From assembly GCA_041622995.1 (NCBI GenBank), contig JBFJXR010000001.1, positions 104,026 through 168,025 on the forward strand: a stretch of 64,000 nt of DNA, read 5' to 3'. The position numbers were made by a program, and so were the translations under genes. The notes under the pieces were generated by a model. That model searched no databases. It was given only the letters and a program-made list of their open reading frames with translations, and was not told the DNA's origin. The stretch is from Nevskiales bacterium (GTDB taxonomy: Bacteria > Pseudomonadota > Gammaproteobacteria > Nevskiales > CAJXLF01). How positions within the stretch are numbered: position 1 is the first letter of the stretch; every line of letters begins with the position of its first letter. Shown in pieces: positions 1 to 64,000 of the stretch.

Positions 1-188
1 GTATTGGATTCTATTTTACTGAAGGAGATCGCGGCCAGAATAATGAGCAGCAGCATCTGAAGCAGATGAAAAACCCTATAGCCAGGCTCAAAACCAGCAA
101 AATCATGACCATTCTGATCCAGCCAGCAGGCCATAACCTCACAGCCCAACAGGGAAACTACCAGCAGTAGAGTCCATAGACTGCTCAT
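1..188 (-). CDS. hypothetical lipoprotein/membrane protein, 5' part only (gene runs off the left edge)
   Basis: Not in the ORF track because it is truncated. A reverse-strand ATG at 186-188 overlaps the sspB stop (TAATG). The translation MSSLWTLLLVVSLLGCEVMACW... has a signal peptide with an LLGC lipobox, and the frame stays open to position 1. Confidence 0.35.
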   Translation of the reverse strand, partial: MSSLWTLLLVVSLLGCEVMACWLDQNGHDFAGFEPGYRVFHLLQMLLLIILAAISFSKIESN

Positions 189-649
189 TACTTTACGACA
201 GTCAGATGTCCGCGTTTTCGCCCGCCAGTTGTACCTGGCGGCGTATCGTCAGGTTCATCATCTGAAACCTGAGCGTTGTCATCGGCACCAGGAAATGGCT
301 GATCTGCCTGGCTGGACACATCGCCATTGGAGCTTTCCGGGTCTCCGAATAGCATACCTTCACCGGTTTCCTTGGCATACACAGCCAGAACTGCACCGGT
401 GGGGATATACACATTGTGCGGGGTGCCGGAGAAACGCGCTTCAAAGTGGACCGCTTCATTGCCCAGATCCAACCCCCGTACAGCCGTGGGACTGAGATTC
501 ATAACAATCTTGCCATCGTCCCCGACATACTGGGTGGGCACCTCAACATCCGGCTCATCTGCCGCCACTAATAAATAGGGTGTCAATCCGTTATCAAGCA
601 CCCAGTCATATATTGCCCGGATTAAATACGGACGTCGTGAACTGGCCAT
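188..649 (-). CDS. sspB: stringent starvation protein B (ClpXP adaptor SspB)
   Basis: 153-aa ORF. The N-terminus MASSRRPYLIRAIYDWVLDNGLTPYLLV... is typical of SspB, followed by an acidic linker and C-terminal tail. It lies immediately downstream of sspA, as in E. coli. Confidence 0.9.
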   Translation of the reverse strand: MASSRRPYLIRAIYDWVLDNGLTPYLLVAADEPDVEVPTQYVGDDGKIVMNLSPTAVRGLDLGNEAVHFEARFSGTPHNVYIPTGAVLAVYAKETGEGMLFGDPESSNGDVSSQADQPFPGADDNAQVSDDEPDDTPPGTTGGRKRGHLTVVK

Positions 650-666
650 GATGTAATTGGCAGCGA

Positions 667-1320
667 TTAAGCGCCGTTAAATTCCTGTTCGAGTTCGGTC
701 AGACTTCTGCTGAAGGCTTCACGTGCAAACATACGCTGTGCATATTTCTTGATTGCATTTGCTTCAGCGGGCAACTCGATACCCCAGAAAGGCAGACGCC
801 ATAAAATCGGGGCCAGCGTACAATCAGCAATCGTAAACTCGTCACTCAGAAAGAAGGGTTTAATGGTGAAAATTTCAGCACCGGAAACCAGACTTTCACG
901 TAATTCTTTTTTAGCCTTACGCGCCTGTGTCGGACTACCCTCTTCGATATCGGGTACGAGACTATAAAAGTCCTCTTCGAGTCTGAAAAGTGCCAGACGA
1001 ACTTTTGCACGTGATACCGGGTCAACCGGCATCAGGGGTGGATGCGGAAAACGCTCATCCAGATACTCGCAAATTATGGTCGGGTCATATAAAACCAGAT
1101 CACGATCTACCAGGGTTGGCACCGAGTTGTATGGATTCAGATCAACCAGATCCTGACTGGTCTCCCCCAGCTTTACATCAATAATGTCCACGTTATTAAT
1201 GCCTTTTTCAGACAGCACCAGTCTTACACGGTGACTCTGGGCACAGCTTGGCTCTGAAAACAGTGTCATCAGGGAGCGTCGATTGGCAGTAACCGCCATA
1301 GTTTTATCCTTAGAACTCAT
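667..1320 (-). CDS. sspA: stringent starvation protein A (GST-like)
   Basis: 217-aa ORF. MAVTANRRSLMTLFSEPSCAQSHRVRLVLSEKG closely parallels the E. coli SspA N-terminus. The true start may be the Met at 1299. Confidence 0.9.
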   Translation of the reverse strand: MSSKDKTMAVTANRRSLMTLFSEPSCAQSHRVRLVLSEKGINNVDIIDVKLGETSQDLVDLNPYNSVPTLVDRDLVLYDPTIICEYLDERFPHPPLMPVDPVSRAKVRLALFRLEEDFYSLVPDIEEGSPTQARKAKKELRESLVSGAEIFTIKPFFLSDEFTIADCTLAPILWRLPFWGIELPAEANAIKKYAQRMFAREAFSRSLTELEQEFNGA

Positions 1321-1368
1321 CTAGAAATGCTGGCTGCCTGATTGTTCAGGCAGCCAACGGGTAAGCTA

Positions 1369-2121
1369 TCAGTGCACGTCTTTCCAGAACTCGCGCTTCA
1401 GCAGGTAAGCCAGGAAGGTGAAAATAATCAGGAACAAGATCACCTTGGCACCTAACTCGGTACGCTTCAGGCGTATTGGCTCCGCAGCGTAGACCATAAA
1501 ATTGGTCAGATCACTGACCAGGCGATCGTATTCTTTTGCGGATAAAGTGCCTTCCTCAATCATCTCGAAGTCAGGTGCCGAAGACCCATGCCCCGAGGCT
1601 TCTGCATGCTCTTCATCATCATGCCTGACGGCCTGCCAACCCTGCAAACCGCCCAACACATGCGGCATTGATGCCCCTTCCAGAGTCAGGTTATTCACAC
1701 CGTTCGGACGACTGGCATCCACGTAGAAGGTCTTCAGAAAGCTGTAAACCCAGTCATCACCACGGGCTCTTGCCGTCAGGGTAAGGTCGGGAGGCATCTT
1801 GCCAAACCAGCCTTCTGCAGCAGGAATCATGGAGGTATGAATCTGATCACCGACTTTATCGGAGGTGAACATCAGGTTGGCCTTCAACAGGTCTTCAGGA
1901 ATACCGAGATCTTCGGCCAGTCGGTTATAACGCAGCAAGCCCATGCTGTGACAACCACTGCAGTAGTTCATGAACGTGGCCGCACCACGTTGCAGCGACG
2001 CCTCATTGCCCAGATCCGGGTCAAAGGTATACGCAGTACCACCGCCGGCAGCAGCCATCACCATACCGGGCAAGGCCAGCAGCAAAACAATAATTAAACG
2101 TTTCATTCTAGTGCCCTCCAT
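1369..2121 (-). CDS. petC: ubiquinol-cytochrome c reductase, cytochrome c1 subunit
   Basis: 250 aa with a signal peptide, a CSGCH haem-c motif and a C-terminal TM anchor. It overlaps the petB stop. Confidence 0.85.
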   Translation of the reverse strand: MEGTRMKRLIIVLLLALPGMVMAAAGGGTAYTFDPDLGNEASLQRGAATFMNYCSGCHSMGLLRYNRLAEDLGIPEDLLKANLMFTSDKVGDQIHTSMIPAAEGWFGKMPPDLTLTARARGDDWVYSFLKTFYVDASRPNGVNNLTLEGASMPHVLGGLQGWQAVRHDDEEHAEASGHGSSAPDFEMIEEGTLSAKEYDRLVSDLTNFMVYAAEPIRLKRTELGAKVILFLIIFTFLAYLLKREFWKDVH

Positions 2122-3376
2122 CGGTGATGCGATCTGGCTCGGGTTTGGTCTTGTCGAGCTTCGAGTAGAACGGCATCAGCAGGAAGAAGCCAAAGTAAAT
2201 GGCTGTACCGATCTGCGCCAACAGGGTTTTACCCTCCGTGGGTGGCTGTGTACCGAGATACCCCAGCACTACAAAACTGACTGTAAACAGAGCCAGCGCG
2301 ACCTTGGAAATCATACCTTTGTAGCGAATGGATTTGACCGGACTACGGTCAAGCCATGGCAGGAAGAACAGAATCACAACTGAACCACCCAACACCGCCA
2401 CACCCCAGAGCTTGGCCGGCACGCCAAACAGGTCGACAGTAATCGCACGCAGCATGGCGTACTGCGGCGTGAAGTACCACACCGGTGCAATATGCTCAGG
2501 TGTAACCATCGGGTTTGCCGCTTCGAAGTTTGGCTTCTCAAGGAAGTAACCACCAAAATCCGGGATAAAGAAAATCACGAAGGCGAATAAAATCAGGAAG
2601 ACGCCGGTGCCGAATATATCTTTCACCGTGTAATAAGGGTGAAACGCGATACCGTCGATGGGAATACCGTTTTCGTCCTTGTGCTTCTTGATCTCGACGC
2701 CGTCCGGATTATTGGAACCGACCTCATGCAAAGCCAGCAAGTGGGCAATCACCAGACCGACCAGCACGAATGGCAGCGCCACTACATGCAGGGAGAAGAA
2801 GCGGTTAATGGTGGCATCCGCGATAAAGAAGTCACCACGAATCCAGGTCACCAGGTCTTCACCAACGATGGGGATCGCACCAAACAGCGAGATAATCACC
2901 TGTGCACCCCAATAGGACATCTGACCCCAGGGCAATACGTAACCCAGGAAGCCTTCTGCCATCATCACGAAGAAGATCAGGCAGCCGAAAATCCAGATCA
3001 GCTCACGTGGCTTACGGTAGGAACCGTAAAGCAATCCGCGATACATATGCAGGAATACCACCACGAAGAATGCCGAGGCCCCGGTGGAATGCATATAGCG
3101 AATAAGCCAGCCCCATTCGACATCTCGCATGATGTATTCGACGGATTCGAACGCCAGTGCCGCATCGGGCTTAAAGAACATAGCCAGCCAGATACCGGTA
3201 ACCAGCTGGTTCACCAGTACCAACAGCGCCAGTGAACCAAAGAAATACCAGAAGTTGAAATTCTTGGGCGCGTAGTACTCGGATACATGATCTCTCCACA
3301 TTTTTGTCAATGGGAAACGATCATCTATCCAGCCCAGGAAACCTGTAGTTTTGTGAGGATTAGGGACAATAGCCAT
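2108..3376 (-). CDS. petB: ubiquinol-cytochrome c reductase, cytochrome b subunit
   Basis: 422-aa polytopic membrane protein with cytochrome b family sequence (e.g. SAFFVVVFLHMYRGLLYGSY, PEHIAPVWYF). It lies between the Rieske and c1 genes. Confidence 0.95.
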   Translation of the reverse strand: MAIVPNPHKTTGFLGWIDDRFPLTKMWRDHVSEYYAPKNFNFWYFFGSLALLVLVNQLVTGIWLAMFFKPDAALAFESVEYIMRDVEWGWLIRYMHSTGASAFFVVVFLHMYRGLLYGSYRKPRELIWIFGCLIFFVMMAEGFLGYVLPWGQMSYWGAQVIISLFGAIPIVGEDLVTWIRGDFFIADATINRFFSLHVVALPFVLVGLVIAHLLALHEVGSNNPDGVEIKKHKDENGIPIDGIAFHPYYTVKDIFGTGVFLILFAFVIFFIPDFGGYFLEKPNFEAANPMVTPEHIAPVWYFTPQYAMLRAITVDLFGVPAKLWGVAVLGGSVVILFFLPWLDRSPVKSIRYKGMISKVALALFTVSFVVLGYLGTQPPTEGKTLLAQIGTAIYFGFFLLMPFYSKLDKTKPEPDRITDGGH

Positions 3377-3978
3377 TAGGCGACTCCTCCATCAGTGGGA
3401 TCTTCGCCAATGACGATGACATTGTCTGATTCGAAGCGGTATTTCGGCACCGGCAGATTGGTCGGTGCCGGTACGCCTTTGTAGACGCGACCTGCAAGGT
3501 CGAATTTGGAACCATGGCAGGGACAGAAAAATCCACCCTTCCAGTTCTTGCCCATATCTTCTGCAGGAAAATCGGGGCGGAATAATGGCGCACAACCCAA
3601 ATGTGTACAGGCACCCACCATAACCATAATTTCAGGACGAATAGAACGCGTCGCATTCTGCGCATAGGCCGGTTGCTGCTCTTTTTCCGAACCGGGGTCG
3701 CGCAGTTCTCCATCCACTGAGGGCAGATTTTCCAGCATTTCGGGGCTACGGCGAATAACCCATACAGGTTTTCCGCGCCATTCGAATATAACCAGTGCGC
3801 CCTCTTCCAATGCACTGATATCGGCTGTTACCGGTGCACCTGCCGCCTTGGCACGCTCACTGGGTTGCCATGAGGACAGAAACGGCCAGGCTGCAAAGCC
3901 TGCACCGACACCTCCCACCACTGTTGTGGCCGCAGTCAGAAAACGACGTTTTCCGACGTCCACCCCTTCATTACTCAT
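3376..3978 (-). CDS. petA: ubiquinol-cytochrome c reductase, Rieske iron-sulfur subunit
   Basis: 200 aa with a Tat-like KRRFL N-terminus and the Rieske boxes CTHLGC and CPCHGS. Confidence 0.95.
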   Translation of the reverse strand: MSNEGVDVGKRRFLTAATTVVGGVGAGFAAWPFLSSWQPSERAKAAGAPVTADISALEEGALVIFEWRGKPVWVIRRSPEMLENLPSVDGELRDPGSEKEQQPAYAQNATRSIRPEIMVMVGACTHLGCAPLFRPDFPAEDMGKNWKGGFFCPCHGSKFDLAGRVYKGVPAPTNLPVPKYRFESDNVIVIGEDPTDGGVA

Positions 3979-4199
3979 GCACCAGACTCCTATCTCCGGT
4001 TATCAATTCCAGGCATTTATCAAGTCTGGATCGAGAACCAATACAACGATTAACTCTGTGTAAACAATATTTTTTATTTGCGGCCAGCCCCGACAAAAAT
4101 ACCGGTGACGATCAGCAAACCGCATACAGCCCAAAATTATACCCGAATCTAAAAACCGACGGCCAACACCACAACCTGCCAAACGGCTGTTTTACCCTT

Positions 4200-5294
4200 T
4201 TACAACAAGGACTTCAGGGAATTCATAAAGACATCGTTTTCTGCCTCTGAACCCACCGTTACGCGCAAACAATCGTCCAAACGAGGATGCGAGCCATCAA
4301 CGCACTTGATCAATACCCCCTTATCAATAAGTGCCTGATGCAGATTTCTGGCACGGCCTGCGGGCGTTGAGAACAATATAAAATTGGCTTCACTGGGATA
4401 ACAATGCAGCCCTTCACAGTCCGCAATCGCCTGCATCATACGTTTTCGTTCACGACATATCTGTGCGGCCTGCTGTTCAAACACTTCCGCATGTTTCATG
4501 GCAAAACGGGCGCTAAGCTGGGTCAGGACATTAATATTGTAAGGCAGGCGTAATTTATCAATTTCAAGAATCATTTCAGGAGAGCCGACCAGCAGACCCA
4601 GACGCAATCCCGCCAAACCCATTTTCGAAACCGTACGCATCACCAAAAGGTTGGGATATTCGACAAGCCACGGCAGGCAATCCCGATCCGTGAAGGGTGC
4701 ATAAGCTTCATCAATAACGACCCAGCCTGGTGCGGCCTCGACCACACGACGTAAAGATTCCTCGTCATAGACATTGCCAGTCGGGTTATTCGGCTGGGCA
4801 ATAAATACCAGTGCCGGCTCATGTTCGGCCATCGCTACCAACATGGCTTCAACATCCAGCCCAAAATCTTCAGCCAGTGGCACCCCGACGTACTTCATGC
4901 CCGTGAATTCAGCAATCATGCGAAACATGACAAAGCTGGGCTCGGGCGCCAGCAACACAGATCGCACCCCGGCCTGTGGATGTCGCAAGGCCATGGCAAG
5001 AAGCTGGATTATCTCGTCCGAACCATTGCCCAACAACAAGTCTGCACTGGCCGGTACACGCATGACCTCGCGAAGGGCCAGCTGCAAATTCCGGGCAGAC
5101 GGGTCCGGGTAGCGATTAAGCGAAACCTCACGCAGGTCGGCCAACCATTCATCAACCATGATTTCCGGCCAGCTATAGGGGTTTTCCATGGCATCCAGTT
5201 TGATCAGACCAGAAGCATCAGGCACGGCATAAGCCGACAACTGTCGGATTTCGGGACGAACCCAGTCAAGCGTGCTTATAGACTTATCCGGCAC
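4200..5294 (-). CDS. hisC: histidinol-phosphate aminotransferase
   Basis: 364-aa class II aminotransferase. It has a PLP-lysine context TVSKMGLAGLRLG and a NPNNPTG-like QPNNPTGN motif. It follows hisD. Confidence 0.9.
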   Translation of the reverse strand: MPDKSISTLDWVRPEIRQLSAYAVPDASGLIKLDAMENPYSWPEIMVDEWLADLREVSLNRYPDPSARNLQLALREVMRVPASADLLLGNGSDEIIQLLAMALRHPQAGVRSVLLAPEPSFVMFRMIAEFTGMKYVGVPLAEDFGLDVEAMLVAMAEHEPALVFIAQPNNPTGNVYDEESLRRVVEAAPGWVVIDEAYAPFTDRDCLPWLVEYPNLLVMRTVSKMGLAGLRLGLLVGSPEMILEIDKLRLPYNINVLTQLSARFAMKHAEVFEQQAAQICRERKRMMQAIADCEGLHCYPSEANFILFSTPAGRARNLHQALIDKGVLIKCVDGSHPRLDDCLRVTVGSEAENDVFMNSLKSLL

Positions 5295-5297
5295 TTA

Positions 5298-6610
5298 TCA
5301 GCTCTTGTCGCTAACACGCAAGCTGGCCGAGAGGCCATGGGCGGACAAACCCTCAGCTTCGGCAAGTTTGGCTGCCACAGGTGCAAGTGCCTGCGCGCCT
5401 GCTGCCGAGGCATTAATCACGGAACTGCGTTTCTGGAAATCATACACACCCAAAGGTGAGGAAAACCTGGCGCTGCCAGAGGTCGGCAACACATGATTAG
5501 GGCCTGCACAGTAATCCCCGAGTGCTTCAGGCGTATAACGTCCCATGAATATCGCACCGGCATTGCGGATCGCTGGTAACAGTGCCTCGGGATCAGCGAC
5601 AGACAGCTCAAGATGCTCGGGCGCAATTCGGTTGGATATGGCGATCGCCTCGTCCATATCGGCCACCTTGATTAATGCACCACGAGCATTGATCGAGGCA
5701 GTGATTATTTCCGCTCGTGGCTGCCGGGCTAATTCGTCCTGCATGGCCAGTTCCACAGCATCAAGAAACCTTGCATCCTGGGACAGAAGAATCGACTGCG
5801 CATCCTCATCGTGCTCGGCCTGGGAAAACAGGTCGGCGGCAATCCAGGCCGGGTCAGTATGGCCATCACAGATCACCAGAATCTCTGAAGGTCCGGCAAT
5901 CATATCGATGCCTACTGTGCCGAACACTTCGCGTTTCGCGGCAGCAACATAGGCATTGCCCGGCCCCACAATCTTGTCGACGGCAGGAATGGTTTCAGTG
6001 CCATAAGCCAGGGCTGCTACAGCCTGTGCGCCACCAATCGTAAACACGCGATCAACCCCGGCAAGAGCAGCCGCAGCCAGCACCAGTGGATTCAACACAC
6101 CATCAGGCGCCGGCACCACCATAATCACTTCAGCCACGCCGGCCACCTTTGCAGGCAGTGCATTCATTAAAACAGATGAGGGATAGCAGGCCTTGCCCCC
6201 GGGCACATACAGACCCACACGATCCATCGGCGTAACCTGTTGCCCCAGAAGTGAACCATCGGCATCGGTAAATGACCAGGATTGCAGCTTCTGTTTTTCT
6301 GCATATAGACGTATGCGGTCGGCAGCAGTTTGCAGGGCAGCGCCAAGATCAGGATCCAGTGATTCAAGTGCAGCGGTCCGTTCCGCCTGACTCACTTCCA
6401 GCGCTGCGACTGATTGTGCCTTGCTGTGATCAAAGCGCTGTGTATATTCAAGTACAGCAGCGTCACCCCGTGATTTCACGGCAGCAAGAATCTCGCGCAC
6501 AGTATTCTGCACCGCTTCATCCGACTCTGGATTTCGTGCAATCAATGCGGCAAAGCGCGCATTAAAATCAGGAGATGAGGCATCAAGCCGGGCGATATTC
6601 ATGGAAGACA

Positions 6611-6611
<1 letters not shown>
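5298..6611 (-). CDS. hisD: histidinol dehydrogenase
   Basis: 437 aa with HisD family motifs ([31 protein letters not shown]). Confidence 0.95.
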
Positions 6612-8568
<1,957 letters not shown>

Positions 8569-8790
8569 TTAACCCGGCGTACGTGTCTTTAATCCGAGCG
8601 CATGAATATCAGCGCCCATTTTTGAGCCTAACGTGGCGTAGACCATCCTGTGCTGCGCAATAACTGACTGGCCTGCGAAAGCCTCGCTGATAACAGTAGC
8701 CTCAAAATGCTGGCCGTCATCCCCAAGCACTTCAACCTGTGCATCGGGCATGCCCGCCTCAATTAGTTGCTTGATCTCATTTGCAGTCAT
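8569..8790 (-). CDS. ibaG: BolA/IbaG (YrbA) family protein
   Basis: The track ORF is 8569..8850, but its first 20 codons overlap the permease gene. The Met at 8790 gives a 73-aa BolA-like protein (MTANEIKQLIE...HFEATVISEAFAGQSVIAQHRMVY). The position upstream of murA matches E. coli ibaG. Confidence 0.8.
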   Translation of the reverse strand: MTANEIKQLIEAGMPDAQVEVLGDDGQHFEATVISEAFAGQSVIAQHRMVYATLGSKMGADIHALGLKTRTPG

Positions 8791-8807
8791 TTTGTTTCCT
8801 GCCCCAA

Positions 8808-9581
8808 TCAGGGACGTAATTTGTAACCCGTGCGCAGCATAATCAGACACAGACCCGACAATGCCAGAACAAAGACACTGACCACCGACATACTTAGCAG
8901 TGGCGATGCGTCTCCTACGCCGAAAAACCCATATCTGAAGCCATCAATCATATAGAAGAAGGGATTGTAATGGGACAGTTCCCGCCAAAACGGCGGCAGC
9001 GAGTGAATGGAATAAAACACCCCTGAAAGGAATGACAGGGGCATGATGAAGAAATTCTGGAAAGCGGCCAGGTGCTCGAATTTTTCTGCGACTATCCCTG
9101 CAATGATGCCCATCACCGCCAACGCCGTACTCGACAGCAGTAACATCACAACCAACACAAGCGGTGATTCAATGGGTATCTCAATAAAAAATGTGGCGGC
9201 AATATAAACACCGAAGGCAACCAGTGTTGCGCGCAACAGGGCTGCCCCGACAAAGGCGACAAACAGTTCCAGAGATGACAGTGGCGTCATCAATAACAAC
9301 ACAATATTCCCCATTATTTTTGACTGGATAAGACTGGACGAAGTATTGGCAAACGCGTTCTGGATAACACTCATCATCATCAGACCCGGGATCAGAAACG
9401 CCGTGTACTGCACGCCCTCATAGACTTCGAGCCGGCCACGCATCACGTGACTGAAAACCAGCAGATACAAAACCGCGGTCAACATCGGCGCCAGCACCGT
9501 CTGCCCCAACACCTTCTTGAACCGGCGAACTTCCTTGCGTAACAATGTCCATGTGCCGTAAACATTAAATGCCGGGATCAT
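8808..9581 (-). CDS. ABC-2 type exporter permease
   Basis: 257-aa protein with 6 hydrophobic segments, an ABC-2 (YadH-like) pattern. It overlaps the upstream ATPase gene by 4 nt. Confidence 0.8.
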   Translation of the reverse strand: MIPAFNVYGTWTLLRKEVRRFKKVLGQTVLAPMLTAVLYLLVFSHVMRGRLEVYEGVQYTAFLIPGLMMMSVIQNAFANTSSSLIQSKIMGNIVLLLMTPLSSLELFVAFVGAALLRATLVAFGVYIAATFFIEIPIESPLVLVVMLLLSSTALAVMGIIAGIVAEKFEHLAAFQNFFIMPLSFLSGVFYSIHSLPPFWRELSHYNPFFYMIDGFRYGFFGVGDASPLLSMSVVSVFVLALSGLCLIMLRTGYKLRP

Positions 9582-10507
9582 GACGTCAGCTCCAGAAAGA
9601 TATCTTCCAGACTCGGGTCCCTCATCTGTACGTTTGTCACACGGAGACCGGCATTACGAACTGCTTCCAGCACATCGCCAATATGATCAGTCTGCTTATC
9701 AAGCTTCAACTCGAAATCACTACCCTTCTGTGACTGAACCAATGACTGCAAGGTCTCGGGCAATTCTTGCGCCCCTTCCACACTGAGTCGCAACAACCTG
9801 AAAGAATGGCGGTTAAGTAAATCATGCTTGCTCTCAAGCGCCTTCAACTCACCCTCATCCAGGATCGCGATACGGTCACACAGCTCTTCAGCCTCTTCCA
9901 GATAATGGGTGGTCAGAACTATAGTGTGACCATCGTCGTGCAGGCGGCGTGTAAAACGCCAGAGCGCCCGACGCAGCTCCACGTCGACGCCCGCAGTGGG
10001 CTCATCAAGAATCACCACCGCCGGTTTATGCACCAGCGCCTGGGCAATGAGCACCCTTCGCTTCATGCCCCCTGACAACTGGCGCATGTTGGCATCACGT
10101 TTGTCTGTCAGTTCCAGTTCTGTCAGCAACTCCTCGATCCATGACCACTGTTCCTGACCGTAGCCAAAATACCCGGCCTGCAGACGCAATAAATCCTGGA
10201 TAGAAAAAAACGGATCGAACACCAATTCCTGGGGCACCACACCGAGTGACTTACGTGCAGCCCGGTAATCACTACGGACATCATGACCGAGCACAGATAC
10301 TTCCCCTGCATCTGCCCGAACCAGACCGGCGACAATATTGATCAGGGTCGATTTGCCTGCACCATTCGGGCCGAGCAAACCAAAGTACTCCCCCTCTTCA
10401 ATAGAAAGGGAAACATCCGCCAGGGCCTGTGTCTCGCCATAGCGCTTGTCAAGATTCTGGATGCGGATTGCCGACATGTTGGGAGGCTTGGAAGAACGGG
10501 CGCGCAT
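9578..10507 (-). CDS. ABC transporter ATP-binding protein (ABC-2 exporter partner)
   Basis: 309 aa with Walker A GPNGAGKST, signature LSGGMKRR and Walker B VILDEPTAG. Confidence 0.9.
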   Translation of the reverse strand: MRARSSKPPNMSAIRIQNLDKRYGETQALADVSLSIEEGEYFGLLGPNGAGKSTLINIVAGLVRADAGEVSVLGHDVRSDYRAARKSLGVVPQELVFDPFFSIQDLLRLQAGYFGYGQEQWSWIEELLTELELTDKRDANMRQLSGGMKRRVLIAQALVHKPAVVILDEPTAGVDVELRRALWRFTRRLHDDGHTIVLTTHYLEEAEELCDRIAILDEGELKALESKHDLLNRHSFRLLRLSVEGAQELPETLQSLVQSQKGSDFELKLDKQTDHIGDVLEAVRNAGLRVTNVQMRDPSLEDIFLELTS

Positions 10508-10532
10508 TATACCGACCTTCGATTGGCAACGT

Positions 10533-10552
10533 CATAACGGGCGCCTGTTATG
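10533..10552. promoter_or_regulatory. 20-bp near-perfect palindrome in a divergent promoter region
   Basis: CATAACGGGCGCCTGTTATG has one mismatched pair. It lies in the 97-bp gap between the divergent ABC ATPase and yrbG genes. Confidence 0.3.
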
Positions 10553-10604
10553 ATTCGGTCTGCGAATCACCTATTTATCTTCCGGAAGAAACACGGAACA
10601 ATAC

Positions 10605-11579
10605 ATGCTCAACGTTTTAGCCATAGTGGGCGGTTTTGCCCTTCTGATCTGGTCTGCAGATCGCTTTATTGCTGGCGCAGCTGCCGTTGCAAAACGACTT
10701 GGGGCTCCACCACTTCTTATTGGCCTGACAATCGTGGCGCTGGGCACCTCTGCACCCGAAATACTGGTGTCAGCTGTCGCCTCCTGGCAGGGAAATCCAG
10801 GATTGGCTGTCGGTAATGCGCTGGGCTCCAACATAACCAACATTGGATTGATCCTGGGCATCGTAGCCCTCGTTAAACCTCTGCAGGCGAATTCAGCTGT
10901 CTTGCGTAGAGAATTCCCTATCCTCGTTCTGACAGGCGCCCTTACCTATTACCTTTGCATGGATCTTGATCTGAGCCTCAAGGATGGCATGGCCCTCATC
11001 GCAGGCGCCTGTGCCTTTGTTGGATTTCTGGCATGGCTTGCCAAAACTGGTGAAAAAGACCCGATTGAATCTGAATTCAGCGAAGAACTCAGCCATCCAA
11101 TGCCCATGGGGCGTGCCATATTCTGGCTCACCGTGGGATTAATCATGTTGCCGCTCAGCTCGCGACTGCTGGTCTGGGGCTCGGTCAATATTGCCCAATT
11201 ACTGGGAATAAGTGATCTTATCATCGGACTTACTATTATCGCGCTGGGTACCAGTCTGCCAGAACTCGCCGCTTCCCTGGCCGGTGTAATGAAAAACGAG
11301 CACGACATTGCGCTGGGTAACGTGCTTGGTTCCAATATGTTCAATATTCTTATCGTACTGGCTGTACCGGGTCTCATAGCACCCGGTGCGCTCAGCCCAG
11401 AGGTTATCAGCCGTGACATTCCCGTCATGCTCATGTTTACAGGTGCATTATTCCTGATGTGTTACCCCCTGCGCGGCGGGGGAAGAAGCGGCCAGATCAA
11501 CCGTTTTGAAGCCGGCCTGTTAGTCGCTGGATTTGCCGGATATGAATTTCTGCTCATTCAATCGGTCTTAAGCGCGTAA
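10605..11579 (+). CDS. yrbG: Ca2+/Na+ antiporter family (CaCA, YrbG-like) inner membrane protein
   Basis: 324 aa with two alpha-repeat motifs, GTSAPE and GTSLPE. The position upstream of kdsD matches E. coli yrbG. Confidence 0.85.
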   Translation: MLNVLAIVGGFALLIWSADRFIAGAAAVAKRLGAPPLLIGLTIVALGTSAPEILVSAVASWQGNPGLAVGNALGSNITNIGLILGIVALVKPLQANSAVLRREFPILVLTGALTYYLCMDLDLSLKDGMALIAGACAFVGFLAWLAKTGEKDPIESEFSEELSHPMPMGRAIFWLTVGLIMLPLSSRLLVWGSVNIAQLLGISDLIIGLTIIALGTSLPELAASLAGVMKNEHDIALGNVLGSNMFNILIVLAVPGLIAPGALSPEVISRDIPVMLMFTGALFLMCYPLRGGGRSGQINRFEAGLLVAGFAGYEFLLIQSVLSA

Positions 11580-11599
11580 AATAACCTGAGATTTCAATA

Positions 11600-12586
11600 T
11601 TGAAGATTATGGAAAACCTCGACGCAGAAGAACTCATCAATATCGGCCAACGTGTTTTGACGGCAGAATCAGAAGCTATTCACGATCTGCATACACGCCT
11701 TAATGATGAATTCGTTGAAGCCTGCCGCATCATGTTCCGCTGTACAGGACGCGTGGTAGTCACCGGCATGGGGAAATCGGGTCATATTGCCGGCAAGGTC
11801 GCCGCAACGCTCGCAAGTACCGGCACACCGGCATTTTTTGTTCATCCGGGTGAAGCCAACCATGGCGACCTAGGCATGATTGTTGATCGTGATGTTGTGC
11901 TGGCGCTCTCCAATTCAGGCGAAACAGGCGAGGTCCTGACCATACTACCAGTCATTAAGCGTATGGCCGTTCCTATGATAGCCATGACAGGCCGTCCGGA
12001 CTCCACACTGGCGCGTGCTGCAGATGTGCATCTTGATGTTTCCGTATCACGTGAGGCATGCCCACTTGATCTGGCACCCACATCAAGCACTACTGCCTGC
12101 CTTGCCATGGGCGATGCGTTGGCCATAGCCTTGCTGGAATCACGCAAATTTACCGAAGAAGATTTCGCACTCTCACACCCCGGGGGCGCATTGGGCCGTC
12201 GGCTGTTACTGAGAATTTCTGACATCATGCATACGGGCCCGAGAATTCCCAGAGTCGGACTAGGCAGCACCCTGCGCGAAGCCCTGATGGAAATGACCGA
12301 CAAGGGCCTGGGCCTTACTACCATTATGGATGGCGATGCTTTCGCTGGAATTTTTACTGATGGTGATTTGCGTCGCGCTCTGGACGGGCCTGTCGATGTG
12401 CACCAGAAAATCATTGATGATGTCATGACACGAGGTGGCACCAAGGCCACGCCTGACATGCTGGCCTCTGAAGCACTGCATCTGATGGAAACCCAGAAGA
12501 TCAACGCCATGCCCGTTCTGGACGACAACGGGAAACTGGTAGGTGTCTTCAATATGCACGACCTGTTACGTGCCGGGGTCGTATAG
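11600..12586 (+). CDS. kdsD: arabinose-5-phosphate isomerase
   Basis: A SIS domain (GMGKSGHIAGKVAATLASTGTPAFF) plus tandem CBS domains. The track uses a TTG start at 11600; an alternative ATG is at 11609. Confidence 0.9.
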   Translation: MKIMENLDAEELINIGQRVLTAESEAIHDLHTRLNDEFVEACRIMFRCTGRVVVTGMGKSGHIAGKVAATLASTGTPAFFVHPGEANHGDLGMIVDRDVVLALSNSGETGEVLTILPVIKRMAVPMIAMTGRPDSTLARAADVHLDVSVSREACPLDLAPTSSTTACLAMGDALAIALLESRKFTEEDFALSHPGGALGRRLLLRISDIMHTGPRIPRVGLGSTLREALMEMTDKGLGLTTIMDGDAFAGIFTDGDLRRALDGPVDVHQKIIDDVMTRGGTKATPDMLASEALHLMETQKINAMPVLDDNGKLVGVFNMHDLLRAGVV

Positions 12587-12594
12587 GAATTCAA

Positions 12595-13095
12595 ATGAGC
12601 GCAATACTGCAACGAGCCATTGAATTGAAACTCGCCCTGTTTGATATCGATGGCGTATTGACTGATGGCAAGCTCTACATCGGCCCCGGTGGTCAGGAAT
12701 TCAAGGCGGTGAACGTTAAGGACGGCCATGGTCTGAAACAGTTACAGCGATCCGGTGTACAGCTTGGCGTTATCAGCGGTCGCCCGTCAGAAGCCATGGA
12801 ATACCGGCTGAAAGATCTTGGCTTTGATCATGTGTTTCTGGCAATAGAGAACAAATTGCCTGTTTTCGAGAAACTGCTTAATGACCTCGATATTACGGCT
12901 GATCAGTGCAGCTTTATGGGTGATGACGAGCCCGACCTGCCACTGATGTCACGGGCCGGACTGGCACTCGCACCGGTTGATGCCATGCCCGTAGTCATTG
13001 AAGCTGCCGACTGGACCAGCACCTTGCCGGCCGGCAGCGGCGCTGTACGGCAGGCATGTGACTGGATAGTCAAAGCACGTAACGGCAACACCTGA
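12595..13095 (+). CDS. kdsC: 3-deoxy-D-manno-octulosonate 8-phosphate phosphatase
   Basis: 166-aa HAD-type protein with FDIDGVLTDG and GDDEPDLP motifs. It follows kdsD. Confidence 0.9.
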   Translation: MSAILQRAIELKLALFDIDGVLTDGKLYIGPGGQEFKAVNVKDGHGLKQLQRSGVQLGVISGRPSEAMEYRLKDLGFDHVFLAIENKLPVFEKLLNDLDITADQCSFMGDDEPDLPLMSRAGLALAPVDAMPVVIEAADWTSTLPAGSGAVRQACDWIVKARNGNT

Positions 13096-13099
13096 ATTT

Positions 13100-13666
13100 A
13101 TGTTTGACCGCCTGACGCTGATCCTGAACTGGTCTTTAATTCCACTACTGATAATAGGCATCACGGTCACCCTTAGCCTGCAACTCGAAGAAACAAGTGA
13201 AAAAAGCGAAAGAAGCGCCCCCCCTGAACGCGCGGATTACTTCATCAGGGGTGCAAGACTCAGCACACTGGGCCTGAACGGAAAGCTCCTTTACCAGATA
13301 CAGGCCGAGGAAATCCTGCACTACCCTGACCGCTCTGCTGCCATGACTGATATGACCTTGCACTACCAGGGCGGCAGTGCCGGAATATGGCAACTACATG
13401 CGGGTAGTGGACGAATCCCTCCTGACGGTGGAAAACTTGAGCTTCAGGGCGATGTTGTCATCCGGGGTCAACGCCCTAACGAAGGTATTACGCAAATGAA
13501 AATGTCCGAAGTCCAACTCTTTCCGGAAAAAGGCATCCTGCTTACAGAATCTGCGGTATCCATCATTGAGCCGGGCTCATTAATCACCGCTGTCGGCATG
13601 GAGGCTGATATATTAAGGGATATAATTTCCCTTTCCAAGGATGTTCAGGTCCAATATGCCTGGTAA
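13100..13666 (+). CDS. lptC: LPS export protein LptC
   Basis: 188 aa with a single N-terminal TM anchor. Size and position between kdsC and lptA fit LptC. The sequence itself is weakly diagnostic. Confidence 0.75.
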   Translation: MFDRLTLILNWSLIPLLIIGITVTLSLQLEETSEKSERSAPPERADYFIRGARLSTLGLNGKLLYQIQAEEILHYPDRSAAMTDMTLHYQGGSAGIWQLHAGSGRIPPDGGKLELQGDVVIRGQRPNEGITQMKMSEVQLFPEKGILLTESAVSIIEPGSLITAVGMEADILRDIISLSKDVQVQYAW

Positions 13667-14165
13667 GAAACCACGCCTTAAAATGGCACAACTTTTTGTT
13701 TCCATTGCTGTTTTTGCACTGTGCAACCAGGCAATGGCCGTCAGCCGTGACGATCCAATTAATATTGAAGCCGACAGCGCAGAACTCAAGGAAGATTTCA
13801 GCGTTTACACTGGTAGCGTGCGCCTGACACAGGGCGGCATGCTGCTACAGGGCGACCGTCTTGTAGTGCGCAAGGGCAATGGCGGCAATTTTTCACTGAG
13901 CCTCAGCGGACATCCTGCCAGCATTTTCCAGCCACCGGAAGCAAAAGGCGGCGAACCCATACGCGGTCGTGCCAACAAGATTGACTACGGGTCCGGTCAG
14001 GAAATTCTTGAGCTACGGGGCAATGCCACAATTGATCGTGGTGGCGAAAAAATTTCGGGCGAAAGCATCCGCTACAACGTCAAGGCAAGACGCACCATGG
14101 TCAATAATGGCGGCTCCAAAAACGGCAGCGGGCGTGTAAAAATTACCTTGCAACCCGGCAAATAA
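13641..14165 (+). CDS. lptA: LPS export periplasmic protein LptA
   Basis: It has a signal peptide (...[11 protein letters not shown]) and an OstA-like body, and sits between lptC and lptB. A more likely start is the ATG at 13656 or 13683. Confidence 0.8.
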
Positions 14166-14193
14166 CTCTACAATCAATTGTCATCACGACGCC

Positions 14194-14946
14194 TTGGAAA
14201 ACTCATTGGAGAATGGTTTGGGACTGACACTTAAAGCCGAAGGACTGGTTAAACGCTATAAGAAACGACCGGTTGTCAATGGCGTATCCCTGAGTGTCAG
14301 TAGCGGAGAAGTCGTCGGACTTCTGGGGCCAAACGGTGCCGGGAAAACCACTAGCTTTTACATGATCGTGGGGCTTATCCCTGCGGATGAAGGCCGCATA
14401 GAACTGGGCGACAAGGAACTGACCGCATTACCGATGCACCGACGTGCCAGACTGGGCCTGGGTTACCTTCCCCAGGAAGCATCGGTTTTTCGCAAACTGT
14501 CCGTAGAAGACAACATCCTGGCTGTTCTGGAAACCCGAAAGGATCTGGATCATGATGCCCGTCACAATACATTGCAGGAATTGCTGGGCGAATTGCATAT
14601 AGATCACATTCGCAGAAACGAGGGCGTCAGCCTGTCAGGTGGGGAAAGAAGACGCGTGGAAATTGCGCGAGCACTGGCCTCCAACCCGAAATTTGTACTT
14701 CTGGATGAACCATTTGCTGGCGTAGACCCAATTGCTGTTGGCGATATCCAGGAGATTATCAATCACCTGACAGCACGCGATATTGGTGTGCTGATCACTG
14801 ACCACAATGTTCGTGAGACCCTTGGCATATGCTCGCGCGCATACATCCTTAGTGAAGGCAAAGTCATAGCTGAAGGCGGACGTGAAGAAATTTTGAGCAA
14901 TGAACATGCACGACGCGTTTATCTCGGCGAAGATTTTCGCATGTAA
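14194..14946 (+). CDS. lptB: LPS export ABC transporter ATPase LptB
   Basis: 250 aa with a TTG start, Walker [10 protein letters not shown], signature LSGGERRR and Walker [10 protein letters not shown]. Confidence 0.95.
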
Positions 14947-14960
14947 GCGCCAGCATTCGC

Positions 14961-16403
14961 ATGGCATTCAAACAGTCTTTAAACCTTGGCCTTGGTCAGC
15001 ATCTGACCATGACGCCTGCGTTACAGCAGGCAATTCGTCTTCTTCAGCTTTCCACCCTCGACCTGAAGCAGGAAATCACCGAAGCACTTGAAAGCAACAT
15101 GATGCTTGAACGACCGGATGATGGTCTGGACAGCACCCCAGGGGATGAAGACGAGTCGTCAGAATTTGCAACTGAGAACAAAGATTCGGACGATATCCCA
15201 GAAGAATTGCCGGTCGATGCTGAATGGGATGACGTGTTCGACATGCCCTCTACTGCTGGCAAAAATGGCCCGGACCAGGAAGCCATCGATTTCAGACAGG
15301 CCAGCATGCATAACGAACCCAGCCTGCGCGAACATCTGCAATGGCAGGCTGACGTGCATGGTTTCACGGCAGAAGAAAAAGAAATTGCCGCCAATATTAT
15401 TGATGCAATAAACGACGATGGCTACCTCGTAGACTGGCCATCCATAGACACCCGACTTCAGGAAATAGACGGCCTGAATGGCGATAACATTCAGAAAACA
15501 TTAAAAGCCATCCAGGATTTTGACCCGCCCGGTATTGCGGCACGCAACCCTGCTGAGTGCCTGAGTATTCAATTACGGCAATTGCCTGCCAATATGCGCG
15601 GATGTGTGGATGCACTACTCATCATTGAAAACGGATTACTGCACTTTCTAGCCGAAAAAAAGCTGGGGGCTATCAAGCAGCAACTGGATATCGAGGATGA
15701 CCAACTAGAATCCGCTATTCAGCTGATTCAATCCCTTAACCCCAGGCCCGGGAGCAGCTATGCGAATACTGACTCCAGTTATGTCGTACCCGAAGTATTT
15801 GTTACAAAGCGCCAGTCACGATGGATTGTCAGTCTTAATCCGGAAATCGCGCCAAAATTGCGCATCAACAATTATTACCAGGGATTAATCAAACGCGCAG
15901 ATCAAAGCAAAGAACAGCAAACGCTAAAAAATCACCTGCAGGAAGCACGTTATTTCCTGAATAGCCTGAAAAGCCGTAATGAAACTTTATTACGTGTTGC
16001 GCAATCAATAGTTGAAGAACAGCGCGCTTTCATGGATTATGGAGATGAAGCTATGAAGCCAATGATATTGCGTGATATTGCAGAGCGGCTCGGGATGCAC
16101 GAATCAACCGTATCCCGCGCGACTGCACACAAGTACATGCATACCCCCCGCGGGCTGTTCGAACTCAAATATTTCTTTTCAAGTCATGTATCTACGACCA
16201 GTGGCGGCACCTGCTCGGCCACGGCGATACAGGCCATGATCAAACGTCACATAAACAACGAAGCCTCGGGCAAACCGCTGAGTGACAGTCGTCTGGCTCA
16301 ACTTCTGCTTGATGAAGGCGTACAGGTTGCGCGTCGCACTGTCGCAAAATATCGAGAAGCAATGAATATCCCACCTTCCCATGAACGGAAAAGGCTCGCA
16401 TGA
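14961..16403 (+). CDS. rpoN: RNA polymerase sigma-54 factor
   Basis: 480 aa with a Gln/Leu-rich region I (LTMTPALQQAIRLLQLSTLDL), an acidic region II and the RpoN box ARRTVAKYR. Confidence 0.97.
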   Translation: MAFKQSLNLGLGQHLTMTPALQQAIRLLQLSTLDLKQEITEALESNMMLERPDDGLDSTPGDEDESSEFATENKDSDDIPEELPVDAEWDDVFDMPSTAGKNGPDQEAIDFRQASMHNEPSLREHLQWQADVHGFTAEEKEIAANIIDAINDDGYLVDWPSIDTRLQEIDGLNGDNIQKTLKAIQDFDPPGIAARNPAECLSIQLRQLPANMRGCVDALLIIENGLLHFLAEKKLGAIKQQLDIEDDQLESAIQLIQSLNPRPGSSYANTDSSYVVPEVFVTKRQSRWIVSLNPEIAPKLRINNYYQGLIKRADQSKEQQTLKNHLQEARYFLNSLKSRNETLLRVAQSIVEEQRAFMDYGDEAMKPMILRDIAERLGMHESTVSRATAHKYMHTPRGLFELKYFFSSHVSTTSGGTCSATAIQAMIKRHINNEASGKPLSDSRLAQLLLDEGVQVARRTVAKYREAMNIPPSHERKRLA

Positions 16404-16435
16404 GCTAATTCCCCAACAATACCCAGGAGTGCCTA

Positions 16436-16765
16436 ATGAACTTAAATATCCAAGGTCACCACATCGACATCACCGATGCACTTCGTAATTTTATTTCAGG
16501 TAAAATTGAACGACTTTCACGTCATATGGACGACCTGATAGACGTGAATGTGATCCTGTCGGTGAACAAACATGAACACAAGGCAGAAGCCCGAATTCAT
16601 GTCAGTGGTGCTGATATGTTCGCAGAATGTATAGAACAGGATATGTATGTAGCGATCGACGGCCTGATAGACAAACTGGATCGCCAGATCAATAAGCACA
16701 ATGGCAAACGGCATGACCACCATCAACAAGAGGCGCATAAGTCTGGTTTGTCATTGCAGCAGTAA
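16436..16765 (+). CDS. hpf: ribosome hibernation promoting factor
   Basis: 109 aa, starting MNLNIQGHHIDITDALRNFI..., in the conserved position after rpoN. Confidence 0.9.
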   Translation: MNLNIQGHHIDITDALRNFISGKIERLSRHMDDLIDVNVILSVNKHEHKAEARIHVSGADMFAECIEQDMYVAIDGLIDKLDRQINKHNGKRHDHHQQEAHKSGLSLQQ

Positions 16766-16794
16766 CATCGACTGACTTCAGGTCAGAGTATTAC

Positions 16795-16825
16795 GCGGCG
16801 GGGATTTCCCCGCCGCATTTAGTTT
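16795..16825 (+). terminator. GC-rich hairpin with a T-rich tail between hpf and ptsN (terminator or attenuator)
   Basis: GCGGCGGGG-ATTT-CCCCGCCGC is a 9-bp perfect stem at 16795-16816, followed by ATTTAGTTT. Confidence 0.5.
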
Positions 16826-16835
16826 AGGAAAGACA

Positions 16836-17309
16836 ATGAACATCGTTGATTTAATTACCGCAGAACGCGTAGAACTACGCCATGACATACGTAGCAAGAA
16901 ACGCGCACTGGAAGACCTTAGCAACCTGCTGGCCAAGGCCAGTGGCAACCAGCTTGATAATGTTATTTTTACCAGCCTGATCAATCGGGAAAAACTAGGG
17001 AGTACCGGCCTTGGTCAGGGCGTTGCCATCCCGCACGGACGGGTGCGAGGCATTGATTCAACAATAGGTGCATTTATGCGCCTCGGACAAGGCGTGGATT
17101 ACGAAGCCAATGACGGCCAGCCTGCCGACCTCATTTTTGGCCTCATGGTGCCTGAAGACTGCACTGAAGAGCATCTTGAAATACTCAGAATGCTTGCCGA
17201 GATGTTTACCAACGACGAATTCATTGCCAAACTTCGCAAGGCTGAAAGCAGCGAGGAACTCTACAATCTGCTTGCCGGGTACACCCCGCCTACCGCTGAC
17301 GCCGCTTAA
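16836..17309 (+). CDS. ptsN: PTS IIA-like nitrogen regulatory protein PtsN (EIIA-Ntr)
   Basis: 157 aa with the phospho-His context GQGVAIPHGR. It is in the conserved rpoN-operon position. Confidence 0.9.
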   Translation: MNIVDLITAERVELRHDIRSKKRALEDLSNLLAKASGNQLDNVIFTSLINREKLGSTGLGQGVAIPHGRVRGIDSTIGAFMRLGQGVDYEANDGQPADLIFGLMVPEDCTEEHLEILRMLAEMFTNDEFIAKLRKAESSEELYNLLAGYTPPTADAA

Positions 17310-17336
17310 GCTCAATCGCAACTGACCTACCGCACC

Positions 17337-18308
17337 ATGCCCAAAAGACTGACCGTCAATGAATTAACGACGCGTCTGGGCGAATCCTGTTTACTGCACA
17401 CGCTGGACAGCATTCCTGAATCTGATACCGGAATGAATAACCCGATTGGCGGCGCCCGACGTCAGGATCGCCCCATTCCTTTGACGGGTTATCTTAATTT
17501 CGTTCATCCACCCCAGGTACAGGTAGTCGGTGCTGCCGAAATCGAATACATCCATGATATGGATGAGTCTCGCATGGCGAGGAATCTGACCGCCATGAAA
17601 GAACATCAGACGGCAGTAGTCATTGTCGCTGAGAGCCTGAAACTGCCGGAGTCTTTTTTACATGGCCTGGGCTCAGCAGGCATTGCTGTGCTGGGTACAG
17701 ACATTCCCGGTCATAAACTGCTCTATCGTCTACGCCACTTTTTAAGCGATTCTCTGGCGCCACAGATGACCTTGCATGGCGTTTTTCTCGAAATATTTGG
17801 CATAGGCATACTCATAACCGGCAAGAGCGGCATAGGCAAAAGCGAACTGGCACTGGAACTCATCAGTCGTGGGCACAGACTGGTTGCTGACGACGCCCCG
17901 GAATTTTCACGGCAGGCACCTGACTGGATCAGCGGCAGTTCTCCGGAAGTTCTGCGTAACTTCCTGGAAGTACGCGGCCTTGGCATACTGGATGTACGTG
18001 CCATGTTCGGCCAAAGCGCCGTTAGACAGCAAAAGAAACTCGAATTGGTCATTCAGCTTGTGCCGACCCGGGAAGGCCAGCACCTGCCTCATGCCGAGCG
18101 TCTGGCCGGTAGCCGAACGACCCAGGAAGTACTGGAAGTATTGATTCCAAAGATATCCATTCCGGTAGTCCCTGGTCATAATCTTGGCGTACTGGTTGAA
18201 GCCGCCTGTCGAGACCACATTCTACGGGAACAGGGATACGCGGCTGACGAGGTATTTTCCAAAAGACAGATGCAGGCCATGCAATCCGATTTAAAGGATC
18301 AAAAATGA
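17337..18308 (+). CDS. hprK: HPr kinase/phosphorylase
   Basis: 323 aa with the P-loop GKSGIGKSELALEL and the signature LEVRGLGILDV. Confidence 0.85.
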   Translation: MPKRLTVNELTTRLGESCLLHTLDSIPESDTGMNNPIGGARRQDRPIPLTGYLNFVHPPQVQVVGAAEIEYIHDMDESRMARNLTAMKEHQTAVVIVAESLKLPESFLHGLGSAGIAVLGTDIPGHKLLYRLRHFLSDSLAPQMTLHGVFLEIFGIGILITGKSGIGKSELALELISRGHRLVADDAPEFSRQAPDWISGSSPEVLRNFLEVRGLGILDVRAMFGQSAVRQQKKLELVIQLVPTREGQHLPHAERLAGSRTTQEVLEVLIPKISIPVVPGHNLGVLVEAACRDHILREQGYAADEVFSKRQMQAMQSDLKDQK

Positions 18309-19162
18309 AAATCATAGTTGTCAGCGGACTCTCTGGCTCAGGCAAGAGTGTGGCCCTGGCCATGCTTGAGGATCTCGATTACTACTGCATCGACAACCTT
18401 CCTTTACCCTTGCTTGCTTCAATTACACCCGAGACCTTGCAATTGCGAGATGAGGAATTCCCTCTATTGGCGGTCGGTATTGATGCACGTTCACGCTCCG
18501 GCGACATTGCCATCTTTCCCAAGCGTATTCAGGAGCTAAAAGATGCAGGTCTCGATATCGAAGTGGTCTACTTCGAGGCCGACCGTGATGTCATTCTTCG
18601 GCGTTATAGCGAAACGCGACGCAAACATCCGCTCACAGATGCTGACACCCCTCTGGCTGAAGCCATTGAGCGGGAACGCAAACTGCTAAAACCAATCGCC
18701 GATAATGCCGATCATATTGTCGACACCAGTCGAACAAATATTCATCAGTTACGCGAAATAATTCGCAACCACCTACAAGGGCGGGACAGTGATGGACTGT
18801 CATTATTATTTCAGTCCTTCGGGTTCAAATATGGAATGCCGGAAGGCGTTGATTTTGTCTTCGATGTGCGTTGCCTTCCCAACCCGCACTGGCAGGCAGG
18901 ATTACGAGAACAAACCGGCCGTGACGAAGGTGTAAAGAAATTTCTGGAAGCCGAAGAAGACACCGGCAACATGCTTCATGACATCACAAGATTTCTGGAA
19001 ACCTGGCTTCCTAAATATCAGGCCGAGAATCGTGCCTATGTTACCGTCGCCATTGGCTGTACCGGGGGCAAACACAGGTCCGTCTATCTCGTTGAAAAAC
19101 TGGCAGAATACTTTCGTAAAAGGTATCCGCGAACCATTCTGCGGCATACTGAACTACCCTGA
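18305..19162 (+). CDS. rapZ: RNase adapter protein RapZ (YhbJ)
   Basis: 285 aa with the N-terminal P-loop GLSGSGKS and C-terminal CTGGKHRSV. It overlaps the hprK stop by 4 nt. Confidence 0.92.
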   Translation: MKIIVVSGLSGSGKSVALAMLEDLDYYCIDNLPLPLLASITPETLQLRDEEFPLLAVGIDARSRSGDIAIFPKRIQELKDAGLDIEVVYFEADRDVILRRYSETRRKHPLTDADTPLAEAIERERKLLKPIADNADHIVDTSRTNIHQLREIIRNHLQGRDSDGLSLLFQSFGFKYGMPEGVDFVFDVRCLPNPHWQAGLREQTGRDEGVKKFLEAEEDTGNMLHDITRFLETWLPKYQAENRAYVTVAIGCTGGKHRSVYLVEKLAEYFRKRYPRTILRHTELP

Positions 19163-19183
19163 CATTAAGGAAATAACGGAATC

Positions 19184-19579
19184 ATGGCCGTAGCCGTCTT
19201 ACTCGTTACCCACGGACAGTTGGGCAAACATCTGGTAGAAACCGTAACTGAAATGATCGGCAGCACACCGCTGGCTATAGATGTCGTCGATATACATCGC
19301 GGACAGGACCCTGATGAGATGGTTTCTGCAGCGATATCCAAAGCCAGCGCGATGGACGACGGAGACGGTGTCCTCATGATTACAGATGCATTTGGCTCAA
19401 CCCCCAGCAATATCGCCATGCGTGCAGCCAGAGAAACCAATGCCCGTGTGGTTGCAGGCCTGAACCTGCCGATGCTGGTACGAATATTCAATTACCCGGA
19501 TCTCGAACTTGAAGCCATGACCCAGGGTGTGGTCAAGGGTGGGCGTCAAGGCATCCTGGCCGCAGATTCCAACGAGTAA
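19184..19579 (+). CDS. PTS EIIA component, mannose/fructose family
   Basis: 131 aa, with the N-terminal VAVLLVTHGQLG carrying the His of EIIA(Man)-type proteins. Confidence 0.8.
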   Translation: MAVAVLLVTHGQLGKHLVETVTEMIGSTPLAIDVVDIHRGQDPDEMVSAAISKASAMDDGDGVLMITDAFGSTPSNIAMRAARETNARVVAGLNLPMLVRIFNYPDLELEAMTQGVVKGGRQGILAADSNE

Positions 19580-19592
19580 TCAGAGATAAAAA

Positions 19593-19865
19593 ATGGCTAT
19601 AGAACGCGAAGTCAGCATCATCAATAAACTCGGGCTCCATGCCCGGGCTGCAGCCAAACTGGTGACAGAGGCTGCCCACTTCGAATGCGATATTCGTATC
19701 AGCAAAGGCTCACGTGAAGTGAGTGGCAAAAGCATCATGGGTGTGATGATGCTCGCCGCAGCCAAGGGCTCCACCCTTAAAATAACTGCCGAAGGTGATG
19801 ATGCAGACGTCGCGCTCAATGCACTAGAAGCCCTCATTGCCAGACGCTTTGATGAAGATGAGTGA
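19593..19865 (+). CDS. ptsH: phosphocarrier protein HPr
   Basis: 90 aa with the His-15 context NKLGLHARAA and the Ser-46 context SGKSIMGVM. Confidence 0.9.
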   Translation: MAIEREVSIINKLGLHARAAAKLVTEAAHFECDIRISKGSREVSGKSIMGVMMLAAAKGSTLKITAEGDDADVALNALEALIARRFDEDE

Positions 19866-19904
19866 CAATCCGGTTATCAAGGCAGCAGAAACGGGGTCAG
19901 ACAG

Positions 19905-21650
19905 ATGAGTCTATGGTTGTCCGGCATTGGCGTATCACGTGGCGTCATTATTGGCCGTGTACACAAAATCCATAGCGGCGACCTCGACATACCCGAATCA
20001 GAAATCAGCGCTGAACAGGTTGAGGCTGAATGCAGGCGGTTTAGAGACGGCCTGGATCAGGCAAAACAGCAACTGCGTGATATACGGGAACAAATACCCA
20101 AGAGCGCGCCTGCCGACATAGCCGCATTTATTGATACGCACCTGTTAATGATGCAGGACAGCGCCATGTCCGATGCAGTTGAGGTGCTGATTGCGGAAAG
20201 AAACTGTAATGCTGAATGGGCACTGAAATTACAACGTGACAGTCTTATCGCGGTATTCGATCAGATGGAAGACGCCTACCTGCGTACACGTCGTGACGAT
20301 GTCGAGCACGTCACGCAGCGAATTCAACGCATCCTTTTAAAGCAGGATCGCCCGCTGAATGCTCCCAAGGGAAAGAATACTGTCCCTGCAGTGGTTGTCG
20401 CTGATGATATAACGCCGGCAGACATCATCATTCTTCATCAGCAAGGCGTTGCTGCCTATATAACCGAATTCGGCGGCCCACTTTCCCATACCGCCATTCT
20501 TGCGCGCAGCCTGGGTATTCCGGCAATTGTCGGACTGCACCACGCACGTCGACTTCTGACTGACGATGAAGAAATTATTCTCGACGGTGAACAGGGTCAT
20601 GCCATTGCACAACCCGATGCAGAAGCACGCGCCTTCTACAAGCGTCGACAAGAAAGGGATGCCCGCTATCGGCGCATGTTGTCACGCCTCAAGAAAGAGG
20701 CGGCCATTTCCACGGATGGCCAGAAAATTACGCTGGTCGCCAATATTGAATTACCAGAAGACAGCAAGGCCGCCCATGAAGTCGGCGCCGAGGGTGTCGG
20801 CCTTTACCGTACTGAATTCCTCTACATGAACCGCGAGAAAATGCCGGATGAGGATGAACAATACGAGGCCTATCAACGCGTTGTGACAGCGGCCCACGGC
20901 CCGGTCACCATTCGTACGCTTGATCTGGGTGCAGACAAACAGATCGACAGCGGCCGCAGTCATACCGGCCCGACACCCAGCAATCCGGCCCTTGGGTTGA
21001 GAGCCATCCGTTTATGCCTGAAAGAAGTCGATATGTTTCGCGTGCAATTAAGGGCTCTGCTGCGTGCATCGGCTCTGGGCCCCATGCGCATAATGTTGCC
21101 AATGATTTCCAACCTTCAGGAATTACGTCAGGCAAGACATCTGATTGAGGAAATGAAATCCGAGCTAACCGCAGAAGGCATCGCATTTGATGCAGACGTC
21201 CCGGTGGGCGCCATGATTGAAGTGCCAGCGGCCGCATTGGCGGCGCCCATGCTGGCTCGTTATGCCGATTTCTTTTCCATCGGTACCAATGACCTTATCC
21301 AGTACAGCCTGGCAATCGACCGTGTCGATGATGAGGTCAACTACCTGTACGACCCATTACATCCTGCAGTACTGAACCTGATTCACATGAGTATTACCAG
21401 CGGTGCTGCAGCCAATATCCCGGTCTCGATGTGCGGTGAGATGGCCTCGGACCCACGCTACACGCGTTTACTGCTGGGGCTCGGGCTGACTGAATTCAGT
21501 ATGCATCCTTCCAGCATTCTGGAAGTCAAGCGCATCATCATGCAAAGTGATATCAGCCAGTTGCGCACCCAGGCACAGGCCATACTTGGCAGCCATGATG
21601 CGGATGAAATTCATGAAATGATTACAGCACTGGGTAACGGCCAGCATTGA
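19905..21650 (+). CDS. ptsI: phosphoenolpyruvate-protein phosphotransferase (Enzyme I)
   Basis: 581 aa with the phospho-His context GGPLSHTAILARSLGIPA and a PEP-utilizing C-terminal domain. There is no N-terminal GAF domain. Confidence 0.92.
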   Translation: MSLWLSGIGVSRGVIIGRVHKIHSGDLDIPESEISAEQVEAECRRFRDGLDQAKQQLRDIREQIPKSAPADIAAFIDTHLLMMQDSAMSDAVEVLIAERNCNAEWALKLQRDSLIAVFDQMEDAYLRTRRDDVEHVTQRIQRILLKQDRPLNAPKGKNTVPAVVVADDITPADIIILHQQGVAAYITEFGGPLSHTAILARSLGIPAIVGLHHARRLLTDDEEIILDGEQGHAIAQPDAEARAFYKRRQERDARYRRMLSRLKKEAAISTDGQKITLVANIELPEDSKAAHEVGAEGVGLYRTEFLYMNREKMPDEDEQYEAYQRVVTAAHGPVTIRTLDLGADKQIDSGRSHTGPTPSNPALGLRAIRLCLKEVDMFRVQLRALLRASALGPMRIMLPMISNLQELRQARHLIEEMKSELTAEGIAFDADVPVGAMIEVPAAALAAPMLARYADFFSIGTNDLIQYSLAIDRVDDEVNYLYDPLHPAVLNLIHMSITSGAAANIPVSMCGEMASDPRYTRLLLGLGLTEFSMHPSSILEVKRIIMQSDISQLRTQAQAILGSHDADEIHEMITALGNGQH

Positions 21651-21772
21651 TTGCGCTGAATATACTGGGACCATTCCCGAAAGCCCAATAAGAACAATAG
21701 CTTAAATTATATAAATGGACGTGCAGCCACTAAGCAGGTAACTTTGCTGCGATTCCAGACAGGACAGGCAGC

Positions 21773-23131
21773 ATGACTGACAACGTCCAGCAACGTGACC
21801 CTGAAGACATCCTGGCGCATTTACATCATGCGCTGGAAAGCGGTCGCATGCGCCGCCTGCAGCCAATGTTGCAGGAACTCAATCCTGCTGAGGTCGCCAC
21901 CCTGCTGGAAGGCATCCCACCCACCAAACGTAAAATTGTCTGGGGACTGGTCTCCGCTGAAGACCATGGCGAAATACTGCTCCACGTCAATGACGAGGTG
22001 CGAACCAATCTAATCGATCGTCTGGATGACGAGGTCTTGCTGGCAGCGACCGAAGGCCTCGATATCGATGACCTCGCCGACCTTCTAGAAGACCTCCCGG
22101 AAACCGTGACCCAGCAGGTTCTGAGGTCGATGGACTTCCAGAACCGGCAACGTCTCGAATCGATTCTTTCCTATCCGGCAGATAGCGCCGGCGGTCTGAT
22201 GAATATCGATACAGTGACCATCCGCCCGGATGTCACAGTAGACGTGGTACTACGTTACCTTCGCCAGCGTGGCGAACTTCCACAGGGCACAGACAAACTA
22301 TTCGTGGTTAATCGCTTTGGTCGTCATCTTGGTGCCGTATCGCTGGATAAATTATTAACCCTTGATCCCGACCAGCGTATTGGCGAGATCATGGATGATC
22401 AAATTGACCCGATTAACGTGAATACCGGCGAAAGCACGGTCGCCAAAACATTCGAGGATCTGGACCTGGTCTCCGCGCCGGTCACGGATGATCACGGCGT
22501 ACTGCTCGGTCGAATCACGATTGATGACGTCGTGGATATCATTCGCGATGAGGCCGAGCACAACTTTATGAGTCGTGCCGGTCTGGATGAAGAAGAAGAT
22601 CTGTTCGCGCCCATCATACCCAGTGCTCGTCGCAGGGCTGTCTGGCTAGGCATCAACCTGTTTACTGCATTTCTGGCCGCACGGGTAGTCGGACTCTTTG
22701 AAGCCACCATTGAAGAAGTCGTCGCACTTGCCGTACTCATGCCCATCGTCGCGAGCATGGGAGGCATTGGCGGGAGCCAGACGCTGACACTGATGATTCG
22801 CGGTCTGGCACTGGGACAGATCGGCATGGGCAACGCCAGATCGCTGCTCATCAAGGAAGTCTCGGTCGCCACCATAAATGGACTCGCCTGGGCCATTGTT
22901 GTCGCCTTGATCGTGCTTGTGTGGTTCCGCAACCCAATGATTTCAATGGTGATCGGACTGGCCATGGTGCTTAACCAGATTATCGCCGCAGCCGCGGGCG
23001 TTGGCCTGCCACTTTTATTACGCCGCCTGAGTATTGACCCTGCACTAGCAGGCAGCGTGGTGTTAACCACCATCACTGATATCGTCGGGTTCTTTGCTTT
23101 CCTGGGCCTGGGCGCGCTAATACTTCTCTAA
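21773..23131 (+). CDS. mgtE: magnesium transporter MgtE
   Basis: 452 aa with an MgtE N-domain, tandem CBS domains and a C-terminal 5-TM domain. Confidence 0.93.
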   Translation: MTDNVQQRDPEDILAHLHHALESGRMRRLQPMLQELNPAEVATLLEGIPPTKRKIVWGLVSAEDHGEILLHVNDEVRTNLIDRLDDEVLLAATEGLDIDDLADLLEDLPETVTQQVLRSMDFQNRQRLESILSYPADSAGGLMNIDTVTIRPDVTVDVVLRYLRQRGELPQGTDKLFVVNRFGRHLGAVSLDKLLTLDPDQRIGEIMDDQIDPINVNTGESTVAKTFEDLDLVSAPVTDDHGVLLGRITIDDVVDIIRDEAEHNFMSRAGLDEEEDLFAPIIPSARRRAVWLGINLFTAFLAARVVGLFEATIEEVVALAVLMPIVASMGGIGGSQTLTLMIRGLALGQIGMGNARSLLIKEVSVATINGLAWAIVVALIVLVWFRNPMISMVIGLAMVLNQIIAAAAGVGLPLLLRRLSIDPALAGSVVLTTITDIVGFFAFLGLGALILL

Positions 23132-23171
23132 ACGATTACAACCTCTTCGTATTCTACGAAGTCGCAATATA

Positions 23172-24566
23172 TTATCCCTGCCCTGCCACCGTCATGCGAT
23201 TAACGAGTATCGACCCACATCGGGTGTTGCTGCGAATATCCACATCATTACCGACTGCGACAATTTCGCGGAACATATCTTTAAGATTTCCGGCAATGGT
23301 AATGTTCTCCACTGGGTAGGCAATCTCGCCATTTTCAACCCAGAAACCCGAGCCACCACGTGAGTAGTCCCCTGTTACCGGGTTTGCCCCCGACCCCATC
23401 AGTTCTGTGACCAGCAGGCCTTTACCCATCCGCCTGAGCAAGCCTGCCTGATCCAGTTCGCCAGGATCCAGAATCAGGTTATACACACCGCCGGCGTTGC
23501 CTGTGGATTCAAGCCCCAGACGTCGTGCTGCATAACTCCCCAGGACATAGCCCTGTAACACACCCTCTGTAATCAGGTCACGAGTCTCGGTAGCAACACC
23601 TTCGCGGTCGAACGAACTGCTGCCCATACCACCCGGAAGACACGGTTGTTGATGAATGCGAATGTGATCAGCAAACACCGGCTCGCCCACTTTATCTAAC
23701 AGAAAACTCGCCTTCCGATACAGTGCGCCACCACTGATGGCTCCGATAAAGCTGCCAATAAGCCCACGGGCCAGTTGAGGCGGGAATAACACCGGCGCCT
23801 CGCATGTTTTCAAATCACGTGCACCCAGACGAGCCACAGCCCGGGCAGCCGCTTCTCGCCCTATGGACTCGGGACTCGCCATAAGTGATGGCACACGCAC
23901 ATTGTCATACCAATAATCACGCTGCATGTCAGCACTGTCCGCATCCTGCGCCAACATCACGCAGGACAGGCTGTGTTCAGTCGAACACTTACTGCCTATG
24001 AAACCATTACTGTTGCAATATATGGATATGCCCCGGCGCGTATCCAGACTCGCGCCATCGCTATTAATAATGCGTGGATCAAAATCAAAAGCCGCAGCTT
24101 CTGCCGCTTGTGCAAGCGCTACTGCCTCATCTACAGCCAGAGACCAGGGGTGGTCGAGGTCAAGATCTGGAAATTCCGTGGCCAGCCTTTCAGGGTCAGC
24201 CAGACCGGCATAGGGATCTTCAGCCATATGCCGCGCCATACTGCAGGCCATACCGACGGTTTCCCGCACAGCATCCAGTGCAAAATCAGCTGTGCTCGCC
24301 TGGGCCTTGCGCTTTCCGAAATACACGGTTATGCCCAGCTCGCGGTCATCCTGGAATTCGACAGTTTCAATTTCAGCCTTGCGTACCTGCACCGTCAAGG
24401 CCGTACTGACACCGATGTTTGCAGTCACATCCGAAGCGCCATGCGCCCGGGCTGCTTCCATGGCAGATTCGATAACCGGTATCAAATCGGAAACTTTCGG
24501 CAGGTTTTGCTCGATCCTTGCTGACGAGTCGTCGTGCCTGATTAAACTGTTTTGTGGTGTTTTCAT
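23172..24566 (-). CDS. pmbA: metalloprotease PmbA/TldE
   Basis: 464-aa PmbA/TldD family sequence (e.g. GNAGGVYNLIL, GSGANPVTGDYSRG). Confidence 0.9.
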   Translation of the reverse strand: MKTPQNSLIRHDDSSARIEQNLPKVSDLIPVIESAMEAARAHGASDVTANIGVSTALTVQVRKAEIETVEFQDDRELGITVYFGKRKAQASTADFALDAVRETVGMACSMARHMAEDPYAGLADPERLATEFPDLDLDHPWSLAVDEAVALAQAAEAAAFDFDPRIINSDGASLDTRRGISIYCNSNGFIGSKCSTEHSLSCVMLAQDADSADMQRDYWYDNVRVPSLMASPESIGREAAARAVARLGARDLKTCEAPVLFPPQLARGLIGSFIGAISGGALYRKASFLLDKVGEPVFADHIRIHQQPCLPGGMGSSSFDREGVATETRDLITEGVLQGYVLGSYAARRLGLESTGNAGGVYNLILDPGELDQAGLLRRMGKGLLVTELMGSGANPVTGDYSRGGSGFWVENGEIAYPVENITIAGNLKDMFREIVAVGNDVDIRSNTRCGSILVNRMTVAGQG

Positions 24567-24654
24567 GTCTGACTACTTAATTAACAGCGGCTATTGTGCC
24601 ACGCTGACTTCAGGTTAGACTGCTCTTCAGGTTTTATTCCGGTTTTATACTTCT

Positions 24655-24951
24655 ATGCATTCCACACGAAGAACTTTAATTCTGCTTTTTAGTACATGTG
24701 CACTTTTGGCCTGCGCCGGGCAAACGTCGTTATCTCCCCAGGGGGACGGCAGCTTCAGAGTCACCGCAGAGGAAAAAAGCGCCGTAGAAGCCACTGACTC
24801 AGCTAAAAAAGAAGCCAAACGCACCTGTGACAAAACTGATCAGAAAGTTTCCGTCTTGAGCCAGCGCACAGGCGTGATAGACAGCACAGAACCAGGCGGC
24901 ACTAAATACCGGATTGTGCTGCATTTCAGTTGCATAGACAGTTCCCCGTAA
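24655..24951 (+). CDS. small hypothetical lipoprotein
   Basis: 98-aa ORF whose signal peptide ends in the lipobox LLAC. It is followed by a strong hairpin. No family was recognised. Confidence 0.55.
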   Translation: MHSTRRTLILLFSTCALLACAGQTSLSPQGDGSFRVTAEEKSAVEATDSAKKEAKRTCDKTDQKVSVLSQRTGVIDSTEPGGTKYRIVLHFSCIDSSP

Positions 24952-24955
24952 ACAA

Positions 24956-24988
24956 GTGGGCCCGAATTTCATCGGGCCCACCTATTTT
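24956..24988 (+). terminator. intrinsic terminator after the small lipoprotein gene
   Basis: GTGGGCCCGA-ATTTCA-TCGGGCCCAC is a 10-bp perfect stem followed by CTATTTTCA. Confidence 0.6.
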
Positions 24989-25917
24989 CATAACTTACGC
25001 AATGCCGGGCGCATCATACCCTCCAACTGATAGATCGCCAGCGACGAAATAATCAAACCAGCCCCTTTCAGCGCCAAGTCGCTGAGCACCTCTCCTTCAA
25101 GCACGCTTCCCAGCATCAGGGCCAGCACCGGGGTGATTAACGGAATCAGCGCCACTGTTGCCGCCGTCAGTCGCTGCAATACATAGTAATAGGCTACAAA
25201 ACCGACAACTGAGCCAAATATCCCAAGATACAAGGTAGCGGCAATCGCCTGTGTCTCCACATTCACCGGCAGCTCACCGTCCAGAAAATACCAGAGCAAT
25301 GCATAGCCGGGTAATGAATACAGCAATGTTCCTGCCGTATGCACAAGGGGGTCGATACCGGTATCGAATTTTTTCACTAGAACAGCACTTAATGAAAACA
25401 ACACCGTAGCCGTGGTCAGGCCCAACAGACCCTTCATTGCCTCGATATTGAACTCACCCAGGTCAAAAGCCTCGCCTCCAAACACCATTGCGAGTCCCGC
25501 CACGGCACAGAGCAGTGCAAGCACACGTAACGGCGTCAGTGCACGTTCATCAAGCAGCCAGTAGGCCAGGACCCCCGACAGGATTGGGCTCACACCAAAC
25601 AATACCGAGATCAGACCGGAGGGTACATACTGACTGCTCCAGTACACGAGTGACATCGCCCCAAATACCCCGACACTTGCCAGCGCATAACCACGCTGCG
25701 CAGCTGCATGCCATGGAAAAGGTTTGCGCAGTATATAAACCAGCAATGTAGCCACCAGAGCGCCAAGCATCATGCGACTCAGGGCGGCACCGCTATAACC
25801 CAGGCCAACACTGCTCCACTTGATAGCAAGCGGCGTAGTGGCCCAGATTAGAACAACGGTTACGTAGGCTGACGGTATTGACATGGCTCCATCCTCAAAA
25901 CACGAATGTATTTTCAC
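24988..25917 (-). CDS. EamA/DMT-family transporter
   Basis: 309 aa with about 10 hydrophobic segments in a two-repeat EamA-like organisation. Confidence 0.8.
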   Translation of the reverse strand: MKIHSCFEDGAMSIPSAYVTVVLIWATTPLAIKWSSVGLGYSGAALSRMMLGALVATLLVYILRKPFPWHAAAQRGYALASVGVFGAMSLVYWSSQYVPSGLISVLFGVSPILSGVLAYWLLDERALTPLRVLALLCAVAGLAMVFGGEAFDLGEFNIEAMKGLLGLTTATVLFSLSAVLVKKFDTGIDPLVHTAGTLLYSLPGYALLWYFLDGELPVNVETQAIAATLYLGIFGSVVGFVAYYYVLQRLTAATVALIPLITPVLALMLGSVLEGEVLSDLALKGAGLIISSLAIYQLEGMMRPALRKL

Positions 25918-26007
25918 ATCCAGCTAAACGTACTGCGGCACCTCTGCTGCTCGATCCTTGCGATTCCCGCTTAAGTTAAGGTGGGGGAATTAAAGGAGGT
26001 TGTGGAA

Positions 26008-26046
26008 ACAAAAAAGGCCGCAGGTCTGAAACGCTGCGGCCTTTTG
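26008..26046 (-). terminator. intrinsic terminator about 160 nt downstream of mpl (A-run and T-run on either side, so possibly bidirectional)
   Basis: GGCCGCAG (26016-26023) pairs with CTGCGGCC (26034-26041). It is flanked by AAAAAA upstream and TTTT downstream on the plus strand. Confidence 0.65.
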
Positions 26047-26203
26047 CGAAATCGTTAAAATCTACGAACTGAACGATCAACTCTCCAAAGCAGGCAGCGC
26101 TGCAGGTTTGCACCATGAAAGGCGCACCTGGCTAATCTGCATTGGAAGTCGTTTGTTAAAAATATTCATAGCGCGCGCAGTTTGCCCTGCCTGAGAATTT
26201 CGG

Positions 26204-27553
26204 TCAAGCCAGCCGATCGAGAAGCTTGTCATGAACGCCAGCAAAGCCGCCATTACTCATCACAACTATGCGGTCTTCAGGTCGGGCGTAAGACACCACA
26301 TCCTCCACCAGCACATCGAGATCAGAATAAACAGCTGCCTTTTCGCCCATCGATGCAAAAACACTTTGCACATCCCAGTCGACCCCCGGCCCCTGGTACA
26401 CAAAACTCTGATCGGCGTCCTGCAGGGAATCCGCCAGACGTGCACTATGCACACCCATCTTCATAGTATTGGAGCGCGGCTCCAGAACAGCCAGAATACG
26501 GCCCTGAGAAGTTTGCGCCCGCACACCGGCAAGCGTCGTAAGTATTGCCGTTGGGTGATGTGCGAAATCATCGTATACACGGACTCCGCCCACTTCACCG
26601 CGAAATTCCATACGACGCTTCACACCCTTGAATCTGGATAATGCAGCGCAGGCATCCTCGGGTTTCACGCCCGCATGACGCGCCGCACCAATTGCGGTCA
26701 AGGCGTTATTTACGTTGTGCTGACCCAGCATTCCCCATCGCACTTCGCCCATTGGAACCCCGCCGAAACTGACCGCGAACTCGCTTCCATCAGCTTTATT
26801 CAATCCGGCCTGCCAGCCATCGGCATGCCCGAATGACTCGACCTGCGTCCAACAACCCATGTCCAGCGTGGTCGAGACTTCTTCTTCCTGATCATCTGCC
26901 AGGATAAGTCCCTGCCCGGGGACCGTACGTACAAGGTGGTGAAACTGTTTCCGGATGGCCTCGATATCAGGGAAGATATCGGCATGATCAAACTCGATAT
27001 TATTAATCACCAGTGTTCGTGGCCGGTAATGCACAAACTTGGATCGTTTATCAAAAAAGGCCGTATCGTATTCATCGGCCTCCACGACAAAGAATGGCGC
27101 CTCCCCAAGACGGGCCGAGACACCAAAATCCGCCGCAACACCACCTATCAGGAATCCCGGCTTCAGGCCTGCATCTTCAAGTATCCATGCCAGCATACTG
27201 CTGGTAGTGGTCTTGCCATGCGTACCCGAAACAGCAAGCACCCATCGGTCATGCAATACATGTTCTGCCAGCCATTGCGGACCTGAGGTATACGACAAAC
27301 CCTTGTCCAGTACATATTCAACAGCGGGATTGCCGCGTGTCATGACATTCCCGATCACCACAACATCAGGCTGCGGATCGAGTTGGGCCGGGTCAAAACC
27401 CTGCAGGACATCGACGCCCTGCTCCGCCAGCATGGTACTCATGGGCGGATAAACATTTTCATCCGAGCCGGTAACACGATGTCCGGCAGCTCGGGCCAAC
27501 AATGCGATGCCGCCCATGAAAGTGCCGCAGATGCCGAGTATATGTACATGCAT
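26204..27553 (-). CDS. mpl: UDP-N-acetylmuramate:L-alanyl-gamma-D-glutamyl-meso-diaminopimelate ligase
   Basis: 449 aa. MHVHILGICGTFMGGIALLA is the typical Mpl N-terminus, and GTHGKTTT is the Mur-ligase P-loop. Confidence 0.92.
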   Translation of the reverse strand: MHVHILGICGTFMGGIALLARAAGHRVTGSDENVYPPMSTMLAEQGVDVLQGFDPAQLDPQPDVVVIGNVMTRGNPAVEYVLDKGLSYTSGPQWLAEHVLHDRWVLAVSGTHGKTTTSSMLAWILEDAGLKPGFLIGGVAADFGVSARLGEAPFFVVEADEYDTAFFDKRSKFVHYRPRTLVINNIEFDHADIFPDIEAIRKQFHHLVRTVPGQGLILADDQEEEVSTTLDMGCWTQVESFGHADGWQAGLNKADGSEFAVSFGGVPMGEVRWGMLGQHNVNNALTAIGAARHAGVKPEDACAALSRFKGVKRRMEFRGEVGGVRVYDDFAHHPTAILTTLAGVRAQTSQGRILAVLEPRSNTMKMGVHSARLADSLQDADQSFVYQGPGVDWDVQSVFASMGEKAAVYSDLDVLVEDVVSYARPEDRIVVMSNGGFAGVHDKLLDRLA

Positions 27554-27569
27554 AAGCAGCTCCTGTTGC

Positions 27570-28148
27570 CTAACGCAAAACCAGCACTAAAAACATCACA
27601 GCTGTCGGGAACAATAATGTCACTGCCATTGCCCGGCCACGTGATATCTCCAACGCGTGATGGAATATATGCGCCATGACCAGCAATCGCCACATATAAA
27701 CAAATAAAAGGAGCACCATCGACAATCCCGGGATCTGGATGGCCTCGATCTGTTCAGGGCTGATCTCGGAACCCGTATTCTGGGCCTGTTGGACTATTTC
27801 CTGCATTTTCAACAGATGGGGCATCAGGTCCAATAGCGGCCCGACCTCCAGAATATTGAATACCGCCGCCGTCATCGTAAAACCCATAAAGCTCTGCTGA
27901 AAGCGGGCTCGCTTACCAGCCACCATTAGAACGACCCATACGAAACCGGCAAGGTAAGCCAGACTACTGACTGCCTGCATGAACGACACAGGCACGTTCA
28001 TATCCGTAACGCTGAGATAGGCAAATGTACTGATCAGCACATAGACCCCGATAATTGCCATCATTAACTCGCGGCGGGCAGGTAAATCCTGCGGGCCTTT
28101 CCTGAGCAGCAACATATCAAGCGTGGCACGTGTTATGTAATTAACCAT
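27570..28148 (-). CDS. hypothetical integral membrane protein
   Basis: 192-aa ORF with about 5 hydrophobic segments. No family was recognised with confidence. Confidence 0.6.
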   Translation of the reverse strand: MVNYITRATLDMLLLRKGPQDLPARRELMMAIIGVYVLISTFAYLSVTDMNVPVSFMQAVSSLAYLAGFVWVVLMVAGKRARFQQSFMGFTMTAAVFNILEVGPLLDLMPHLLKMQEIVQQAQNTGSEISPEQIEAIQIPGLSMVLLLFVYMWRLLVMAHIFHHALEISRGRAMAVTLLFPTAVMFLVLVLR

Positions 28149-28236
28149 AGGTTAGATAGCCAAACATGAAGTGATTTGAACGCGCATAATACCCGACTCA
28201 GCCGCCCCTTCCGACTGTCCTCCGAGATTCATTAAC

Positions 28237-29376
28237 ATGACGACCGAATACATCTTTATCGACACCAGTGAACAACTTGAAGAATATTGCGATAAAGCCG
28301 CCGCCTTCCCATGGCTAGCCGTGGATACCGAGTTCATACGTGAGAAGACCTATTTCCCACAGTGGTGCCTGTTACAGCTTGCCACCCCGGAGTCCATTGC
28401 CTGCATTGATGTGCTGGCAATTACAGATATGTCTCCGGCAATGGATCTCATGTACAACCCCGACATTGTGAAACTGTTTCATGCCGCAAGTCAGGATATG
28501 GAGATTTTTCATCTCGCTGGCGGGAAGCCACCTGCGCCCATATTTGATACCCAGCTGGCTGCCGCGCTATCCGGACATGGCGACCAGATCGGATATGCGA
28601 ACCTGGTGCAACGTGTCATGGAAGTCAATCTGGAAAAAGGTCATTCCCGATGTGACTGGAGCCGACGTCCGCTCTCGAAGGGCGAGCTTGCCTATGCCGC
28701 TGATGACGTCGTTCATTTGGGCCCGATTTACAAAATCCTCACTGATGAATTACAGGCGCGTGGACGTCTCGAATGGCTGCAGGTCGATCTTGATTCTCTG
28801 ACTGACCCCTCCCGTTACACACCTGATCCGGACAATGCCTGGCGCAGACTGAAAGGCCTCGGCAGACTGAAACCCCAACAGCAACAGCGGGCGGCCAAGC
28901 TCGCCAAATGGCGTGAAACAGAAGCTATCGAGCGTAATCGACCACGCAAATGGATACTCAGTGACGGCGCATTGAACGACCTGTCTCGCCGCCCTCCTCA
29001 GTCTCTCGACGATATGAGCCGGTTACGGGAAATGAGCGCTGAAACGATTAAACGTCATGGCGAAACCCTGTTGGAAATACTGGCTGAAACCGGTTTGCCC
29101 GAGGGTGCGCTGGTCGAAGACAAGCGCATTCTGCAGCCGGAACAGGAACCTGTCGTTGATTTGCTGATGGCCTGCCTGCGGCAGGCTGCGCAGAAGAACG
29201 AACTGGCCACTGCCGCTCTGGGTAAACGGGCTGATCTGGAAAAGCTCGTGGCTGGAGACCGGGAAACTGCACTGCTAAAAGGCTGGCGCAAAGTCGCTGT
29301 TGGCGACGATCTGCTAAAAATTCTGGATGGTAAAGTTCAGGCATCCGTGAATTCGGGACGCCTTCATTTCAAGTAA
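28237..29376 (+). CDS. rnd: ribonuclease D
   Basis: 379 aa with a DEDD 3'-5' exonuclease core (LAVDTEF, HAASQDMEIF, YAADDV) followed by HRDC-like regions. Confidence 0.9.
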   Translation: MTTEYIFIDTSEQLEEYCDKAAAFPWLAVDTEFIREKTYFPQWCLLQLATPESIACIDVLAITDMSPAMDLMYNPDIVKLFHAASQDMEIFHLAGGKPPAPIFDTQLAAALSGHGDQIGYANLVQRVMEVNLEKGHSRCDWSRRPLSKGELAYAADDVVHLGPIYKILTDELQARGRLEWLQVDLDSLTDPSRYTPDPDNAWRRLKGLGRLKPQQQQRAAKLAKWRETEAIERNRPRKWILSDGALNDLSRRPPQSLDDMSRLREMSAETIKRHGETLLEILAETGLPEGALVEDKRILQPEQEPVVDLLMACLRQAAQKNELATAALGKRADLEKLVAGDRETALLKGWRKVAVGDDLLKILDGKVQASVNSGRLHFK

Positions 29377-29389
29377 TGAAAATAATACA

Positions 29390-29418
29390 AAAAAGCCGCG
29401 CATTGCGCGGCTTTTTTA
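29390..29418. terminator. bidirectional intrinsic terminator shared by convergent rnd and adk
   Basis: AAAAAGCCGCG-CATTG-CGCGGCTTTTTT, with an A-run and a T-run flanking a GC stem. Confidence 0.8.
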
Positions 29419-29434
29419 TTATTCAGCGGCAGCT

Positions 29435-30073
29435 CTATAACGCTGCAGTCAGGCGCGAATATATGTCTTCGATATCACCTTCGCCGGCAATACTGATCAA
29501 CTTACCCTGTGCCTTGTAATAATTTACCAGAGGTGCCGTCTGATTCTCATAGACCTCCAGACGATTGGTAATGGTTTCTTCATTATCGTCAGCGCGATGC
29601 TGTAATTCTCCACCGCATTTGTCGCATGTGCCTTCCTGTGCCGGGGCACTGAAATAGACGTTGTACATCTGACCGCAGTCAGCACAGGTACGACGACCCG
29701 TCAGTCGCTTGAGCAGCGAATCAAAATCGACATCTATCAAGACACCTTTGTCCAGCGGCTGTCCTTCAGCTTCAAGCATGACATCCAGCGCTTCTGCCTG
29801 GGGAATGCTGCGCGGAAAACCGTCTAGAATAAAGCCATTGGCAGCATCCGCTTCAGCCAGTCGCTCACGGATCATGCCAATAACAATGTCATCCGCCACA
29901 AGCTCGCCAGCATCCATTGCGGTCTTGGCTTTCTGCCCCAACTCGGTACCCGCCTTAACTGCAGCGCGCAACAAATCACCCGTCGATATCTGTGGGATAT
30001 TCTTGCGATCCATAAGAATCTTGGCCTGGGTACCCTTACCGGAACCCGGTGCACCTAATAGTACGAGTCGCAT
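29435..30073 (-). CDS. adk: adenylate kinase
   Basis: 212 aa, starting MRLVLLGAPGSGKGTQA, with a Cys-containing LID domain (CADCG...CDKCG). Confidence 0.95.
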   Translation of the reverse strand: MRLVLLGAPGSGKGTQAKILMDRKNIPQISTGDLLRAAVKAGTELGQKAKTAMDAGELVADDIVIGMIRERLAEADAANGFILDGFPRSIPQAEALDVMLEAEGQPLDKGVLIDVDFDSLLKRLTGRRTCADCGQMYNVYFSAPAQEGTCDKCGGELQHRADDNEETITNRLEVYENQTAPLVNYYKAQGKLISIAGEGDIEDIYSRLTAAL

Positions 30074-30301
30074 GTATTACTCCCTCCCAGGGAATGTGCG
30101 GTGAATGGCAATAACCGCATTGACTGCCAAACACGGATATTTGGCAATAAATAATGAACAAGGGGCGCAAAATTAGCCTCCAGCGCGCCTTAAGTCAATG
30201 CCAAACCCCCAGATAGCGCTCACTTTGCCGTAGTCTTCGATACACGATTTCCAGTATCCTATGCGGCTTGTCATGCCCATCTTTAAGTCACTCAGGCGCA
30301 A

Positions 30302-31588
30302 ATGCCTGAACACAGGAATGCAATTATGGCCGTCAAGAATGCCTTTTATGCCCAGTCAGGCGGTGTTACCGCCGTCATCAACGCCACCGCCTGTGGTGTC
30401 ATCGAAACAGCGCGCCAGCACAGCGACAAGATAGGTAAAGTCTACGCGGGCCGTAATGGCATCATTGGCGCACTCACAGAAGACCTGATTGATACAAGCC
30501 TGGAAAGTGCTGAAGACATTGCGGCACTCAAGAACACACCCGCCGGCGCATTTGGATCCTGCCGCTACAAGCTCAAGAGTCTGGAAGAAAACCGCGCTGA
30601 ATATGAACGGCTCATTGAGGTTTTCAAAGCGCATGACATCGGCTACTTTTTCTATAATGGTGGCGGTGACTCTGCAGATACCTGCCACAAGGTAAGCCAA
30701 CTCGGTGAGTCCATGGGCTACCCGATCCAGGCCATCCATGTACCTAAAACAATGGATAACGATCTGCCCCATACCGATTGTTGCCCCGGATTTGGCTCAG
30801 TTGCCAAATACACAGCTGTCTCCATAAAAGAGGCCGGCTTTGACCTCGCCAGCATGTCCAAGACCTCCACCAAGGTATTCATACTCGAGGTCATGGGGCG
30901 TCATGCAGGCTGGACGGCCGCTGCCGGCGGATTGGCCGCTGAACAGGAGGGTGATGACCCTCAGATCATCCTCTTCCCCGAGGTTGCATTTGATCAAGCT
31001 AAATTCCTTGCACGGGTGCAGGAAACTGTCGACAATTATGGCCACTGCACAATCGTCGCATCCGAAGGCATCAAAAATACCGAAGGAAAATTCGTAGCAG
31101 ATGCCGGATCAGTCGATGCATTCGGTCATACACAACTGGGCGGAGTTGCCTCCACGCTGGCCAGCATTATCAAAGCCGAACTCGGACTCAAATACCACTA
31201 CGCCATTGCCGACTATCTGATGCGTGCAGCCCGTCACATTGCATCCGGCACAGACCTGGAACAGGCCTATGCGGTAGGCAAGGGCGCAGTTGAGATGGCA
31301 GTTGCCGGCAAAGGGGGCATCATGGTGTCCATTGTACGTGAATCCGATGCGCCCTATGTCTGGTCGATCGGTGAGGCACCGCTGGACGAAGTGGCCAATG
31401 TAGAAAAGAAAATGCCCGCGGAATTCATTACTGACGATGGCTTCCATATCACCGAGGCCTGTCGTCGTTACCTTGCCCCACTGATTGCCGGCGAACATTA
31501 TCCCGAGTACAAGAATGGCCTGCCGCAGTACGTCAAACTAAAGAACATCGCCGTGCCCAAGAAAACCGGCACCGAGTTTTCCCTGTAA
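30302..31588 (+). CDS. pfp: pyrophosphate-dependent 6-phosphofructokinase (PFK family, PPi-type signature residues)
   Basis: 428 aa in the PFK family. GGGDS carries Asp where E. coli PfkA has Gly104, and PKTMDND carries Lys where PfkA has Gly124. Both substitutions are associated with PPi dependence. The start may be the Met at 30329. Confidence 0.78.
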   Translation: MPEHRNAIMAVKNAFYAQSGGVTAVINATACGVIETARQHSDKIGKVYAGRNGIIGALTEDLIDTSLESAEDIAALKNTPAGAFGSCRYKLKSLEENRAEYERLIEVFKAHDIGYFFYNGGGDSADTCHKVSQLGESMGYPIQAIHVPKTMDNDLPHTDCCPGFGSVAKYTAVSIKEAGFDLASMSKTSTKVFILEVMGRHAGWTAAAGGLAAEQEGDDPQIILFPEVAFDQAKFLARVQETVDNYGHCTIVASEGIKNTEGKFVADAGSVDAFGHTQLGGVASTLASIIKAELGLKYHYAIADYLMRAARHIASGTDLEQAYAVGKGAVEMAVAGKGGIMVSIVRESDAPYVWSIGEAPLDEVANVEKKMPAEFITDDGFHITEACRRYLAPLIAGEHYPEYKNGLPQYVKLKNIAVPKKTGTEFSL

Positions 31589-31644
31589 ATGCAGGTATAA
31601 TGCGCGCCTTCCAAAGATTAAACCGAGCCTAGAGGAAACTACAC

Positions 31645-32175
31645 ATGGGTTATGAACTGATCGGCCCTGGCAAAAATGCCCCCGACGAAATTCACGTCAT
31701 TATCGAAATTCCAGCCGGCGGTGCGCCGGTCAAATATGAAGTCGACAAGGATAGTAATTGTCTTTACGTAGACCGCTTCATGAATGTGGCCATGCATTAC
31801 CCTGCCAACTACGGCTTCGTAAACAAGACTCTGTACGATGATGGCGATCCCGTAGACGTGCTGGTACTCACACCATATCCCGTCGTAGCCGGTTCTGTTA
31901 TCAAGTGCCGTCCCGTGGCCTACCTGAACACGGAAGACGAAGGCGGGTTAGATGCCAAGATACTGGCTGTGCCCACAGACAAGGTGTCGACTGGCTACTA
32001 CAAGGACATGAACGACCTTGCCGATATTCCTGACCGCCTCAAAAACGAAATCCAGCACTTCTTCGAACGTTATAAAGACAATGAAGAAGGCAAATGGGTC
32101 AAAGTTACCGGCTGGCATGGTGCTGCCGAAGCCAAAGTCGAGATCCAGCGCGCTATCGACGCTTACAAAGGTTAA
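31645..32175 (+). CDS. ppa: inorganic pyrophosphatase (family I)
   Basis: 176 aa with the signature DGDPVDVLV. Confidence 0.95.
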   Translation: MGYELIGPGKNAPDEIHVIIEIPAGGAPVKYEVDKDSNCLYVDRFMNVAMHYPANYGFVNKTLYDDGDPVDVLVLTPYPVVAGSVIKCRPVAYLNTEDEGGLDAKILAVPTDKVSTGYYKDMNDLADIPDRLKNEIQHFFERYKDNEEGKWVKVTGWHGAAEAKVEIQRAIDAYKG

Positions 32176-33083
32176 TCAACCGTTATTGACAATGCCCCGT
32201 CCGGTTCGCCTGGCGGGGCATTTTCTTGAGCCGCCGCTAATGACGCGGCTTCTTCGGCTGCGGCCTCTTCCTTCATCAGTTCACGCCAGAGGCTGTTAAC
32301 AGCCTGCTCACTGAGTTGCGACTGCCTGACACAGTCCTCGTCCTGACATTCCGCGACAGCACATTGAACGGAAGTCTCTTCAAACATATAGCGTCCGTCG
32401 ACCACATATTCATTCGGCGGCACACCATTGGCTTCAAACAGATCCGAGCCCTCTTTCAGGTTCAGCCAGAAATCATGCCACTTGTTTTTTCTGTGACGTG
32501 CAAGGTTTTCGTCGGTCAGCGGGAAAGGAAATACATGCACCTTGAACCTCTCCTGACCATTGAGCAGGGCAACTTCGGCCAGCGTATAGATTTCCTCGAT
32601 ACCCTCATCAGTCATGGCAAAACAGCCAGAAGAAGAGCAACCGCCATGCACCATGATGGCTGAACCGGTCCTGCCCAGCATGCGGTCATGATCGTTGGGA
32701 TATCGGATGTTAAATGCCAGATGGAAATCACTGAACGGGTGCATCCAGTCCGCGATGACCGAGTAGAAGCCCTCCGGCGCCTGTTCATCGCCCTGACTGA
32801 TTTTCGGCCCCAAATACCCCGAGCGCTCACATATCGGGTAGCTACGGAACAGCTCGAAGCGCTCGCCTTTCTTGAGCCAAAGCTCCAGCTGGTTACTTTG
32901 CTTGAAAATACGCACAAAAATTGGCGCACCCCATTCGAATCCGGCTTCCCGCAACTGCTCTTTAAGAATCGGGGTCTGCTGCTCTACTGCTTCACGGGAA
33001 TCTTCGCTGAACAACAGCTCGGCCCTGGCCGGGGCTGTAATCAAGATTGTAAAAATAAGGGAAATGTTGAGTACTAATCGCAT
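32172..33083 (-). CDS. L,D-transpeptidase family protein (YafK-like)
   Basis: 303 aa with a signal peptide and the catalytic motif MVHGGCSSSGCFAMTD (His...Cys of the YkuD fold). It has a low-complexity Ala/Glu tail. The ORF converges on ppa with a 4-nt overlap. Confidence 0.8.
   Translation of the reverse strand: MRLVLNISLIFTILITAPARAELLFSEDSREAVEQQTPILKEQLREAGFEWGAPIFVRIFKQSNQLELWLKKGERFELFRSYPICERSGYLGPKISQGDEQAPEGFYSVIADWMHPFSDFHLAFNIRYPNDHDRMLGRTGSAIMVHGGCSSSGCFAMTDEGIEEIYTLAEVALLNGQERFKVHVFPFPLTDENLARHRKNKWHDFWLNLKEGSDLFEANGVPPNEYVVDGRYMFEETSVQCAVAECQDEDCVRQSQLSEQAVNSLWRELMKEEAAAEEAASLAAAQENAPPGEPDGALSITVD
32191..32228 (+). terminator. intrinsic terminator after ppa, embedded in the 3' coding tail of the convergent gene
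   Basis: ATGCCCCG (32192-32199) pairs with CGGGGCAT (32214-32221), followed by TTTCTT. Confidence 0.55.
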
Positions 33084-33235
33084 GTAAATCTCCTACGAAC
33101 TCAGCATGCCCAATTCAGTGATATATTTCCACACATCTTATACTTCAACCATTGCCCGCAACACAGGCATTACTCGCTGTCGCAATTCGCCATCTTTTTT
33201 CCTAAGATGGGCAGCCAACAGACTATCGACACGCC

Positions 33236-34753
33236 ATGCAAGACAAGAAAAATCTGGAACTGCTGCTGACTTCACACTTCCCTATCCTCGTTATCGAGAC
33301 ACACGAGGAAGAGCGTGCCCGTGAGAATCTGAAGCAGGTCATTCGTCCGATGGGTAAAAGCATGCTTACATGGAGTGCCGCACAGGGATTACAAAACAGC
33401 TTAGTCGGCGATATTCACGCCCTTGAACTGGTCGCGCCGGACGTACCTTCTATGGATGAAGAAGAATTACCCACTCCACGCGAGATGCTTGAACACCTGG
33501 ATCGGAAAATAAAAAACTCCGTCATTGTGCTTCTGGACTTCCACCCCTACCTTGAAGATCCACGTACCTTGAGACAGCTCAAGGAAATTGCACAGAAGCT
33601 GTATTTACACAACAACAGCCTGGTTCTTATTAGTCACCAGCTGAATATACCCGCAGAAATTGAAAGACTTTGCACCCATTATCAATTAACCCTGCCCGAT
33701 GCTGACCGGGTGAAAAAACTGGTGCATGACGAAGCTCGAAAATGGCAACTGAAAAACGACAACAGGAAAGTCAGTGCCGACACAAAAGCCATGGACTTGT
33801 TAATCCGCAATTTGCTGGGTCTAACGGTCAGCGATGCGCAGCGCCTGATCAGAAATGCCATTTATGATGATGGCGCAATTACCCACAGTGATATTGAAGC
33901 TGTCATGGATGCAAAATACCGTCTGGGTGGTCAGGACGGCATTCTTTCCTTCGAGTACGACACAGCCAGGTTTTCGGATATTGGTGGATTTGCCAATATG
34001 AAATCCTGGCTGAAAAAACGCAAGGCTTACTTTCTGAGAGCGGACATTAATAACACCATAGATATGCCCAAGGGTGTACTGCTGCTCGGGGTTCAGGGTT
34101 GCGGCAAAAGCCTGGCGGCCAAAACCATTGCCGGCGCCTGGGGAGTACCCCTGATTCGCATGGACTTCGGCGCGATTTACAGCAAATGGATCGGTGAAAC
34201 AGAAAAAAATATTCGGGACGCATTGAAGTCAGCTGAATCACTTGCGCCATGTGTGCTCTGGGTCGACGAAATAGAAAAGGGTATTCAGTCCGGAGATGCC
34301 GATGGTGGCACTTCGGGTCGGGTACTTGGCACCTTGCTCACATGGATGGCCGAAAGGCAGGCGCCAGTATTTATGGTGGCAACCGCCAATGATGTTTCAT
34401 CACTCCCCCCGGAACTGATGCGCAAGGGCCGAATCGATGAAATTTTCTTCGTTGACCTGCCAGATGCAGACACGCGGCAGGACATTCTGAGCGTGCATCT
34501 GAAGAAACGGGAAATGAATCCAGAAACGTTTAATCTCACCGTACTGGCTCAGCTCAGCGAGGGGTTTTCTGGCGCGGAACTGGAACAGGCCGTAGTCGCC
34601 GCACGGTTTTCTGCTACCTTTGATCACTGTGCGCTTTCCACAGAACACATTGCAGCAGAGCTAAAACAAACCAGACCCTTGTCGGTCGTTCGTCATGAAG
34701 ACATCGCAAGACTAAGACATTGGGCAAAGGAACGAACCGTTCCCGCCAACTAG
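33236..34753 (+). CDS. Ycf46-like AAA+ ATPase
   Basis: 505 aa. The C-terminal AAA module has Walker A GVQGCGKS, Walker B VLWVDEIEK and MRKGRIDEIFF. The N-terminal about 250 aa (FPILVIETHEEERA...) resembles the Ycf46 family layout. Confidence 0.8.
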   Translation: MQDKKNLELLLTSHFPILVIETHEEERARENLKQVIRPMGKSMLTWSAAQGLQNSLVGDIHALELVAPDVPSMDEEELPTPREMLEHLDRKIKNSVIVLLDFHPYLEDPRTLRQLKEIAQKLYLHNNSLVLISHQLNIPAEIERLCTHYQLTLPDADRVKKLVHDEARKWQLKNDNRKVSADTKAMDLLIRNLLGLTVSDAQRLIRNAIYDDGAITHSDIEAVMDAKYRLGGQDGILSFEYDTARFSDIGGFANMKSWLKKRKAYFLRADINNTIDMPKGVLLLGVQGCGKSLAAKTIAGAWGVPLIRMDFGAIYSKWIGETEKNIRDALKSAESLAPCVLWVDEIEKGIQSGDADGGTSGRVLGTLLTWMAERQAPVFMVATANDVSSLPPELMRKGRIDEIFFVDLPDADTRQDILSVHLKKREMNPETFNLTVLAQLSEGFSGAELEQAVVAARFSATFDHCALSTEHIAAELKQTRPLSVVRHEDIARLRHWAKERTVPAN

Positions 34754-34834
34754 CCTGCACTTATTGACTCGTGAGTACGGTTCAGGGTTTAAGCTTCTTC
34801 TGACAAAACAACTTCACTCGACTAATCTATTCAT

Positions 34835-35776
34835 ATGCATGCCCACCATCACGGACCCCAGGAACACGACCACCATTTAGGCCACGCCCATGGGCATGGC
34901 CATCTTGGCTGGGCGCTGGTATTTACTCTTGGCTTCGCCGCCGTAGAAGCCGTGGCCGGCTGGTGGTCAGGCTCATTGGCATTGCTCGGTGATGCCGGAC
35001 ACATGGTGACCGATGCCAGCGCTCTGGGTCTGGCTGCATTGGCTGGCACAATTGCCCGGGGTGGCGTGACCCGTAAGCATTCGTTTGGACTGGGGCGGTT
35101 CGAGGTACTGGCTGCAGCCATCAACGCCCTGTTCATGCTCGCCATCGTCACAGGCATAATCTACGCAGCCGTGCAGCGATTCCAGCATCCCCAGCCCGTT
35201 GATGGCCCGGTAGTGGCTATTGTTGCGACGGTTGGCCTGATCATCAATCTGATCGTCCTGAAGACACTGAGTCACGGCCATCAGGACATGAACACTCGTG
35301 GCGCCGTATTGCATGTCATGGGAGACATGCTGGGCTCTGTGGCTGCACTGGCCTCCGGGCTCGTCATCATGGCAACTGGCTGGCTGATGATCGACCCCAT
35401 ACTCTCGCTGGTGATATGTGTCGTAATTCTGATCTCCAGTCTTCGCCTCCTATGGGAAGCGATGCATGTATTTATGGAAGGAGTTCCCAGGCATTTGAAG
35501 ATAGAAGACGTTGGTAATGCGATGGCCGCAACTGATCAGGTGTGCTCCATCCATGACCTCCACATCTGGAATCTGTCATCCAGTGAAGTCGCACTTTCGG
35601 CACACGTCATACTGCGCAACATGGATGACTGGCAGAAAGCACTCGCTGATTTACAGGCCATGCTGATTGAGAAATTCGGCATTCACCACGCCACGCTTCA
35701 GCCGGAACTTCCACAGCAAATCAATATTCCCATTAGTGAAATCGGCAGGGCACCTTCGAACTCTGCACATGAATGA
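34835..35776 (+). CDS. cation diffusion facilitator (Zn/Co/Cd efflux, CzcD/ZitB-like)
   Basis: 313 aa with a His-rich N-terminus (MHAHHHGPQEHDHHLGHAHGHGH), 6 TM segments with LLGDAGHMVTD and HVMGDMLGS motifs, and a cytoplasmic C-domain. Confidence 0.9.
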   Translation: MHAHHHGPQEHDHHLGHAHGHGHLGWALVFTLGFAAVEAVAGWWSGSLALLGDAGHMVTDASALGLAALAGTIARGGVTRKHSFGLGRFEVLAAAINALFMLAIVTGIIYAAVQRFQHPQPVDGPVVAIVATVGLIINLIVLKTLSHGHQDMNTRGAVLHVMGDMLGSVAALASGLVIMATGWLMIDPILSLVICVVILISSLRLLWEAMHVFMEGVPRHLKIEDVGNAMAATDQVCSIHDLHIWNLSSSEVALSAHVILRNMDDWQKALADLQAMLIEKFGIHHATLQPELPQQINIPISEIGRAPSNSAHE

Positions 35777-36140
35777 ATTACTGACGAATATGCAAAGGGC
35801 GCAGTTGACGACTCGACTTAAGGAATATTGCCTGGAACTACGAAATACTCTGGAAAACGGTCAGGCCGCAGGTAAAACTGTTGAACTTGATCAGACTCGC
35901 CAGGGACGCCTTTCAAGAATGGATGCCATGCAAGGCCAGGCTATGGCCCAGGCAGCAACTGCCCGGACCCGGAAACAAATAAAGCTGGCGGAAACCCGCC
36001 TGAATCAGGTAAATGACTCACACTTTGGTTGCTGTGATGAATGCGGAGAACTCATTGTTTTTGCACGCCTGATGTCAAACCCGACTGCCTGTCTATGTAT
36101 TCAGTGTGCACAAACCCTGGAAACCAACCACGCCCGTTAA
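35769..36140 (+). CDS. TraR/DksA-family C4 zinc-finger protein
   Basis: The track ORF starts at 35667 inside the CDF gene. The ATG at 35769 overlaps the CDF stop by 8 nt. The product has a coiled-coil region followed by CDECG-x17-CIQC. Confidence 0.75.
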   Translation: MNELLTNMQRAQLTTRLKEYCLELRNTLENGQAAGKTVELDQTRQGRLSRMDAMQGQAMAQAATARTRKQIKLAETRLNQVNDSHFGCCDECGELIVFARLMSNPTACLCIQCAQTLETNHAR

Positions 36141-36152
36141 GGCCTGCAGCCA

Positions 36153-37157
36153 TCAGTTTGCAATTTCACAGGTGATGGCTTCGGCCCCATCCAGTTCCAG
36201 GGTCGCCGTATCGGAGGTAAACCTGAAGAGGGTTGCGCCATCCGCAAACACTGAAGAATCCCAACTGTCCTTCTCCTGGAGAACCAGTTCCCGACCATCT
36301 TCCAACTGCAGCAATAACTGGCTGCTATTGCCTTCCTGTACCAAGACAGTTGCAATTTCAGTGTCGTCATCACAGTCATAGATAACCGTGGGTTCGGATT
36401 TAATCTCCGAATCCATCTGACAACAACCTTTCAGGGTTTCTCCGGGGGTATCCATACGTACAGAATAATTAAAATACCTTTCATCATCCGATTCGGCTTT
36501 CCTGTCTTCACAGTGTCCGGGCAACACTCTCAGCTTGAGCTTATCGGCCTGCCCTGACTCACCTTCCCATTCATAAAACGCACCGCCATCCGGCCCGAAC
36601 AATGCCGTATAGCCACCTGAGTACTCTATTTCCTTTGGCATGTCTCCCTGTGTTAGAAAATCGAGCGTTCCCTCGGCTACAGTTAACTGCCAGGCTGGCC
36701 GGTTTCCCCTGCAGGTAAATACCGGACCTTCGCCGCTTTCGGCTATTGCAGCTGCAACTGCATCTACAGTGATGCTGATTTCAACATTGCGTTCTGCCAG
36801 TGAAACACCCACAAGCTCGGTTGTGGTAAAACGTAGGCCGGTGCTGTCATGGATTTTGGCGGCCACCGCATAGCGATGGTTTTCTTTGACTTTTCTGTGG
36901 TCATAAACCAGTTTGAACTCAATCGGTACCTGCTGGCCGTTCAGCACGATTCGCTGTTCAGCCAGTACGACTGTGTCGACATCCTCCGCAGACACATCCT
37001 CCAGCGCTACCGTTAATACGGCATGATTCGGCAATTCCGTGGATTGCAGATAACTCACATCACCACTGACCACCCATTGATGGCGCTCAGGAATGCTGCT
37101 GTCACAGGCTGCCAGGCCCAACATGACAGCGATGGTCAATATTTTATTTAATTTCAT
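36153..37157 (-). CDS. multi-domain lipoprotein (YbaY-like N-domain, MliC-like C-domain)
   Basis: 334 aa with the lipobox LAAC. The N-terminal part resembles YbaY (AVLTVALEDVS...IEFKLVYD...HRYAVAAKIHD). A central CRGNRPAWQL module follows. The C-terminal YDCDDD...LELDGAEAITC resembles the MliC fold pattern. Confidence 0.6.
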   Translation of the reverse strand: MKLNKILTIAVMLGLAACDSSIPERHQWVVSGDVSYLQSTELPNHAVLTVALEDVSAEDVDTVVLAEQRIVLNGQQVPIEFKLVYDHRKVKENHRYAVAAKIHDSTGLRFTTTELVGVSLAERNVEISITVDAVAAAIAESGEGPVFTCRGNRPAWQLTVAEGTLDFLTQGDMPKEIEYSGGYTALFGPDGGAFYEWEGESGQADKLKLRVLPGHCEDRKAESDDERYFNYSVRMDTPGETLKGCCQMDSEIKSEPTVIYDCDDDTEIATVLVQEGNSSQLLLQLEDGRELVLQEKDSWDSSVFADGATLFRFTSDTATLELDGAEAITCEIAN

Positions 37158-37255
37158 TTACATTCCGTCGCTCTAACTTCGGCTCGAGTATCCAAGGGTA
37201 AAATGACCTTAATCCCGACATTAACCCAAGCATAGAATAAATTCAGTTATTGATG

Positions 37256-37273
37256 CCAATATGACAATATTGG
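37256..37273. promoter_or_regulatory. inverted repeat upstream of the TauD-family gene (candidate operator)
   Basis: CCAATAT-GACA-ATATTGG, located 22 nt upstream of the ATG at 37295. Confidence 0.3.
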
Positions 37274-37294
37274 TCGCTCACCAGAGACCTTTAA

Positions 37295-38362
37295 ATGTAT
37301 AAATCACTCCGCGCGCAAACATTGCACTATTTTGCCCGTCCACATGAATCCGTGCTGCGACACCCCCTGCATGGCCCATCCGCGTGGCTGGGAAAAACGC
37401 TGCGCGAGCAGGATGACTGGCAATACCGACTATGTGATGCCGAAATTGGCGAGCTCGAGGCAGCCCTGAGCCATGCAGAAAAGTCCGGCAAACCGCTTGA
37501 AAAACTTACAGGGGAAGATTTCCCCCTGCCAACACTAAAGCAACATATCAGGGAGTGGCGGCATGATATTCGTTTTGGTCGTGGCTTCATTCTGATTCGC
37601 GGCCTTCCTGTCCATAAATGGAGTGAAGCCCAGACATCGATGGTGTATTGGTGTCTCGGACATCACTTCGGAATACCGGGCGCCCAGAATCCCGAGGGCG
37701 ATCTGCTCGGCCATGTCAGAGATCAGAATACAGGCAAGGATGTTCGTTACTACCGTACCAACAAAGCCATTGCACCACATTGTGATGCCGCCGATTTCGT
37801 CGGACTGCTTTGTCTGCAAAAGGCCAAGAGCGGAGGCCTGTCGCGTATTGCCAGCTCAATCTCAGTCTATAACGAACTGTTACGCCTCAAACCACATCTT
37901 GTTGACCGACTCTATCGACCCGTCTGGTTTGATACCAAAGGCGACGGCGATATTCGCGCCTTCCCCATCAGTCCCTGCGCCTATGCCGATGGAGAGCTGC
38001 GAACATTCTGGCAGAGCGACTACTATCGGCAGGCCCAGAAATTCAGCTTTGTGCCGGAGTTTTCGTCAGAAGAACAGGACCTGCTGGACAGCTACGACGC
38101 AATTGCCGGCCACCCTGATTTCTATCTGGACATGGATCTGGAACCAGGAGATATCCAGCTGATTTCCAATCATACAATTCTGCACGCACGCACCGGGTTC
38201 GAAGACTGGGATGATCCGGAAAAACTGCGGCACCTGCTCAGACTCTGGATATCAATTCCGGAAAAGAAATCACTGAAAACACGTTGGCTTACAACTAAAA
38301 GTCTGGTCAGTCTGCTCGCCACTTCCAGCCGGGAATTATTGCGTAATAAAATTACTGCCTGA
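37295..38362 (+). CDS. TauD/TfdA-family Fe(II)/2-oxoglutarate dioxygenase
   Basis: 355 aa with an H-x-D facial-triad context (APHCDAADF), a distal His (NHTILHART) and a family-typical length. Confidence 0.8.
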   Translation: MYKSLRAQTLHYFARPHESVLRHPLHGPSAWLGKTLREQDDWQYRLCDAEIGELEAALSHAEKSGKPLEKLTGEDFPLPTLKQHIREWRHDIRFGRGFILIRGLPVHKWSEAQTSMVYWCLGHHFGIPGAQNPEGDLLGHVRDQNTGKDVRYYRTNKAIAPHCDAADFVGLLCLQKAKSGGLSRIASSISVYNELLRLKPHLVDRLYRPVWFDTKGDGDIRAFPISPCAYADGELRTFWQSDYYRQAQKFSFVPEFSSEEQDLLDSYDAIAGHPDFYLDMDLEPGDIQLISNHTILHARTGFEDWDDPEKLRHLLRLWISIPEKKSLKTRWLTTKSLVSLLATSSRELLRNKITA

Positions 38363-38364
38363 AA

Positions 38365-39252
38365 TTAGAAAAATAATTCTTCCTGTTCCAGTAATGTTCT
38401 GGCTTCACGAAGTAACAACAGATTCCAGGGCCTGTATCCTACCAACTCATCTAGCGGCTGAGCAGCCACCCACTGCAAATCTGACCTGTAGGAATCAACA
38501 TCACCCATAGCCACTGCGAAATACTTGGCACGTCCCCAACGGGGCACAATATTTCGTTGACTCACAGCAGCTGCTTCAGCCAGATAAGCACGCGCCTTTT
38601 CACGGTCTCCGCCATAAAATTCAGGTTGCGCAAGGTAGTAAATCCCCCATGACATAAGGTTATTGCCCCACATTGCATTTCGATCCAGCGCTTCCTGACG
38701 CTCCATCACTGCCACAGCTTCTTTCAGGCGTGGGTAACGCCAAAGCTTGGCGATAGGGCCGGATGCCTCTCTGAACGAGTAAAACATGGCCGTCTTCCAG
38801 AACTCCATGGCCTCCATCTGACGTTCGTCGAGAAACGCCAGCCCTTCCTCAAAAGATTTGCCATTCATACGGGCAAGCTGGTACGTACCATCGGTATTAA
38901 AAGCTTCAAGCGCGTAGTCCATTGCCTGATCATAGGCTCGGGCCTTGGCGCTACCACCTTCTGTATACCCGGCACCGAGCAAGGTATAGGCATTGGCGAG
39001 CCGCGCACGACTGGCATAATCACCGGGGTGTGCTCTGGCATACCGTTCAAGTGCATCAATAGCGAGCAAAAGGCTTTCATGACTATCTGCTGCATCAAAA
39101 GCAGCCAGCGCCTGTGAATAAGTCACGGGGATGGAATCCACCACAACGACTCTTTGACCTTGATTACTGGGATTACTGGCACAGGCCGAGAGGATCACAC
39201 CTGCGAGCAGGGCAGTTAAATATTTTAAAACCATAGGAACGTATTCTTTCAT
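38365..39252 (-). CDS. TPR-like lipoprotein, TatT (TRAP-T accessory) family-like
   Basis: 295 aa with the lipobox LSAC. Helical repeats and the segment YYLAQPEFYGGDREKARAYLAEA resemble TatT-family proteins. Confidence 0.55.
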   Translation of the reverse strand: MKEYVPMVLKYLTALLAGVILSACASNPSNQGQRVVVVDSIPVTYSQALAAFDAADSHESLLLAIDALERYARAHPGDYASRARLANAYTLLGAGYTEGGSAKARAYDQAMDYALEAFNTDGTYQLARMNGKSFEEGLAFLDERQMEAMEFWKTAMFYSFREASGPIAKLWRYPRLKEAVAVMERQEALDRNAMWGNNLMSWGIYYLAQPEFYGGDREKARAYLAEAAAVSQRNIVPRWGRAKYFAVAMGDVDSYRSDLQWVAAQPLDELVGYRPWNLLLLREARTLLEQEELFF

Positions 39253-39336
39253 TGTTAACCTGCCTTTAGTTGGCGTAACTTGTTAGTCTTGTCCGACACC
39301 GTGATACCACTTGACCAGCTTATAGAAAATGAAACG

Positions 39337-40074
39337 ATGCGCAATCTACACATACTAACAATACTGATCGTAATCACCGTAATGGGCAGCGGCTGTGTCA
39401 GCCTGTTTCAACCGAAAACAGAAGCCAGCCTGCCCTATGAAATATACGGCGATATCGGCTCAGCGAAGCATGTGACAGTCTTGTTGCCGGGAATTCGAGA
39501 TCGCATTACGGACTTCACCGACAAGGGGTTTATCACCATTGCCGCACCCTTACTCGAGGAATTTCCTGATAATGCGCTGATCACGGTCGATGCACATTGG
39601 GGGTATTACCGCGAACGAGTCATTGACCAACGTTTGGCCGAAGATATACTTGCCCGCTACCCGGACAAGACGTTTACCTTTGTCGGCATTAGTCTGGGTG
39701 GCTTTGGTTCATTGCTGATGGCCACCAAACACAGCGAGCGCATTGACAAACTTATGCTGCTTTCACCCTTCATGGGCGACGATGATTACAAGTACCTTAC
39801 GCGCCTGAAGAAGACGGGCCCCGTAGACAGGGATGGCGACGAGGATCTTGAGAGCGCATTGAATAATGCGTGGCGATTTATGTCAGATTCCAAGCGTAAA
39901 ACCCCAATCTATCTTGGCTACGGGCAAGACGATGACTTTGTGCCTTACTACGACCATCTGCGTGCCATGAAACCCGAAAACATCCAATTTCTGGAGATCC
40001 GTGGTGACCATGACTGGGAAACCTGGCGTACGCTCTGGAAAACACTGGCACCCATGGCCATGATGTCCTACTAG
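39337..40074 (+). CDS. alpha/beta hydrolase lipoprotein (esterase-like)
   Basis: The track ORF starts with TTG at 39280. The ATG at 39337 gives a signal peptide with the lipobox GSGC. The nucleophile elbow is GISLGG. Confidence 0.7.
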   Translation: MRNLHILTILIVITVMGSGCVSLFQPKTEASLPYEIYGDIGSAKHVTVLLPGIRDRITDFTDKGFITIAAPLLEEFPDNALITVDAHWGYYRERVIDQRLAEDILARYPDKTFTFVGISLGGFGSLLMATKHSERIDKLMLLSPFMGDDDYKYLTRLKKTGPVDRDGDEDLESALNNAWRFMSDSKRKTPIYLGYGQDDDFVPYYDHLRAMKPENIQFLEIRGDHDWETWRTLWKTLAPMAMMSY

Positions 40075-40676
40075 CTACAGGAACGTCCCCAGATCAGGCA
40101 GCGGTTATTGGCTGGCATTTCGATATCATCCTTTAGCCTAAGACCTATCGACTCGGCTAAGTCATTCACCGCTTCAAAATCGCGAATTGCCCTATGCGGA
40201 GCCTGTGATTTCAGCCACGCATCAAACCGGGCATTGCTTTCGCTGGTATAGGCACCGTCGTAATTAAACGGCCCGTATATTACAAGCCTCGCATCAGGCA
40301 GTAACACAGCATCCAGTCCCGAAAAGAAACACTCCACTTCAGACCAGGACATGATATGCAGACAGTTTGCCGCGAACACTGCGTCCCTATTTTTGGCTGG
40401 CCATGGCTGGTCAGCCACATCCAGTACAAGTGGCACAGGCGTATTGGGCAATGCCGCCTCATCCAGCCATTGCTGAATTCCTTCAATATGCTCAGCCTGA
40501 TCCGAACACTGCCAGGTAAGATGCGGCATTGCTGCGGCAAAATAGACTGCATGCTGCCCAGTGCCACTGGCCACCTCCAAAACATTTTCAATGCCAGAGA
40601 ACTCCCGGCGTAATACCGCCAGTATCGGCTCACGATTACGCTCACAGGAAGCTGAGAAAGGCTTTGTGGCCGAAAT
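40071..40676 (-). CDS. DUF938-family SAM-dependent methyltransferase-like protein
   Basis: The track ORF is 40071..40580 with a TTG start. The same frame stays open upstream and encodes KPFSASCERNREPILAVLRREF, the conserved DUF938 N-terminus. No ATG, GTG or TTG is available there; ATT at 40674-40676 is a candidate start. The SAM motif is LEVASGTGQH. Confidence 0.7.
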   Translation of the reverse strand: MSATKPFSASCERNREPILAVLRREFSGIENVLEVASGTGQHAVYFAAAMPHLTWQCSDQAEHIEGIQQWLDEAALPNTPVPLVLDVADQPWPAKNRDAVFAANCLHIMSWSEVECFFSGLDAVLLPDARLVIYGPFNYDGAYTSESNARFDAWLKSQAPHRAIRDFEAVNDLAESIGLRLKDDIEMPANNRCLIWGRSCS

Positions 40677-40678
40677 GA

Positions 40679-40942
40679 CTAATCCCCGAAATGCAGGTGG
40701 GCATTGATTAAGGCAGATGGCGGCATCTGCAGATAAAAACCGTCCACTTCCAGTTTCTCCAGCACCAGGGAAACCTTCGCCCGTGCCAATTTCGAATCCG
40801 GTGTCAGAGACAGCTCCATGACCTGTGTAAGCTCACCTACCTGCTTAAGCAGAGCTGCCGGCAGGTCATCAGTAGTCACACCCTCTCGCAGGTACAAGTA
40901 CATTTCCGCCTGCTTCTTGCAACGGTATACAACACATTCCAT
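40679..40942 (-). CDS. YcgL domain-containing protein
   Basis: 87 aa. MECVVYRCKKQAEMYLYL...DGFYLQMPP parallels E. coli YcgL (CVIYRSSKRDQTYLYV...QGYYLQLPP). Confidence 0.8.
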   Translation of the reverse strand: MECVVYRCKKQAEMYLYLREGVTTDDLPAALLKQVGELTQVMELSLTPDSKLARAKVSLVLEKLEVDGFYLQMPPSALINAHLHFGD

Positions 40943-40945
40943 GTT

Positions 40946-41941
40946 TTATACTTTGATGACGAGCTTGCCCATGTTTTCACCATGAAACAGCTTAAGTAGC
41001 GTTTCAGGGAAAGTCTCAAGGCCTTCAACGATATCCTCGCGCGTCTTCAATTTACCCTGCGCCATCCACTGCCCCATCTGCATGGCAGCCTCCATGTAGC
41101 GATCAGCATAATCAAACACCACAAAGCCCTGCATACGTGCCCGATTAACCAGCAAGGACATGTAATTGCTCGGACCCTTAACGGTTTCCATATTGTTGTA
41201 CTGGGATATTGCCCCGCAGATGGCGATCCGGGCACCGGGTGCCAGACGGGTAAGCACTGTATCCAGAATATCCCCACCGACGTTATCGAAATAAACATCC
41301 ACGCCTTTCGGGCAATGCTGCTTAAGTCCGTCTTTCAAGTCATCGTTCTTGTAATCAATACAGGCATGAAAGCCAAGTTCATCAACGACATAACGGCACT
41401 TCTCAGCACCACCGGCAATGCCGACCACCCGACAGCCCTTGATCTTCGCGACTTGCCCAACCACCTGGCCGACAGCACCTGCAGCACCGGACACCACCAC
41501 AGTATCGCCCTCTTTGGCCTCACCGACTTCAAGCAATCCGAAATAGGCGGTCATGCCCGGCATGCCAAGCGTACCGAGGTAAACCGGCAAAGGTGCCAGG
41601 GCAGGGTCAACCTTGGTTACACCCTTGCCGTCCGACAGCGCGTACTCCTGAACACCAAACATGCCAAGCACGTGATCGCCTGCAGCGAACTTAGGATTCC
41701 TGGACTCCAGTACCTCACCCACCGTGCCGGCACGCATCACCTCACCAATCCCTACCGGGGGAATATAGGACTTACCTTCATTCATCCAGCCGCGCATGGC
41801 GGGATCCAGTGAAATGTACTCAATCTTCACCAGCAATTGACCTTCACCAACATCAGGAATCTCTTCTTCGGTGTATTCAAAATCATTGCGTTTGGGTTCA
41901 CCCTGCGGACGGGCGATAAGACGAAATTGATGATTAGTCAT
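40946..41941 (-). CDS. NADP-dependent oxidoreductase (MDR superfamily, alkenal/enone reductase YncB/CurA-like)
   Basis: 331 aa with the nucleotide-binding motif SGAAGAVGQVVGQVAK and a family-typical N-terminus (LIARPQGEPKRNDFEY). Confidence 0.85.
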   Translation of the reverse strand: MTNHQFRLIARPQGEPKRNDFEYTEEEIPDVGEGQLLVKIEYISLDPAMRGWMNEGKSYIPPVGIGEVMRAGTVGEVLESRNPKFAAGDHVLGMFGVQEYALSDGKGVTKVDPALAPLPVYLGTLGMPGMTAYFGLLEVGEAKEGDTVVVSGAAGAVGQVVGQVAKIKGCRVVGIAGGAEKCRYVVDELGFHACIDYKNDDLKDGLKQHCPKGVDVYFDNVGGDILDTVLTRLAPGARIAICGAISQYNNMETVKGPSNYMSLLVNRARMQGFVVFDYADRYMEAAMQMGQWMAQGKLKTREDIVEGLETFPETLLKLFHGENMGKLVIKV

Positions 41942-42005
41942 AATTAATTATCCTAAAAACTTTTATGCAAATTCGCAGAATTTGCGTGGAAATTTCAGTG
42001 CGAGC

Positions 42006-42788
42006 CTAATCCGCAGAAACAACAAAGCCACCCGATTTGTCATCACGGGTAATCTTAAGCAGACCCGCCTTATTCATCGCCTCGACCAGCTCACTGAATG
42101 TACTGAAGCCGTGGTATGACTCGGTAAAACCCGGGCGGCGTCGCTTGATGGCCTGTTTAATCATGGACCCCCAGATCTTGTCATCTTCACGTTCAGAACG
42201 CAGAGCCTCGAAGGTTTCCAGCACCAGATCGAAGGCTTCCTGGGTTTTATCGTCAGGGGACTTTGCAGTCTTGGCTTTACTCTTGGCAGCAGGTTTACGC
42301 CGTGGTTTCTTGGTCGTACGTACCAGGTCATCGTAAAAGATGAATTCGTCGCAATTGGCCGTGAGCAGGTCTGAAGTGGAATTTTTCACACCCACCCCGA
42401 TGACCATTTTGTTGTTTTCCCTGAGTTTGCTCACCAGCGGCGAGAAATCGGAATCGCCGGAAATAATCACGAAGGTATCCACATGCGCCTTGGTGTAGCA
42501 GAGGTCCAGAGCATCAACCACCATACGGATGTCGGCGGAATTCTTGCCAGACTGCCTGACATGCGGAATATCAATCAGTTCAAACGCCGCTTCATGCATT
42601 GTTTTCTTGAATTTACTGTAACGCTCCCAGTCGGAATAGGCCTTTTTGACCACGATAGACCCTTTCAGCAACAGGCGCTCAAGCACCTTATTGATATCAA
42701 AGTCGTCGTATTTGGCGTCACGCACACCCAGTGCGACATTTTCGAAATCGCAAAAGAGCGCCATATTTGGAGATTTTTCTTTGTTCAT
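42006..42788 (-). CDS. NYN-domain (LabA-like) protein with C-terminal OST-HTH/LOTUS domain
   Basis: 260 aa. The NYN motifs are ALFCDFENV, KNSADIRMVVDA and ISGDSDFSPLV. A Lys-rich linker follows, then a C-terminal HTH-like module. Confidence 0.8.
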   Translation of the reverse strand: MNKEKSPNMALFCDFENVALGVRDAKYDDFDINKVLERLLLKGSIVVKKAYSDWERYSKFKKTMHEAAFELIDIPHVRQSGKNSADIRMVVDALDLCYTKAHVDTFVIISGDSDFSPLVSKLRENNKMVIGVGVKNSTSDLLTANCDEFIFYDDLVRTTKKPRRKPAAKSKAKTAKSPDDKTQEAFDLVLETFEALRSEREDDKIWGSMIKQAIKRRRPGFTESYHGFSTFSELVEAMNKAGLLKITRDDKSGGFVVSAD

Positions 42789-42858
42789 TTAGTTAGTATG
42801 GCAGGCCTCTGTGACAACCAGTACCCTTATCTTATAACCGCCCATCAGGCAGATAGAT

Positions 42859-43722
42859 TTGTTCCCCTACAAACACAACTTTGTACTCAACCCGGAAATC
42901 CTAGATGACAGCCATGTCCGCTATGATCTGGATATAAATATCGAGCGCTGGCCCTGGCTGAAGCTTGCACCGGATCACCCGGTACTTATCGGGAAACACA
43001 GCTTTTTTATCGGCATAGGTTGTGGGTTCGACCTGCTCAAGCTCCCGGTTCAAACGGCTAGCGCCTTGACTAAAGTGATATGGAAAAACATGCCTGCATG
43101 CCTGCATCAAAAGCATGCAACCCGGGCCCTGGCAGAAATCTCCGACGAGGATGACAAGTTCTATTACGGCTGTGAACTGCTTAGTGCAGACGCGCAGGTC
43201 ATGCAGACAATGCAGGCTTGGGGTGTCGTGTTTCGCAAGCGTGATTACGGCAGCTGGCGTGACAGGATAAAAAATGCGCTGGAACGCACCCGCCCGCAGG
43301 ATTTCAACTTCGCTTCAGCAGAAACCGCCGGCGTAAATACTTCACAGGAATGTTTTGTCTCGCCGCTACATGAGAATCGCAAAGGCCTTTCCTGTTTCGC
43401 CTTGATAGATGCCAGAGCAGGGTTTGTGCCTTTGCATCCCTGGCATACAGGTACAGGTGACCATGCGACCGCCAGCCATTTACTGGACGTGGCTTATCAG
43501 GCGGCTCACATGGTGGGACATGCACAAGGCTGGTTATCAACCTCTCACACAGTGCATTGCATGGGCGGTGAGGCATTATTCAAAAAATATGTCGAACTGG
43601 GCACCCCATTTGAGATTACCTTGCGTAGCTGGAAGCCACTGGATAACGGGCGGGCACTGCGCTTTTCACTGTCACAGAACTCGGCTATCTGTGTGGATAT
43701 CCTGCTGGAACTGAATCAATAA
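42859..43722 (+). CDS. hypothetical protein (possible double hot-dog fold)
   Basis: 287-aa ORF with a TTG start; the first in-frame ATG is not until about codon 77. The C-terminal segment HTGTGDHATASHLLDVAYQ has the H-x13-[DE]-x3-Q spacing of the FabZ-type hot-dog active site. No confident family call. Confidence 0.5.
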   Translation: MFPYKHNFVLNPEILDDSHVRYDLDINIERWPWLKLAPDHPVLIGKHSFFIGIGCGFDLLKLPVQTASALTKVIWKNMPACLHQKHATRALAEISDEDDKFYYGCELLSADAQVMQTMQAWGVVFRKRDYGSWRDRIKNALERTRPQDFNFASAETAGVNTSQECFVSPLHENRKGLSCFALIDARAGFVPLHPWHTGTGDHATASHLLDVAYQAAHMVGHAQGWLSTSHTVHCMGGEALFKKYVELGTPFEITLRSWKPLDNGRALRFSLSQNSAICVDILLELNQ

Positions 43723-43724
43723 CT

Positions 43725-44651
43725 TCAGTGCTTATCGACAAACGCCAGGTAATGAGCAGCAGTATCCGCAGGTCTTTCCAGCATCGGCACGTGACCGGTA
43801 TCTTTCATGATAACCACTTCAGCATGTGGCAATAGCGGCCGCATGACATTGACTGAACTCACATCCAGCACACGATCGAATTCTCCCCACAAAATCAGTG
43901 CCGGATTATCAATATCGGCCAGCTTGCTTTCCAGCCCGGAGAAGCGGTCACTCTTATAAGAATCGAATATGTACTGATTGAATTCCGCATGATCCAGTGC
44001 CTTCTGTGCCAGCACGCCTTTCACCGGCCAGGGTACGAAGGGTTTCTTGTAAGAGACGAACTCTAAAAGGCCATCAAAATCCTCGACCGAGCCTACAACC
44101 AATGGATTACTTCCTTCATCCAGTGCCTTCTGCATATCGCTCTTGTCCGGTGCATTAATGCCGGCATTATTGAACAGCGCCATGGATAGCACCTGCCCCG
44201 GATATTTGTGTGTATACAGGGCTGCCAGATGCCCACCCATGGAATTACCCACAACGTGAAACTGCTCCAACTTCATCGCCGCCGCAAAACCATTCACACG
44301 ACCACGTTGCGGTGGCAGGGAATAATCCCAGTCCGCATGCCGGGCGGACTCGCCAAAGCCAGGCAGGTCAGGCGCAATGACGCGATAGCTGCCCGTCAGT
44401 GATTTTGAAAACCGTGTCCAGTTGTCCTTGTCGCCACCAAAACCATGCAGTAATAGCACCACTTCAGCATCGGCAGGCCCGCCCTCAAGGTAGTGCCAGG
44501 TTTCATCACCAATTACGATTGTTTTGTGACTCAGCCCACTGGCAGCACGCTCGGCATTCATGCCCAGTTTTGCCGTTTCTTCGGGATACAGCGCCATCAA
44601 TACGACCAGAATGGCGACAAGCCCCAACAGATGAAGAAATATTTTTTTCAT
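43725..44651 (-). CDS. secreted/membrane-anchored alpha/beta hydrolase
   Basis: 308 aa with an N-terminal hydrophobic signal, an HGFGG oxyanion motif and a GNSMGG nucleophile elbow. Confidence 0.8.
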   Translation of the reverse strand: MKKIFLHLLGLVAILVVLMALYPEETAKLGMNAERAASGLSHKTIVIGDETWHYLEGGPADAEVVLLLHGFGGDKDNWTRFSKSLTGSYRVIAPDLPGFGESARHADWDYSLPPQRGRVNGFAAAMKLEQFHVVGNSMGGHLAALYTHKYPGQVLSMALFNNAGINAPDKSDMQKALDEGSNPLVVGSVEDFDGLLEFVSYKKPFVPWPVKGVLAQKALDHAEFNQYIFDSYKSDRFSGLESKLADIDNPALILWGEFDRVLDVSSVNVMRPLLPHAEVVIMKDTGHVPMLERPADTAAHYLAFVDKH

Positions 44652-44672
44652 TTCAAGTACTCAATAGGTTTT

Positions 44673-46043
44673 TCAAATACCAGCGGCGGTTTCCAGGTCC
44701 GCCAGCGCCTGCTCCGTGTAATCCAGCAAGCGCTGCATACCCGGCACGGTACGGCGGCAGGCGGTATACCCGAAGCAGATACGATCGATATAACTGGTCA
44801 GCGTGATATTCAATGCCTGCCCATCGACCGGGATGGAGACCGGGTACATCTCATCCATTCTTGCGCCATTCCAGTACAGAGGTTTGGTTGGGCCCGGCAC
44901 ATTGGAAATGACCAGATTGAATATAGGCCGCACCTTATCTATGCCCAGGAAACTGGCAACCGGCATCGGCGATGAAATTGCCGCCGCATAGGACAGCTGC
45001 TCGACCCGGGACATTTGTCCGAGCTTCTCTTTCGCATGTTTGGTGGAAGCCACAATCGTTTCCAGTCTCTTGCCCGGGTCAGCAATTTGCGTGGCCAGAT
45101 TCGCGAGGATAATCGAAACCTGATTGCCTGCATCCGGGTTATCGGCAGAACGCACCGATACCGGCACCATGGAAATCAGGGGTTCATCCGGCAGTGCATT
45201 CTGCGAAATCAGGTACTCACGAAGTGCGCCAGCACACATCGCAAGCACTACATCATTCAGGGTTGCCCCGCTGGCCTTACCGACAGCCTTGATACGCGCC
45301 AGATCATAGGACTGTGCCGCAAAGCGACGCGGACTGGAAATCTTGACGTTGAACATAGTCGGCGGCGCCTGAAAGGGCGTGATATCAGTCGGATCTGACT
45401 TACTTGGCCTGACGATATCCCAGATTCCACGAGCCACACCTGGCACGATCCCGGAACTCTCCCGCAAGGAGTTTGCCATCATCACCAGGGGGTTGGCATC
45501 CTCAACCGGGGACAGGATACGTGGCGCTCTCGGTGGACGTTCCTTGGCCCAGAAGGGGGCATCGCCTCGCAGAGCAGGATCTTCACTCAGACCATTCATG
45601 GTGGCGCGCATCGCAGCCACACCATCAAACAGGGCATGATGGAGCTTGCCGTAAACGGCAATACGCCCATCCTCCAGCCCCTCGATAATATGCATCTCCC
45701 ACATGGGGTGACTGCGATCCATCAGGGTGCCATGCAATCTCGACACCAGGGAAAGCAGCTCACGTATCCGGCCCGGCCGAGGCAGGGATGAATGGCGGAA
45801 ATGGTGATCAAGGTCAAAGTGATCATCTTCAGCCCATTGCCAGCGTCCCATGCGAAACACCGGCCGCAGGTTATATGGCTCGACGGCCTGAGCATAACTG
45901 CGTGATTGCTCCACCAGTTCAGTCACAAAATCGGGGCCGGCATCCTCCGGCGGCGTGTACAAATGCAACCCTCCCACATGCATGGGCTGGCGTCTGCCTT
46001 CAATCCACAGAAATGCGGAGTCCTGCAAGGATAGTGATTTCAT
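44673..46043 (-). CDS. wax ester synthase/acyl-CoA:diacylglycerol acyltransferase (WS/DGAT)
   Basis: 456 aa with the catalytic HHxxxDG motif (KLHHALFDGVAA) and family-typical length and termini. Confidence 0.9.
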   Translation of the reverse strand: MKSLSLQDSAFLWIEGRRQPMHVGGLHLYTPPEDAGPDFVTELVEQSRSYAQAVEPYNLRPVFRMGRWQWAEDDHFDLDHHFRHSSLPRPGRIRELLSLVSRLHGTLMDRSHPMWEMHIIEGLEDGRIAVYGKLHHALFDGVAAMRATMNGLSEDPALRGDAPFWAKERPPRAPRILSPVEDANPLVMMANSLRESSGIVPGVARGIWDIVRPSKSDPTDITPFQAPPTMFNVKISSPRRFAAQSYDLARIKAVGKASGATLNDVVLAMCAGALREYLISQNALPDEPLISMVPVSVRSADNPDAGNQVSIILANLATQIADPGKRLETIVASTKHAKEKLGQMSRVEQLSYAAAISSPMPVASFLGIDKVRPIFNLVISNVPGPTKPLYWNGARMDEMYPVSIPVDGQALNITLTSYIDRICFGYTACRRTVPGMQRLLDYTEQALADLETAAGI

Positions 46044-46107
46044 TCCGGCTCCCGTTGTCTTTATTTACTCGGAAACGATAATGATGGCACAGTCGATTTA
46101 TTGTTGC

Positions 46108-46944
46108 TCAGGCCGCTTTCTGTTCGCGCTCTACTGCCCTGAGAAATCGCATGATTTCTGGCAGCATGCGTTCCGGGCGGGTTCGCAGTTCGAAAATGGA
46201 ATTGGCCATCATGAATTCTGCATTCGGTAGTTCATTTGCAAGAATCTTTGCATCTTCCAGATCATGCAACCAGTCGCGACCGTGGCCGATCACCAATGTA
46301 GGCATTGTGAGCTTCACTCGTTCACGCTTGGGAGGCACGACAGACCCCACCAGAACACCATGCAACACGCTGGCTATGGATTCCGGCTCTTGCGACAGTG
46401 CATTCATGCCACTTTCAAACAAGCCATTTTTGGGTCGCGGCATCATTCGCATACCCCGCGCAAACAAACGATATACCGGCGCTGCATATCGCACGGCCCC
46501 TAACAATGGCACCAGCATCATGGCTGCCGCAGGTACGGCACGCTCCATCACAGGCATCTCCAGTATCATCGCCTTCACACGATGGGGTGCCTGCACGGCA
46601 AACTGCAATGAAGTAATGGCACCCAATGACATGCCGCCAATGACTGCGGACTCGACCCCGAAGTAATCCAGCGTTACACCCACCTGCTCGGCAAAGAACT
46701 CCACCCGTAACTCCTTGGCATGCCGCGGCTTGTCGCTTTTGCCGTGTCCCAGAAGGTCGAGCAGCACCACACGATATCCCTTGCTGGCAAAGGCCAGTGC
46801 AAGATCCCTATTACAGGCGGCATCCAGCAGAATGCCATGAATCAGAATCATCAACGGCCCATCGGTAGGGCCGTGCGCCTCATAAGCCAAGCGATAATCT
46901 TCATAAGGAATGGTGCCCTTGTTGGCGAGCAGTCGTGTCGTCAT
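46108..46944 (-). CDS. alpha/beta hydrolase
   Basis: 278 aa with an IHGILL oxyanion region and a GMSLGA nucleophile elbow. Confidence 0.8.
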   Translation of the reverse strand: MTTRLLANKGTIPYEDYRLAYEAHGPTDGPLMILIHGILLDAACNRDLALAFASKGYRVVLLDLLGHGKSDKPRHAKELRVEFFAEQVGVTLDYFGVESAVIGGMSLGAITSLQFAVQAPHRVKAMILEMPVMERAVPAAAMMLVPLLGAVRYAAPVYRLFARGMRMMPRPKNGLFESGMNALSQEPESIASVLHGVLVGSVVPPKRERVKLTMPTLVIGHGRDWLHDLEDAKILANELPNAEFMMANSIFELRTRPERMLPEIMRFLRAVEREQKAA

Positions 46945-46996
46945 AGTTCAAATGTTGTGATGAATATCGGACAATGGTATCTATTGCTCCCCACCC

Positions 46997-47797
46997 TTGC
47001 CTACCTCAAAGAGCGGAAAAATGAATACAAAGCCAAACGTATTGATCACCGGCGCTGCTGCCGGCATTGGCAAGGCAACGGCCGAGCTTTTTGCCAGCAA
47101 TGGATGGTACGTCGGGCTTTTTGATGTAGACGTTGATGGCGTCTCTGCCTTACAGAAGCAACTTGGAGACGACTCTGCTCTGGCGGGCAGACTGGACGTC
47201 ACCAATCCGGATGACTGGCAATTGGCACTGGATGAATTCACTGCCTCGCACGGCGGAAAGCTTGACCTGCTGATCAACAATGCCGGGGTACTAACGACGG
47301 GGAATTTCGAAAGCATTGATCTTGGCAAACATCACGGCATGGTCGACATCAATTTCAAAGGCGTTATCAATGGCTGTTATCTGGCCTTTCCGTATTTGAA
47401 GCTGGCAGCAGGCGCTCGTGTCATCAATATTTCATCAGCCTCGGCTGTTTACGGCGCACCTATTTTTACGAGTTATTCAGCCACCAAGTTTGCAGTGCGC
47501 GGCCTCACCGAGGCTTTGAATCTGGAATGGCAAGACCACGACATCAGCGTCTCCGACATCATGCCGATTTTTGTGCAGTCCAATATGACCAGGGACATGC
47601 ATACCAAGAGTTCGGATGAAATGGGCATTAAGCTCACGCCACAGGATATTGCAAATACCGCATGGAAGGCCGCAAACCACAAGGGCTTTGCCAAGGTACA
47701 TTGGCCGGTAGGTGCAGGAACAATTCAACTCATGCTGGCGAGCCGCCTGCTGCCTACGTGGCTAATTCGCATAATTCTTCGAAAATTGAGTCTCTGA
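46997..47797 (+). CDS. short-chain dehydrogenase/reductase (SDR)
   Basis: 266 aa with the cofactor motif TGAAAGIGKA, an NNAG motif and the catalytic YSATK. Confidence 0.9.
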   Translation: MPTSKSGKMNTKPNVLITGAAAGIGKATAELFASNGWYVGLFDVDVDGVSALQKQLGDDSALAGRLDVTNPDDWQLALDEFTASHGGKLDLLINNAGVLTTGNFESIDLGKHHGMVDINFKGVINGCYLAFPYLKLAAGARVINISSASAVYGAPIFTSYSATKFAVRGLTEALNLEWQDHDISVSDIMPIFVQSNMTRDMHTKSSDEMGIKLTPQDIANTAWKAANHKGFAKVHWPVGAGTIQLMLASRLLPTWLIRIILRKLSL

Positions 47798-47811
47798 GTG
47801 ATACACCGGTT

Positions 47812-48927
47812 TCAGACGCCAGACTCTGCGGCGCTGTCTTTTAATCCATCAACACGCATCACGGCGATTGGTCGGTGAAAACCTTTTATCTCTTTATCAC
47901 CAAGCGACTCGTACTTTGCAATTTCTTCAACGCTGACGATGAACTTGAGCGGTGCCAGGATTTCGCCATGCTGGGCACTTGAACACATTCGCGCGGCCAG
48001 ATTAGTGACGGCCCCTATTGCCGCATACTGCCACCTGCCCGCAAAGCCGATTGCGCCTATGGTTGCGTAGCCTTTGGATAAACCAATACCCAAACCCAAA
48101 TCATACCCACGTTTTTTCCAGGTACTACATAGCAATTCAAAACGATCTCTCATTGCAATTGCAGTTAGCAACGCCTGCCTTTCAGGCTCATCAATTTCCA
48201 GCGGAGCATTAAAAAATATAGTCATGCTGTCCCCCGCAAAATGCTCGACCGTGCCCTGATGCGCTTCAACAATCTCACCCATTTCCGCATAAAACTCACC
48301 AAGCACACAGACGACGTCTTCAGGTTCAGCGGTTTCAGAAAAAGGCGTAAAACCCCGCAAATCAATCACACAAACAGTCACCTCCCTGCGCTTGGCTTTC
48401 AGTAGTGAATCTCCTCCTTCTGAAACAATCAATTCAGCTACTTTTTGTGGTAGAAAGTTTTTCAAGCTACCCAGACGCTGTAGTTCTGCAACCTGATCCT
48501 GTACACGTGATTCAAGTAGTTCATTCCACTCGACGTTTTCCCGATGCAAACGTTCAACGCGCAGTAAAGATCGTACTCGCGCCAACAATTCCTCACGATT
48601 AACAGGTTTGGTTAAAAATTCGTCAGCCCCTGCATCCAGCCCTTTAACACGCTCCTCTTCAGGACGTGCACCCGTCACAAGGATAATCGGTAACGCTCTG
48701 GTTTCCGTTCGCTCACGAATCCTTTGACAAACTTCATAGCCACTCAAACCTGGCATCACAACATCAAGCAACAATAAATTGGGTGGATTACTTTCGATTT
48801 GTTCCAGCGCCTCCTCACCACTGCGACTTACTGAAACATTAAATCCCTCTTCCGACAGCAAGGTACCCAGCAGGCGTAGATTTGAGGCCTCGTCATCAAC
48901 TACCAATATACGACTCTTCTCAGTCAT
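47812..48927 (-). CDS. response regulator with class III nucleotide (adenylate/guanylate-type) cyclase output domain
   Basis: 371 aa. The REC domain has DD, LLLLDVVMPGLSG and TKP. A coiled-coil linker follows. The cyclase domain has metal Asp residues (VIDLRGFT, AGDSM) and the transition-state motif TNLAARM. Confidence 0.88.
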   Translation of the reverse strand: MTEKSRILVVDDEASNLRLLGTLLSEEGFNVSVSRSGEEALEQIESNPPNLLLLDVVMPGLSGYEVCQRIRERTETRALPIILVTGARPEEERVKGLDAGADEFLTKPVNREELLARVRSLLRVERLHRENVEWNELLESRVQDQVAELQRLGSLKNFLPQKVAELIVSEGGDSLLKAKRREVTVCVIDLRGFTPFSETAEPEDVVCVLGEFYAEMGEIVEAHQGTVEHFAGDSMTIFFNAPLEIDEPERQALLTAIAMRDRFELLCSTWKKRGYDLGLGIGLSKGYATIGAIGFAGRWQYAAIGAVTNLAARMCSSAQHGEILAPLKFIVSVEEIAKYESLGDKEIKGFHRPIAVMRVDGLKDSAAESGV

Positions 48928-48935
48928 GATTCACC

Positions 48936-51900
48936 CTAGCTCAAACACTCGTTAAGCAGGTCAGCAGCGGTATCAAAATCAAATCCTCGAATAGCCACAG
49001 ACAACTTCTCCAGTGACTCTGGAGAAATTTTTTCTGCCAACGTTGGCTTCAAAGCATCAAATTTCTCCTGTGCGGTGAAGTCACTACTCATAACCAATGC
49101 CATTAATTCTGCTATCTGGCTGGAATACGCCTCCTCTGACAACACATCAGCTTTCGTTGCAACAGGGGTTTCATTGGGCAGAGCAGCCACAGACTCCCTT
49201 ACCTGTGATAATTGCCGCTCCATTTCAGCCAGCAATGGCATTAACTTATCCTCTTCGCCACTTTTCATGGCCATCTCAAGTAGCCGGGCAGTCTCAGATA
49301 ACTGATTACAACCGATATTGGCAGCCATCCCTTTTAGGGAATGAGCTTCCCTGATTGCATCCTCGGTTTTCCCTGATGACCACATTACAGTGATGCGATC
49401 ACTGGCATCTTTCTGGTCTTCGGCGAATTCAACCAGCAATTCCAGGAGCAATCGCTTTCTACCACCCAAGCGTAGCAGTGCCTCTTGCAACTCTATACCT
49501 GGAAGCTCGTCAGGCAACTCCGAAATCGCACCGTGGTCGACTTTTGTACTGACATCACTCATGTTTGCACCGTTTTCAGAAGGAGCCCACCTTGCAAGCA
49601 ATTCAAATAAAAGAGTTGAATCAATGGGCTTTGGAAGGAAATCATTCATACCAGAGGCCAAGGCCGATTCTCGATCCTGCTGCATCGCATTTGCGGTCAT
49701 GGCAATGATGGGTACGTTGCTAAACTGTTCCAATTGCCGGATGGCCCTGGTGGCCTGCAAACCATCCATTACAGGCATTTGCAGATCCATTAATACAGCG
49801 TCGAAAGTTTCTGACTGGACTTTTTCTACTGCTTGCTGGCCATCATTCGCCAATTCAACTTTAACCCCAACATCAGTCAGAACCTCTTTGGCCAGTCGCC
49901 GGTTAAGACCATTATCATCCACCACCAGCACATGCATTCCACGTAACTCAGGGGCATGTGTGTTTTCTGCCTGGCCTTCGGATAGCCCCTGTAATTGCTG
50001 ATGCGCATTGTCAGCCAGCCCGAAATCCACTGTGAAGCTGAATTCACTGCCTTTGCCGGGCTCACTTTGGACATCAATCTGACTACCCATTAACTCTATC
50101 AGCCGTTTGCATATCACCAGCCCCAGACCTGAGCCACCATACTTGCGTGATAGTGACTGATCACCCTGTGAGAATGGCGAGAAAAGACGTGAGCGCTGCT
50201 CATCCGTAATGCCAATTCCAGTGTCCTGCACTGTGAACCTTATTGAAATACCGTTTTGATTAGCTTTCACTAGCTCAATAATAAATTTCACATAACCTGT
50301 ATCCGTAAATTTCACGGAATTACCTATCAGGTTCATAAGCACCTGTTCGAGATGAGGCCCATCTCCAACCAGCAGGTCTGGAATGTCTTGTGCCCTTTCA
50401 ACTTCCATTGAAATGCCTTTGTTTACGGCTTCCGCACTCACCAGACTTGTGACCTGATCAATTACTGTTGAAAGTGAAAATGGTTCATTAATGAGGTGGA
50501 GAGCACCTGTTTCTATTCGCGTCAGATTGAGCACATCATCAAGTACCTTGAGCATTGACTCGGATGCCTTTTCAATACGACCAAGATGAGTAAGCCGCTC
50601 ATTCTCGGCACTACTTCCCAGTGCCAGTCTGGTAAATCCGGCAATGGCGTTCATTGGTGTCCTGAGCTCGTGACTCATTTTTGCCAGAAAATCAATTTTT
50701 GCCCTCGTTTCTGCCAACTCATGCCTATGTGCCAGACGTTCACGCTGACGACGTTCCCGATTGATCTGATCAGCCAGCCCCAGAGACACCAGCGTTACAA
50801 GAAAACACAAGCCAATATGTATGGCATAGGTCGTCAGGAATGTAATCGGCAACAAGCCATTAGTCTGCATCACCTTTGCCACAATGCCGACGACCAGAAC
50901 TCCCCAGACAAGCACATAAAAACGTGCCGTTCTATGGCCGGTCAGTGCCTGTGTCAATATGACAGCAGCTATCAGGACGGTAGTGATTGCCGCCACCATG
51001 ACCACCACAAAAATACTAATCTGAACAGACAGAAATATCGGCATAATGGCACACAGTACCGCTGCCGCCATTGCCATACCGAGCATCCTATCCAGTCTCG
51101 GTGAATATTTTTTCGTCTGTAATGACGTTCGTATGAATAAAGGGATAAACAAGCTACTCAGGGCTATAAATACCGTCAGGCTTTTGTTCACAAAGGCTGG
51201 TGATAGCCACCACATAAACGGAAAAGCAAAACCATCCAGACTCATTTGAGCCGCAGCGAGCCAAAAGATAAATATTATGTAATAAAGATAAGCGGCATCC
51301 CTTATGGTCAGGAAAATCAGAAAGTTGTAAATGATCATTACGGCAACAATGCCGTAAAACATGCCGTAGAGGAGATTCTCTATATTCGTCTTTTCGTAGA
51401 AAGCCTCCGCGGTCCATAATGCCAATGGCAACTGGTGCGAACCCTCAAGTTGAGCACGAATATATAATGTAATTTCGCTTCCAGGCTCAATATCAAGGGC
51501 AATTGCATAGTTACGATGGTTTATACCTGTTGAACCCGGTGGCCGGAGATCTCCACCACGCACGATTCGCAATCTCCCGGTAGCATCTGAAATATATACA
51601 TCTACATAATCCAGTGGCGGCCATGATATTTCCAGTATCCAGTTATTCTGTTTACTGTGATGTGGATTTTTCAATGAAAATCGATACCAGTATGCTGCCT
51701 GGGTAAAACCAAAGTTAAGACCCGTCACCCCGCTGGAGATAAAACTATTACTTAATGGTGGCTGGCTAACTTCTTCATAAACCATCTTCCCGGAGTCATC
51801 CCTTAGTACTTGAACCTGACTGCTCAGAACCAGTGAATGTAGCTCGGGATTAATCTCTATCGTCTGTGGTGAGGCAGCACTTGCCTGCATTAAACTATTC

Positions 51901-52016
51901 AGCAAAACGAGTGTGAATAACATGGCCTTAGGCAAATAGTTGGCCCTAGGCAATAAGCACCTCCTTATACGGAACATTTCACTCAGGAAAAAGGCCATGA
52001 AATCATTCGCAATCAA
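48936..52016 (-). CDS. 7TMR-DISM hybrid sensor histidine kinase (LadS-like: HisKA-HATPase-REC-Hpt)
   Basis: 1026 aa. A periplasmic domain (LNFGFTQAAYWYRFSLKNP) is followed by 7 TM segments. The H-box is LAKMSHELRTPMNA (His codon 50670-50672) and the G-box is GGSGLGL. REC has LMDLQMPVMDG, and Hpt has EAHSLKGMA (His codon 49341-49343). The TTG start at 52016 is uncertain; later Met codons are at 51998 and 51923. Confidence 0.9.
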   Translation of the reverse strand: MIANDFMAFFLSEMFRIRRCLLPRANYLPKAMLFTLVLLNSLMQASAASPQTIEINPELHSLVLSSQVQVLRDDSGKMVYEEVSQPPLSNSFISSGVTGLNFGFTQAAYWYRFSLKNPHHSKQNNWILEISWPPLDYVDVYISDATGRLRIVRGGDLRPPGSTGINHRNYAIALDIEPGSEITLYIRAQLEGSHQLPLALWTAEAFYEKTNIENLLYGMFYGIVAVMIIYNFLIFLTIRDAAYLYYIIFIFWLAAAQMSLDGFAFPFMWWLSPAFVNKSLTVFIALSSLFIPLFIRTSLQTKKYSPRLDRMLGMAMAAAVLCAIMPIFLSVQISIFVVVMVAAITTVLIAAVILTQALTGHRTARFYVLVWGVLVVGIVAKVMQTNGLLPITFLTTYAIHIGLCFLVTLVSLGLADQINRERRQRERLAHRHELAETRAKIDFLAKMSHELRTPMNAIAGFTRLALGSSAENERLTHLGRIEKASESMLKVLDDVLNLTRIETGALHLINEPFSLSTVIDQVTSLVSAEAVNKGISMEVERAQDIPDLLVGDGPHLEQVLMNLIGNSVKFTDTGYVKFIIELVKANQNGISIRFTVQDTGIGITDEQRSRLFSPFSQGDQSLSRKYGGSGLGLVICKRLIELMGSQIDVQSEPGKGSEFSFTVDFGLADNAHQQLQGLSEGQAENTHAPELRGMHVLVVDDNGLNRRLAKEVLTDVGVKVELANDGQQAVEKVQSETFDAVLMDLQMPVMDGLQATRAIRQLEQFSNVPIIAMTANAMQQDRESALASGMNDFLPKPIDSTLLFELLARWAPSENGANMSDVSTKVDHGAISELPDELPGIELQEALLRLGGRKRLLLELLVEFAEDQKDASDRITVMWSSGKTEDAIREAHSLKGMAANIGCNQLSETARLLEMAMKSGEEDKLMPLLAEMERQLSQVRESVAALPNETPVATKADVLSEEAYSSQIAELMALVMSSDFTAQEKFDALKPTLAEKISPESLEKLSVAIRGFDFDTAADLLNECLS

Positions 52017-55000
52017 GCATCGCCTTCTGACATCTCTGCCTGAACGTGATTATGCTCAGCTGATTTTGCCTTTAACCAATGCGAAATTGTCTCTATGAGC
52101 TTGGCTGCATCAATAGGCTTGGTCAGGAAGTCACTCATGCCCGCTTCCATACACTCATCCCGGTCACTCTGCATGGCATTGGCGGTCATCGCGATAACAG
52201 GGAGCAATTCACAGCCCGGCAGCTTTCTCAGGACACGGGTCGCCTCAAAACCGTCCATGACAGGCATTTGCACGTCCATTAACACCACGTCATACGTCTT
52301 CTGCTTAATGGCATCAATGGCTTCCTTGCCATTCTCCGCAGTATCCAGCAATACACCTACATCAGATAAGATTTCTCCCGCTAACCTTCGATTCAGTTCA
52401 TTGTCCTCAACAAGCAAAACGCGTACGCCTGTCAAATCTCCATAACTCTTGCATTCAGTGACTACCTTGGCCGCACTACTGCTTTTCTCATCGAACGACA
52501 ATATTGCTTCTTGCACAGTCTCCAGCAGCATAGACGGTTTAATGGGTTTTTCCAGATAGCTATTCGCTCCAGCAGCTACCGATGCCTCGACTAAATCCTC
52601 GCGCCCATGTGCCGTCATCAGGATAATCGCCAGATTCTGCTGGCTTAACTCGGCACGAATGAGCCGAGTTGCCTCAATGCCATCTAACTCGGGCATACGC
52701 CAATCCATCAGCACCGCATCAAAGGATTCGGATTTAAGCAATTCCAGTGCTTCTTTTGCACTGGAAACCATTGATGTTTTGAAACTCAACGACTCGAGCA
52801 GACGACTATAAACCTGGCGTGCGGCTGCATTGTCGTCGACCACTAACACACGCTTGCCACTTACTTCGCCCGCAAGTGGCTCTACCCCTTTGTTTTTACC
52901 CACACCAAGTTTGACTGAAAACCTGAAGGTACTCCCTACACCAGGCTGACTCTCCAGAGAAATTTCACCGCCCATCAATTCCACAAGTTGCTTGCAAATC
53001 GCCAGACCAAGACCGGTACCTCCATACTTTCTGGTCGTGGACTGATCCGCCTGATTGAATGGCCTGAACAGCTTCTGCTGCTGCTCCTCAGTCAGGCCTA
53101 TCCCCGAATCCCTGACCATAAAACCAATAACTGCATGATCATTCTCAACTGCCAATTGCTCAATGCCGACCTCGACCTCACCACTCTCGGTAAACTTCAA
53201 TGCATTACTGAGTAAATTCATGAGCACCTGTTCAAGCCTCAGCGGATCACCTACCAATGAAACAGGCAACTCGTAGGAACCAGGCACAATAAACTCAATA
53301 CCTTTGCTTGCCGCCTGAGATGAGAACAGATCTACCAGTTTGTCCAGGATTTGCTGCATTGAGAACTCACGAGACTCAAGCGTTAATTTTCCAGCTTCAA
53401 TCTTCGAAAGATCGAGAATGTCATTAATAATGTGTAGCAAGCTGTGCGAAGCAGTGGAGATATGCTGCAAATGCTCCTGTTTACGATCTACAGAATCACT
53501 CCTCAATGCAAGCTCGGTAAATCCGATAACAGCATTCATTGGTGTTCTTAGCTCATGGCTCATTTTGGCCAGAAACTCACTCTTGGTGGCCGTGGCTGCC
53601 TCAGCCACTTCGCGAGCACGCTCAAGCTTCTCTTTTTCCCGGCGTGCACTGATATCAGTCAGAATCCCGTCATTACCGATTGCACGACCATCCGCATCAA
53701 GAATTGTTCTTACTGACAAGGATCCCCAGAACACACTCCCATCCTTCCTGCGTAATTGCATCTGGTGGCTACTGATCTGACCATCTTCTCTGAGCGCCTC
53801 AACAATCGCTTCTCCATCCCTGGCATGCACTGATGTATCAAGTCTTAAATTGACTCCAGCAGCTATGAATTCCTCTGCTGAGGCGTAGCCAAGCATATTC
53901 GCCATAGCCGGATTGGCATTAATGCACTTACCCTTCCTGTCTGTCTGGAATATTCCTTCGAGAACGTTATTGACCATACGTTCATAACGCTCAAGATTGG
54001 TAATAGCCTGGCCACGGGCATTGAGTGCTTCCTCCTGTGCATCTATCTTTTCTTTGCGTTCAATATTAATCCTGTCTGCCAGCGCCAATGAAAGCAGAGT
54101 TACCGTCACCATTACGCCAATTTGCCATGCGTAAGCGGTTATAAAACTGGTCGGTAAAACACCGAATAACTCACTTACCTTTATCAGGATGCCAATGATA
54201 AACAAGGTCCAGGCCAGCACATAAAAACGTGCAATCCGGACACCTGCACGCAATGACATCAAACCACTGACAATAAACATGATTGCAGTCATTGCCCCCA
54301 GTCCCGCAATTGGCGGGACAACCGCGGCATAAGAAATAAAGAAGGCCGATACCCCCAGTAACCCTATCGCTGCAATCAATATATTGTTCACCCAATTTAT
54401 CTTTGGGAGGTGCAGATGTGTATGCAGGAAGTTTTTCGAAAACAAAAGCGAAAATATCAGCGTGAGGCCGACATTAATTGGCACTCCCAGGTTCACCCCT
54501 TGAGGTGATCCCAGAATAAATTCATGCAGGTATAAATGTGTAAACCCATTCAGGTTCATTTGCAGCAAGGCAAAGCTAACCAAAGTTGCAATGTAATATA
54601 TGTAGGCAACATCCCTGACAAAAGTAAATATACAAAGGTTGTACAACGCCATCACCAGCAACACGCCATAAAATATCCCGAAGCCGAGATTTTCACGTTC
54701 CGTTTTGTTGAAATAACTCTTTGCCGTCCACAATGAGATTGGAACCTGATGTGATCCTTCAGTTTTCACGCGTAAATGCAATTGAACCTGCTCACCGGGT
54801 TCAATTTTCAAAGGAAGTGCGTAATTTCTGTGGGAAAGAAGTGCTCTATTTGGCGACCTCTGATCACCTGTTCTGTAGAGCAGCGTTCTGCCCTTTTTAC
54901 TCACATAAATATCGACAATATCCAAAGGGGGGTATCCGAGTTCCAGCACCCACTCCGAATTCTCGCTTTTCCTGATTCGTGGATGCTTTAACTGAAATCG

Positions 55001-55291
55001 ATACCAATAAGTATCTGTCGTGAACCCGAAGTTAAGATTGTTTTCAGTATTTATCGAAAACTGATTGGCCTTACCTTTACGAATATCCTTATATTCATAA
55101 TTGCCCTCAACATCACGCAACAATTCGACTTTTGAGTCAAGCCGTAATGACTCTATTGTGCTGTTAATGTTGATTAAATTGCCTGAAGCGGCAAGTAAAT
55201 GACTGCTGTAGCCATAAATAATCATGGCCCAAATCATCAGTACACGTTTCCTGATCGCGGAACCCGACATACCTACACCCCCGTTCTCCAA
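52013..55291 (-). CDS. 7TMR-DISM hybrid sensor histidine kinase (RetS-like: PAS-HisKA-HATPase-REC-REC, no Hpt)
   Basis: 1092 aa. A periplasmic domain (LNFGFTTDTYWYRFQLKHP) is followed by 7 TM segments and a PAS-like segment. The H-box is LAKMSHELRTPMNA (His codon 53555-53557) and the G-box is GGTGLGL. The two REC domains have LMDWRMPELDG and LMDVQMPVMDG. The probable true start is the ATG at 55270. Confidence 0.9.
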   Translation of the reverse strand: MENGGVGMSGSAIRKRVLMIWAMIIYGYSSHLLAASGNLININSTIESLRLDSKVELLRDVEGNYEYKDIRKGKANQFSINTENNLNFGFTTDTYWYRFQLKHPRIRKSENSEWVLELGYPPLDIVDIYVSKKGRTLLYRTGDQRSPNRALLSHRNYALPLKIEPGEQVQLHLRVKTEGSHQVPISLWTAKSYFNKTERENLGFGIFYGVLLVMALYNLCIFTFVRDVAYIYYIATLVSFALLQMNLNGFTHLYLHEFILGSPQGVNLGVPINVGLTLIFSLLFSKNFLHTHLHLPKINWVNNILIAAIGLLGVSAFFISYAAVVPPIAGLGAMTAIMFIVSGLMSLRAGVRIARFYVLAWTLFIIGILIKVSELFGVLPTSFITAYAWQIGVMVTVTLLSLALADRINIERKEKIDAQEEALNARGQAITNLERYERMVNNVLEGIFQTDRKGKCINANPAMANMLGYASAEEFIAAGVNLRLDTSVHARDGEAIVEALREDGQISSHQMQLRRKDGSVFWGSLSVRTILDADGRAIGNDGILTDISARREKEKLERAREVAEAATATKSEFLAKMSHELRTPMNAVIGFTELALRSDSVDRKQEHLQHISTASHSLLHIINDILDLSKIEAGKLTLESREFSMQQILDKLVDLFSSQAASKGIEFIVPGSYELPVSLVGDPLRLEQVLMNLLSNALKFTESGEVEVGIEQLAVENDHAVIGFMVRDSGIGLTEEQQQKLFRPFNQADQSTTRKYGGTGLGLAICKQLVELMGGEISLESQPGVGSTFRFSVKLGVGKNKGVEPLAGEVSGKRVLVVDDNAAARQVYSRLLESLSFKTSMVSSAKEALELLKSESFDAVLMDWRMPELDGIEATRLIRAELSQQNLAIILMTAHGREDLVEASVAAGANSYLEKPIKPSMLLETVQEAILSFDEKSSSAAKVVTECKSYGDLTGVRVLLVEDNELNRRLAGEILSDVGVLLDTAENGKEAIDAIKQKTYDVVLMDVQMPVMDGFEATRVLRKLPGCELLPVIAMTANAMQSDRDECMEAGMSDFLTKPIDAAKLIETISHWLKAKSAEHNHVQAEMSEGDA

Positions 55292-55393
55292 CGGATAGTG
55301 CGATGACTTGATTTTATTATTAACGAAACGTCAGCGCGCTTCCCATTTATTACTTCGTCTTATTGTCAAGCAGTGTATCAGAGAATATTAAAG

Positions 55394-55424
55394 AATGAAT
55401 TTTAAGAATCATACAAAATTCATT
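55394..55424. promoter_or_regulatory. AT-only inverted repeat in the AT-rich spacer upstream of the kinase operon
   Basis: AATGAATTTT-(11 nt)-AAAATTCATT. It lies between the acyltransferase stop (55434) and the kinase operon start. Confidence 0.3.
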
Positions 55425-55433
55425 TAATTATCA

Positions 55434-56414
55434 CTAGTCCCCACCAGTGCCTTTTGAAGTCTTGCCAGACTCTAGCAGCAACTGTTCAATGCGCTGATCC
55501 TTTTCTTCCCAGAGATTCTGGATCCAGTCCTGAATTCGTTTCCTGAACACCATGTCCTCGCCATAGTTGCCATGAAAAAATTCGTCTGGAATTTCTATCT
55601 GTCTGACGTCGACGATCACACGAGCCACCCTGCCTGAAATCATATCCCAGAATTCCCGAGCCCCCTCAGGATAGACAACGGTAATATCAAGCAGCTTGTG
55701 CAGGCGCGAACCCATGACTGACATGGCGAATGCAAAACCGCCTGACTTCGGCAGCAGCAGATGCTTATAGGGCGATTCCTGCCGTTCATGTTTCGCCTGG
55801 GTAAAACGTGTGCCTTCCAGGTAGTTCAGAATCATGACGGGAATATGCTGAAACTTTTCACAGGCAGCCCGTGTCGTTGCCAGATCCTTGCCCTTGAGCT
55901 CCGGTTTCTTGGCCACCTGCTCCGGCGTATATCGCTTCATGAACGGGAAATCCAGACCCCACCAGGCGAGCCCCAGAATCGGCACCCATATCAGTTCCTG
56001 CTTCATAAAGAACTTGAAAAATGGCGCACGCATGTCGAAGGCCTTCATGACCGCAGGAATGTCGTTATAACTCTGGTGATTTGAAACGGCCATATACTGC
56101 CCATTGCGGTCCAGCTTATCGACACCGCGTATATCCCATTCCACTGCTACCATCACGTCTAGGATTTTCACATTTGCCGACGCCCATAGCTGAGCAAAAA
56201 CGGCGATCCAGTGCGACACAGCAATACGTGCCCGTCCACGTGTAATCAACTTGATAAAAATCAGAAGATACACAGGTACTGCCCAGAGCATCAGGTTAAT
56301 TAACATTATCGAAAATGTGATCACGCCCAACAGGGGCGCAGGCAGGAATTGCTTCATGGCACCGGGTAGAACTCGATCAGTGAATGACAGGGTCAAGATT
56401 ATACGACCTGCCAC
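55434..56414 (-). CDS. lysophospholipid/glycerolipid acyltransferase (PlsC/YihG-like)
   Basis: 326 aa with an N-terminal TM region, an HX4D motif (NHQSYNDIP) and an EGTR motif (LEGTRF). The track uses a GTG start at 56414; an alternative ATG is at 56357. Confidence 0.8.
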   Translation of the reverse strand: MAGRIILTLSFTDRVLPGAMKQFLPAPLLGVITFSIMLINLMLWAVPVYLLIFIKLITRGRARIAVSHWIAVFAQLWASANVKILDVMVAVEWDIRGVDKLDRNGQYMAVSNHQSYNDIPAVMKAFDMRAPFFKFFMKQELIWVPILGLAWWGLDFPFMKRYTPEQVAKKPELKGKDLATTRAACEKFQHIPVMILNYLEGTRFTQAKHERQESPYKHLLLPKSGGFAFAMSVMGSRLHKLLDITVVYPEGAREFWDMISGRVARVIVDVRQIEIPDEFFHGNYGEDMVFRKRIQDWIQNLWEEKDQRIEQLLLESGKTSKGTGGD

Positions 56415-56512
56415 AGAGGTGAAAGTCAGGCACAGGTAAAGTTTGTTACCTGAAACAGGATATTTAGATCGAGCAGTGGCAGACTACATAAAAATTTAAG
56501 GTCTTACATCCT

Positions 56513-57391
56513 ATGCTCGCTGCCATTCTCAGAGTCGCACTCCGGCTATTTGCAAAACCCTTTCTGGCACCAAGGTTTTCAGTTGCCTTTCAGCGCTGGT
56601 GGACAAATATGCTCATGCTCCCCAACCTAAATGCCCGTGGTACCAGCTTTGACCCTGTTGTTCTGAATGGCATACCCGCACGACTGATCGCTAATAAAGG
56701 CTCTACTGAGAAAACAATTCTTTATCTGCACGGAGGCGCCTACATATTGGGCAACCCCAAGGGGCACCGTGGACTGTGCTCGCATCTGGCGAAGTTCAGC
56801 AATCAGAAAATTTATTCGCTCGATTACCGACTCGCACCCGAGCATGTCTATCCTGCAGCGTTGGAAGACGCACTTGCTGCCTATCAACATCTACTGGATC
56901 AGGGCATAGAAGCGAGCAACATTTCTCTGGCGGGTGACTCGGCAGGCGCTGGACTTGCATTAAGTACTACTTTGAATATTCGTGACCGCAGCCTGCCGAT
57001 GCCCGCCAGACTCTTTTTAATTTCACCCTGGGCGGATATGACATTAAGCGGCGACAGCATCAAGACAAAAGCCAAGACTGATCCGATGATCCGGGAAGAC
57101 TGGGCGCAGAGTTGCGGCGAGATGTATTTGGGAGCGACTGCAGCCAGTCACCCGGATTGTTCACCACTTTTTGCAAACCTGGACAATTTGCCGCCCACAC
57201 TCATTCACGTCGGCAGCGAAGAAATATTACTGGATGACTCGCTACGGCTGACAGAAAAGCTCAAGGCAGGTGGTAATGAAGTAACGCTGAGGGTTTTCGA
57301 ATCCTACTGGCACGATTTTCAGCTACAGGCGGGCACTTTGCCCATGGCCAATGAATCCCTGCAGGAGGCGGCTGTTTTTTTGAATCGCTAG
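56513..57391 (+). CDS. alpha/beta hydrolase fold-3 esterase/lipase (HSL family)
   Basis: 292 aa with an HGG oxyanion motif (LHGGAY) and the nucleophile elbow GDSAGAG. Confidence 0.85.
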   Translation: MLAAILRVALRLFAKPFLAPRFSVAFQRWWTNMLMLPNLNARGTSFDPVVLNGIPARLIANKGSTEKTILYLHGGAYILGNPKGHRGLCSHLAKFSNQKIYSLDYRLAPEHVYPAALEDALAAYQHLLDQGIEASNISLAGDSAGAGLALSTTLNIRDRSLPMPARLFLISPWADMTLSGDSIKTKAKTDPMIREDWAQSCGEMYLGATAASHPDCSPLFANLDNLPPTLIHVGSEEILLDDSLRLTEKLKAGGNEVTLRVFESYWHDFQLQAGTLPMANESLQEAAVFLNR

Positions 57392-57395
57392 ATGT

Positions 57396-58640
57396 TCAGG
57401 CAGTAATATCTTCAGCGGCCCGTTGCTGCAAGGCACGCTTCACCGCTCGATCGGCTTCGCTCTCGACATGCTCACCTGATTTGGAGTCCGAGCGCTTACT
57501 GAGCCATTCAGAGCTCAACTTCCAAACAGCCTTCTCGGCTTTGCTGCCCAGAATTACACCCATATGCCCACCGGGTGAGATAACAAACTGCTTGTCCTTA
57601 CTCGAAACCAGCTCAACAATCTTGTGCGCAATCTCCGGCGGCACAAGGATGTCCGTTTCCCCGGCAAAGGCGAGGAAATCTGAAGTGATGGCTGTGAGAT
57701 CTGCAACCTCCCCTCCAATCTCGATCTGCCCTTCAGCCAGGTTGTTATCGACGGCCATCTTCACCACCATGTCCTGAATGACGCCGCCCGGATAGAGCAG
57801 CATATTGTTCAGATAATCCGAGGTGGTGGTGTAGCTCTCCACGAATTCTCTATCCCATAGTCGCGTCACCAAATCCCAGTAGGTAGTTACACTGCCGATG
57901 GGGTCGGTCATCTTGAAACTTAGCGTCGTCATCCAGCTTGGCGCTGAAAGCCAAGAAGGATTGAGGCTATGCAGCTTGAAGTTACTGAATTTGCGAATGA
58001 GCTTGGCGGGCGTATTGATCATGGCCGCTGAACGGGCCACGGCACCACCACCGCGTAAATCTATCGGGCTGGCGACCGTCACGATGTTTTTAATATCAGG
58101 ATCTTTGGCAATACCGGCATGCATCAGAATCAGCAGGCCACCCATGCACCAACCCATAAGAGAGACCTCCCGGCTACCCGAATGCAACCGTACCTCTTCA
58201 ATCGCCTTGCCCAGCATATCGTGAGCGTAATCCTTGAGATTAAGATGGGCATGACGTTTTTCCGGCTTGCCCCAATCCACCAGATAGGTGTGATATCCAC
58301 TGGCCGCCATATAGCGAGCAAGACTGCGTGTAGGCATCAGATCGAATGTCTCGGTGGTCACGCCCAATGGTGGCACCAGAATAAGCGGCACGCTCTTTCT
58401 CTTGGTGACCACTGGCATCTGCGTGCCATCGCTCAAATCAATTGAAGTCTCGTGCGGCAAAGGATAAAACCGCAATGCCATCGGGTCGCCGGTATAGATA
58501 GTCTCGTAAGGAGTCATGCCGGACTTGACCAGAATCTCCCTCAGGAAAAGCCAGTCGAAGGCATTGCTTGCCGCCGAGGCGGCTCGCTCGTTAAGCGCCA
58601 AAGCCTGATCAATTACATTACGTGCCAGTCCGGAAGCCAT
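57396..58640 (-). CDS. PhaC-like alpha/beta enzyme with Cys nucleophile (PHA synthase-like)
   Basis: 414 aa with a G-x-C-x-G-G box (MGWCMGGL), a PhaC-like PLILVPP...DWGKP region, and candidate triad Asp (GETDILVP) and His (PGGHMGV). Confidence 0.65.
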   Translation of the reverse strand: MASGLARNVIDQALALNERAASAASNAFDWLFLREILVKSGMTPYETIYTGDPMALRFYPLPHETSIDLSDGTQMPVVTKRKSVPLILVPPLGVTTETFDLMPTRSLARYMAASGYHTYLVDWGKPEKRHAHLNLKDYAHDMLGKAIEEVRLHSGSREVSLMGWCMGGLLILMHAGIAKDPDIKNIVTVASPIDLRGGGAVARSAAMINTPAKLIRKFSNFKLHSLNPSWLSAPSWMTTLSFKMTDPIGSVTTYWDLVTRLWDREFVESYTTTSDYLNNMLLYPGGVIQDMVVKMAVDNNLAEGQIEIGGEVADLTAITSDFLAFAGETDILVPPEIAHKIVELVSSKDKQFVISPGGHMGVILGSKAEKAVWKLSSEWLSKRSDSKSGEHVESEADRAVKRALQQRAAEDITA

Positions 58641-58704
58641 ATATTTGTCCTAGTAAAAAATTGAGAACCCCCCGCAAGATTTCGTATTTTACCCTTTCAT
58701 TGAC

Positions 58705-59160
58705 TCAGGCGTATTCAGCCTGAATACGTTCAATAAACCTGTCGATCAGTTTTGCGAAATACCCTCGAATGAAAGGCTTGGCGGGTGCCCGCAGCAGCAT
58801 CGGCACATCCACTTCAATCGTGCCGGCGATGTCGAGTTTTAATACCGCCTTGTTACCGTCCTGTACAGCACAGAAATGCCCGCCAATCTCGGCATTGCCC
58901 TGTGTTGTGACAGGGAAAAGCGTCACCACACGGTTTGCAGCGTCGATTTCAAACCGCGTCACCACCTGCAGCTCATAAGTCATGCCCGCAACGTGAATTG
59001 GCTCGATATCCCATAGCCATTCTCCATCTCCCTGATCGGTAAAGGCCCTTAATTTGGGAAAATGCGACATGGTTGCAGGAAGATCACTCAACAACTCAAA
59101 TAATTCAGATGCCTCCCCTTCTATGTGGGCATTACGTACCAGATCTACCTTTGCTTTCAT
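58705..59160 (-). CDS. hypothetical protein, SRPBCC/START-like
   Basis: 151-aa ORF. Size and the alternating beta/helix pattern with a long C-terminal helix fit SRPBCC lipid-binding folds. The call is weak. Confidence 0.5.
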   Translation of the reverse strand: MKAKVDLVRNAHIEGEASELFELLSDLPATMSHFPKLRAFTDQGDGEWLWDIEPIHVAGMTYELQVVTRFEIDAANRVVTLFPVTTQGNAEIGGHFCAVQDGNKAVLKLDIAGTIEVDVPMLLRAPAKPFIRGYFAKLIDRFIERIQAEYA

Positions 59161-59246
59161 ACGCTCTCATTCCTGATTTCAGATGTGTCACTTTTATGTA
59201 AAAAGGCTAATTCACGGGCATTATTCCCTATCAGGCGAATAAAGAC

Positions 59247-59272
59247 TATAATAGAGGAAAGATTTCTTTCCT
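59247..59272 (+). promoter_or_regulatory. candidate -10 box plus palindromic operator upstream of the acyl-CoA dehydrogenase gene
   Basis: TATAAT at 59247-59252 is followed immediately by AGGAAAGA-TT-TCTTTCCT (59255-59272, 8-bp perfect arms). Confidence 0.35.
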
Positions 59273-59362
59273 GAATTCTACAATTGAAACCTCGACCCCG
59301 CATCCGCATAGGTCTACTCTGCATGTCTGCGGTCGTCTTCACATTATTAGGAGTGCTCTGGC

Positions 59363-61183
59363 ATGCCAACATATAAAGCCCCTTTGCGCGATATGCGCTT
59401 TTTGCTGAATGAAGTTTTTGACTACCCGACGCATTACAGCAAACTGTCCAACGGTAAGGACGCCGACCCGGATACCGTTAACGCCATTCTTGAAGAATGT
59501 GCCCGTTATGCCGAAGAAGTGATCGCACCACTGAATCTTTCGGGCGACGAGGAAGGCTGCAAGCTGGAAGATGGCAAGGTCACCACGCCAAAAGGCTTCA
59601 AAGAAGCCTACAACCAGTTCGTAGAAGCGGGCTGGCAGGGGCTATCTCATCCGGAAGAATACGGCGGCCAGGGTCTGCCCATGTCGCTTGGACTGCTGAA
59701 GACTGAAATGCTGGGCAGTGCCAACTGGTCATTCAGTATGTATCCGGGCCTGTCGCTGGGTGCCATGAACACCATCCTGCAGCACGGCAGTGACGAAATT
59801 AAAAACACCTATATGCCTCCCCTGACCGAAGGTCGCTGGGGCGGCACCATGTGCCTCACCGAACCACAGTGCGGCACCGACCTTGGCCAGGTTAAGACCA
59901 AGGCCGAGCCACAAAAAGACGGCAGTTATAAGATAACCGGTACGAAAATATTTATTTCCTCTGGTGATCACGACCTTACCGAGAACATCGTGCATGTAGT
60001 GCTGGCACGCCTGCCTGGCGCGCCCGAAGGCACAAGAGGTATATCCCTGTTCGTGGTACCCAAGTTCCTGCCTGATGCACAGGGCGGCGTTGGCGAATTC
60101 AACAATGTGGTTTGCAGTTCACTTGAACACAAGATGGGCATCAAGGCCTCAGCTACTGCGGTACTGAATTTCGACAGTTCAACCGGTTACATGATCGCTG
60201 AAGAAAACAAGGGTCTTGAGGCCATGTTCACCTTCATGAACACAGCCCGGATCGGTACCGCGATTCAGGGTGTATGCCATGCTGAGCTGTCCTATCAAGG
60301 CGCTTTGGCATATGCCAAGGAGCGTCGCTCGATGCGTGCACTGTCTGGCAAGAAAGAGCCCGAAAAAGTTGCTGACGCACTGATTTATCATGCCGATGTC
60401 CGCCGCATGCTGATGACCCAGAAAGCGATTGCTGAAGGTGGTCGTGCGATGATCTACTTCGCCGCACAATATGCCGACCATATGGTCAATGGCATCATTG
60501 AGAATGATCAGGCCAAGTATGAAGAGTGGGACGACAAGCTCGGTTTCTATACGCCCATCCTCAAGGGCTTCCTGACAGAAATGGGACTCGAAGCCGCCAA
60601 CCAGGGTATGCAGGTATTTGGTGGTCATGGCTATATCGGTGAACACGGCATGGAACAGATTGCCCGTGATGCCCGTATCTCGACCCTATATGAAGGTACC
60701 ACCGGCATTCAGGGCCTGGACCTGCTGGGACGTAAAGTTCTGGTCATGACCCGTGGCAAGGCTGTACGTGAGTTCACCAGTACCATGGCCAAATTCGCCC
60801 TGGCACGACTAACGCATCCGAAAATGAATGGCTATGCACGCACCCTCACACGCTATGCTACCCAATGGAATGTGCTGACTACCCGTATCATGCTCAAGGC
60901 CAGAAAAGACCGTGATGTGGTTTCAAGCGCCAGCCATCACTTCCTGATGTATTCAGGCTACGTGACCATGGCCTACTTCTGGGCTCTGCAGGCTGAAGTA
61001 GCCTACGAGAAACTGGCCAAGGGTGATGGTGCAGAAACACCCGAGTTCTATAAGGCAAAAATTGCCATGGCACGTTTCTACTTTGATCACATGTTGCCAC
61101 GTGCTAAAGGACATGCCACATCAATGACCAAGCCAAGTGGCACTTTGACACGTCTGCCTGTAGACAGCTTCGCATTCGAATAA
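59363..61183 (+). CDS. long acyl-CoA dehydrogenase with C-terminal extension domain
   Basis: 606 aa with an ACAD core (e.g. CLTEPQCGTDLG, GGHGYIGE, IYEGTTGIQ) and an additional about 150-aa C-terminal domain. Confidence 0.9.
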   Translation: MPTYKAPLRDMRFLLNEVFDYPTHYSKLSNGKDADPDTVNAILEECARYAEEVIAPLNLSGDEEGCKLEDGKVTTPKGFKEAYNQFVEAGWQGLSHPEEYGGQGLPMSLGLLKTEMLGSANWSFSMYPGLSLGAMNTILQHGSDEIKNTYMPPLTEGRWGGTMCLTEPQCGTDLGQVKTKAEPQKDGSYKITGTKIFISSGDHDLTENIVHVVLARLPGAPEGTRGISLFVVPKFLPDAQGGVGEFNNVVCSSLEHKMGIKASATAVLNFDSSTGYMIAEENKGLEAMFTFMNTARIGTAIQGVCHAELSYQGALAYAKERRSMRALSGKKEPEKVADALIYHADVRRMLMTQKAIAEGGRAMIYFAAQYADHMVNGIIENDQAKYEEWDDKLGFYTPILKGFLTEMGLEAANQGMQVFGGHGYIGEHGMEQIARDARISTLYEGTTGIQGLDLLGRKVLVMTRGKAVREFTSTMAKFALARLTHPKMNGYARTLTRYATQWNVLTTRIMLKARKDRDVVSSASHHFLMYSGYVTMAYFWALQAEVAYEKLAKGDGAETPEFYKAKIAMARFYFDHMLPRAKGHATSMTKPSGTLTRLPVDSFAFE

Positions 61184-61202
61184 GCACGCTCACAACAAAC
61201 CA

Positions 61203-61237
61203 AGGCCTGCAATACCCTGTATTGCAGGCCTCTTTTA
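61203..61237 (+). terminator. intrinsic terminator after the acyl-CoA dehydrogenase gene
   Basis: AGGCCTGCAATA-CCCTG-TATTGCAGGCCT is a 12-bp perfect stem followed by CTTTTAC. Confidence 0.75.
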
Positions 61238-61400
61238 CATGGGAAATACCCTGTGCCTGGCGTTTTACGCCCACCCTTTCCTATAAGCCAATCACTACAA
61301 CAACTTACGCCAGCTGAGGACATCCAGATTGCCTGGGCTGTAATAGGATATTAATCGTAGTAACCACATAAAAACATGAGTACAGACCAAGGATGATCAC

Positions 61401-61592
61401 ATGAATGAGAGACTTAAGGACGTTGGTATATTCCTCATTGCCGTATCGCTCAGCCTAACTGGGTGTGCGACACCATTTGCCAAACAACTGGCAAACCAGA
61501 ACAGCTTTATGGGCAATTCCTCACTGGGAGTCAGCTCTCAGTTCATGGATGAAGACCAAATGGTTCTTTCTCTCACTATTCCGCTTAAATAA
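61401..61592 (+). CDS. mini-lipoprotein (63 aa), paralogue of the next gene
   Basis: An AAGGA Shine-Dalgarno sits 7 nt before the ATG. The lipobox is LTGC. It shares motifs with the 61704 ORF. Confidence 0.55.
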   Translation: MNERLKDVGIFLIAVSLSLTGCATPFAKQLANQNSFMGNSSLGVSSQFMDEDQMVLSLTIPLK

Positions 61593-61703
61593 ACAACATA
61601 AAGAAAATATTACTAACCGTTTGTATTTATATCGACTATTCTCAAGTTAGTCTGGGCGAATACTCGCAGGGGTGTGCTCGCCCTGATAGTGGAGGATAGG
61701 TGT

Positions 61704-61949
61704 ATGGATGCACGCAGGATAACGGGATTATTGCTGCTCACAATCACATTGCTATCAACAGGCTGTGCGGCACCTTATATTCACAGAAATGCTGTTCTCG
61801 GATTAAGCACAGCAGATATGATGGACTCACGCTTTGAACAGGAAGCCCTGATGTTTACTCTGAGTGTGCCAATGAAGCCCAAAATAAATAGCATTCACGA
61901 GCACTCAACGCTTACACCGGACGAACAGAGTAAGCCTGCAGACTATTAA
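61704..61949 (+). CDS. mini-lipoprotein (81 aa), paralogue of the previous gene
   Basis: The track ORF starts with GTG at 61674. The ATG at 61704 is preceded by GGAGGA (61691-61696). The lipobox is STGC. Confidence 0.55.
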   Translation: MDARRITGLLLLTITLLSTGCAAPYIHRNAVLGLSTADMMDSRFEQEALMFTLSVPMKPKINSIHEHSTLTPDEQSKPADY

Positions 61950-62076
61950 TCATTTTTAGGGTTCGCAGAGTTTAGTGAACACCAAACTCACTAAGCTTGC
62001 AATAAGGCAACATTCGACCAACCTTCCATAATCAAACGCTTGAATTCAGATTTGTCCGGGCAGGGCCGATTTTAAA

Positions 62077-62152
62077 TGGTGGCCGGGGACGGAATCGAAC
62101 CGCCGACACGAGGATTTTCAATCCTCTGCTCTACCAACTGAGCTACCCGGCC
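62077..62152 (-). tRNA. tRNA-Phe (anticodon GAA)
   Basis: The reverse complement reads GGCCGGGTAGCTCAGTTGGTAGAGCAGAGGATTGAAAATCCTCGTGTCGGCGGTTCGATTCCGTCCCCGGCCACCA. The 7-bp acceptor stem and cloverleaf can be drawn. The anticodon loop TTGAAAA gives GAA, and the CCA end is encoded. It is very similar to E. coli tRNA-Phe. Confidence 0.95.
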
Positions 62153-62190
62153 ATGCCGCAACGTTATCCGCTGGGATCAAGAGAGCGCGT

Positions 62191-62219
62191 ATTAAACAGG
62201 CACAGCCTTAAGGGGTCAA
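62191..62219 (-). promoter_or_regulatory. candidate sigma-70 promoter for tRNA-Phe
   Basis: On the minus strand: TTGACC (62219-62214), a 17-nt spacer, TTTAAT (62196-62191), then a GC-rich discriminator ACGCGC. It lies about 38 nt upstream of the mature 5' end. Confidence 0.4.
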
Positions 62220-62259
62220 GGCCTGCCCCGCATTATTACCTTAATTCGGTTAAGAAATA

Positions 62260-62535
62260 TCAGCTTTCATCTGGTGGAACATAGCTGGTTTTAGCCAGTT
62301 CGCCACCGCCGAAGAAATACTTATCCATTTCTTCAGCAAGGAAAGCACGGGCTTTCGGGTCTGCCAACTGCAATCGGTATTCATTGATCAGCCGAGTCTG
62401 ATGCTCCAGCCATTCCTGCCAGGCCTGCTTGGATACGCTATTAAAAATGCGCTCTCCCAGTTCACCTGGATACGGTGCGCGCGCAAGGCCTTCCGCCGGC
62501 TCGCCCAGTTTTATGCAATTCACCATACGTGTCAT
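62260..62535 (-). CDS. yggX: Fe(2+)-trafficking protein YggX
   Basis: 91 aa. [43 protein letters not shown] is the typical YggX sequence. It is downstream of mutY, as in E. coli. Confidence 0.9.
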
Positions 62536-62576
62536 TGATTCGCTACCTGAATTAATTCACTGGATAACATAACTTC

Positions 62577-63632
62577 TTACCCAAATTCCTGCTGCAATAA
62601 TTTCGCTACCGGGGCAGGCATGCCCGGGGGTTGTCCACCTTCGCGAGTGGCGAGTTTATACCAAAGCTGATCAGCATCATCATTCACAGCAAAAAACCCT
62701 CCCGCCATTGCCCTGACTGGGTGGATATCCAATTCAAAATGGGTGAAGCCATGACGCAGGCCGGTAACTTCCTGCAGATCGATAATATCAACACCAAGTA
62801 TTTCCCGGCAGTATTGCTGTGGCGGCATATCCTGCGGCATTTCCGGCAACGACCAGAGCCCACCCCATATTCCCGACGACGGGCGCTTCACCAACAATAT
62901 TTCGTTTTCATTTCTCGACAAAATCAACATACGCACGCTTCGTAATGGGCGCTCACGTTTTGGCCTGGGAGATGGATACTCACTGACACTGTCTTGGGCA
63001 AATGCCTTGCAACCCGCCTGAAGTGGACACAGCGCGCATTGAGGACGCAAACGCTTACACACTGTCGCCCCCAAATCCATAATCGCCTGGGTGTAGTCCG
63101 CAATTTGCGCATCAGGAGTAAGTCTTTCTGCCAATGCCCACAACTTCTTTTCAACTGCAGGTGTGCCGGGCCAACCGGGCACCGCCTGATACCGACTCAG
63201 CACCCGCCTGACGTTGCCATCCAGTATGGCGTGCCGTTGCTCAAAAGCCTGCGCAAGAATTGCGCCCGCGGTAGAGCGTCCAATGCCTGGCAGTGCTAAT
63301 ACAGCATCATAATTTTCAGGAAATACGGCATCATGCTGCTCGCAGATGATCTTTGCGGCAGCATGCAAATTTCTTGCTCTTGTGTAATAGCCCAGACCTG
63401 CCCAGGCACCCATCACCTGATCTGCTTCGGCAGCAGCTAGGGATACGATATCCGGGAATTGCTGTATAAAATTTTCGAAGTAGGGAATGACAGTCGCAAC
63501 CTGTGTCTGCTGCAACATGATTTCAGACAACCAAACCCGATAGGCCGAGCGGGGTTGTTGCCATGGCAGTGTATGTCGCCCCGCCTTTTTGTGCCAAGCA
63601 AGCAATCGTTCTGAGAAATCAGAATCCGTCAC
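62577..63632 (-). CDS. mutY: A/G-specific adenine DNA glycosylase
   Basis: 351 aa with HhH-GPD motifs (LPGIGRSTAGAI), the 4Fe-4S Cys cluster C-x6-C-x2-C-x5-C (CKRLRPQCALCPLQAGC) and a NUDIX-like C-domain. Confidence 0.93.
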   Translation of the reverse strand: MTDSDFSERLLAWHKKAGRHTLPWQQPRSAYRVWLSEIMLQQTQVATVIPYFENFIQQFPDIVSLAAAEADQVMGAWAGLGYYTRARNLHAAAKIICEQHDAVFPENYDAVLALPGIGRSTAGAILAQAFEQRHAILDGNVRRVLSRYQAVPGWPGTPAVEKKLWALAERLTPDAQIADYTQAIMDLGATVCKRLRPQCALCPLQAGCKAFAQDSVSEYPSPRPKRERPLRSVRMLILSRNENEILLVKRPSSGIWGGLWSLPEMPQDMPPQQYCREILGVDIIDLQEVTGLRHGFTHFELDIHPVRAMAGGFFAVNDDADQLWYKLATREGGQPPGMPAPVAKLLQQEFG

Positions 63633-64000
63633 GAACCGCTCGCTCTATACCCTCTGAGGTCTGCAGTGCTTCCTGCCTTAAAACCTGCTTGATTGCCCAG
63701 TCCCCGATAACAGGCGGCACCCAGAATTTGGGATCAATCTCTGCGCGAAACAATAGGCAGGTTTCACCTGCGCAATCGCTGAAACGCCAATATGCATAGC
63801 CATAGGCGAGATCACTCACTTCCGGATGCACACTGGCATTCATCTCACCAAAACCAAAGGTGCGCATATCCTGTACTTGCTTGATTTCCTTGCATATTAG
63901 CAGAATACATAATTTCACTCGGGTGTGTAGCCTTGTGGTGCCAGGCATTAACTCAAGTACCGTGGCTTCCTGTACTGCCGGGTTAATCTTGTGGAGATTT
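63619..64000 (-). CDS. hypothetical protein, 3' part only (frame open to the right edge), possibly SRPBCC-like
   Basis: The track gives 63619..63948, but the same frame has no stop up to position 64000 (..NLHKINPAVQEATVLELMPGTT..). It overlaps the mutY start by 14 nt. Confidence 0.45.
   Translation of the reverse strand, partial: NLHKINPAVQEATVLELMPGTTRLHTRVKLCILLICKEIKQVQDMRTFGFGEMNASVHPEVSDLAYGYAYWRFSDCAGETCLLFRAEIDPKFWVPPVIGDWAIKQVLRQEALQTSEGIERAVRDGF

Follow-up and report, generated by a model that had tools for sequence, protein, structure and literature searches.

The analysed window is a stretch of 64,000 nucleotides from an uncultured gammaproteobacterium, and three of its genes lie head to tail on the minus strand, with open reading frames at 52013-55291, 48936-52016 and 47812-48927. 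They encode two hybrid histidine kinases, here called HK1 and HK2, and a response-regulator cyclase of 371 aa. The earlier note had described a stop/start (TGA/TTG) overlap between the two kinase genes and lengths of 1092 and 1026 aa, but both proved to be artefacts of taking the maximal frames. HK1 probably starts at ATG 55270 (1085 aa) or at 55237 (1074 aa); these two forms occur in public records, and none of those records has the 1092-aa form. For HK2, the most likely start is the TTG at 51953 (1005 aa). It belongs to an AGGAGG-N6-TTG sequence, the resulting N-terminus is a proper signal peptide, and the public gene call (P0167) is also 1005 aa long. With this start, HK1 and HK2 do not overlap and are separated by 59 nt, which is the upper limit for this gap, while the 8-nt gap between HK2 and the ATG of the cyclase gene was exact as first given. 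Upstream of HK1 lies an AT-rich spacer (55292-55433, minus strand), the presumed promoter region, within which lies a perfect inverted repeat of 10 bp (AATGAATTTT-N11-AAAATTCATT, 55394-55424). No sigma-70 match was found in this spacer by a consensus scan, and scans of this kind identified neither a promoter nor a terminator for the three-gene unit.

All domains described below are read from the minus strand. HK1 consists of a signal peptide, a periplasmic 7TMR-DISMED2 sensor domain (54725-55132; Pfam E 7e-32), a 7TMR-DISM_7TM membrane module (54071-54694; profile positions 1-205 of 205, E 1e-40), a cytoplasmic PAS domain (53648-53992; PAS E 9e-12, PAS_9 E 1e-9), a kinase core of HisKA (E 9e-19) and HATPase_c (E 2e-31) at 52907-53584, and two receivers, REC1 (52502-52855) and REC2 (52076-52426), seen as two Response_reg stretches (E 1e-58). 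Pfam detected no Hpt in this protein. Six hydropathy peaks were counted in the 7TM region. When solved structures were searched with the HK1 DISMED2 sequence alone, there was no match, but the family profile matched RetS periplasmic structures (3jyb, 2xbz and 9jpe; E about 4e-11) and nothing else in the PDB. The phospho-accepting His579 is encoded at 53555-53557, and the N, G1 (DSGIG), F and G2 (GGTGLGL) boxes are intact. Among solved structures, the kinase core is best matched by 7z8n (218 bits), compared to 141 bits for RetS (6dk7). The acceptor aspartates are Asp863 (codon 52703-52705) in REC1, an additional receiver that belongs to a separate class, and Asp1006 (codon 52274-52276) in the terminal REC2. 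REC2 is 53% identical to the receiver of HK2 and 51-66% identical to the terminal receivers of DISM, MASE2 and MASE7 kinases in related clusters.

HK2 has the order 7TMR-DISMED2 (E 4e-31), 7TM (E 3e-41), HisKA, HATPase_c, REC, Hpt and a C-terminal tail module. Its kinase core (50022-50699), matched by both the HisKA and the HATPase_c models, carries His449 (codon 50670-50672) and intact N, G1, F and G2 boxes. It is followed by a single receiver (49587-49937; Response_reg E 7e-30) with Asp744 (codon 49785-49787) and by the only Hpt of the cluster (49194-49442; 42 bits, E 9e-11), whose His892 lies in the motif HSLKG (codon 49341-49343). The helical tail module of about 70 aa (48939-49163) has the conserved core DF.A ... 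FD(F/Y)..A...L. It has no Pfam match, and a library search gave just six weak matches; related DISM kinases end in a tail of this type, but HK1 of the window does not have one. PAS, on the other hand, is kept in HK1 orthologues and absent from HK2. The two kinases are paralogues, as had been proposed, with 39% identity in the sensor region, 41% in kinase plus receiver, and the same H-box, LAKMSHELRTPMNA.

The third protein begins with a receiver (Response_reg E 9e-31), followed by a helix (111-156), short pre-catalytic helices and a class III cyclase domain (47881-48390; Guanylate_cyc E 2e-14). The phospho-acceptor of the receiver is Asp55 (codon 48763-48765), and D11, D12, D55, T85 and K107 are invariant among 34 homologues. 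What the earlier note had called a coiled coil appears in the AF2 model (pLDDT 89) as a single continuous helix joining REC to the cyclase. The catalytic residues were assigned by alignment to CyaB (3r5g), Cya2 (2w01) and CyaC (1wc0): the metal-binding Asp189 and Asp233 as well as Arg298, Asn309 and Arg313 are present, and all 120 homologues compared have both metal Asp, the Asn and the Arg. The closest solved cyclase domain is that of CyaB (99 bits, target-normalised TM-score 0.91, rmsd 1.6 A), and the CyaC catalytic domain is another of the best matches of known structure. PleD has the receiver most like this one; at full length, WspR and PleD are matched, both at high rmsd, and we found no full-length REC-class III cyclase structure in the PDB. 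The HMM scan thus bore out every domain that had been assigned from the letters alone, including the Hpt, the cyclase and the distribution of receivers (two without an Hpt in HK1, one with an Hpt in HK2). It also turned the "PAS-like" segment of HK1 into a PAS domain, and the three His codons quoted in the earlier note were exact.

A gene-neighbourhood comparison, which the earlier note had suggested, revealed that the linkage of kinase and cyclase is co-conserved in seven other distinct loci. One of them, in another MAG (L174), holds an orthologous trio with the Hpt on HK2 as in the window (identities of 64% for HK1 over its full length, 51% for HK2 and 67% for the N-terminus of the cyclase). 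In the six further relatives, between one and four hybrid kinases of the DISM, MASE2 or MASE7 type are coupled to an orthologous cyclase: two loci have a trio with the Hpt on HK1 (L171, L172), two have extra MASE2 or MASE7 hybrid kinases (L083, L086), and two have one DISM kinase each (L168, L173). The HK1 orthologues of L171, L172, L083 and L086 all carry a homologous Hpt, and on two short contigs (L167, L170) an Hpt lies directly 5' of the cyclase. Exactly one Hpt was found in seven of the eight DISM-clade clusters seen in full, the exception being L173, and among these one-Hpt clusters the carrier alternates between HK1 and HK2. The terminal receivers of all compared kinases share 50-66% mutual identity, with REC1 forming a separate class. 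In the wider family, a kinase core lies on the same strand within 2.5 kb upstream of the cyclase in 30 of the 32 loci with enough upstream sequence.

Considering the domain content and this conservation, we think it somewhat more likely than not that the trio forms a phosphorelay with several inputs and a cyclic-nucleotide output, encoded on the chromosome and probably on one transcript. The phosphotransfer steps, the direction of regulation, the kind of ligand and the nucleotide made are what we infer here. HK1 and HK2 would be inner-membrane sensors that read periplasmic cues through 7TMR-DISMED2, with an added cytoplasmic input to HK1 through PAS. Each would autophosphorylate on its H-box histidine (His579 in HK1, His449 in HK2) and hand the phosphoryl group on to the terminal receiver of the same protein (Asp1006 and Asp744, respectively). 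Both receivers would then donate to His892 in the Hpt of HK2, HK1 doing so in trans, and this Hpt would phosphorylate Asp55 of the REC-cyclase. From there the signal may travel along the helix formed by alpha5 and the linker (111-156) of the presumably dimeric regulator and switch the class III cyclase on. Each of the four sites of such a relay (His, Asp, His, Asp) is present. That HK1 borrows the Hpt of HK2 is suggested indirectly, by the single Hpt per cluster with up to four kinases and by the common type of their terminal receivers, which is expected if the kinases share one Hpt partner. The transfer from the receiver of LadS, which has no Hpt, to the Hpt of GacS is a precedent for this step (PMC7695008, PMC4866733).

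As to the product, cAMP is our best guess, although an uncertain one. Where adenylyl cyclases carry Lys and Asp/Thr at the base-specifying positions, the cyclase has His229 (codon 48241-48243) and Ala302 (codon 48022-48024), and its family mostly Arg and Gly, so that the product is not predictable from these residues. At the first position, the 120 homologues mostly have Arg (102), His (8), Lys (5) or Ala (3), and at the second mainly Gly (87) or Ala (28). The relay could operate as proposed and still yield cGMP, a pyrimidine cyclic nucleotide or several products at once. This reading, which concerns the output step alone and fits any model of the wiring, seems unlikely to us. In its small second residue the enzyme recalls the guanylyl cyclase Cya2, which has a Glu/Gly pair, and the PADLOC PycC models score 55 bits, compared to 54 bits for the generic Pfam cyclase model. 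However, the cyclase lacks the Glu that guanylyl cyclases have, no Pycsar-type effector adjoins the gene, the closest solved domains (CyaB and CyaC) are adenylyl cyclases, and Arg, His and Lys can each donate a hydrogen bond, which adenine N1 requires. Moreover, L173 pairs a Lys-type enzyme with a divergently upstream gene for a Vfr/CAP-like cAMP receptor, in whose sequence a Glu and an Arg-Thr pair stand where Vfr has Glu and Arg-Ser. A point against a cyclic-nucleotide relay is that, in agreement with the earlier note, the ORFs scanned in the window, all but a few short ones, include no cNMP_binding, GAF, CRP or phosphodiesterase gene.

A second alternative concerns the role of HK1, which might restrain HK2 in the manner of RetS and GacS, so that the two sensors oppose each other at the cyclase. 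This could occur by DHp heterodimers, which are conceivable given identical H-boxes and 41% identical kinase cores, by phosphate drain into the two receivers, or by dephosphorylation of the HK2 receiver; for RetS, these three mechanisms are documented (PMC7695008). In its domain order, with a DISM sensor, a kinase and two receivers but no Hpt, HK1 agrees with RetS, and the extra REC1 class, which has no place in the proposed relay, is kept in HK1 orthologues. Nevertheless, we consider such antagonism rather improbable. The G1 and G2 boxes of HK1 are intact like those of 7z8n, where RetS (6dk7) has DSGHPF and KLGSHLGL, and by its sequence HK1 looks like a working autokinase. Furthermore, in four relatives the Hpt is on the HK1 orthologue itself, which places HK1 in the forward path, and HK1 shares the terminal-receiver type of the other kinases. 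Equally doubtful is a direct two-component transfer from the H-box His of one or both kinases to the cyclase receiver, with fused receivers and Hpt as side branches (sinks, feedback or links to regulators elsewhere): L173 and most of a clade of about 50% identity (Rokubacteria, betaproteobacteria) do have a hybrid kinase directly 5' of the REC-cyclase and no Hpt recognisable in cis, so that an Hpt is not obligatory for the REC-cyclase family, but this search was tblastn with a single query, by which a divergent or elsewhere-encoded Hpt may be missed, and the finding that seven of eight complete DISM-clade clusters have exactly one Hpt, which shifts between HK1 and HK2, speaks against direct transfer.

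The proposed multi-kinase relay resembles several known systems in part. In the LadS-GacS-RetS network of Pseudomonas aeruginosa, periplasmic 7TMR-DISMED2 and 7TM modules are likewise fused to hybrid kinase transmitters, and Hpt-less LadS uses the Hpt of another kinase, as proposed for HK1 (PMC7695008, PMC4866733). There, however, RetS and LadS are encoded at separate loci and converge on GacS/GacA and the Rsm small RNAs, whereas in the trio the two kinase genes lie side by side, in one cluster with the gene of the output enzyme; the Hpt is carried by a DISM kinase, whereas the GacS type has a HAMP-linked sensor. The labels RetS-like and LadS-like, used in the earlier note, hold for the domain order only. 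Both kinases keep intact ATP-lid boxes, which are degenerate in RetS; HK1 contains an added PAS domain, HK2 has an Hpt, which LadS lacks, and the cognate regulator is adjacent, whereas the definition of RetS and LadS is that of orphan kinases with GacS as their target (PMC7695008).

The flow from many kinases to one regulator has other parallels. In Vibrio, several Hpt-less hybrid kinases (LuxN, LuxQ, CqsS) feed one Hpt (LuxU) and one response regulator (LuxO). The HptB pathway of Pseudomonas is also a many-to-one phosphorelay through a shared Hpt (PMC8543379). Both systems use a small, separate Hpt protein, and their regulators control transcription or a partner-switch, whereas in the trio the Hpt is fused to a kinase and the regulator is a cyclase. 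Among REC-coiled coil-GGDEF proteins (WspR, PleD, DgcR), alpha5 of the receiver similarly continues as a long helix into a nucleotide cyclase fold, and activation of this class by a phosphorylation-driven rearrangement of the dimeric helix is established (PMC8041772); their output domain is GGDEF, in contrast to the class III mononucleotide cyclase found here.

Control of a class IIIb-type catalytic domain by a phosphorylated receiver is a feature of CyaC from Anabaena and Spirulina, and cyanobacterial CyaC is reportedly activated by phosphotransfer (Kasahara and Ohmori 1999, cited in PMC1183210), a precedent for the output step proposed here. CyaC, however, combines kinase, receivers and cyclase on one polypeptide and has a Lys/Thr specificity pair, unlike the separate 371-aa regulator with His/Ala and its membrane kinases. 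CyaB also has Lys and Thr at these positions; we take it to be regulated by an N-terminal MASE2 membrane domain and not by a receiver, and in the clusters compared here MASE2 is confined to extra kinases.

Our literature search found no published description of a pair of DISM kinases wired to a REC-cyclase, in line with the earlier note, which knew of none. The trio is a conserved, undescribed wiring of familiar signalling parts, and its conservation pattern fits several kinases feeding one Hpt and, through it, one REC-cyclase.

The three minus-strand ORFs of the cluster lie where the earlier note had placed them, and a Pfam scan recovered every domain it had assigned to the three proteins. 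The first gene (HK1, 52013-55291) encodes a hybrid kinase with 7TMR-DISMED2, 7TMR-DISM_7TM, PAS, HisKA, HATPase_c and two Response_reg domains, and lacks an Hpt. Its neighbour (HK2, 48936-52016) encodes sensor and kinase modules of the HK1 type, one Response_reg and an Hpt (42 bits), and the third gene (REC-cyclase, 47812-48927) combines Response_reg with Guanylate_cyc. The positions given for three His codons of HK1 and HK2 are exact, as is the 8-nt spacing between the HK2 stop and the ATG of the cyclase gene. The gene lengths, 1092 aa for HK1 and 1026 aa for HK2, had to be revised, as both represent maximal ORFs. Inspection of the sequence revealed AGGAGG, followed after six bases by the TTG at 51953, as the probable start of HK2. 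Translation from this codon provides a normal signal peptide (MPRANYLPKAMLFTLVLLNSLMQASA), and the public gene call is the corresponding 1005-aa protein. The stop/start overlap at 52013-52016 described previously is therefore probably an artefact, and the start at TTG 51953 leaves a gap of 59 nt. Public records contain HK1 as a protein of 1085 aa (from the ATG at 55270, with a G-rich stretch before it) or of 1074 aa, and the 1092-aa form is absent from them. In one related locus (L174), the intergenic gaps measure 25 and 19 nt, and 4-nt gene overlaps occur within the clusters of other relatives. As judged from the sequence, the operon reading is not weakened by the corrected starts. Consensus scans for promoters and terminators gave counts no higher than the shuffled expectation, and nothing useful was found in the spacers of the cluster.

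The chromosomal context is ordinary, with petABC, hisGDC, murA and lptCAB-rpoN-hpf-ptsN-hprK. The region 14961-21650 has a nitrogen-PTS arrangement that includes HPr kinase and is also a taxonomic hint: after rpoN-hpf-ptsN come hprK, rapZ and the genes for an EIIA-Man-type protein, HPr and enzyme I. The cluster is flanked by lipid-metabolism genes (43725-47797 and 55434-61183) for a WS/DGAT wax-ester synthase, several alpha/beta hydrolases, a short-chain dehydrogenase, an acyltransferase and an acyl-CoA dehydrogenase. Relatives have comparable genes beside the cluster (L083:18433-19794, L167:2546-3316 and L168:6508-7407), a recurrence that may stem from common descent or point to linked functions. 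The AT-rich spacer that precedes HK1 contains a perfect 10-bp inverted repeat, AATGAATTTT-N11-AAAATTCATT, at 55394-55424. It might serve as an operator or, for the acyltransferase gene on its upstream side, as a weak terminator. The three-gene block (47812-55291) has a GC content of 0.467 and a GC3 of 0.42-0.49, compared to 0.518 and 0.50-0.65 in the rest of the window. A mobile island was rejected, as no mobility genes are found nearby and orthologous clusters match the GC content of their own genomes and flanks (for example, 0.632 vs 0.631 in the flanks for L083). A tRNA-Phe (GAA) at 62077-62152 on the minus strand is the sole structured RNA found in the window by Rfam and ARAGORN. Five ORFs of 90-287 aa had no Pfam match at an E value of 1e-4: 42859-43722 (+), 58705-59160 (-), 24655-24951 (+), 61674-61949 (+) and 63619-63948 (-). 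The first of these (287 aa) has a public gene call.

HK1 and HK2 are paralogues, as had been claimed, with 39% identity over the sensor half, 41% over kinase and receiver, and the H-box LAKMSHELRTPMNA in common. The N box, G1 (DxGxG), F box and G2 (GGxGLGL) are intact in both, the Hpt of HK2 carries a canonical HSLKG motif, and the acidic pair, the phospho-accepting Asp, Thr and Lys are kept in all four receivers of the cluster. The terminal receivers of the cluster kinases, including those with MASE2 or MASE7 sensors, share 50-66% identity with each other, and REC1 of the HK1-type proteins forms a receiver class apart from them. HK2 ends in a helical tail of about 60-70 aa (48939-49163, minus strand; residues ~952-1026) with the core DF.A ... 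L...L ... FD(F/Y)..A...L. The tail had no Pfam match, and a library search with a single sequence returned only six weak matches. It is also present at kinase C-termini in six related loci (L171, L172, L083, L168, L173 and L167), either after the Hpt or straight after the receiver, and ends most DISM kinases of these clusters. It is missing from HK1 of the window and from the MASE2 and MASE7 kinases.

The kinases had been described as RetS- and LadS-like. The domain architecture and the sensor family bear this out; degenerate G1 and G2 boxes and orphan status do not apply, and the PAS domain of HK1 and the Hpt of HK2 also set the pair apart. HK1 matches the Pfam models of 7TMR-DISMED2 (E 7e-32) and of the 7TMR-DISM 7TM module (E 1e-40), as expected of a RetS-type sensor. 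When the PDB was searched with a single DISMED2 sequence, nothing was found, and a profile of 10 sequences was needed. This profile matched only periplasmic structures of RetS (including 3jyb and 2xbz, E ~4e-11), indicating that the sensor belongs to the same family. Like RetS, HK1 has a kinase transmitter followed by two tandem receivers and no Hpt. Unlike RetS, it has an additional PAS domain, and its aligned boxes DSGIGL and YGGTGLGL are intact G1 and G2 motifs, whereas RetS (6dk7) has DSGHPF and KLGSHLGL. The HK1 kinase scored 218 bits against 7z8n, an entry deposited as "Histidine kinase" that we take to be GacS, and 141 bits against RetS. The HK2 orthologues in L171, L172 and L083 share the domain order of LadS; HK2 of the window differs from LadS, which has a single receiver and no Hpt, by its C-terminal Hpt. 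Calcium binding by the DISMED2 domain is a further trait of LadS-type sensors. By definition, RetS and LadS are orphan kinases whose target is GacS (PMC7695008). In contrast, HK1 and HK2 are clustered with a response-regulator gene, and this cluster is conserved. Both should be called 7TMR-DISM hybrid kinases rather than functional homologues of RetS or LadS, the resemblance being architectural.

Close relatives were reached by exact-protein look-ups. When genome and metagenome collections were scanned with peptide patterns, the matches were confined to a clade with approximately 50% identity and never included the close relatives. The linkage of kinases and cyclase recurs across these relatives, confirming co-conservation, and L174 contains an orthologous trio with the Hpt likewise on HK2 (64% identity for HK1 over its full length, 51% for HK2 and 67% for the N-terminus of the cyclase). 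In L171 and L172, a DISM-PAS-kinase-REC-REC-Hpt protein is followed by DISM-kinase-REC and then by the REC-cyclase. Extra hybrid kinases occur in L083 (3878-7422), with MASE2 and MASE7 kinases between two DISM kinases, and in L086 (4780-6534), with one inserted MASE2 kinase. In L168 and L173, one DISM-PAS kinase is encoded ahead of the cyclase, and on the short contigs L167 (73% cyclase identity) and L170 an Hpt lies directly upstream of it. The kinase homologues carry the labels Nevskiales, Nevskiaceae or Panacagrimonas. Cytochrome b and pyrophosphatase of the window, which comes from an uncultured gammaproteobacterium, group at 90% with proteins of "Nevskiales bacterium".

The cluster thus exists in two versions. 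The Hpt is located on the first, PAS-containing kinase in L171:419-4273, L172:340-4152, L083:24-3881 and L086:1197-4778, whereas in the window (49194-49442) and L174 it is located on HK2, as is probably also the case in L167. Every cluster compared has exactly one recognisable Hpt, the exception being L173. We infer that the Hpt moved between the paralogues while the rule of one per cluster was kept. In a comparison to see whether the REC-Hpt end of HK2 derives from an HK1-type gene, the HK2 receiver was equally similar to HK1-REC2 and to HK2-REC orthologues. More distant REC-cyclases (~50% identity), from Rokubacteria, betaproteobacteria and soil metagenomes, have no DISM neighbour, and a hybrid kinase is almost always encoded directly upstream. 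Of the 32 loci with enough upstream sequence, 30 had a kinase core upstream.

The best-supported reading, which we consider moderately likely, is a phosphorelay in which several kinases act through one shared Hpt on one regulator. Each sensor would autophosphorylate and pass the phosphate to its own terminal receiver. The receivers would share the single Hpt, in the window by transfer from HK1 to HK2 in trans, and the Hpt would phosphorylate Asp55 of the cyclase. Phosphorylated Asp55 would then switch on the presumably dimeric catalytic domain, with the long linker helix transmitting the change. The His-Asp-His-Asp sites are complete, with the H-box His579 (HK1) and His449 (HK2), the receiver residues Asp1006 and Asp744, His892 of the Hpt (HxxKG) and Asp55 of the regulator. 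Delivery from a receiver to the Hpt of another kinase, as with LadS, is proposed for HK1 from the presence of one Hpt per cluster and the shared receiver types; the precedent is LadS, which feeds the Hpt of GacS (PMC7695008, PMC4866733). Alternatively, phosphate could pass directly from the H-box to the cyclase, with the receivers and the Hpt as side branches, and Hpt-less clusters lend this some support. HK1 could also be a RetS-like brake on HK2.

The proposed end point of the shared relay, the REC-cyclase (371 aa), has an intact response-regulator pocket, with D11, D12, D55, T85 and K107 invariant in 34 homologues. In an AlphaFold2 model (34 homologues, pLDDT 89), the last receiver helix runs on as one helix (residues 111-156), which corresponds to the coiled coil reported before, and is followed by two short helices and the cyclase fold. 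The Guanylate_cyc Pfam score was 54 bits. The closest solved catalytic domains, all class IIIb-like, are those of P. aeruginosa CyaB (3r5g), Synechocystis Cya2 and Spirulina CyaC; CyaB aligned with 99 bits, a target-normalised TM-score of 0.91 and an rmsd of 1.6 Å. No full-length structure of a REC-class III cyclase was among the PDB matches. The metal-binding Asp189 and Asp233 and the transition-state residues Asn309 and Arg313 do not vary in any of 120 homologues; Arg298, likewise present, is retained in 116. The cyclase is almost certainly catalytic, judging from these residues. P. aeruginosa CyaB, the source of this closest solved catalytic domain, is itself regulated by a MASE2 domain, the type of sensor found on extra kinases of related clusters.

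Class III cyclases specify the base by residue pairs, Lys with Asp or Thr for ATP and Glu with Cys or Gly for GTP. In the alignment, His229 takes the place of the Lys that binds adenine in CyaB and CyaC and of Glu in Cya2, and Ala302 stands where CyaB and CyaC have Thr and Cya2 has Gly, so that this pair fits neither type. Across the 120 homologues, the first position is occupied by Arg (102), His (8), Lys (5) or Ala (3), and the second by Gly in 87 and by Gly or Ala in 115. In L173, Lys occupies the base-specifying position of the cyclase. Immediately upstream of the DISM kinase and cyclase genes of this locus, a divergent gene (L173:5753-6436, minus strand in the locus) encodes a Vfr/CAP-like cNMP-binding regulator (140 bits to Vfr), which keeps Glu and Arg-Thr aligned to Glu and Arg-Ser of Vfr. 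This combination would favour cAMP. With Arg or His and Gly or Ala at the base-specifying positions and invariant catalytic residues, the family might instead produce another messenger (cGMP, a cyclic pyrimidine nucleotide or a mixture made with relaxed specificity) in a housekeeping, two-component-controlled system, fed in this clade by several envelope sensors via the shared Hpt; we consider this unlikely. In agreement with the earlier note, cNMP_binding, GAF and CRP domains are absent among the window ORFs scanned; phosphodiesterase domains are absent from them as well. In Pycsar, the cyclase PycC adjoins an effector with a cyclic-nucleotide-binding domain and has no two-component input. 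The PADLOC PycC models match the cyclase at 55 bits, which is only as well as a generic Pfam model does. A Pycsar defence function was rejected, since no effector or cNMP-binding gene is among the scanned ORFs and the cyclase carries a receiver and is kinase-linked.

No account of 7TMR-DISM kinases linked to a cyclase regulator turned up in full-text literature searches, consistent with what had been supposed. Hybrid kinases that share an Hpt are already known, as are class III cyclases under receiver control, CyaC among them. All components and their logic are thus familiar, and the system is neat, conserved and experimentally tractable, and no strong surprise to a specialist. To our knowledge, RetS/LadS-type 7TMR-DISM sensors have been studied almost only in Pseudomonas. 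There, RetS and LadS are orphan kinases, and their output is read indirectly via GacS and small RNAs. A sensor of this type hard-wired to a simple enzymatic output in a conserved cluster offers a tractable system for the cues of DISMED2, for the sharing of an Hpt by at least two hybrid kinases, and for whether their inputs are additive or opposed. The movable Hpt, on HK1 or HK2 depending on the genome, is a natural experiment, in which its position within the cluster is interchangeable. The family of the cyclase has many members, nearly always linked to kinases, and its unusual base-specifying residues make the second messenger an easily testable question. If the product were other than cAMP, the family would represent a new specificity class among class III cyclases, with a wide distribution in bacteria of soil and groundwater.

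Follow-up and report, generated by a model that had tools for sequence, protein, structure and literature searches.

The window analysed here, i.e., the whole 64-kb stretch of DNA, carries on its minus strand an operon of two tandem hybrid histidine kinases that ends with a response-regulator cyclase gene (47812..48927, minus strand, 371 aa; Pfam Response_reg and Guanylate_cyc). HK1 (52013..55291, minus) consists of 7TMR-DISMED2, 7TM, PAS, HisKA, HATPase_c and two REC domains and is devoid of HPt, while HK2 (48936..52016, minus) was assigned by Pfam to 7TMR-DISMED2, 7TMR-DISM_7TM, HisKA, HATPase_c, REC and HPt, with the HPt histidine motif HSLKG present in its translation. The two kinases share about 40% identity, their genes overlap by 4 nt, and the end of HK2 is followed after 8 nt by the cyclase gene. 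Scans of the operon for promoters and terminators gave no more than would be expected from shuffled sequence. Around the cyclase gene lie histidine kinases, a short-chain dehydrogenase, hydrolases and WS/DGAT, and the window includes genes that we take to be rpoN, a ptsP-type enzyme I, mgtE, pmbA, mpl, murA and hisD, a content that resembles that of a gammaproteobacterial chromosome. A single Crp-like query detected no cyclic-nucleotide-binding protein among the ORFs of the window, a search from which distant domains could escape.

The 371-aa protein, an identical copy of which was found in public assemblies (P0001), is ordered as receiver domain, helical linker and class III cyclase domain, both by Pfam and in the AlphaFold2 monomer model (mean pLDDT 91.7). 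The receiver occupies residues 7-119 (48571..48909, minus; PF00072, 106.7 bits), the PDB entry closest to it is the receiver domain of PleD (E about 1e-26), and its phospho-acceptor is Asp55 (48763..48765, minus). The query and 120 relatives, 121 close sequences in total, all retain D11, D12, D55, T85 and K107. As would be expected of a two-component response regulator, the receiver pocket is complete and a kinase with HPt is encoded alongside; HK2 would probably donate the phosphate from its HPt domain. The linker (residues 120-178; 48394..48570, minus) contains helices that were delimited by DSSP on the model at 111-156, 161-170 and 173-176; the first of them is continuous and runs out of the receiver domain. 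P160 is unchanged across the 26 closest orthologues and precedes the short helix 161-170, which carries NFLPQKVAEL and presumably resembles a cyclase transducer element. In the guanylate cyclase Cya2, such an element likewise lies ahead of the cyclase core (PMC5995499).

The segment 47812..48390 encodes residues 180-371 and the stop codon, and the catalytic domain proper was placed by Pfam, alignment and fold at residues 180-349 (47881..48390, minus; PF00211, 54 bits, cut-off 21.9). All five motifs quoted in the initial annotation occur in the translated minus-strand ORF. The first metal-binding residue, Asp189 (48361..48363), lies in VIDLRGFT (residues 187-194) and the second, Asp233 (48229..48231), in VEHFAGDSM (residues 227-235), and both align to the metal-binding Asp of CyaB, Cya2 and CyaC. 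The transition-state-stabilising Asn309 (48001..48003) and Arg313 (47989..47991) delimit NLAAR (47989..48003) within GAVTNLAARM (residues 305-314). The position of the adenine-selecting Lys, or of the Glu of guanylate cyclases, is taken by His229 (codon CAT, 48241..48243). In QYAAIG (residues 300-305), Gln300-Tyr301-Ala302 (48022..48030) includes Gln300, which is unchanged within the close clade, and Ala302 (48022..48024), which stands where adenylate cyclases have Asp or Thr and guanylate cyclases Cys, Gly or Ser. All of these codons are on the minus strand.

The observation concerns the identity of residues and not a statistical pattern, thus chance is irrelevant and the question is the register of the alignment. 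The initial annotation had aligned the domain by eye, and its register proved correct, as the phmmer alignments to solved cyclases are ungapped around both motifs. Against P. aeruginosa CyaB (3r5g, E = 3e-27), tveHfagd pairs with tidKfvgd and qyAaig with dyTiig; the corresponding motifs are tidEfmgd and kyGvvg in Synechocystis Cya2 (2w01) and tvdKfvgd and dfTaig in Spirulina CyaC (1wc0). These alignments, together with the confident model, place His229 and Ala302 at the specificity positions and bear out that the pair is non-canonical. In the code used for annotation, Lys with Asp or Thr marks the use of ATP and Glu with Cys or Gly the use of GTP. The second residue of adenylate cyclases, which follows the conserved Tyr or Phe, is Asp in class IIIa and Thr or Ser in class IIIb. 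The canonical adenylate cyclase code fails at both positions, where CyaB and CyaC have Lys and Thr, and the first position of guanylate cyclases fails as well, with His facing the Glu of Cya2. The guanylate cyclases cited here all have Glu at the first position, whereas their second may be Cys, Ser, Thr, His, Ala or Gly, a set that includes Ala302 (PMC4215837), while a small residue there also allows the use of ATP, as in the E488K variant of Cya2 (PMC5995499).

The cyclase half of the model has a class IIIb-like fold and superposes on CyaB with a TM-score of 0.91 and an rmsd of 1.7 Å, followed by Cya2 and CyaC (Foldseek, TM 0.84-0.91). CyaB, a class IIIb adenylate cyclase, is the top match by both sequence (about 31% identity, 99 bits) and structure, and it has in common with the query the metal-binding Asp, the Asn, the Arg and the DxRGFT and FxGD motifs. 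It differs in its specificity pair, Lys/Thr versus His/Ala, and it is a class III homodimer, to which the query is likened on the basis of a monomer model. Class III enzymes form head-to-tail dimers whose active sites are shared between the subunits. In CyaB, control is exerted by an N-terminal MASE2 membrane domain and not by a receiver domain. CyaC, a bicarbonate-responsive class IIIb adenylate cyclase (1wc0/1wc1, TM about 0.85), agrees with the query in its catalytic residues and again has Lys/Thr, unlike the His/Ala of the query. A response to bicarbonate that depends on Lys, if there is any, is not expected with His. Cya2 (2w01; E488K variant 6fht) has the same class IIIb scaffold and the transducer-type helix, is coupled to a CHASE2 sensor and carries Gly at the second position. 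Its first position alone switches specificity, E/G being a specific guanylate and K/G (E488K) a specific adenylate cyclase (PMC5995499).

The logic of a receiver, a helical linker and a dimerising nucleotide cyclase is also that of the REC-coiled-coil-GGDEF proteins WspR (3bre) and PleD (1w25), and the whole-chain model matches WspR with a TM-score of 0.43. The output of the query is the class III cyclase PF00211 and not GGDEF, and a cyclic mononucleotide rather than c-di-GMP is expected. We rejected a diguanylate cyclase because the PleD and WspR matches cover the receiver and linker only and GGDEF has no Pfam match. Class III adenylate cyclases devoid of the Lys exist in mycobacteria, i.e., Rv1900c (Asn/Asp) and Rv0386 (Gln/Asn), sometimes with side activity on GTP; they differ from the query in their substitutions, subclass and regulatory domains and are not its close relatives.

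The His/Ala pair is not confined to this gene, and absence of the Lys characterises a very large clade of at least several hundred 50%-identity clusters with Arg or His. Among the nearest 150 such clusters, 74 have R at position 229, 61 have H, nine have Q and one has K, while at position 302 there are 62 with A, 49 with G, 19 with T and 18 with S. Glu at position 229 is absent from all 121 close sequences and was encountered at the first position in two distant REC-cyclase homologues fetched from genomes (L033 and L036), while five orthologues with 59-61% identity combine Lys229 with Ala302. Beyond the REC family, the most similar cyclase domains (60-67% identity) are all H-Q-A or S-Q-A and are fused directly to 7TMR-DISM sensors, and across the clade this type of pocket is joined to sensors as varied as GAF, 7TMR-DISM, HAMP, PAS and REC. 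A base pocket without the canonical Lys and Thr/Asp is the usual state of a very large clade and not a lesion of this gene. A scan of genome contigs with receiver-domain patterns returned no orthologue above 53% identity and mostly PleD-like regulators below rank 35. The protein itself is of an ordinary kind; for its pocket variant no characterised member was found, and literature searches of incomplete coverage found no characterised REC-cyclase or 7TMR-DISM cyclase and no assayed member of the Arg/His clade.

The enzyme was initially annotated as probably active, and the comparative data support this expectation. The catalytic residues D189, D233, N309 and R313 are invariant in 121 of 121 sequences, and the predicted fold is that of class IIIb. 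An alternative is that the cyclase domain is largely or wholly inactive and that the protein works in the 7TMR-DISM phosphorelay mainly as a sink for phosphate or as a regulator through protein-protein contacts. Loss of the Lys greatly lowers activity in several characterised adenylate cyclases, which we counted in favour of inactivity, and some distant members of the family have lost catalytic residues, namely L027, L028 and clusters in which Ile replaces the Asn. On the 52-taxon tree, however, the metal-binding Asp, the Asn and the Arg underwent no changes across the clade, versus 10 parsimony changes at the average site, and site 229 with its 10 changes equals the domain median. The zero change at catalytic sites is not expected of a dead enzyme, and the combination of many sensor types with one type of pocket is what a functional output module would show; we therefore consider an inactive domain very unlikely.

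As for the substrate, the initial annotation stated that it cannot be read from the sequence and left cAMP, cGMP and other cyclic or linear products open. The first part stands, since His matches neither the Glu of Cya2 (GTP) nor the Lys of its E488K variant (ATP), but the products are not equally open, because the comparative context favours cAMP. The lean to cAMP, which we consider the most likely product, derives from the absence of Glu229, the Lys in some orthologues, the Crp-like genes near relatives and CyaB as the nearest structure. One of the Lys229/Ala302 orthologues, found in the same operon type, adjoins a Crp-family gene whose cassette for binding the cyclic-nucleotide phosphate is intact, and Lys with a small second residue makes a specific adenylate cyclase in Cya2 E488K (K/G; PMC5995499), which favours cAMP. 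Crp-like genes whose cassettes read FGE...R(S/T)A are located at most about 4 kb from the His/Ala relatives L021 and L019, and likewise from L004 (Arg/Gly) and L030 (Arg/Ala). These neighbours do not discriminate between purine products, since Crp-family receptors can answer both cAMP and cGMP, as does S. meliloti Clr (PMC10127613). Three further observations were counted against cAMP: His supplies neither the donor of a Lys nor the acceptor of a Glu on which the known codes rely, the window yielded no gene for a cyclic-nucleotide receptor to the single Crp-like query, and an Arg at the same position by residue numbering is required for the use of CTP by EaPycC. Possibly, discrimination of the base is looser than in canonical enzymes.

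The dual response of receptors such as Clr would equally suit a guanylate cyclase or a dual-specificity purine cyclase, in which a pocket lacking a charged Lys or Glu selector takes GTP as well as ATP or better. The second-closest solved structure is a guanylate cyclase with Gly as its second residue, and Ala302 is compatible with this activity. We nevertheless hold it to be unlikely, as the cited guanylate cyclases all have Glu at the first position (PMC4215837), which none of the 121 close sequences does, in contrast to the distant L033 and L036, and as orthologues in the same 7TMR-DISM operon type carry Lys. That the enzyme makes a cyclic pyrimidine nucleotide (cCMP or cUMP) for routine signalling and not for phage defence appears highly improbable. 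Pycsar PycC enzymes belong to the same superfamily and have the two metal-binding Asp, and the CTP-specific class III-type EaPycC, with metal Asp at 102 and 146, needs F100, R142 and Q144 (PMC11224242). Its R142 lies four residues before the second Asp, as does His229, with an Asp-Asp spacing of 44 in both proteins, and most of the clade of the query has Arg there too, an equivalence that is read from residue numbering and not from an alignment. The requirement for R142 was drawn from a triple-alanine mutant only, and AnPycC uses UTP with a Lys (K104; PMC11224242), so the position is not predictive among Pycsar cyclases. The PADLOC PycC profiles score 55 bits with the cyclase domain, which is about the generic Pfam score of 54 bits and far below the 99 bits of CyaB, and the uridylate cyclase BcPycC (7r65) matches with E = 1.6 only. 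Furthermore, no PycTM or PycTIR effector gene adjoins the cyclase, which is found in an operon of a sensory receiver and kinases and not in a defence island. With PycC profiles matching at the superfamily level only, a poor score for BcPycC and no effector gene, assignment to the Pycsar family was rejected, and we retain a functional analogy with Pycsar at low probability. We likewise doubt the broader proposition that the Arg/His clade as a whole dropped the Lys because it makes cGMP, a cyclic pyrimidine nucleotide or a mixture of products by design.

Returning to cAMP as the favoured product, we hypothesize, with somewhat better than even confidence, that the protein is the response regulator through which a 7TMR-DISM phosphorelay delivers its output, with a class IIIb-like cyclase that most likely makes cAMP. 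One or both of the tandem 7TMR-DISM hybrid kinases would sense a periplasmic or membrane signal, and phosphate would pass from His to Asp, to the His of the HK2 HPt domain and finally to Asp55 of the receiver. The long helix 111-156 and the transducer-like helix 161-170 could then alter the pairing of two cyclase domains. The arrangement of a 7TMR-DISM hybrid kinase followed by a REC-cyclase is repeated in three orthologues (P0006, P0020 and P0018), and the direct fusions of 7TMR-DISM in relatives represent an independent link of this sensor type to the cyclase subtype.

Backed by operon structure and direct fusion, the locus offers a clean genetic handle on 7TMR-DISM sensors and their connection to a cyclase. 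The two-residue code is silent for a very large and environmentally widespread clade that has Arg or His in place of the Lys, and the existence of pyrimidine cyclases in the same superfamily raises the question of whether sensory cyclases devoid of this Lys all make cAMP. If it were true that the clade makes another product, the operon would represent a housekeeping pathway outside defence that produces a non-canonical cyclic nucleotide under two-component control. If the product is cAMP, the first specificity position could be His, Arg, Ala or Ser without a change of product.

The response regulator is encoded on the minus strand by an ORF of 371 codons (47812..48927), of which 47812..48390 holds the C-terminal 192 codons, and Pfam assigns a receiver domain to residues 7-119 (106.7 bits) and a class III cyclase domain, PF00211, to residues 180-349 (54 bits, cut-off 21.9). 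Direct reading of the minus-strand codons recovered every motif cited in the initial annotation, i.e., VIDLRGFT (residues 187-194), VEHFAGDSM (227-235), QYAAIG (300-305), and GAVTNLAARM (305-314). They contain Asp189 (48361..48363), His229 (CAT, 48241..48243), Asp233 (48229..48231), Ala302 (48022..48024), Asn309 (48001..48003), and Arg313 (47989..47991). When the cyclase half was compared with all PDB sequences by phmmer, the three nearest solved enzymes were P. aeruginosa CyaB (3r5g, E 3e-27), the Synechocystis guanylate cyclase Cya2 (2w01), and Spirulina CyaC (1wc0), with gapless alignments of top posterior confidence around both specificity motifs. The query motifs tveHfagd and qyAaig align with tidKfvgd and dyTiig in CyaB, tidEfmgd and kyGvvg in Cya2, and tvdKfvgd and dfTaig in CyaC, which places His229 at the Lys/Glu position and Ala302 at the Thr/Gly position. 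The register behind the proposed non-canonical His/Ala pair was thus right, and neither Lys nor Thr stands at these positions in alignment or structure prediction. A confident AlphaFold2 model built from 63 relatives (mean pLDDT 91.7) superposes its cyclase half on CyaB with a TM of 0.91 and an rmsd of 1.7 A, followed by Cya2 and CyaC; these nearest relatives mark the domain as class IIIb-like. The protein belongs to both the class III cyclase superfamily and the response-regulator family, showing every defining feature that could be tested for each. Identity as a GGDEF enzyme was rejected.

In its lineage, the His/Ala pair is not unusual. Searching 5.8 billion proteins with the query returned thousands of REC-cyclase proteins, and the best 120 together with the query have R 102, H 9, K 5, A 3, S 1, and Y 1 at position 229, and G 87, A 29, S 4, and T 1 at position 302, with D189, D233, N309, and R313 invariant. 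With only the cyclase domain as query, HMMER searched 1.84 billion cluster representatives exhaustively and matched 66,314 clusters at E <= 1e-3, of which 721 reached E <= 1e-30; the 150 best have R 74, H 61, Q 9, S 2, Y 2, and K only 1 at position 229, and A 62, G 49, T 19, and S 18 at position 302. Since Lys is nearly absent from position 229 in these best clusters, its loss defines a large clade, of which His/Ala is one common state. Among the 26 closest orthologues (alignment A1, 57-73% identity), Gln300-Tyr301 is invariant and followed by Ala, Ser or Thr, while residue 229 varies among six amino acids (H, R, S, A, K, Y; entropy 2.1 bits), although the E-x-F-x-G-D motif around it is almost invariant; a more distant, larger group has Arg229, Asp300, and Gly302. 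On a neighbour-joining tree built from 52 cyclase domains, parsimony counts 10 changes at site 229, the domain median, and none at D189, R191, F230, D233, Y301, N309, and R313. Residue 229 is fairly stable inside the R, A, K, and H subclades, which would also follow from common ancestry alone, and we conclude that it is not under the strict constraint seen at catalytic positions. Cultured carriers include Sinorhizobium mexicanum, with a plasmid-borne GAF kinase, REC protein, and Arg/Ala REC-cyclase, and Rhizobium johnstonii 3841, whose pRL11 encodes an Asn/Thr HAMP-cyclase. Some relatives have lost catalytic residues and are likely to be inactive or regulatory paralogues. At L027, a locus of Solirubrobacter soli, the first metal Asp is replaced by Ala and the Asn by Thr; at L028, these two residues are Val and Gln, and Pro occupies position 229. 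In several 50%-identity clusters Ile stands in for the Asn, and four clusters are listed among the members with such losses.

The REC-cyclase gene closes a compact run of three genes on one strand, after two that encode hybrid histidine kinases. HK1 (52013..55291, minus) comprises 7TMR-DISMED2, 7TM, PAS, HisKA, HATPase, and two REC domains, and HK2 (48936..52016, minus) comprises 7TMR-DISMED2, 7TM, HisKA, HATPase, REC, and HPt; they overlap by 4 nt, and 8 nt separate the end of HK2 from the cyclase gene. The two are paralogues, about 40% identical across the sensor and kinase parts, with the HPt domain confined to the downstream kinase and the PAS domain and paired receivers to the upstream one. 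The arrangement of kinase followed by REC-cyclase is conserved in orthologues: P0006 lies downstream of four hybrid kinases, of which two are of the 7TMR-DISM type; the genes of P0020 and P0018 each overlap by 4 nt a preceding gene for a 7TMR-DISM-PAS-kinase-REC-HPt protein; and P0033 of the Arg/Gly group is preceded by a dCache-GAF kinase together with a single-domain REC protein. Outside the REC family, the most similar cyclase domains (60-67% identity) belong to direct 7TMR-DISMED2-7TM-cyclase fusions (public proteins P0125, P0126, P0128-P0132, P0138, and P0140) with H-Q-A pockets (positions 229-300-302) and, once, S-Q-A. In the 52-domain tree, the query domain groups with these fusions and not with the R-Q-A REC-cyclases, indicating domain shuffling inside one cyclase subclade. 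This cyclase subtype is thus linked to 7TMR-DISM sensing by operon structure and direct fusions alike.

The G+C content falls to 0.45-0.48 over 48-56 kb, compared with 0.50-0.55 on both flanks, a hint that the three genes were acquired together as one module. The operon sits among lipid and wax-ester genes (43725..47797 and 55434..61183), including WS/DGAT (44673..46043), a short-chain dehydrogenase (46997..47797), an acyltransferase (55434..56414), an acyl-CoA dehydrogenase (59363..61183), and four alpha/beta-hydrolases. In the orthologue loci compared (L083, L090, L093), P0006 has a WS/DGAT gene about 7 kb away; an alpha/beta-hydrolase adjoins P0018 and a short-chain dehydrogenase adjoins P0002. 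This neighbourhood could be a regulatory target or merely reflect common ancestry of the region. Nearby, a 260-aa protein (42006..42788, minus) combines NYN ribonuclease and OST-HTH/LOTUS RNA-binding domains, and the adjoining 287-aa ORF (42859..43722) has zero Pfam matches. A diphosphate-dependent phosphofructokinase (30302..31588, plus; NF010675, 640 bits) lies among otherwise standard housekeeping genes (rpoN, PTS enzyme I-family, mgtE, pmbA, mpl, murA, hisD).

All five active-site residues of the receiver domain are present; together with the HPt domain of HK2, this makes a His-Asp-His-Asp relay through that domain, which would end at Asp55, the natural reading. In the model, a single unbroken helix runs from the last receiver helix through residue 156, breaks at the invariant Pro160, and gives way to a short helix, NFLPQKVAEL, directly ahead of the first catalytic strand. 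This layout matches the coiled-coil and transducer element found ahead of other class III cores, as in Cya2 (PMC5995499), and parallels REC-helix-GGDEF regulators such as WspR. Most likely, phosphorylation would repack the helical dimer and so set the geometry of the catalytic homodimer.

The query lacks the canonical residues of adenylate and guanylate cyclases alike, which lowers confidence in a substrate label but not confidence in the mechanism. Departures from the specificity code are already familiar from many bacterial class III cyclases, and the initial view that the substrate is unreadable from sequence is borne out, as the two-residue code gives no answer for His/Ala. In Cya2, the closest scaffold for comparison, with Glu/Gly in place of His229/Ala302, a change at the first position is enough to switch specificity: E/G is a guanylate cyclase and E488K (K/G) an adenylate cyclase, both specific (PMC5995499); Ala302 is therefore uninformative and His229 undecided. 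On balance, we lean towards cAMP as the main product. Glu at 229 occurs in 0/121 close relatives, which also argues against a guanylate or dual purine cyclase, an unlikely reading, and five orthologues have Lys229/Ala302. One of these, P0020, comes from the same operon type and adjoins a divergent Crp-family gene, which encodes a protein whose phosphate-binding cassette (FGEM...ARTA) is intact. Comparable Crp-like genes, with the cassette FGE...PRSAS, also lie within about 4 kb of relatives at L021, L019 (His/Ala), L004 (Arg/Gly), and L030 (Arg/Ala); at L021 the gene pair is convergent, with 14 nt in between. Intact cassettes were found in L021 (4078..4800), L004 (1780..2433), L019 (9119..10048), L030 (2189..2833), and L086 (3753..4436), with E. 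coli CRP as the reference sequence of this comparison. Such genes thus accompany His/Ala, Arg/Gly, Arg/Ala, and Lys/Ala pockets, and their products are candidate cognate receptors of the clade's nucleotide. Against the lean towards cAMP count the Crp-type receptor Clr, which can respond to cGMP too (PMC10127613), and the 64-kb window, in whose ORFs a single Crp-like query found no cyclic-nucleotide receptor gene.

A pyrimidine cyclic nucleotide is a slim prospect. For the cytidylate cyclase EaPycC, Arg142 is required; going by the numbering, this residue corresponds to His229, four residues ahead of the second metal Asp, and the two metal Asp are 44 apart in either protein. However, the requirement is known from a triple-alanine mutant, and the uridylate cyclase AnPycC has Lys there, so the position is not predictive of substrate among Pycsar enzymes (PMC11224242). 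The query moreover scores 99 bits against CyaB, far above its match to any PycC (best profile 55 bits, BcPycC E = 1.6), and identity as a Pycsar cyclase was rejected. A weak or inactive cyclase is very unlikely; the variety of sensors in 102 scanned relatives (GAF 28, 7TMR-DISM 17, REC 15, HAMP 6, PAS 5, cNMP_binding 2) matches that of a working output module.

In our incomplete literature search, no characterised REC-cyclase or 7TMR-DISM cyclase of the Arg/His type came to light. The architecture is ordinary, and the base pocket is clade-wide. The size of the Lys-less clade and the recently discovered pyrimidine cyclases in the same superfamily make a simple substrate assay worthwhile.
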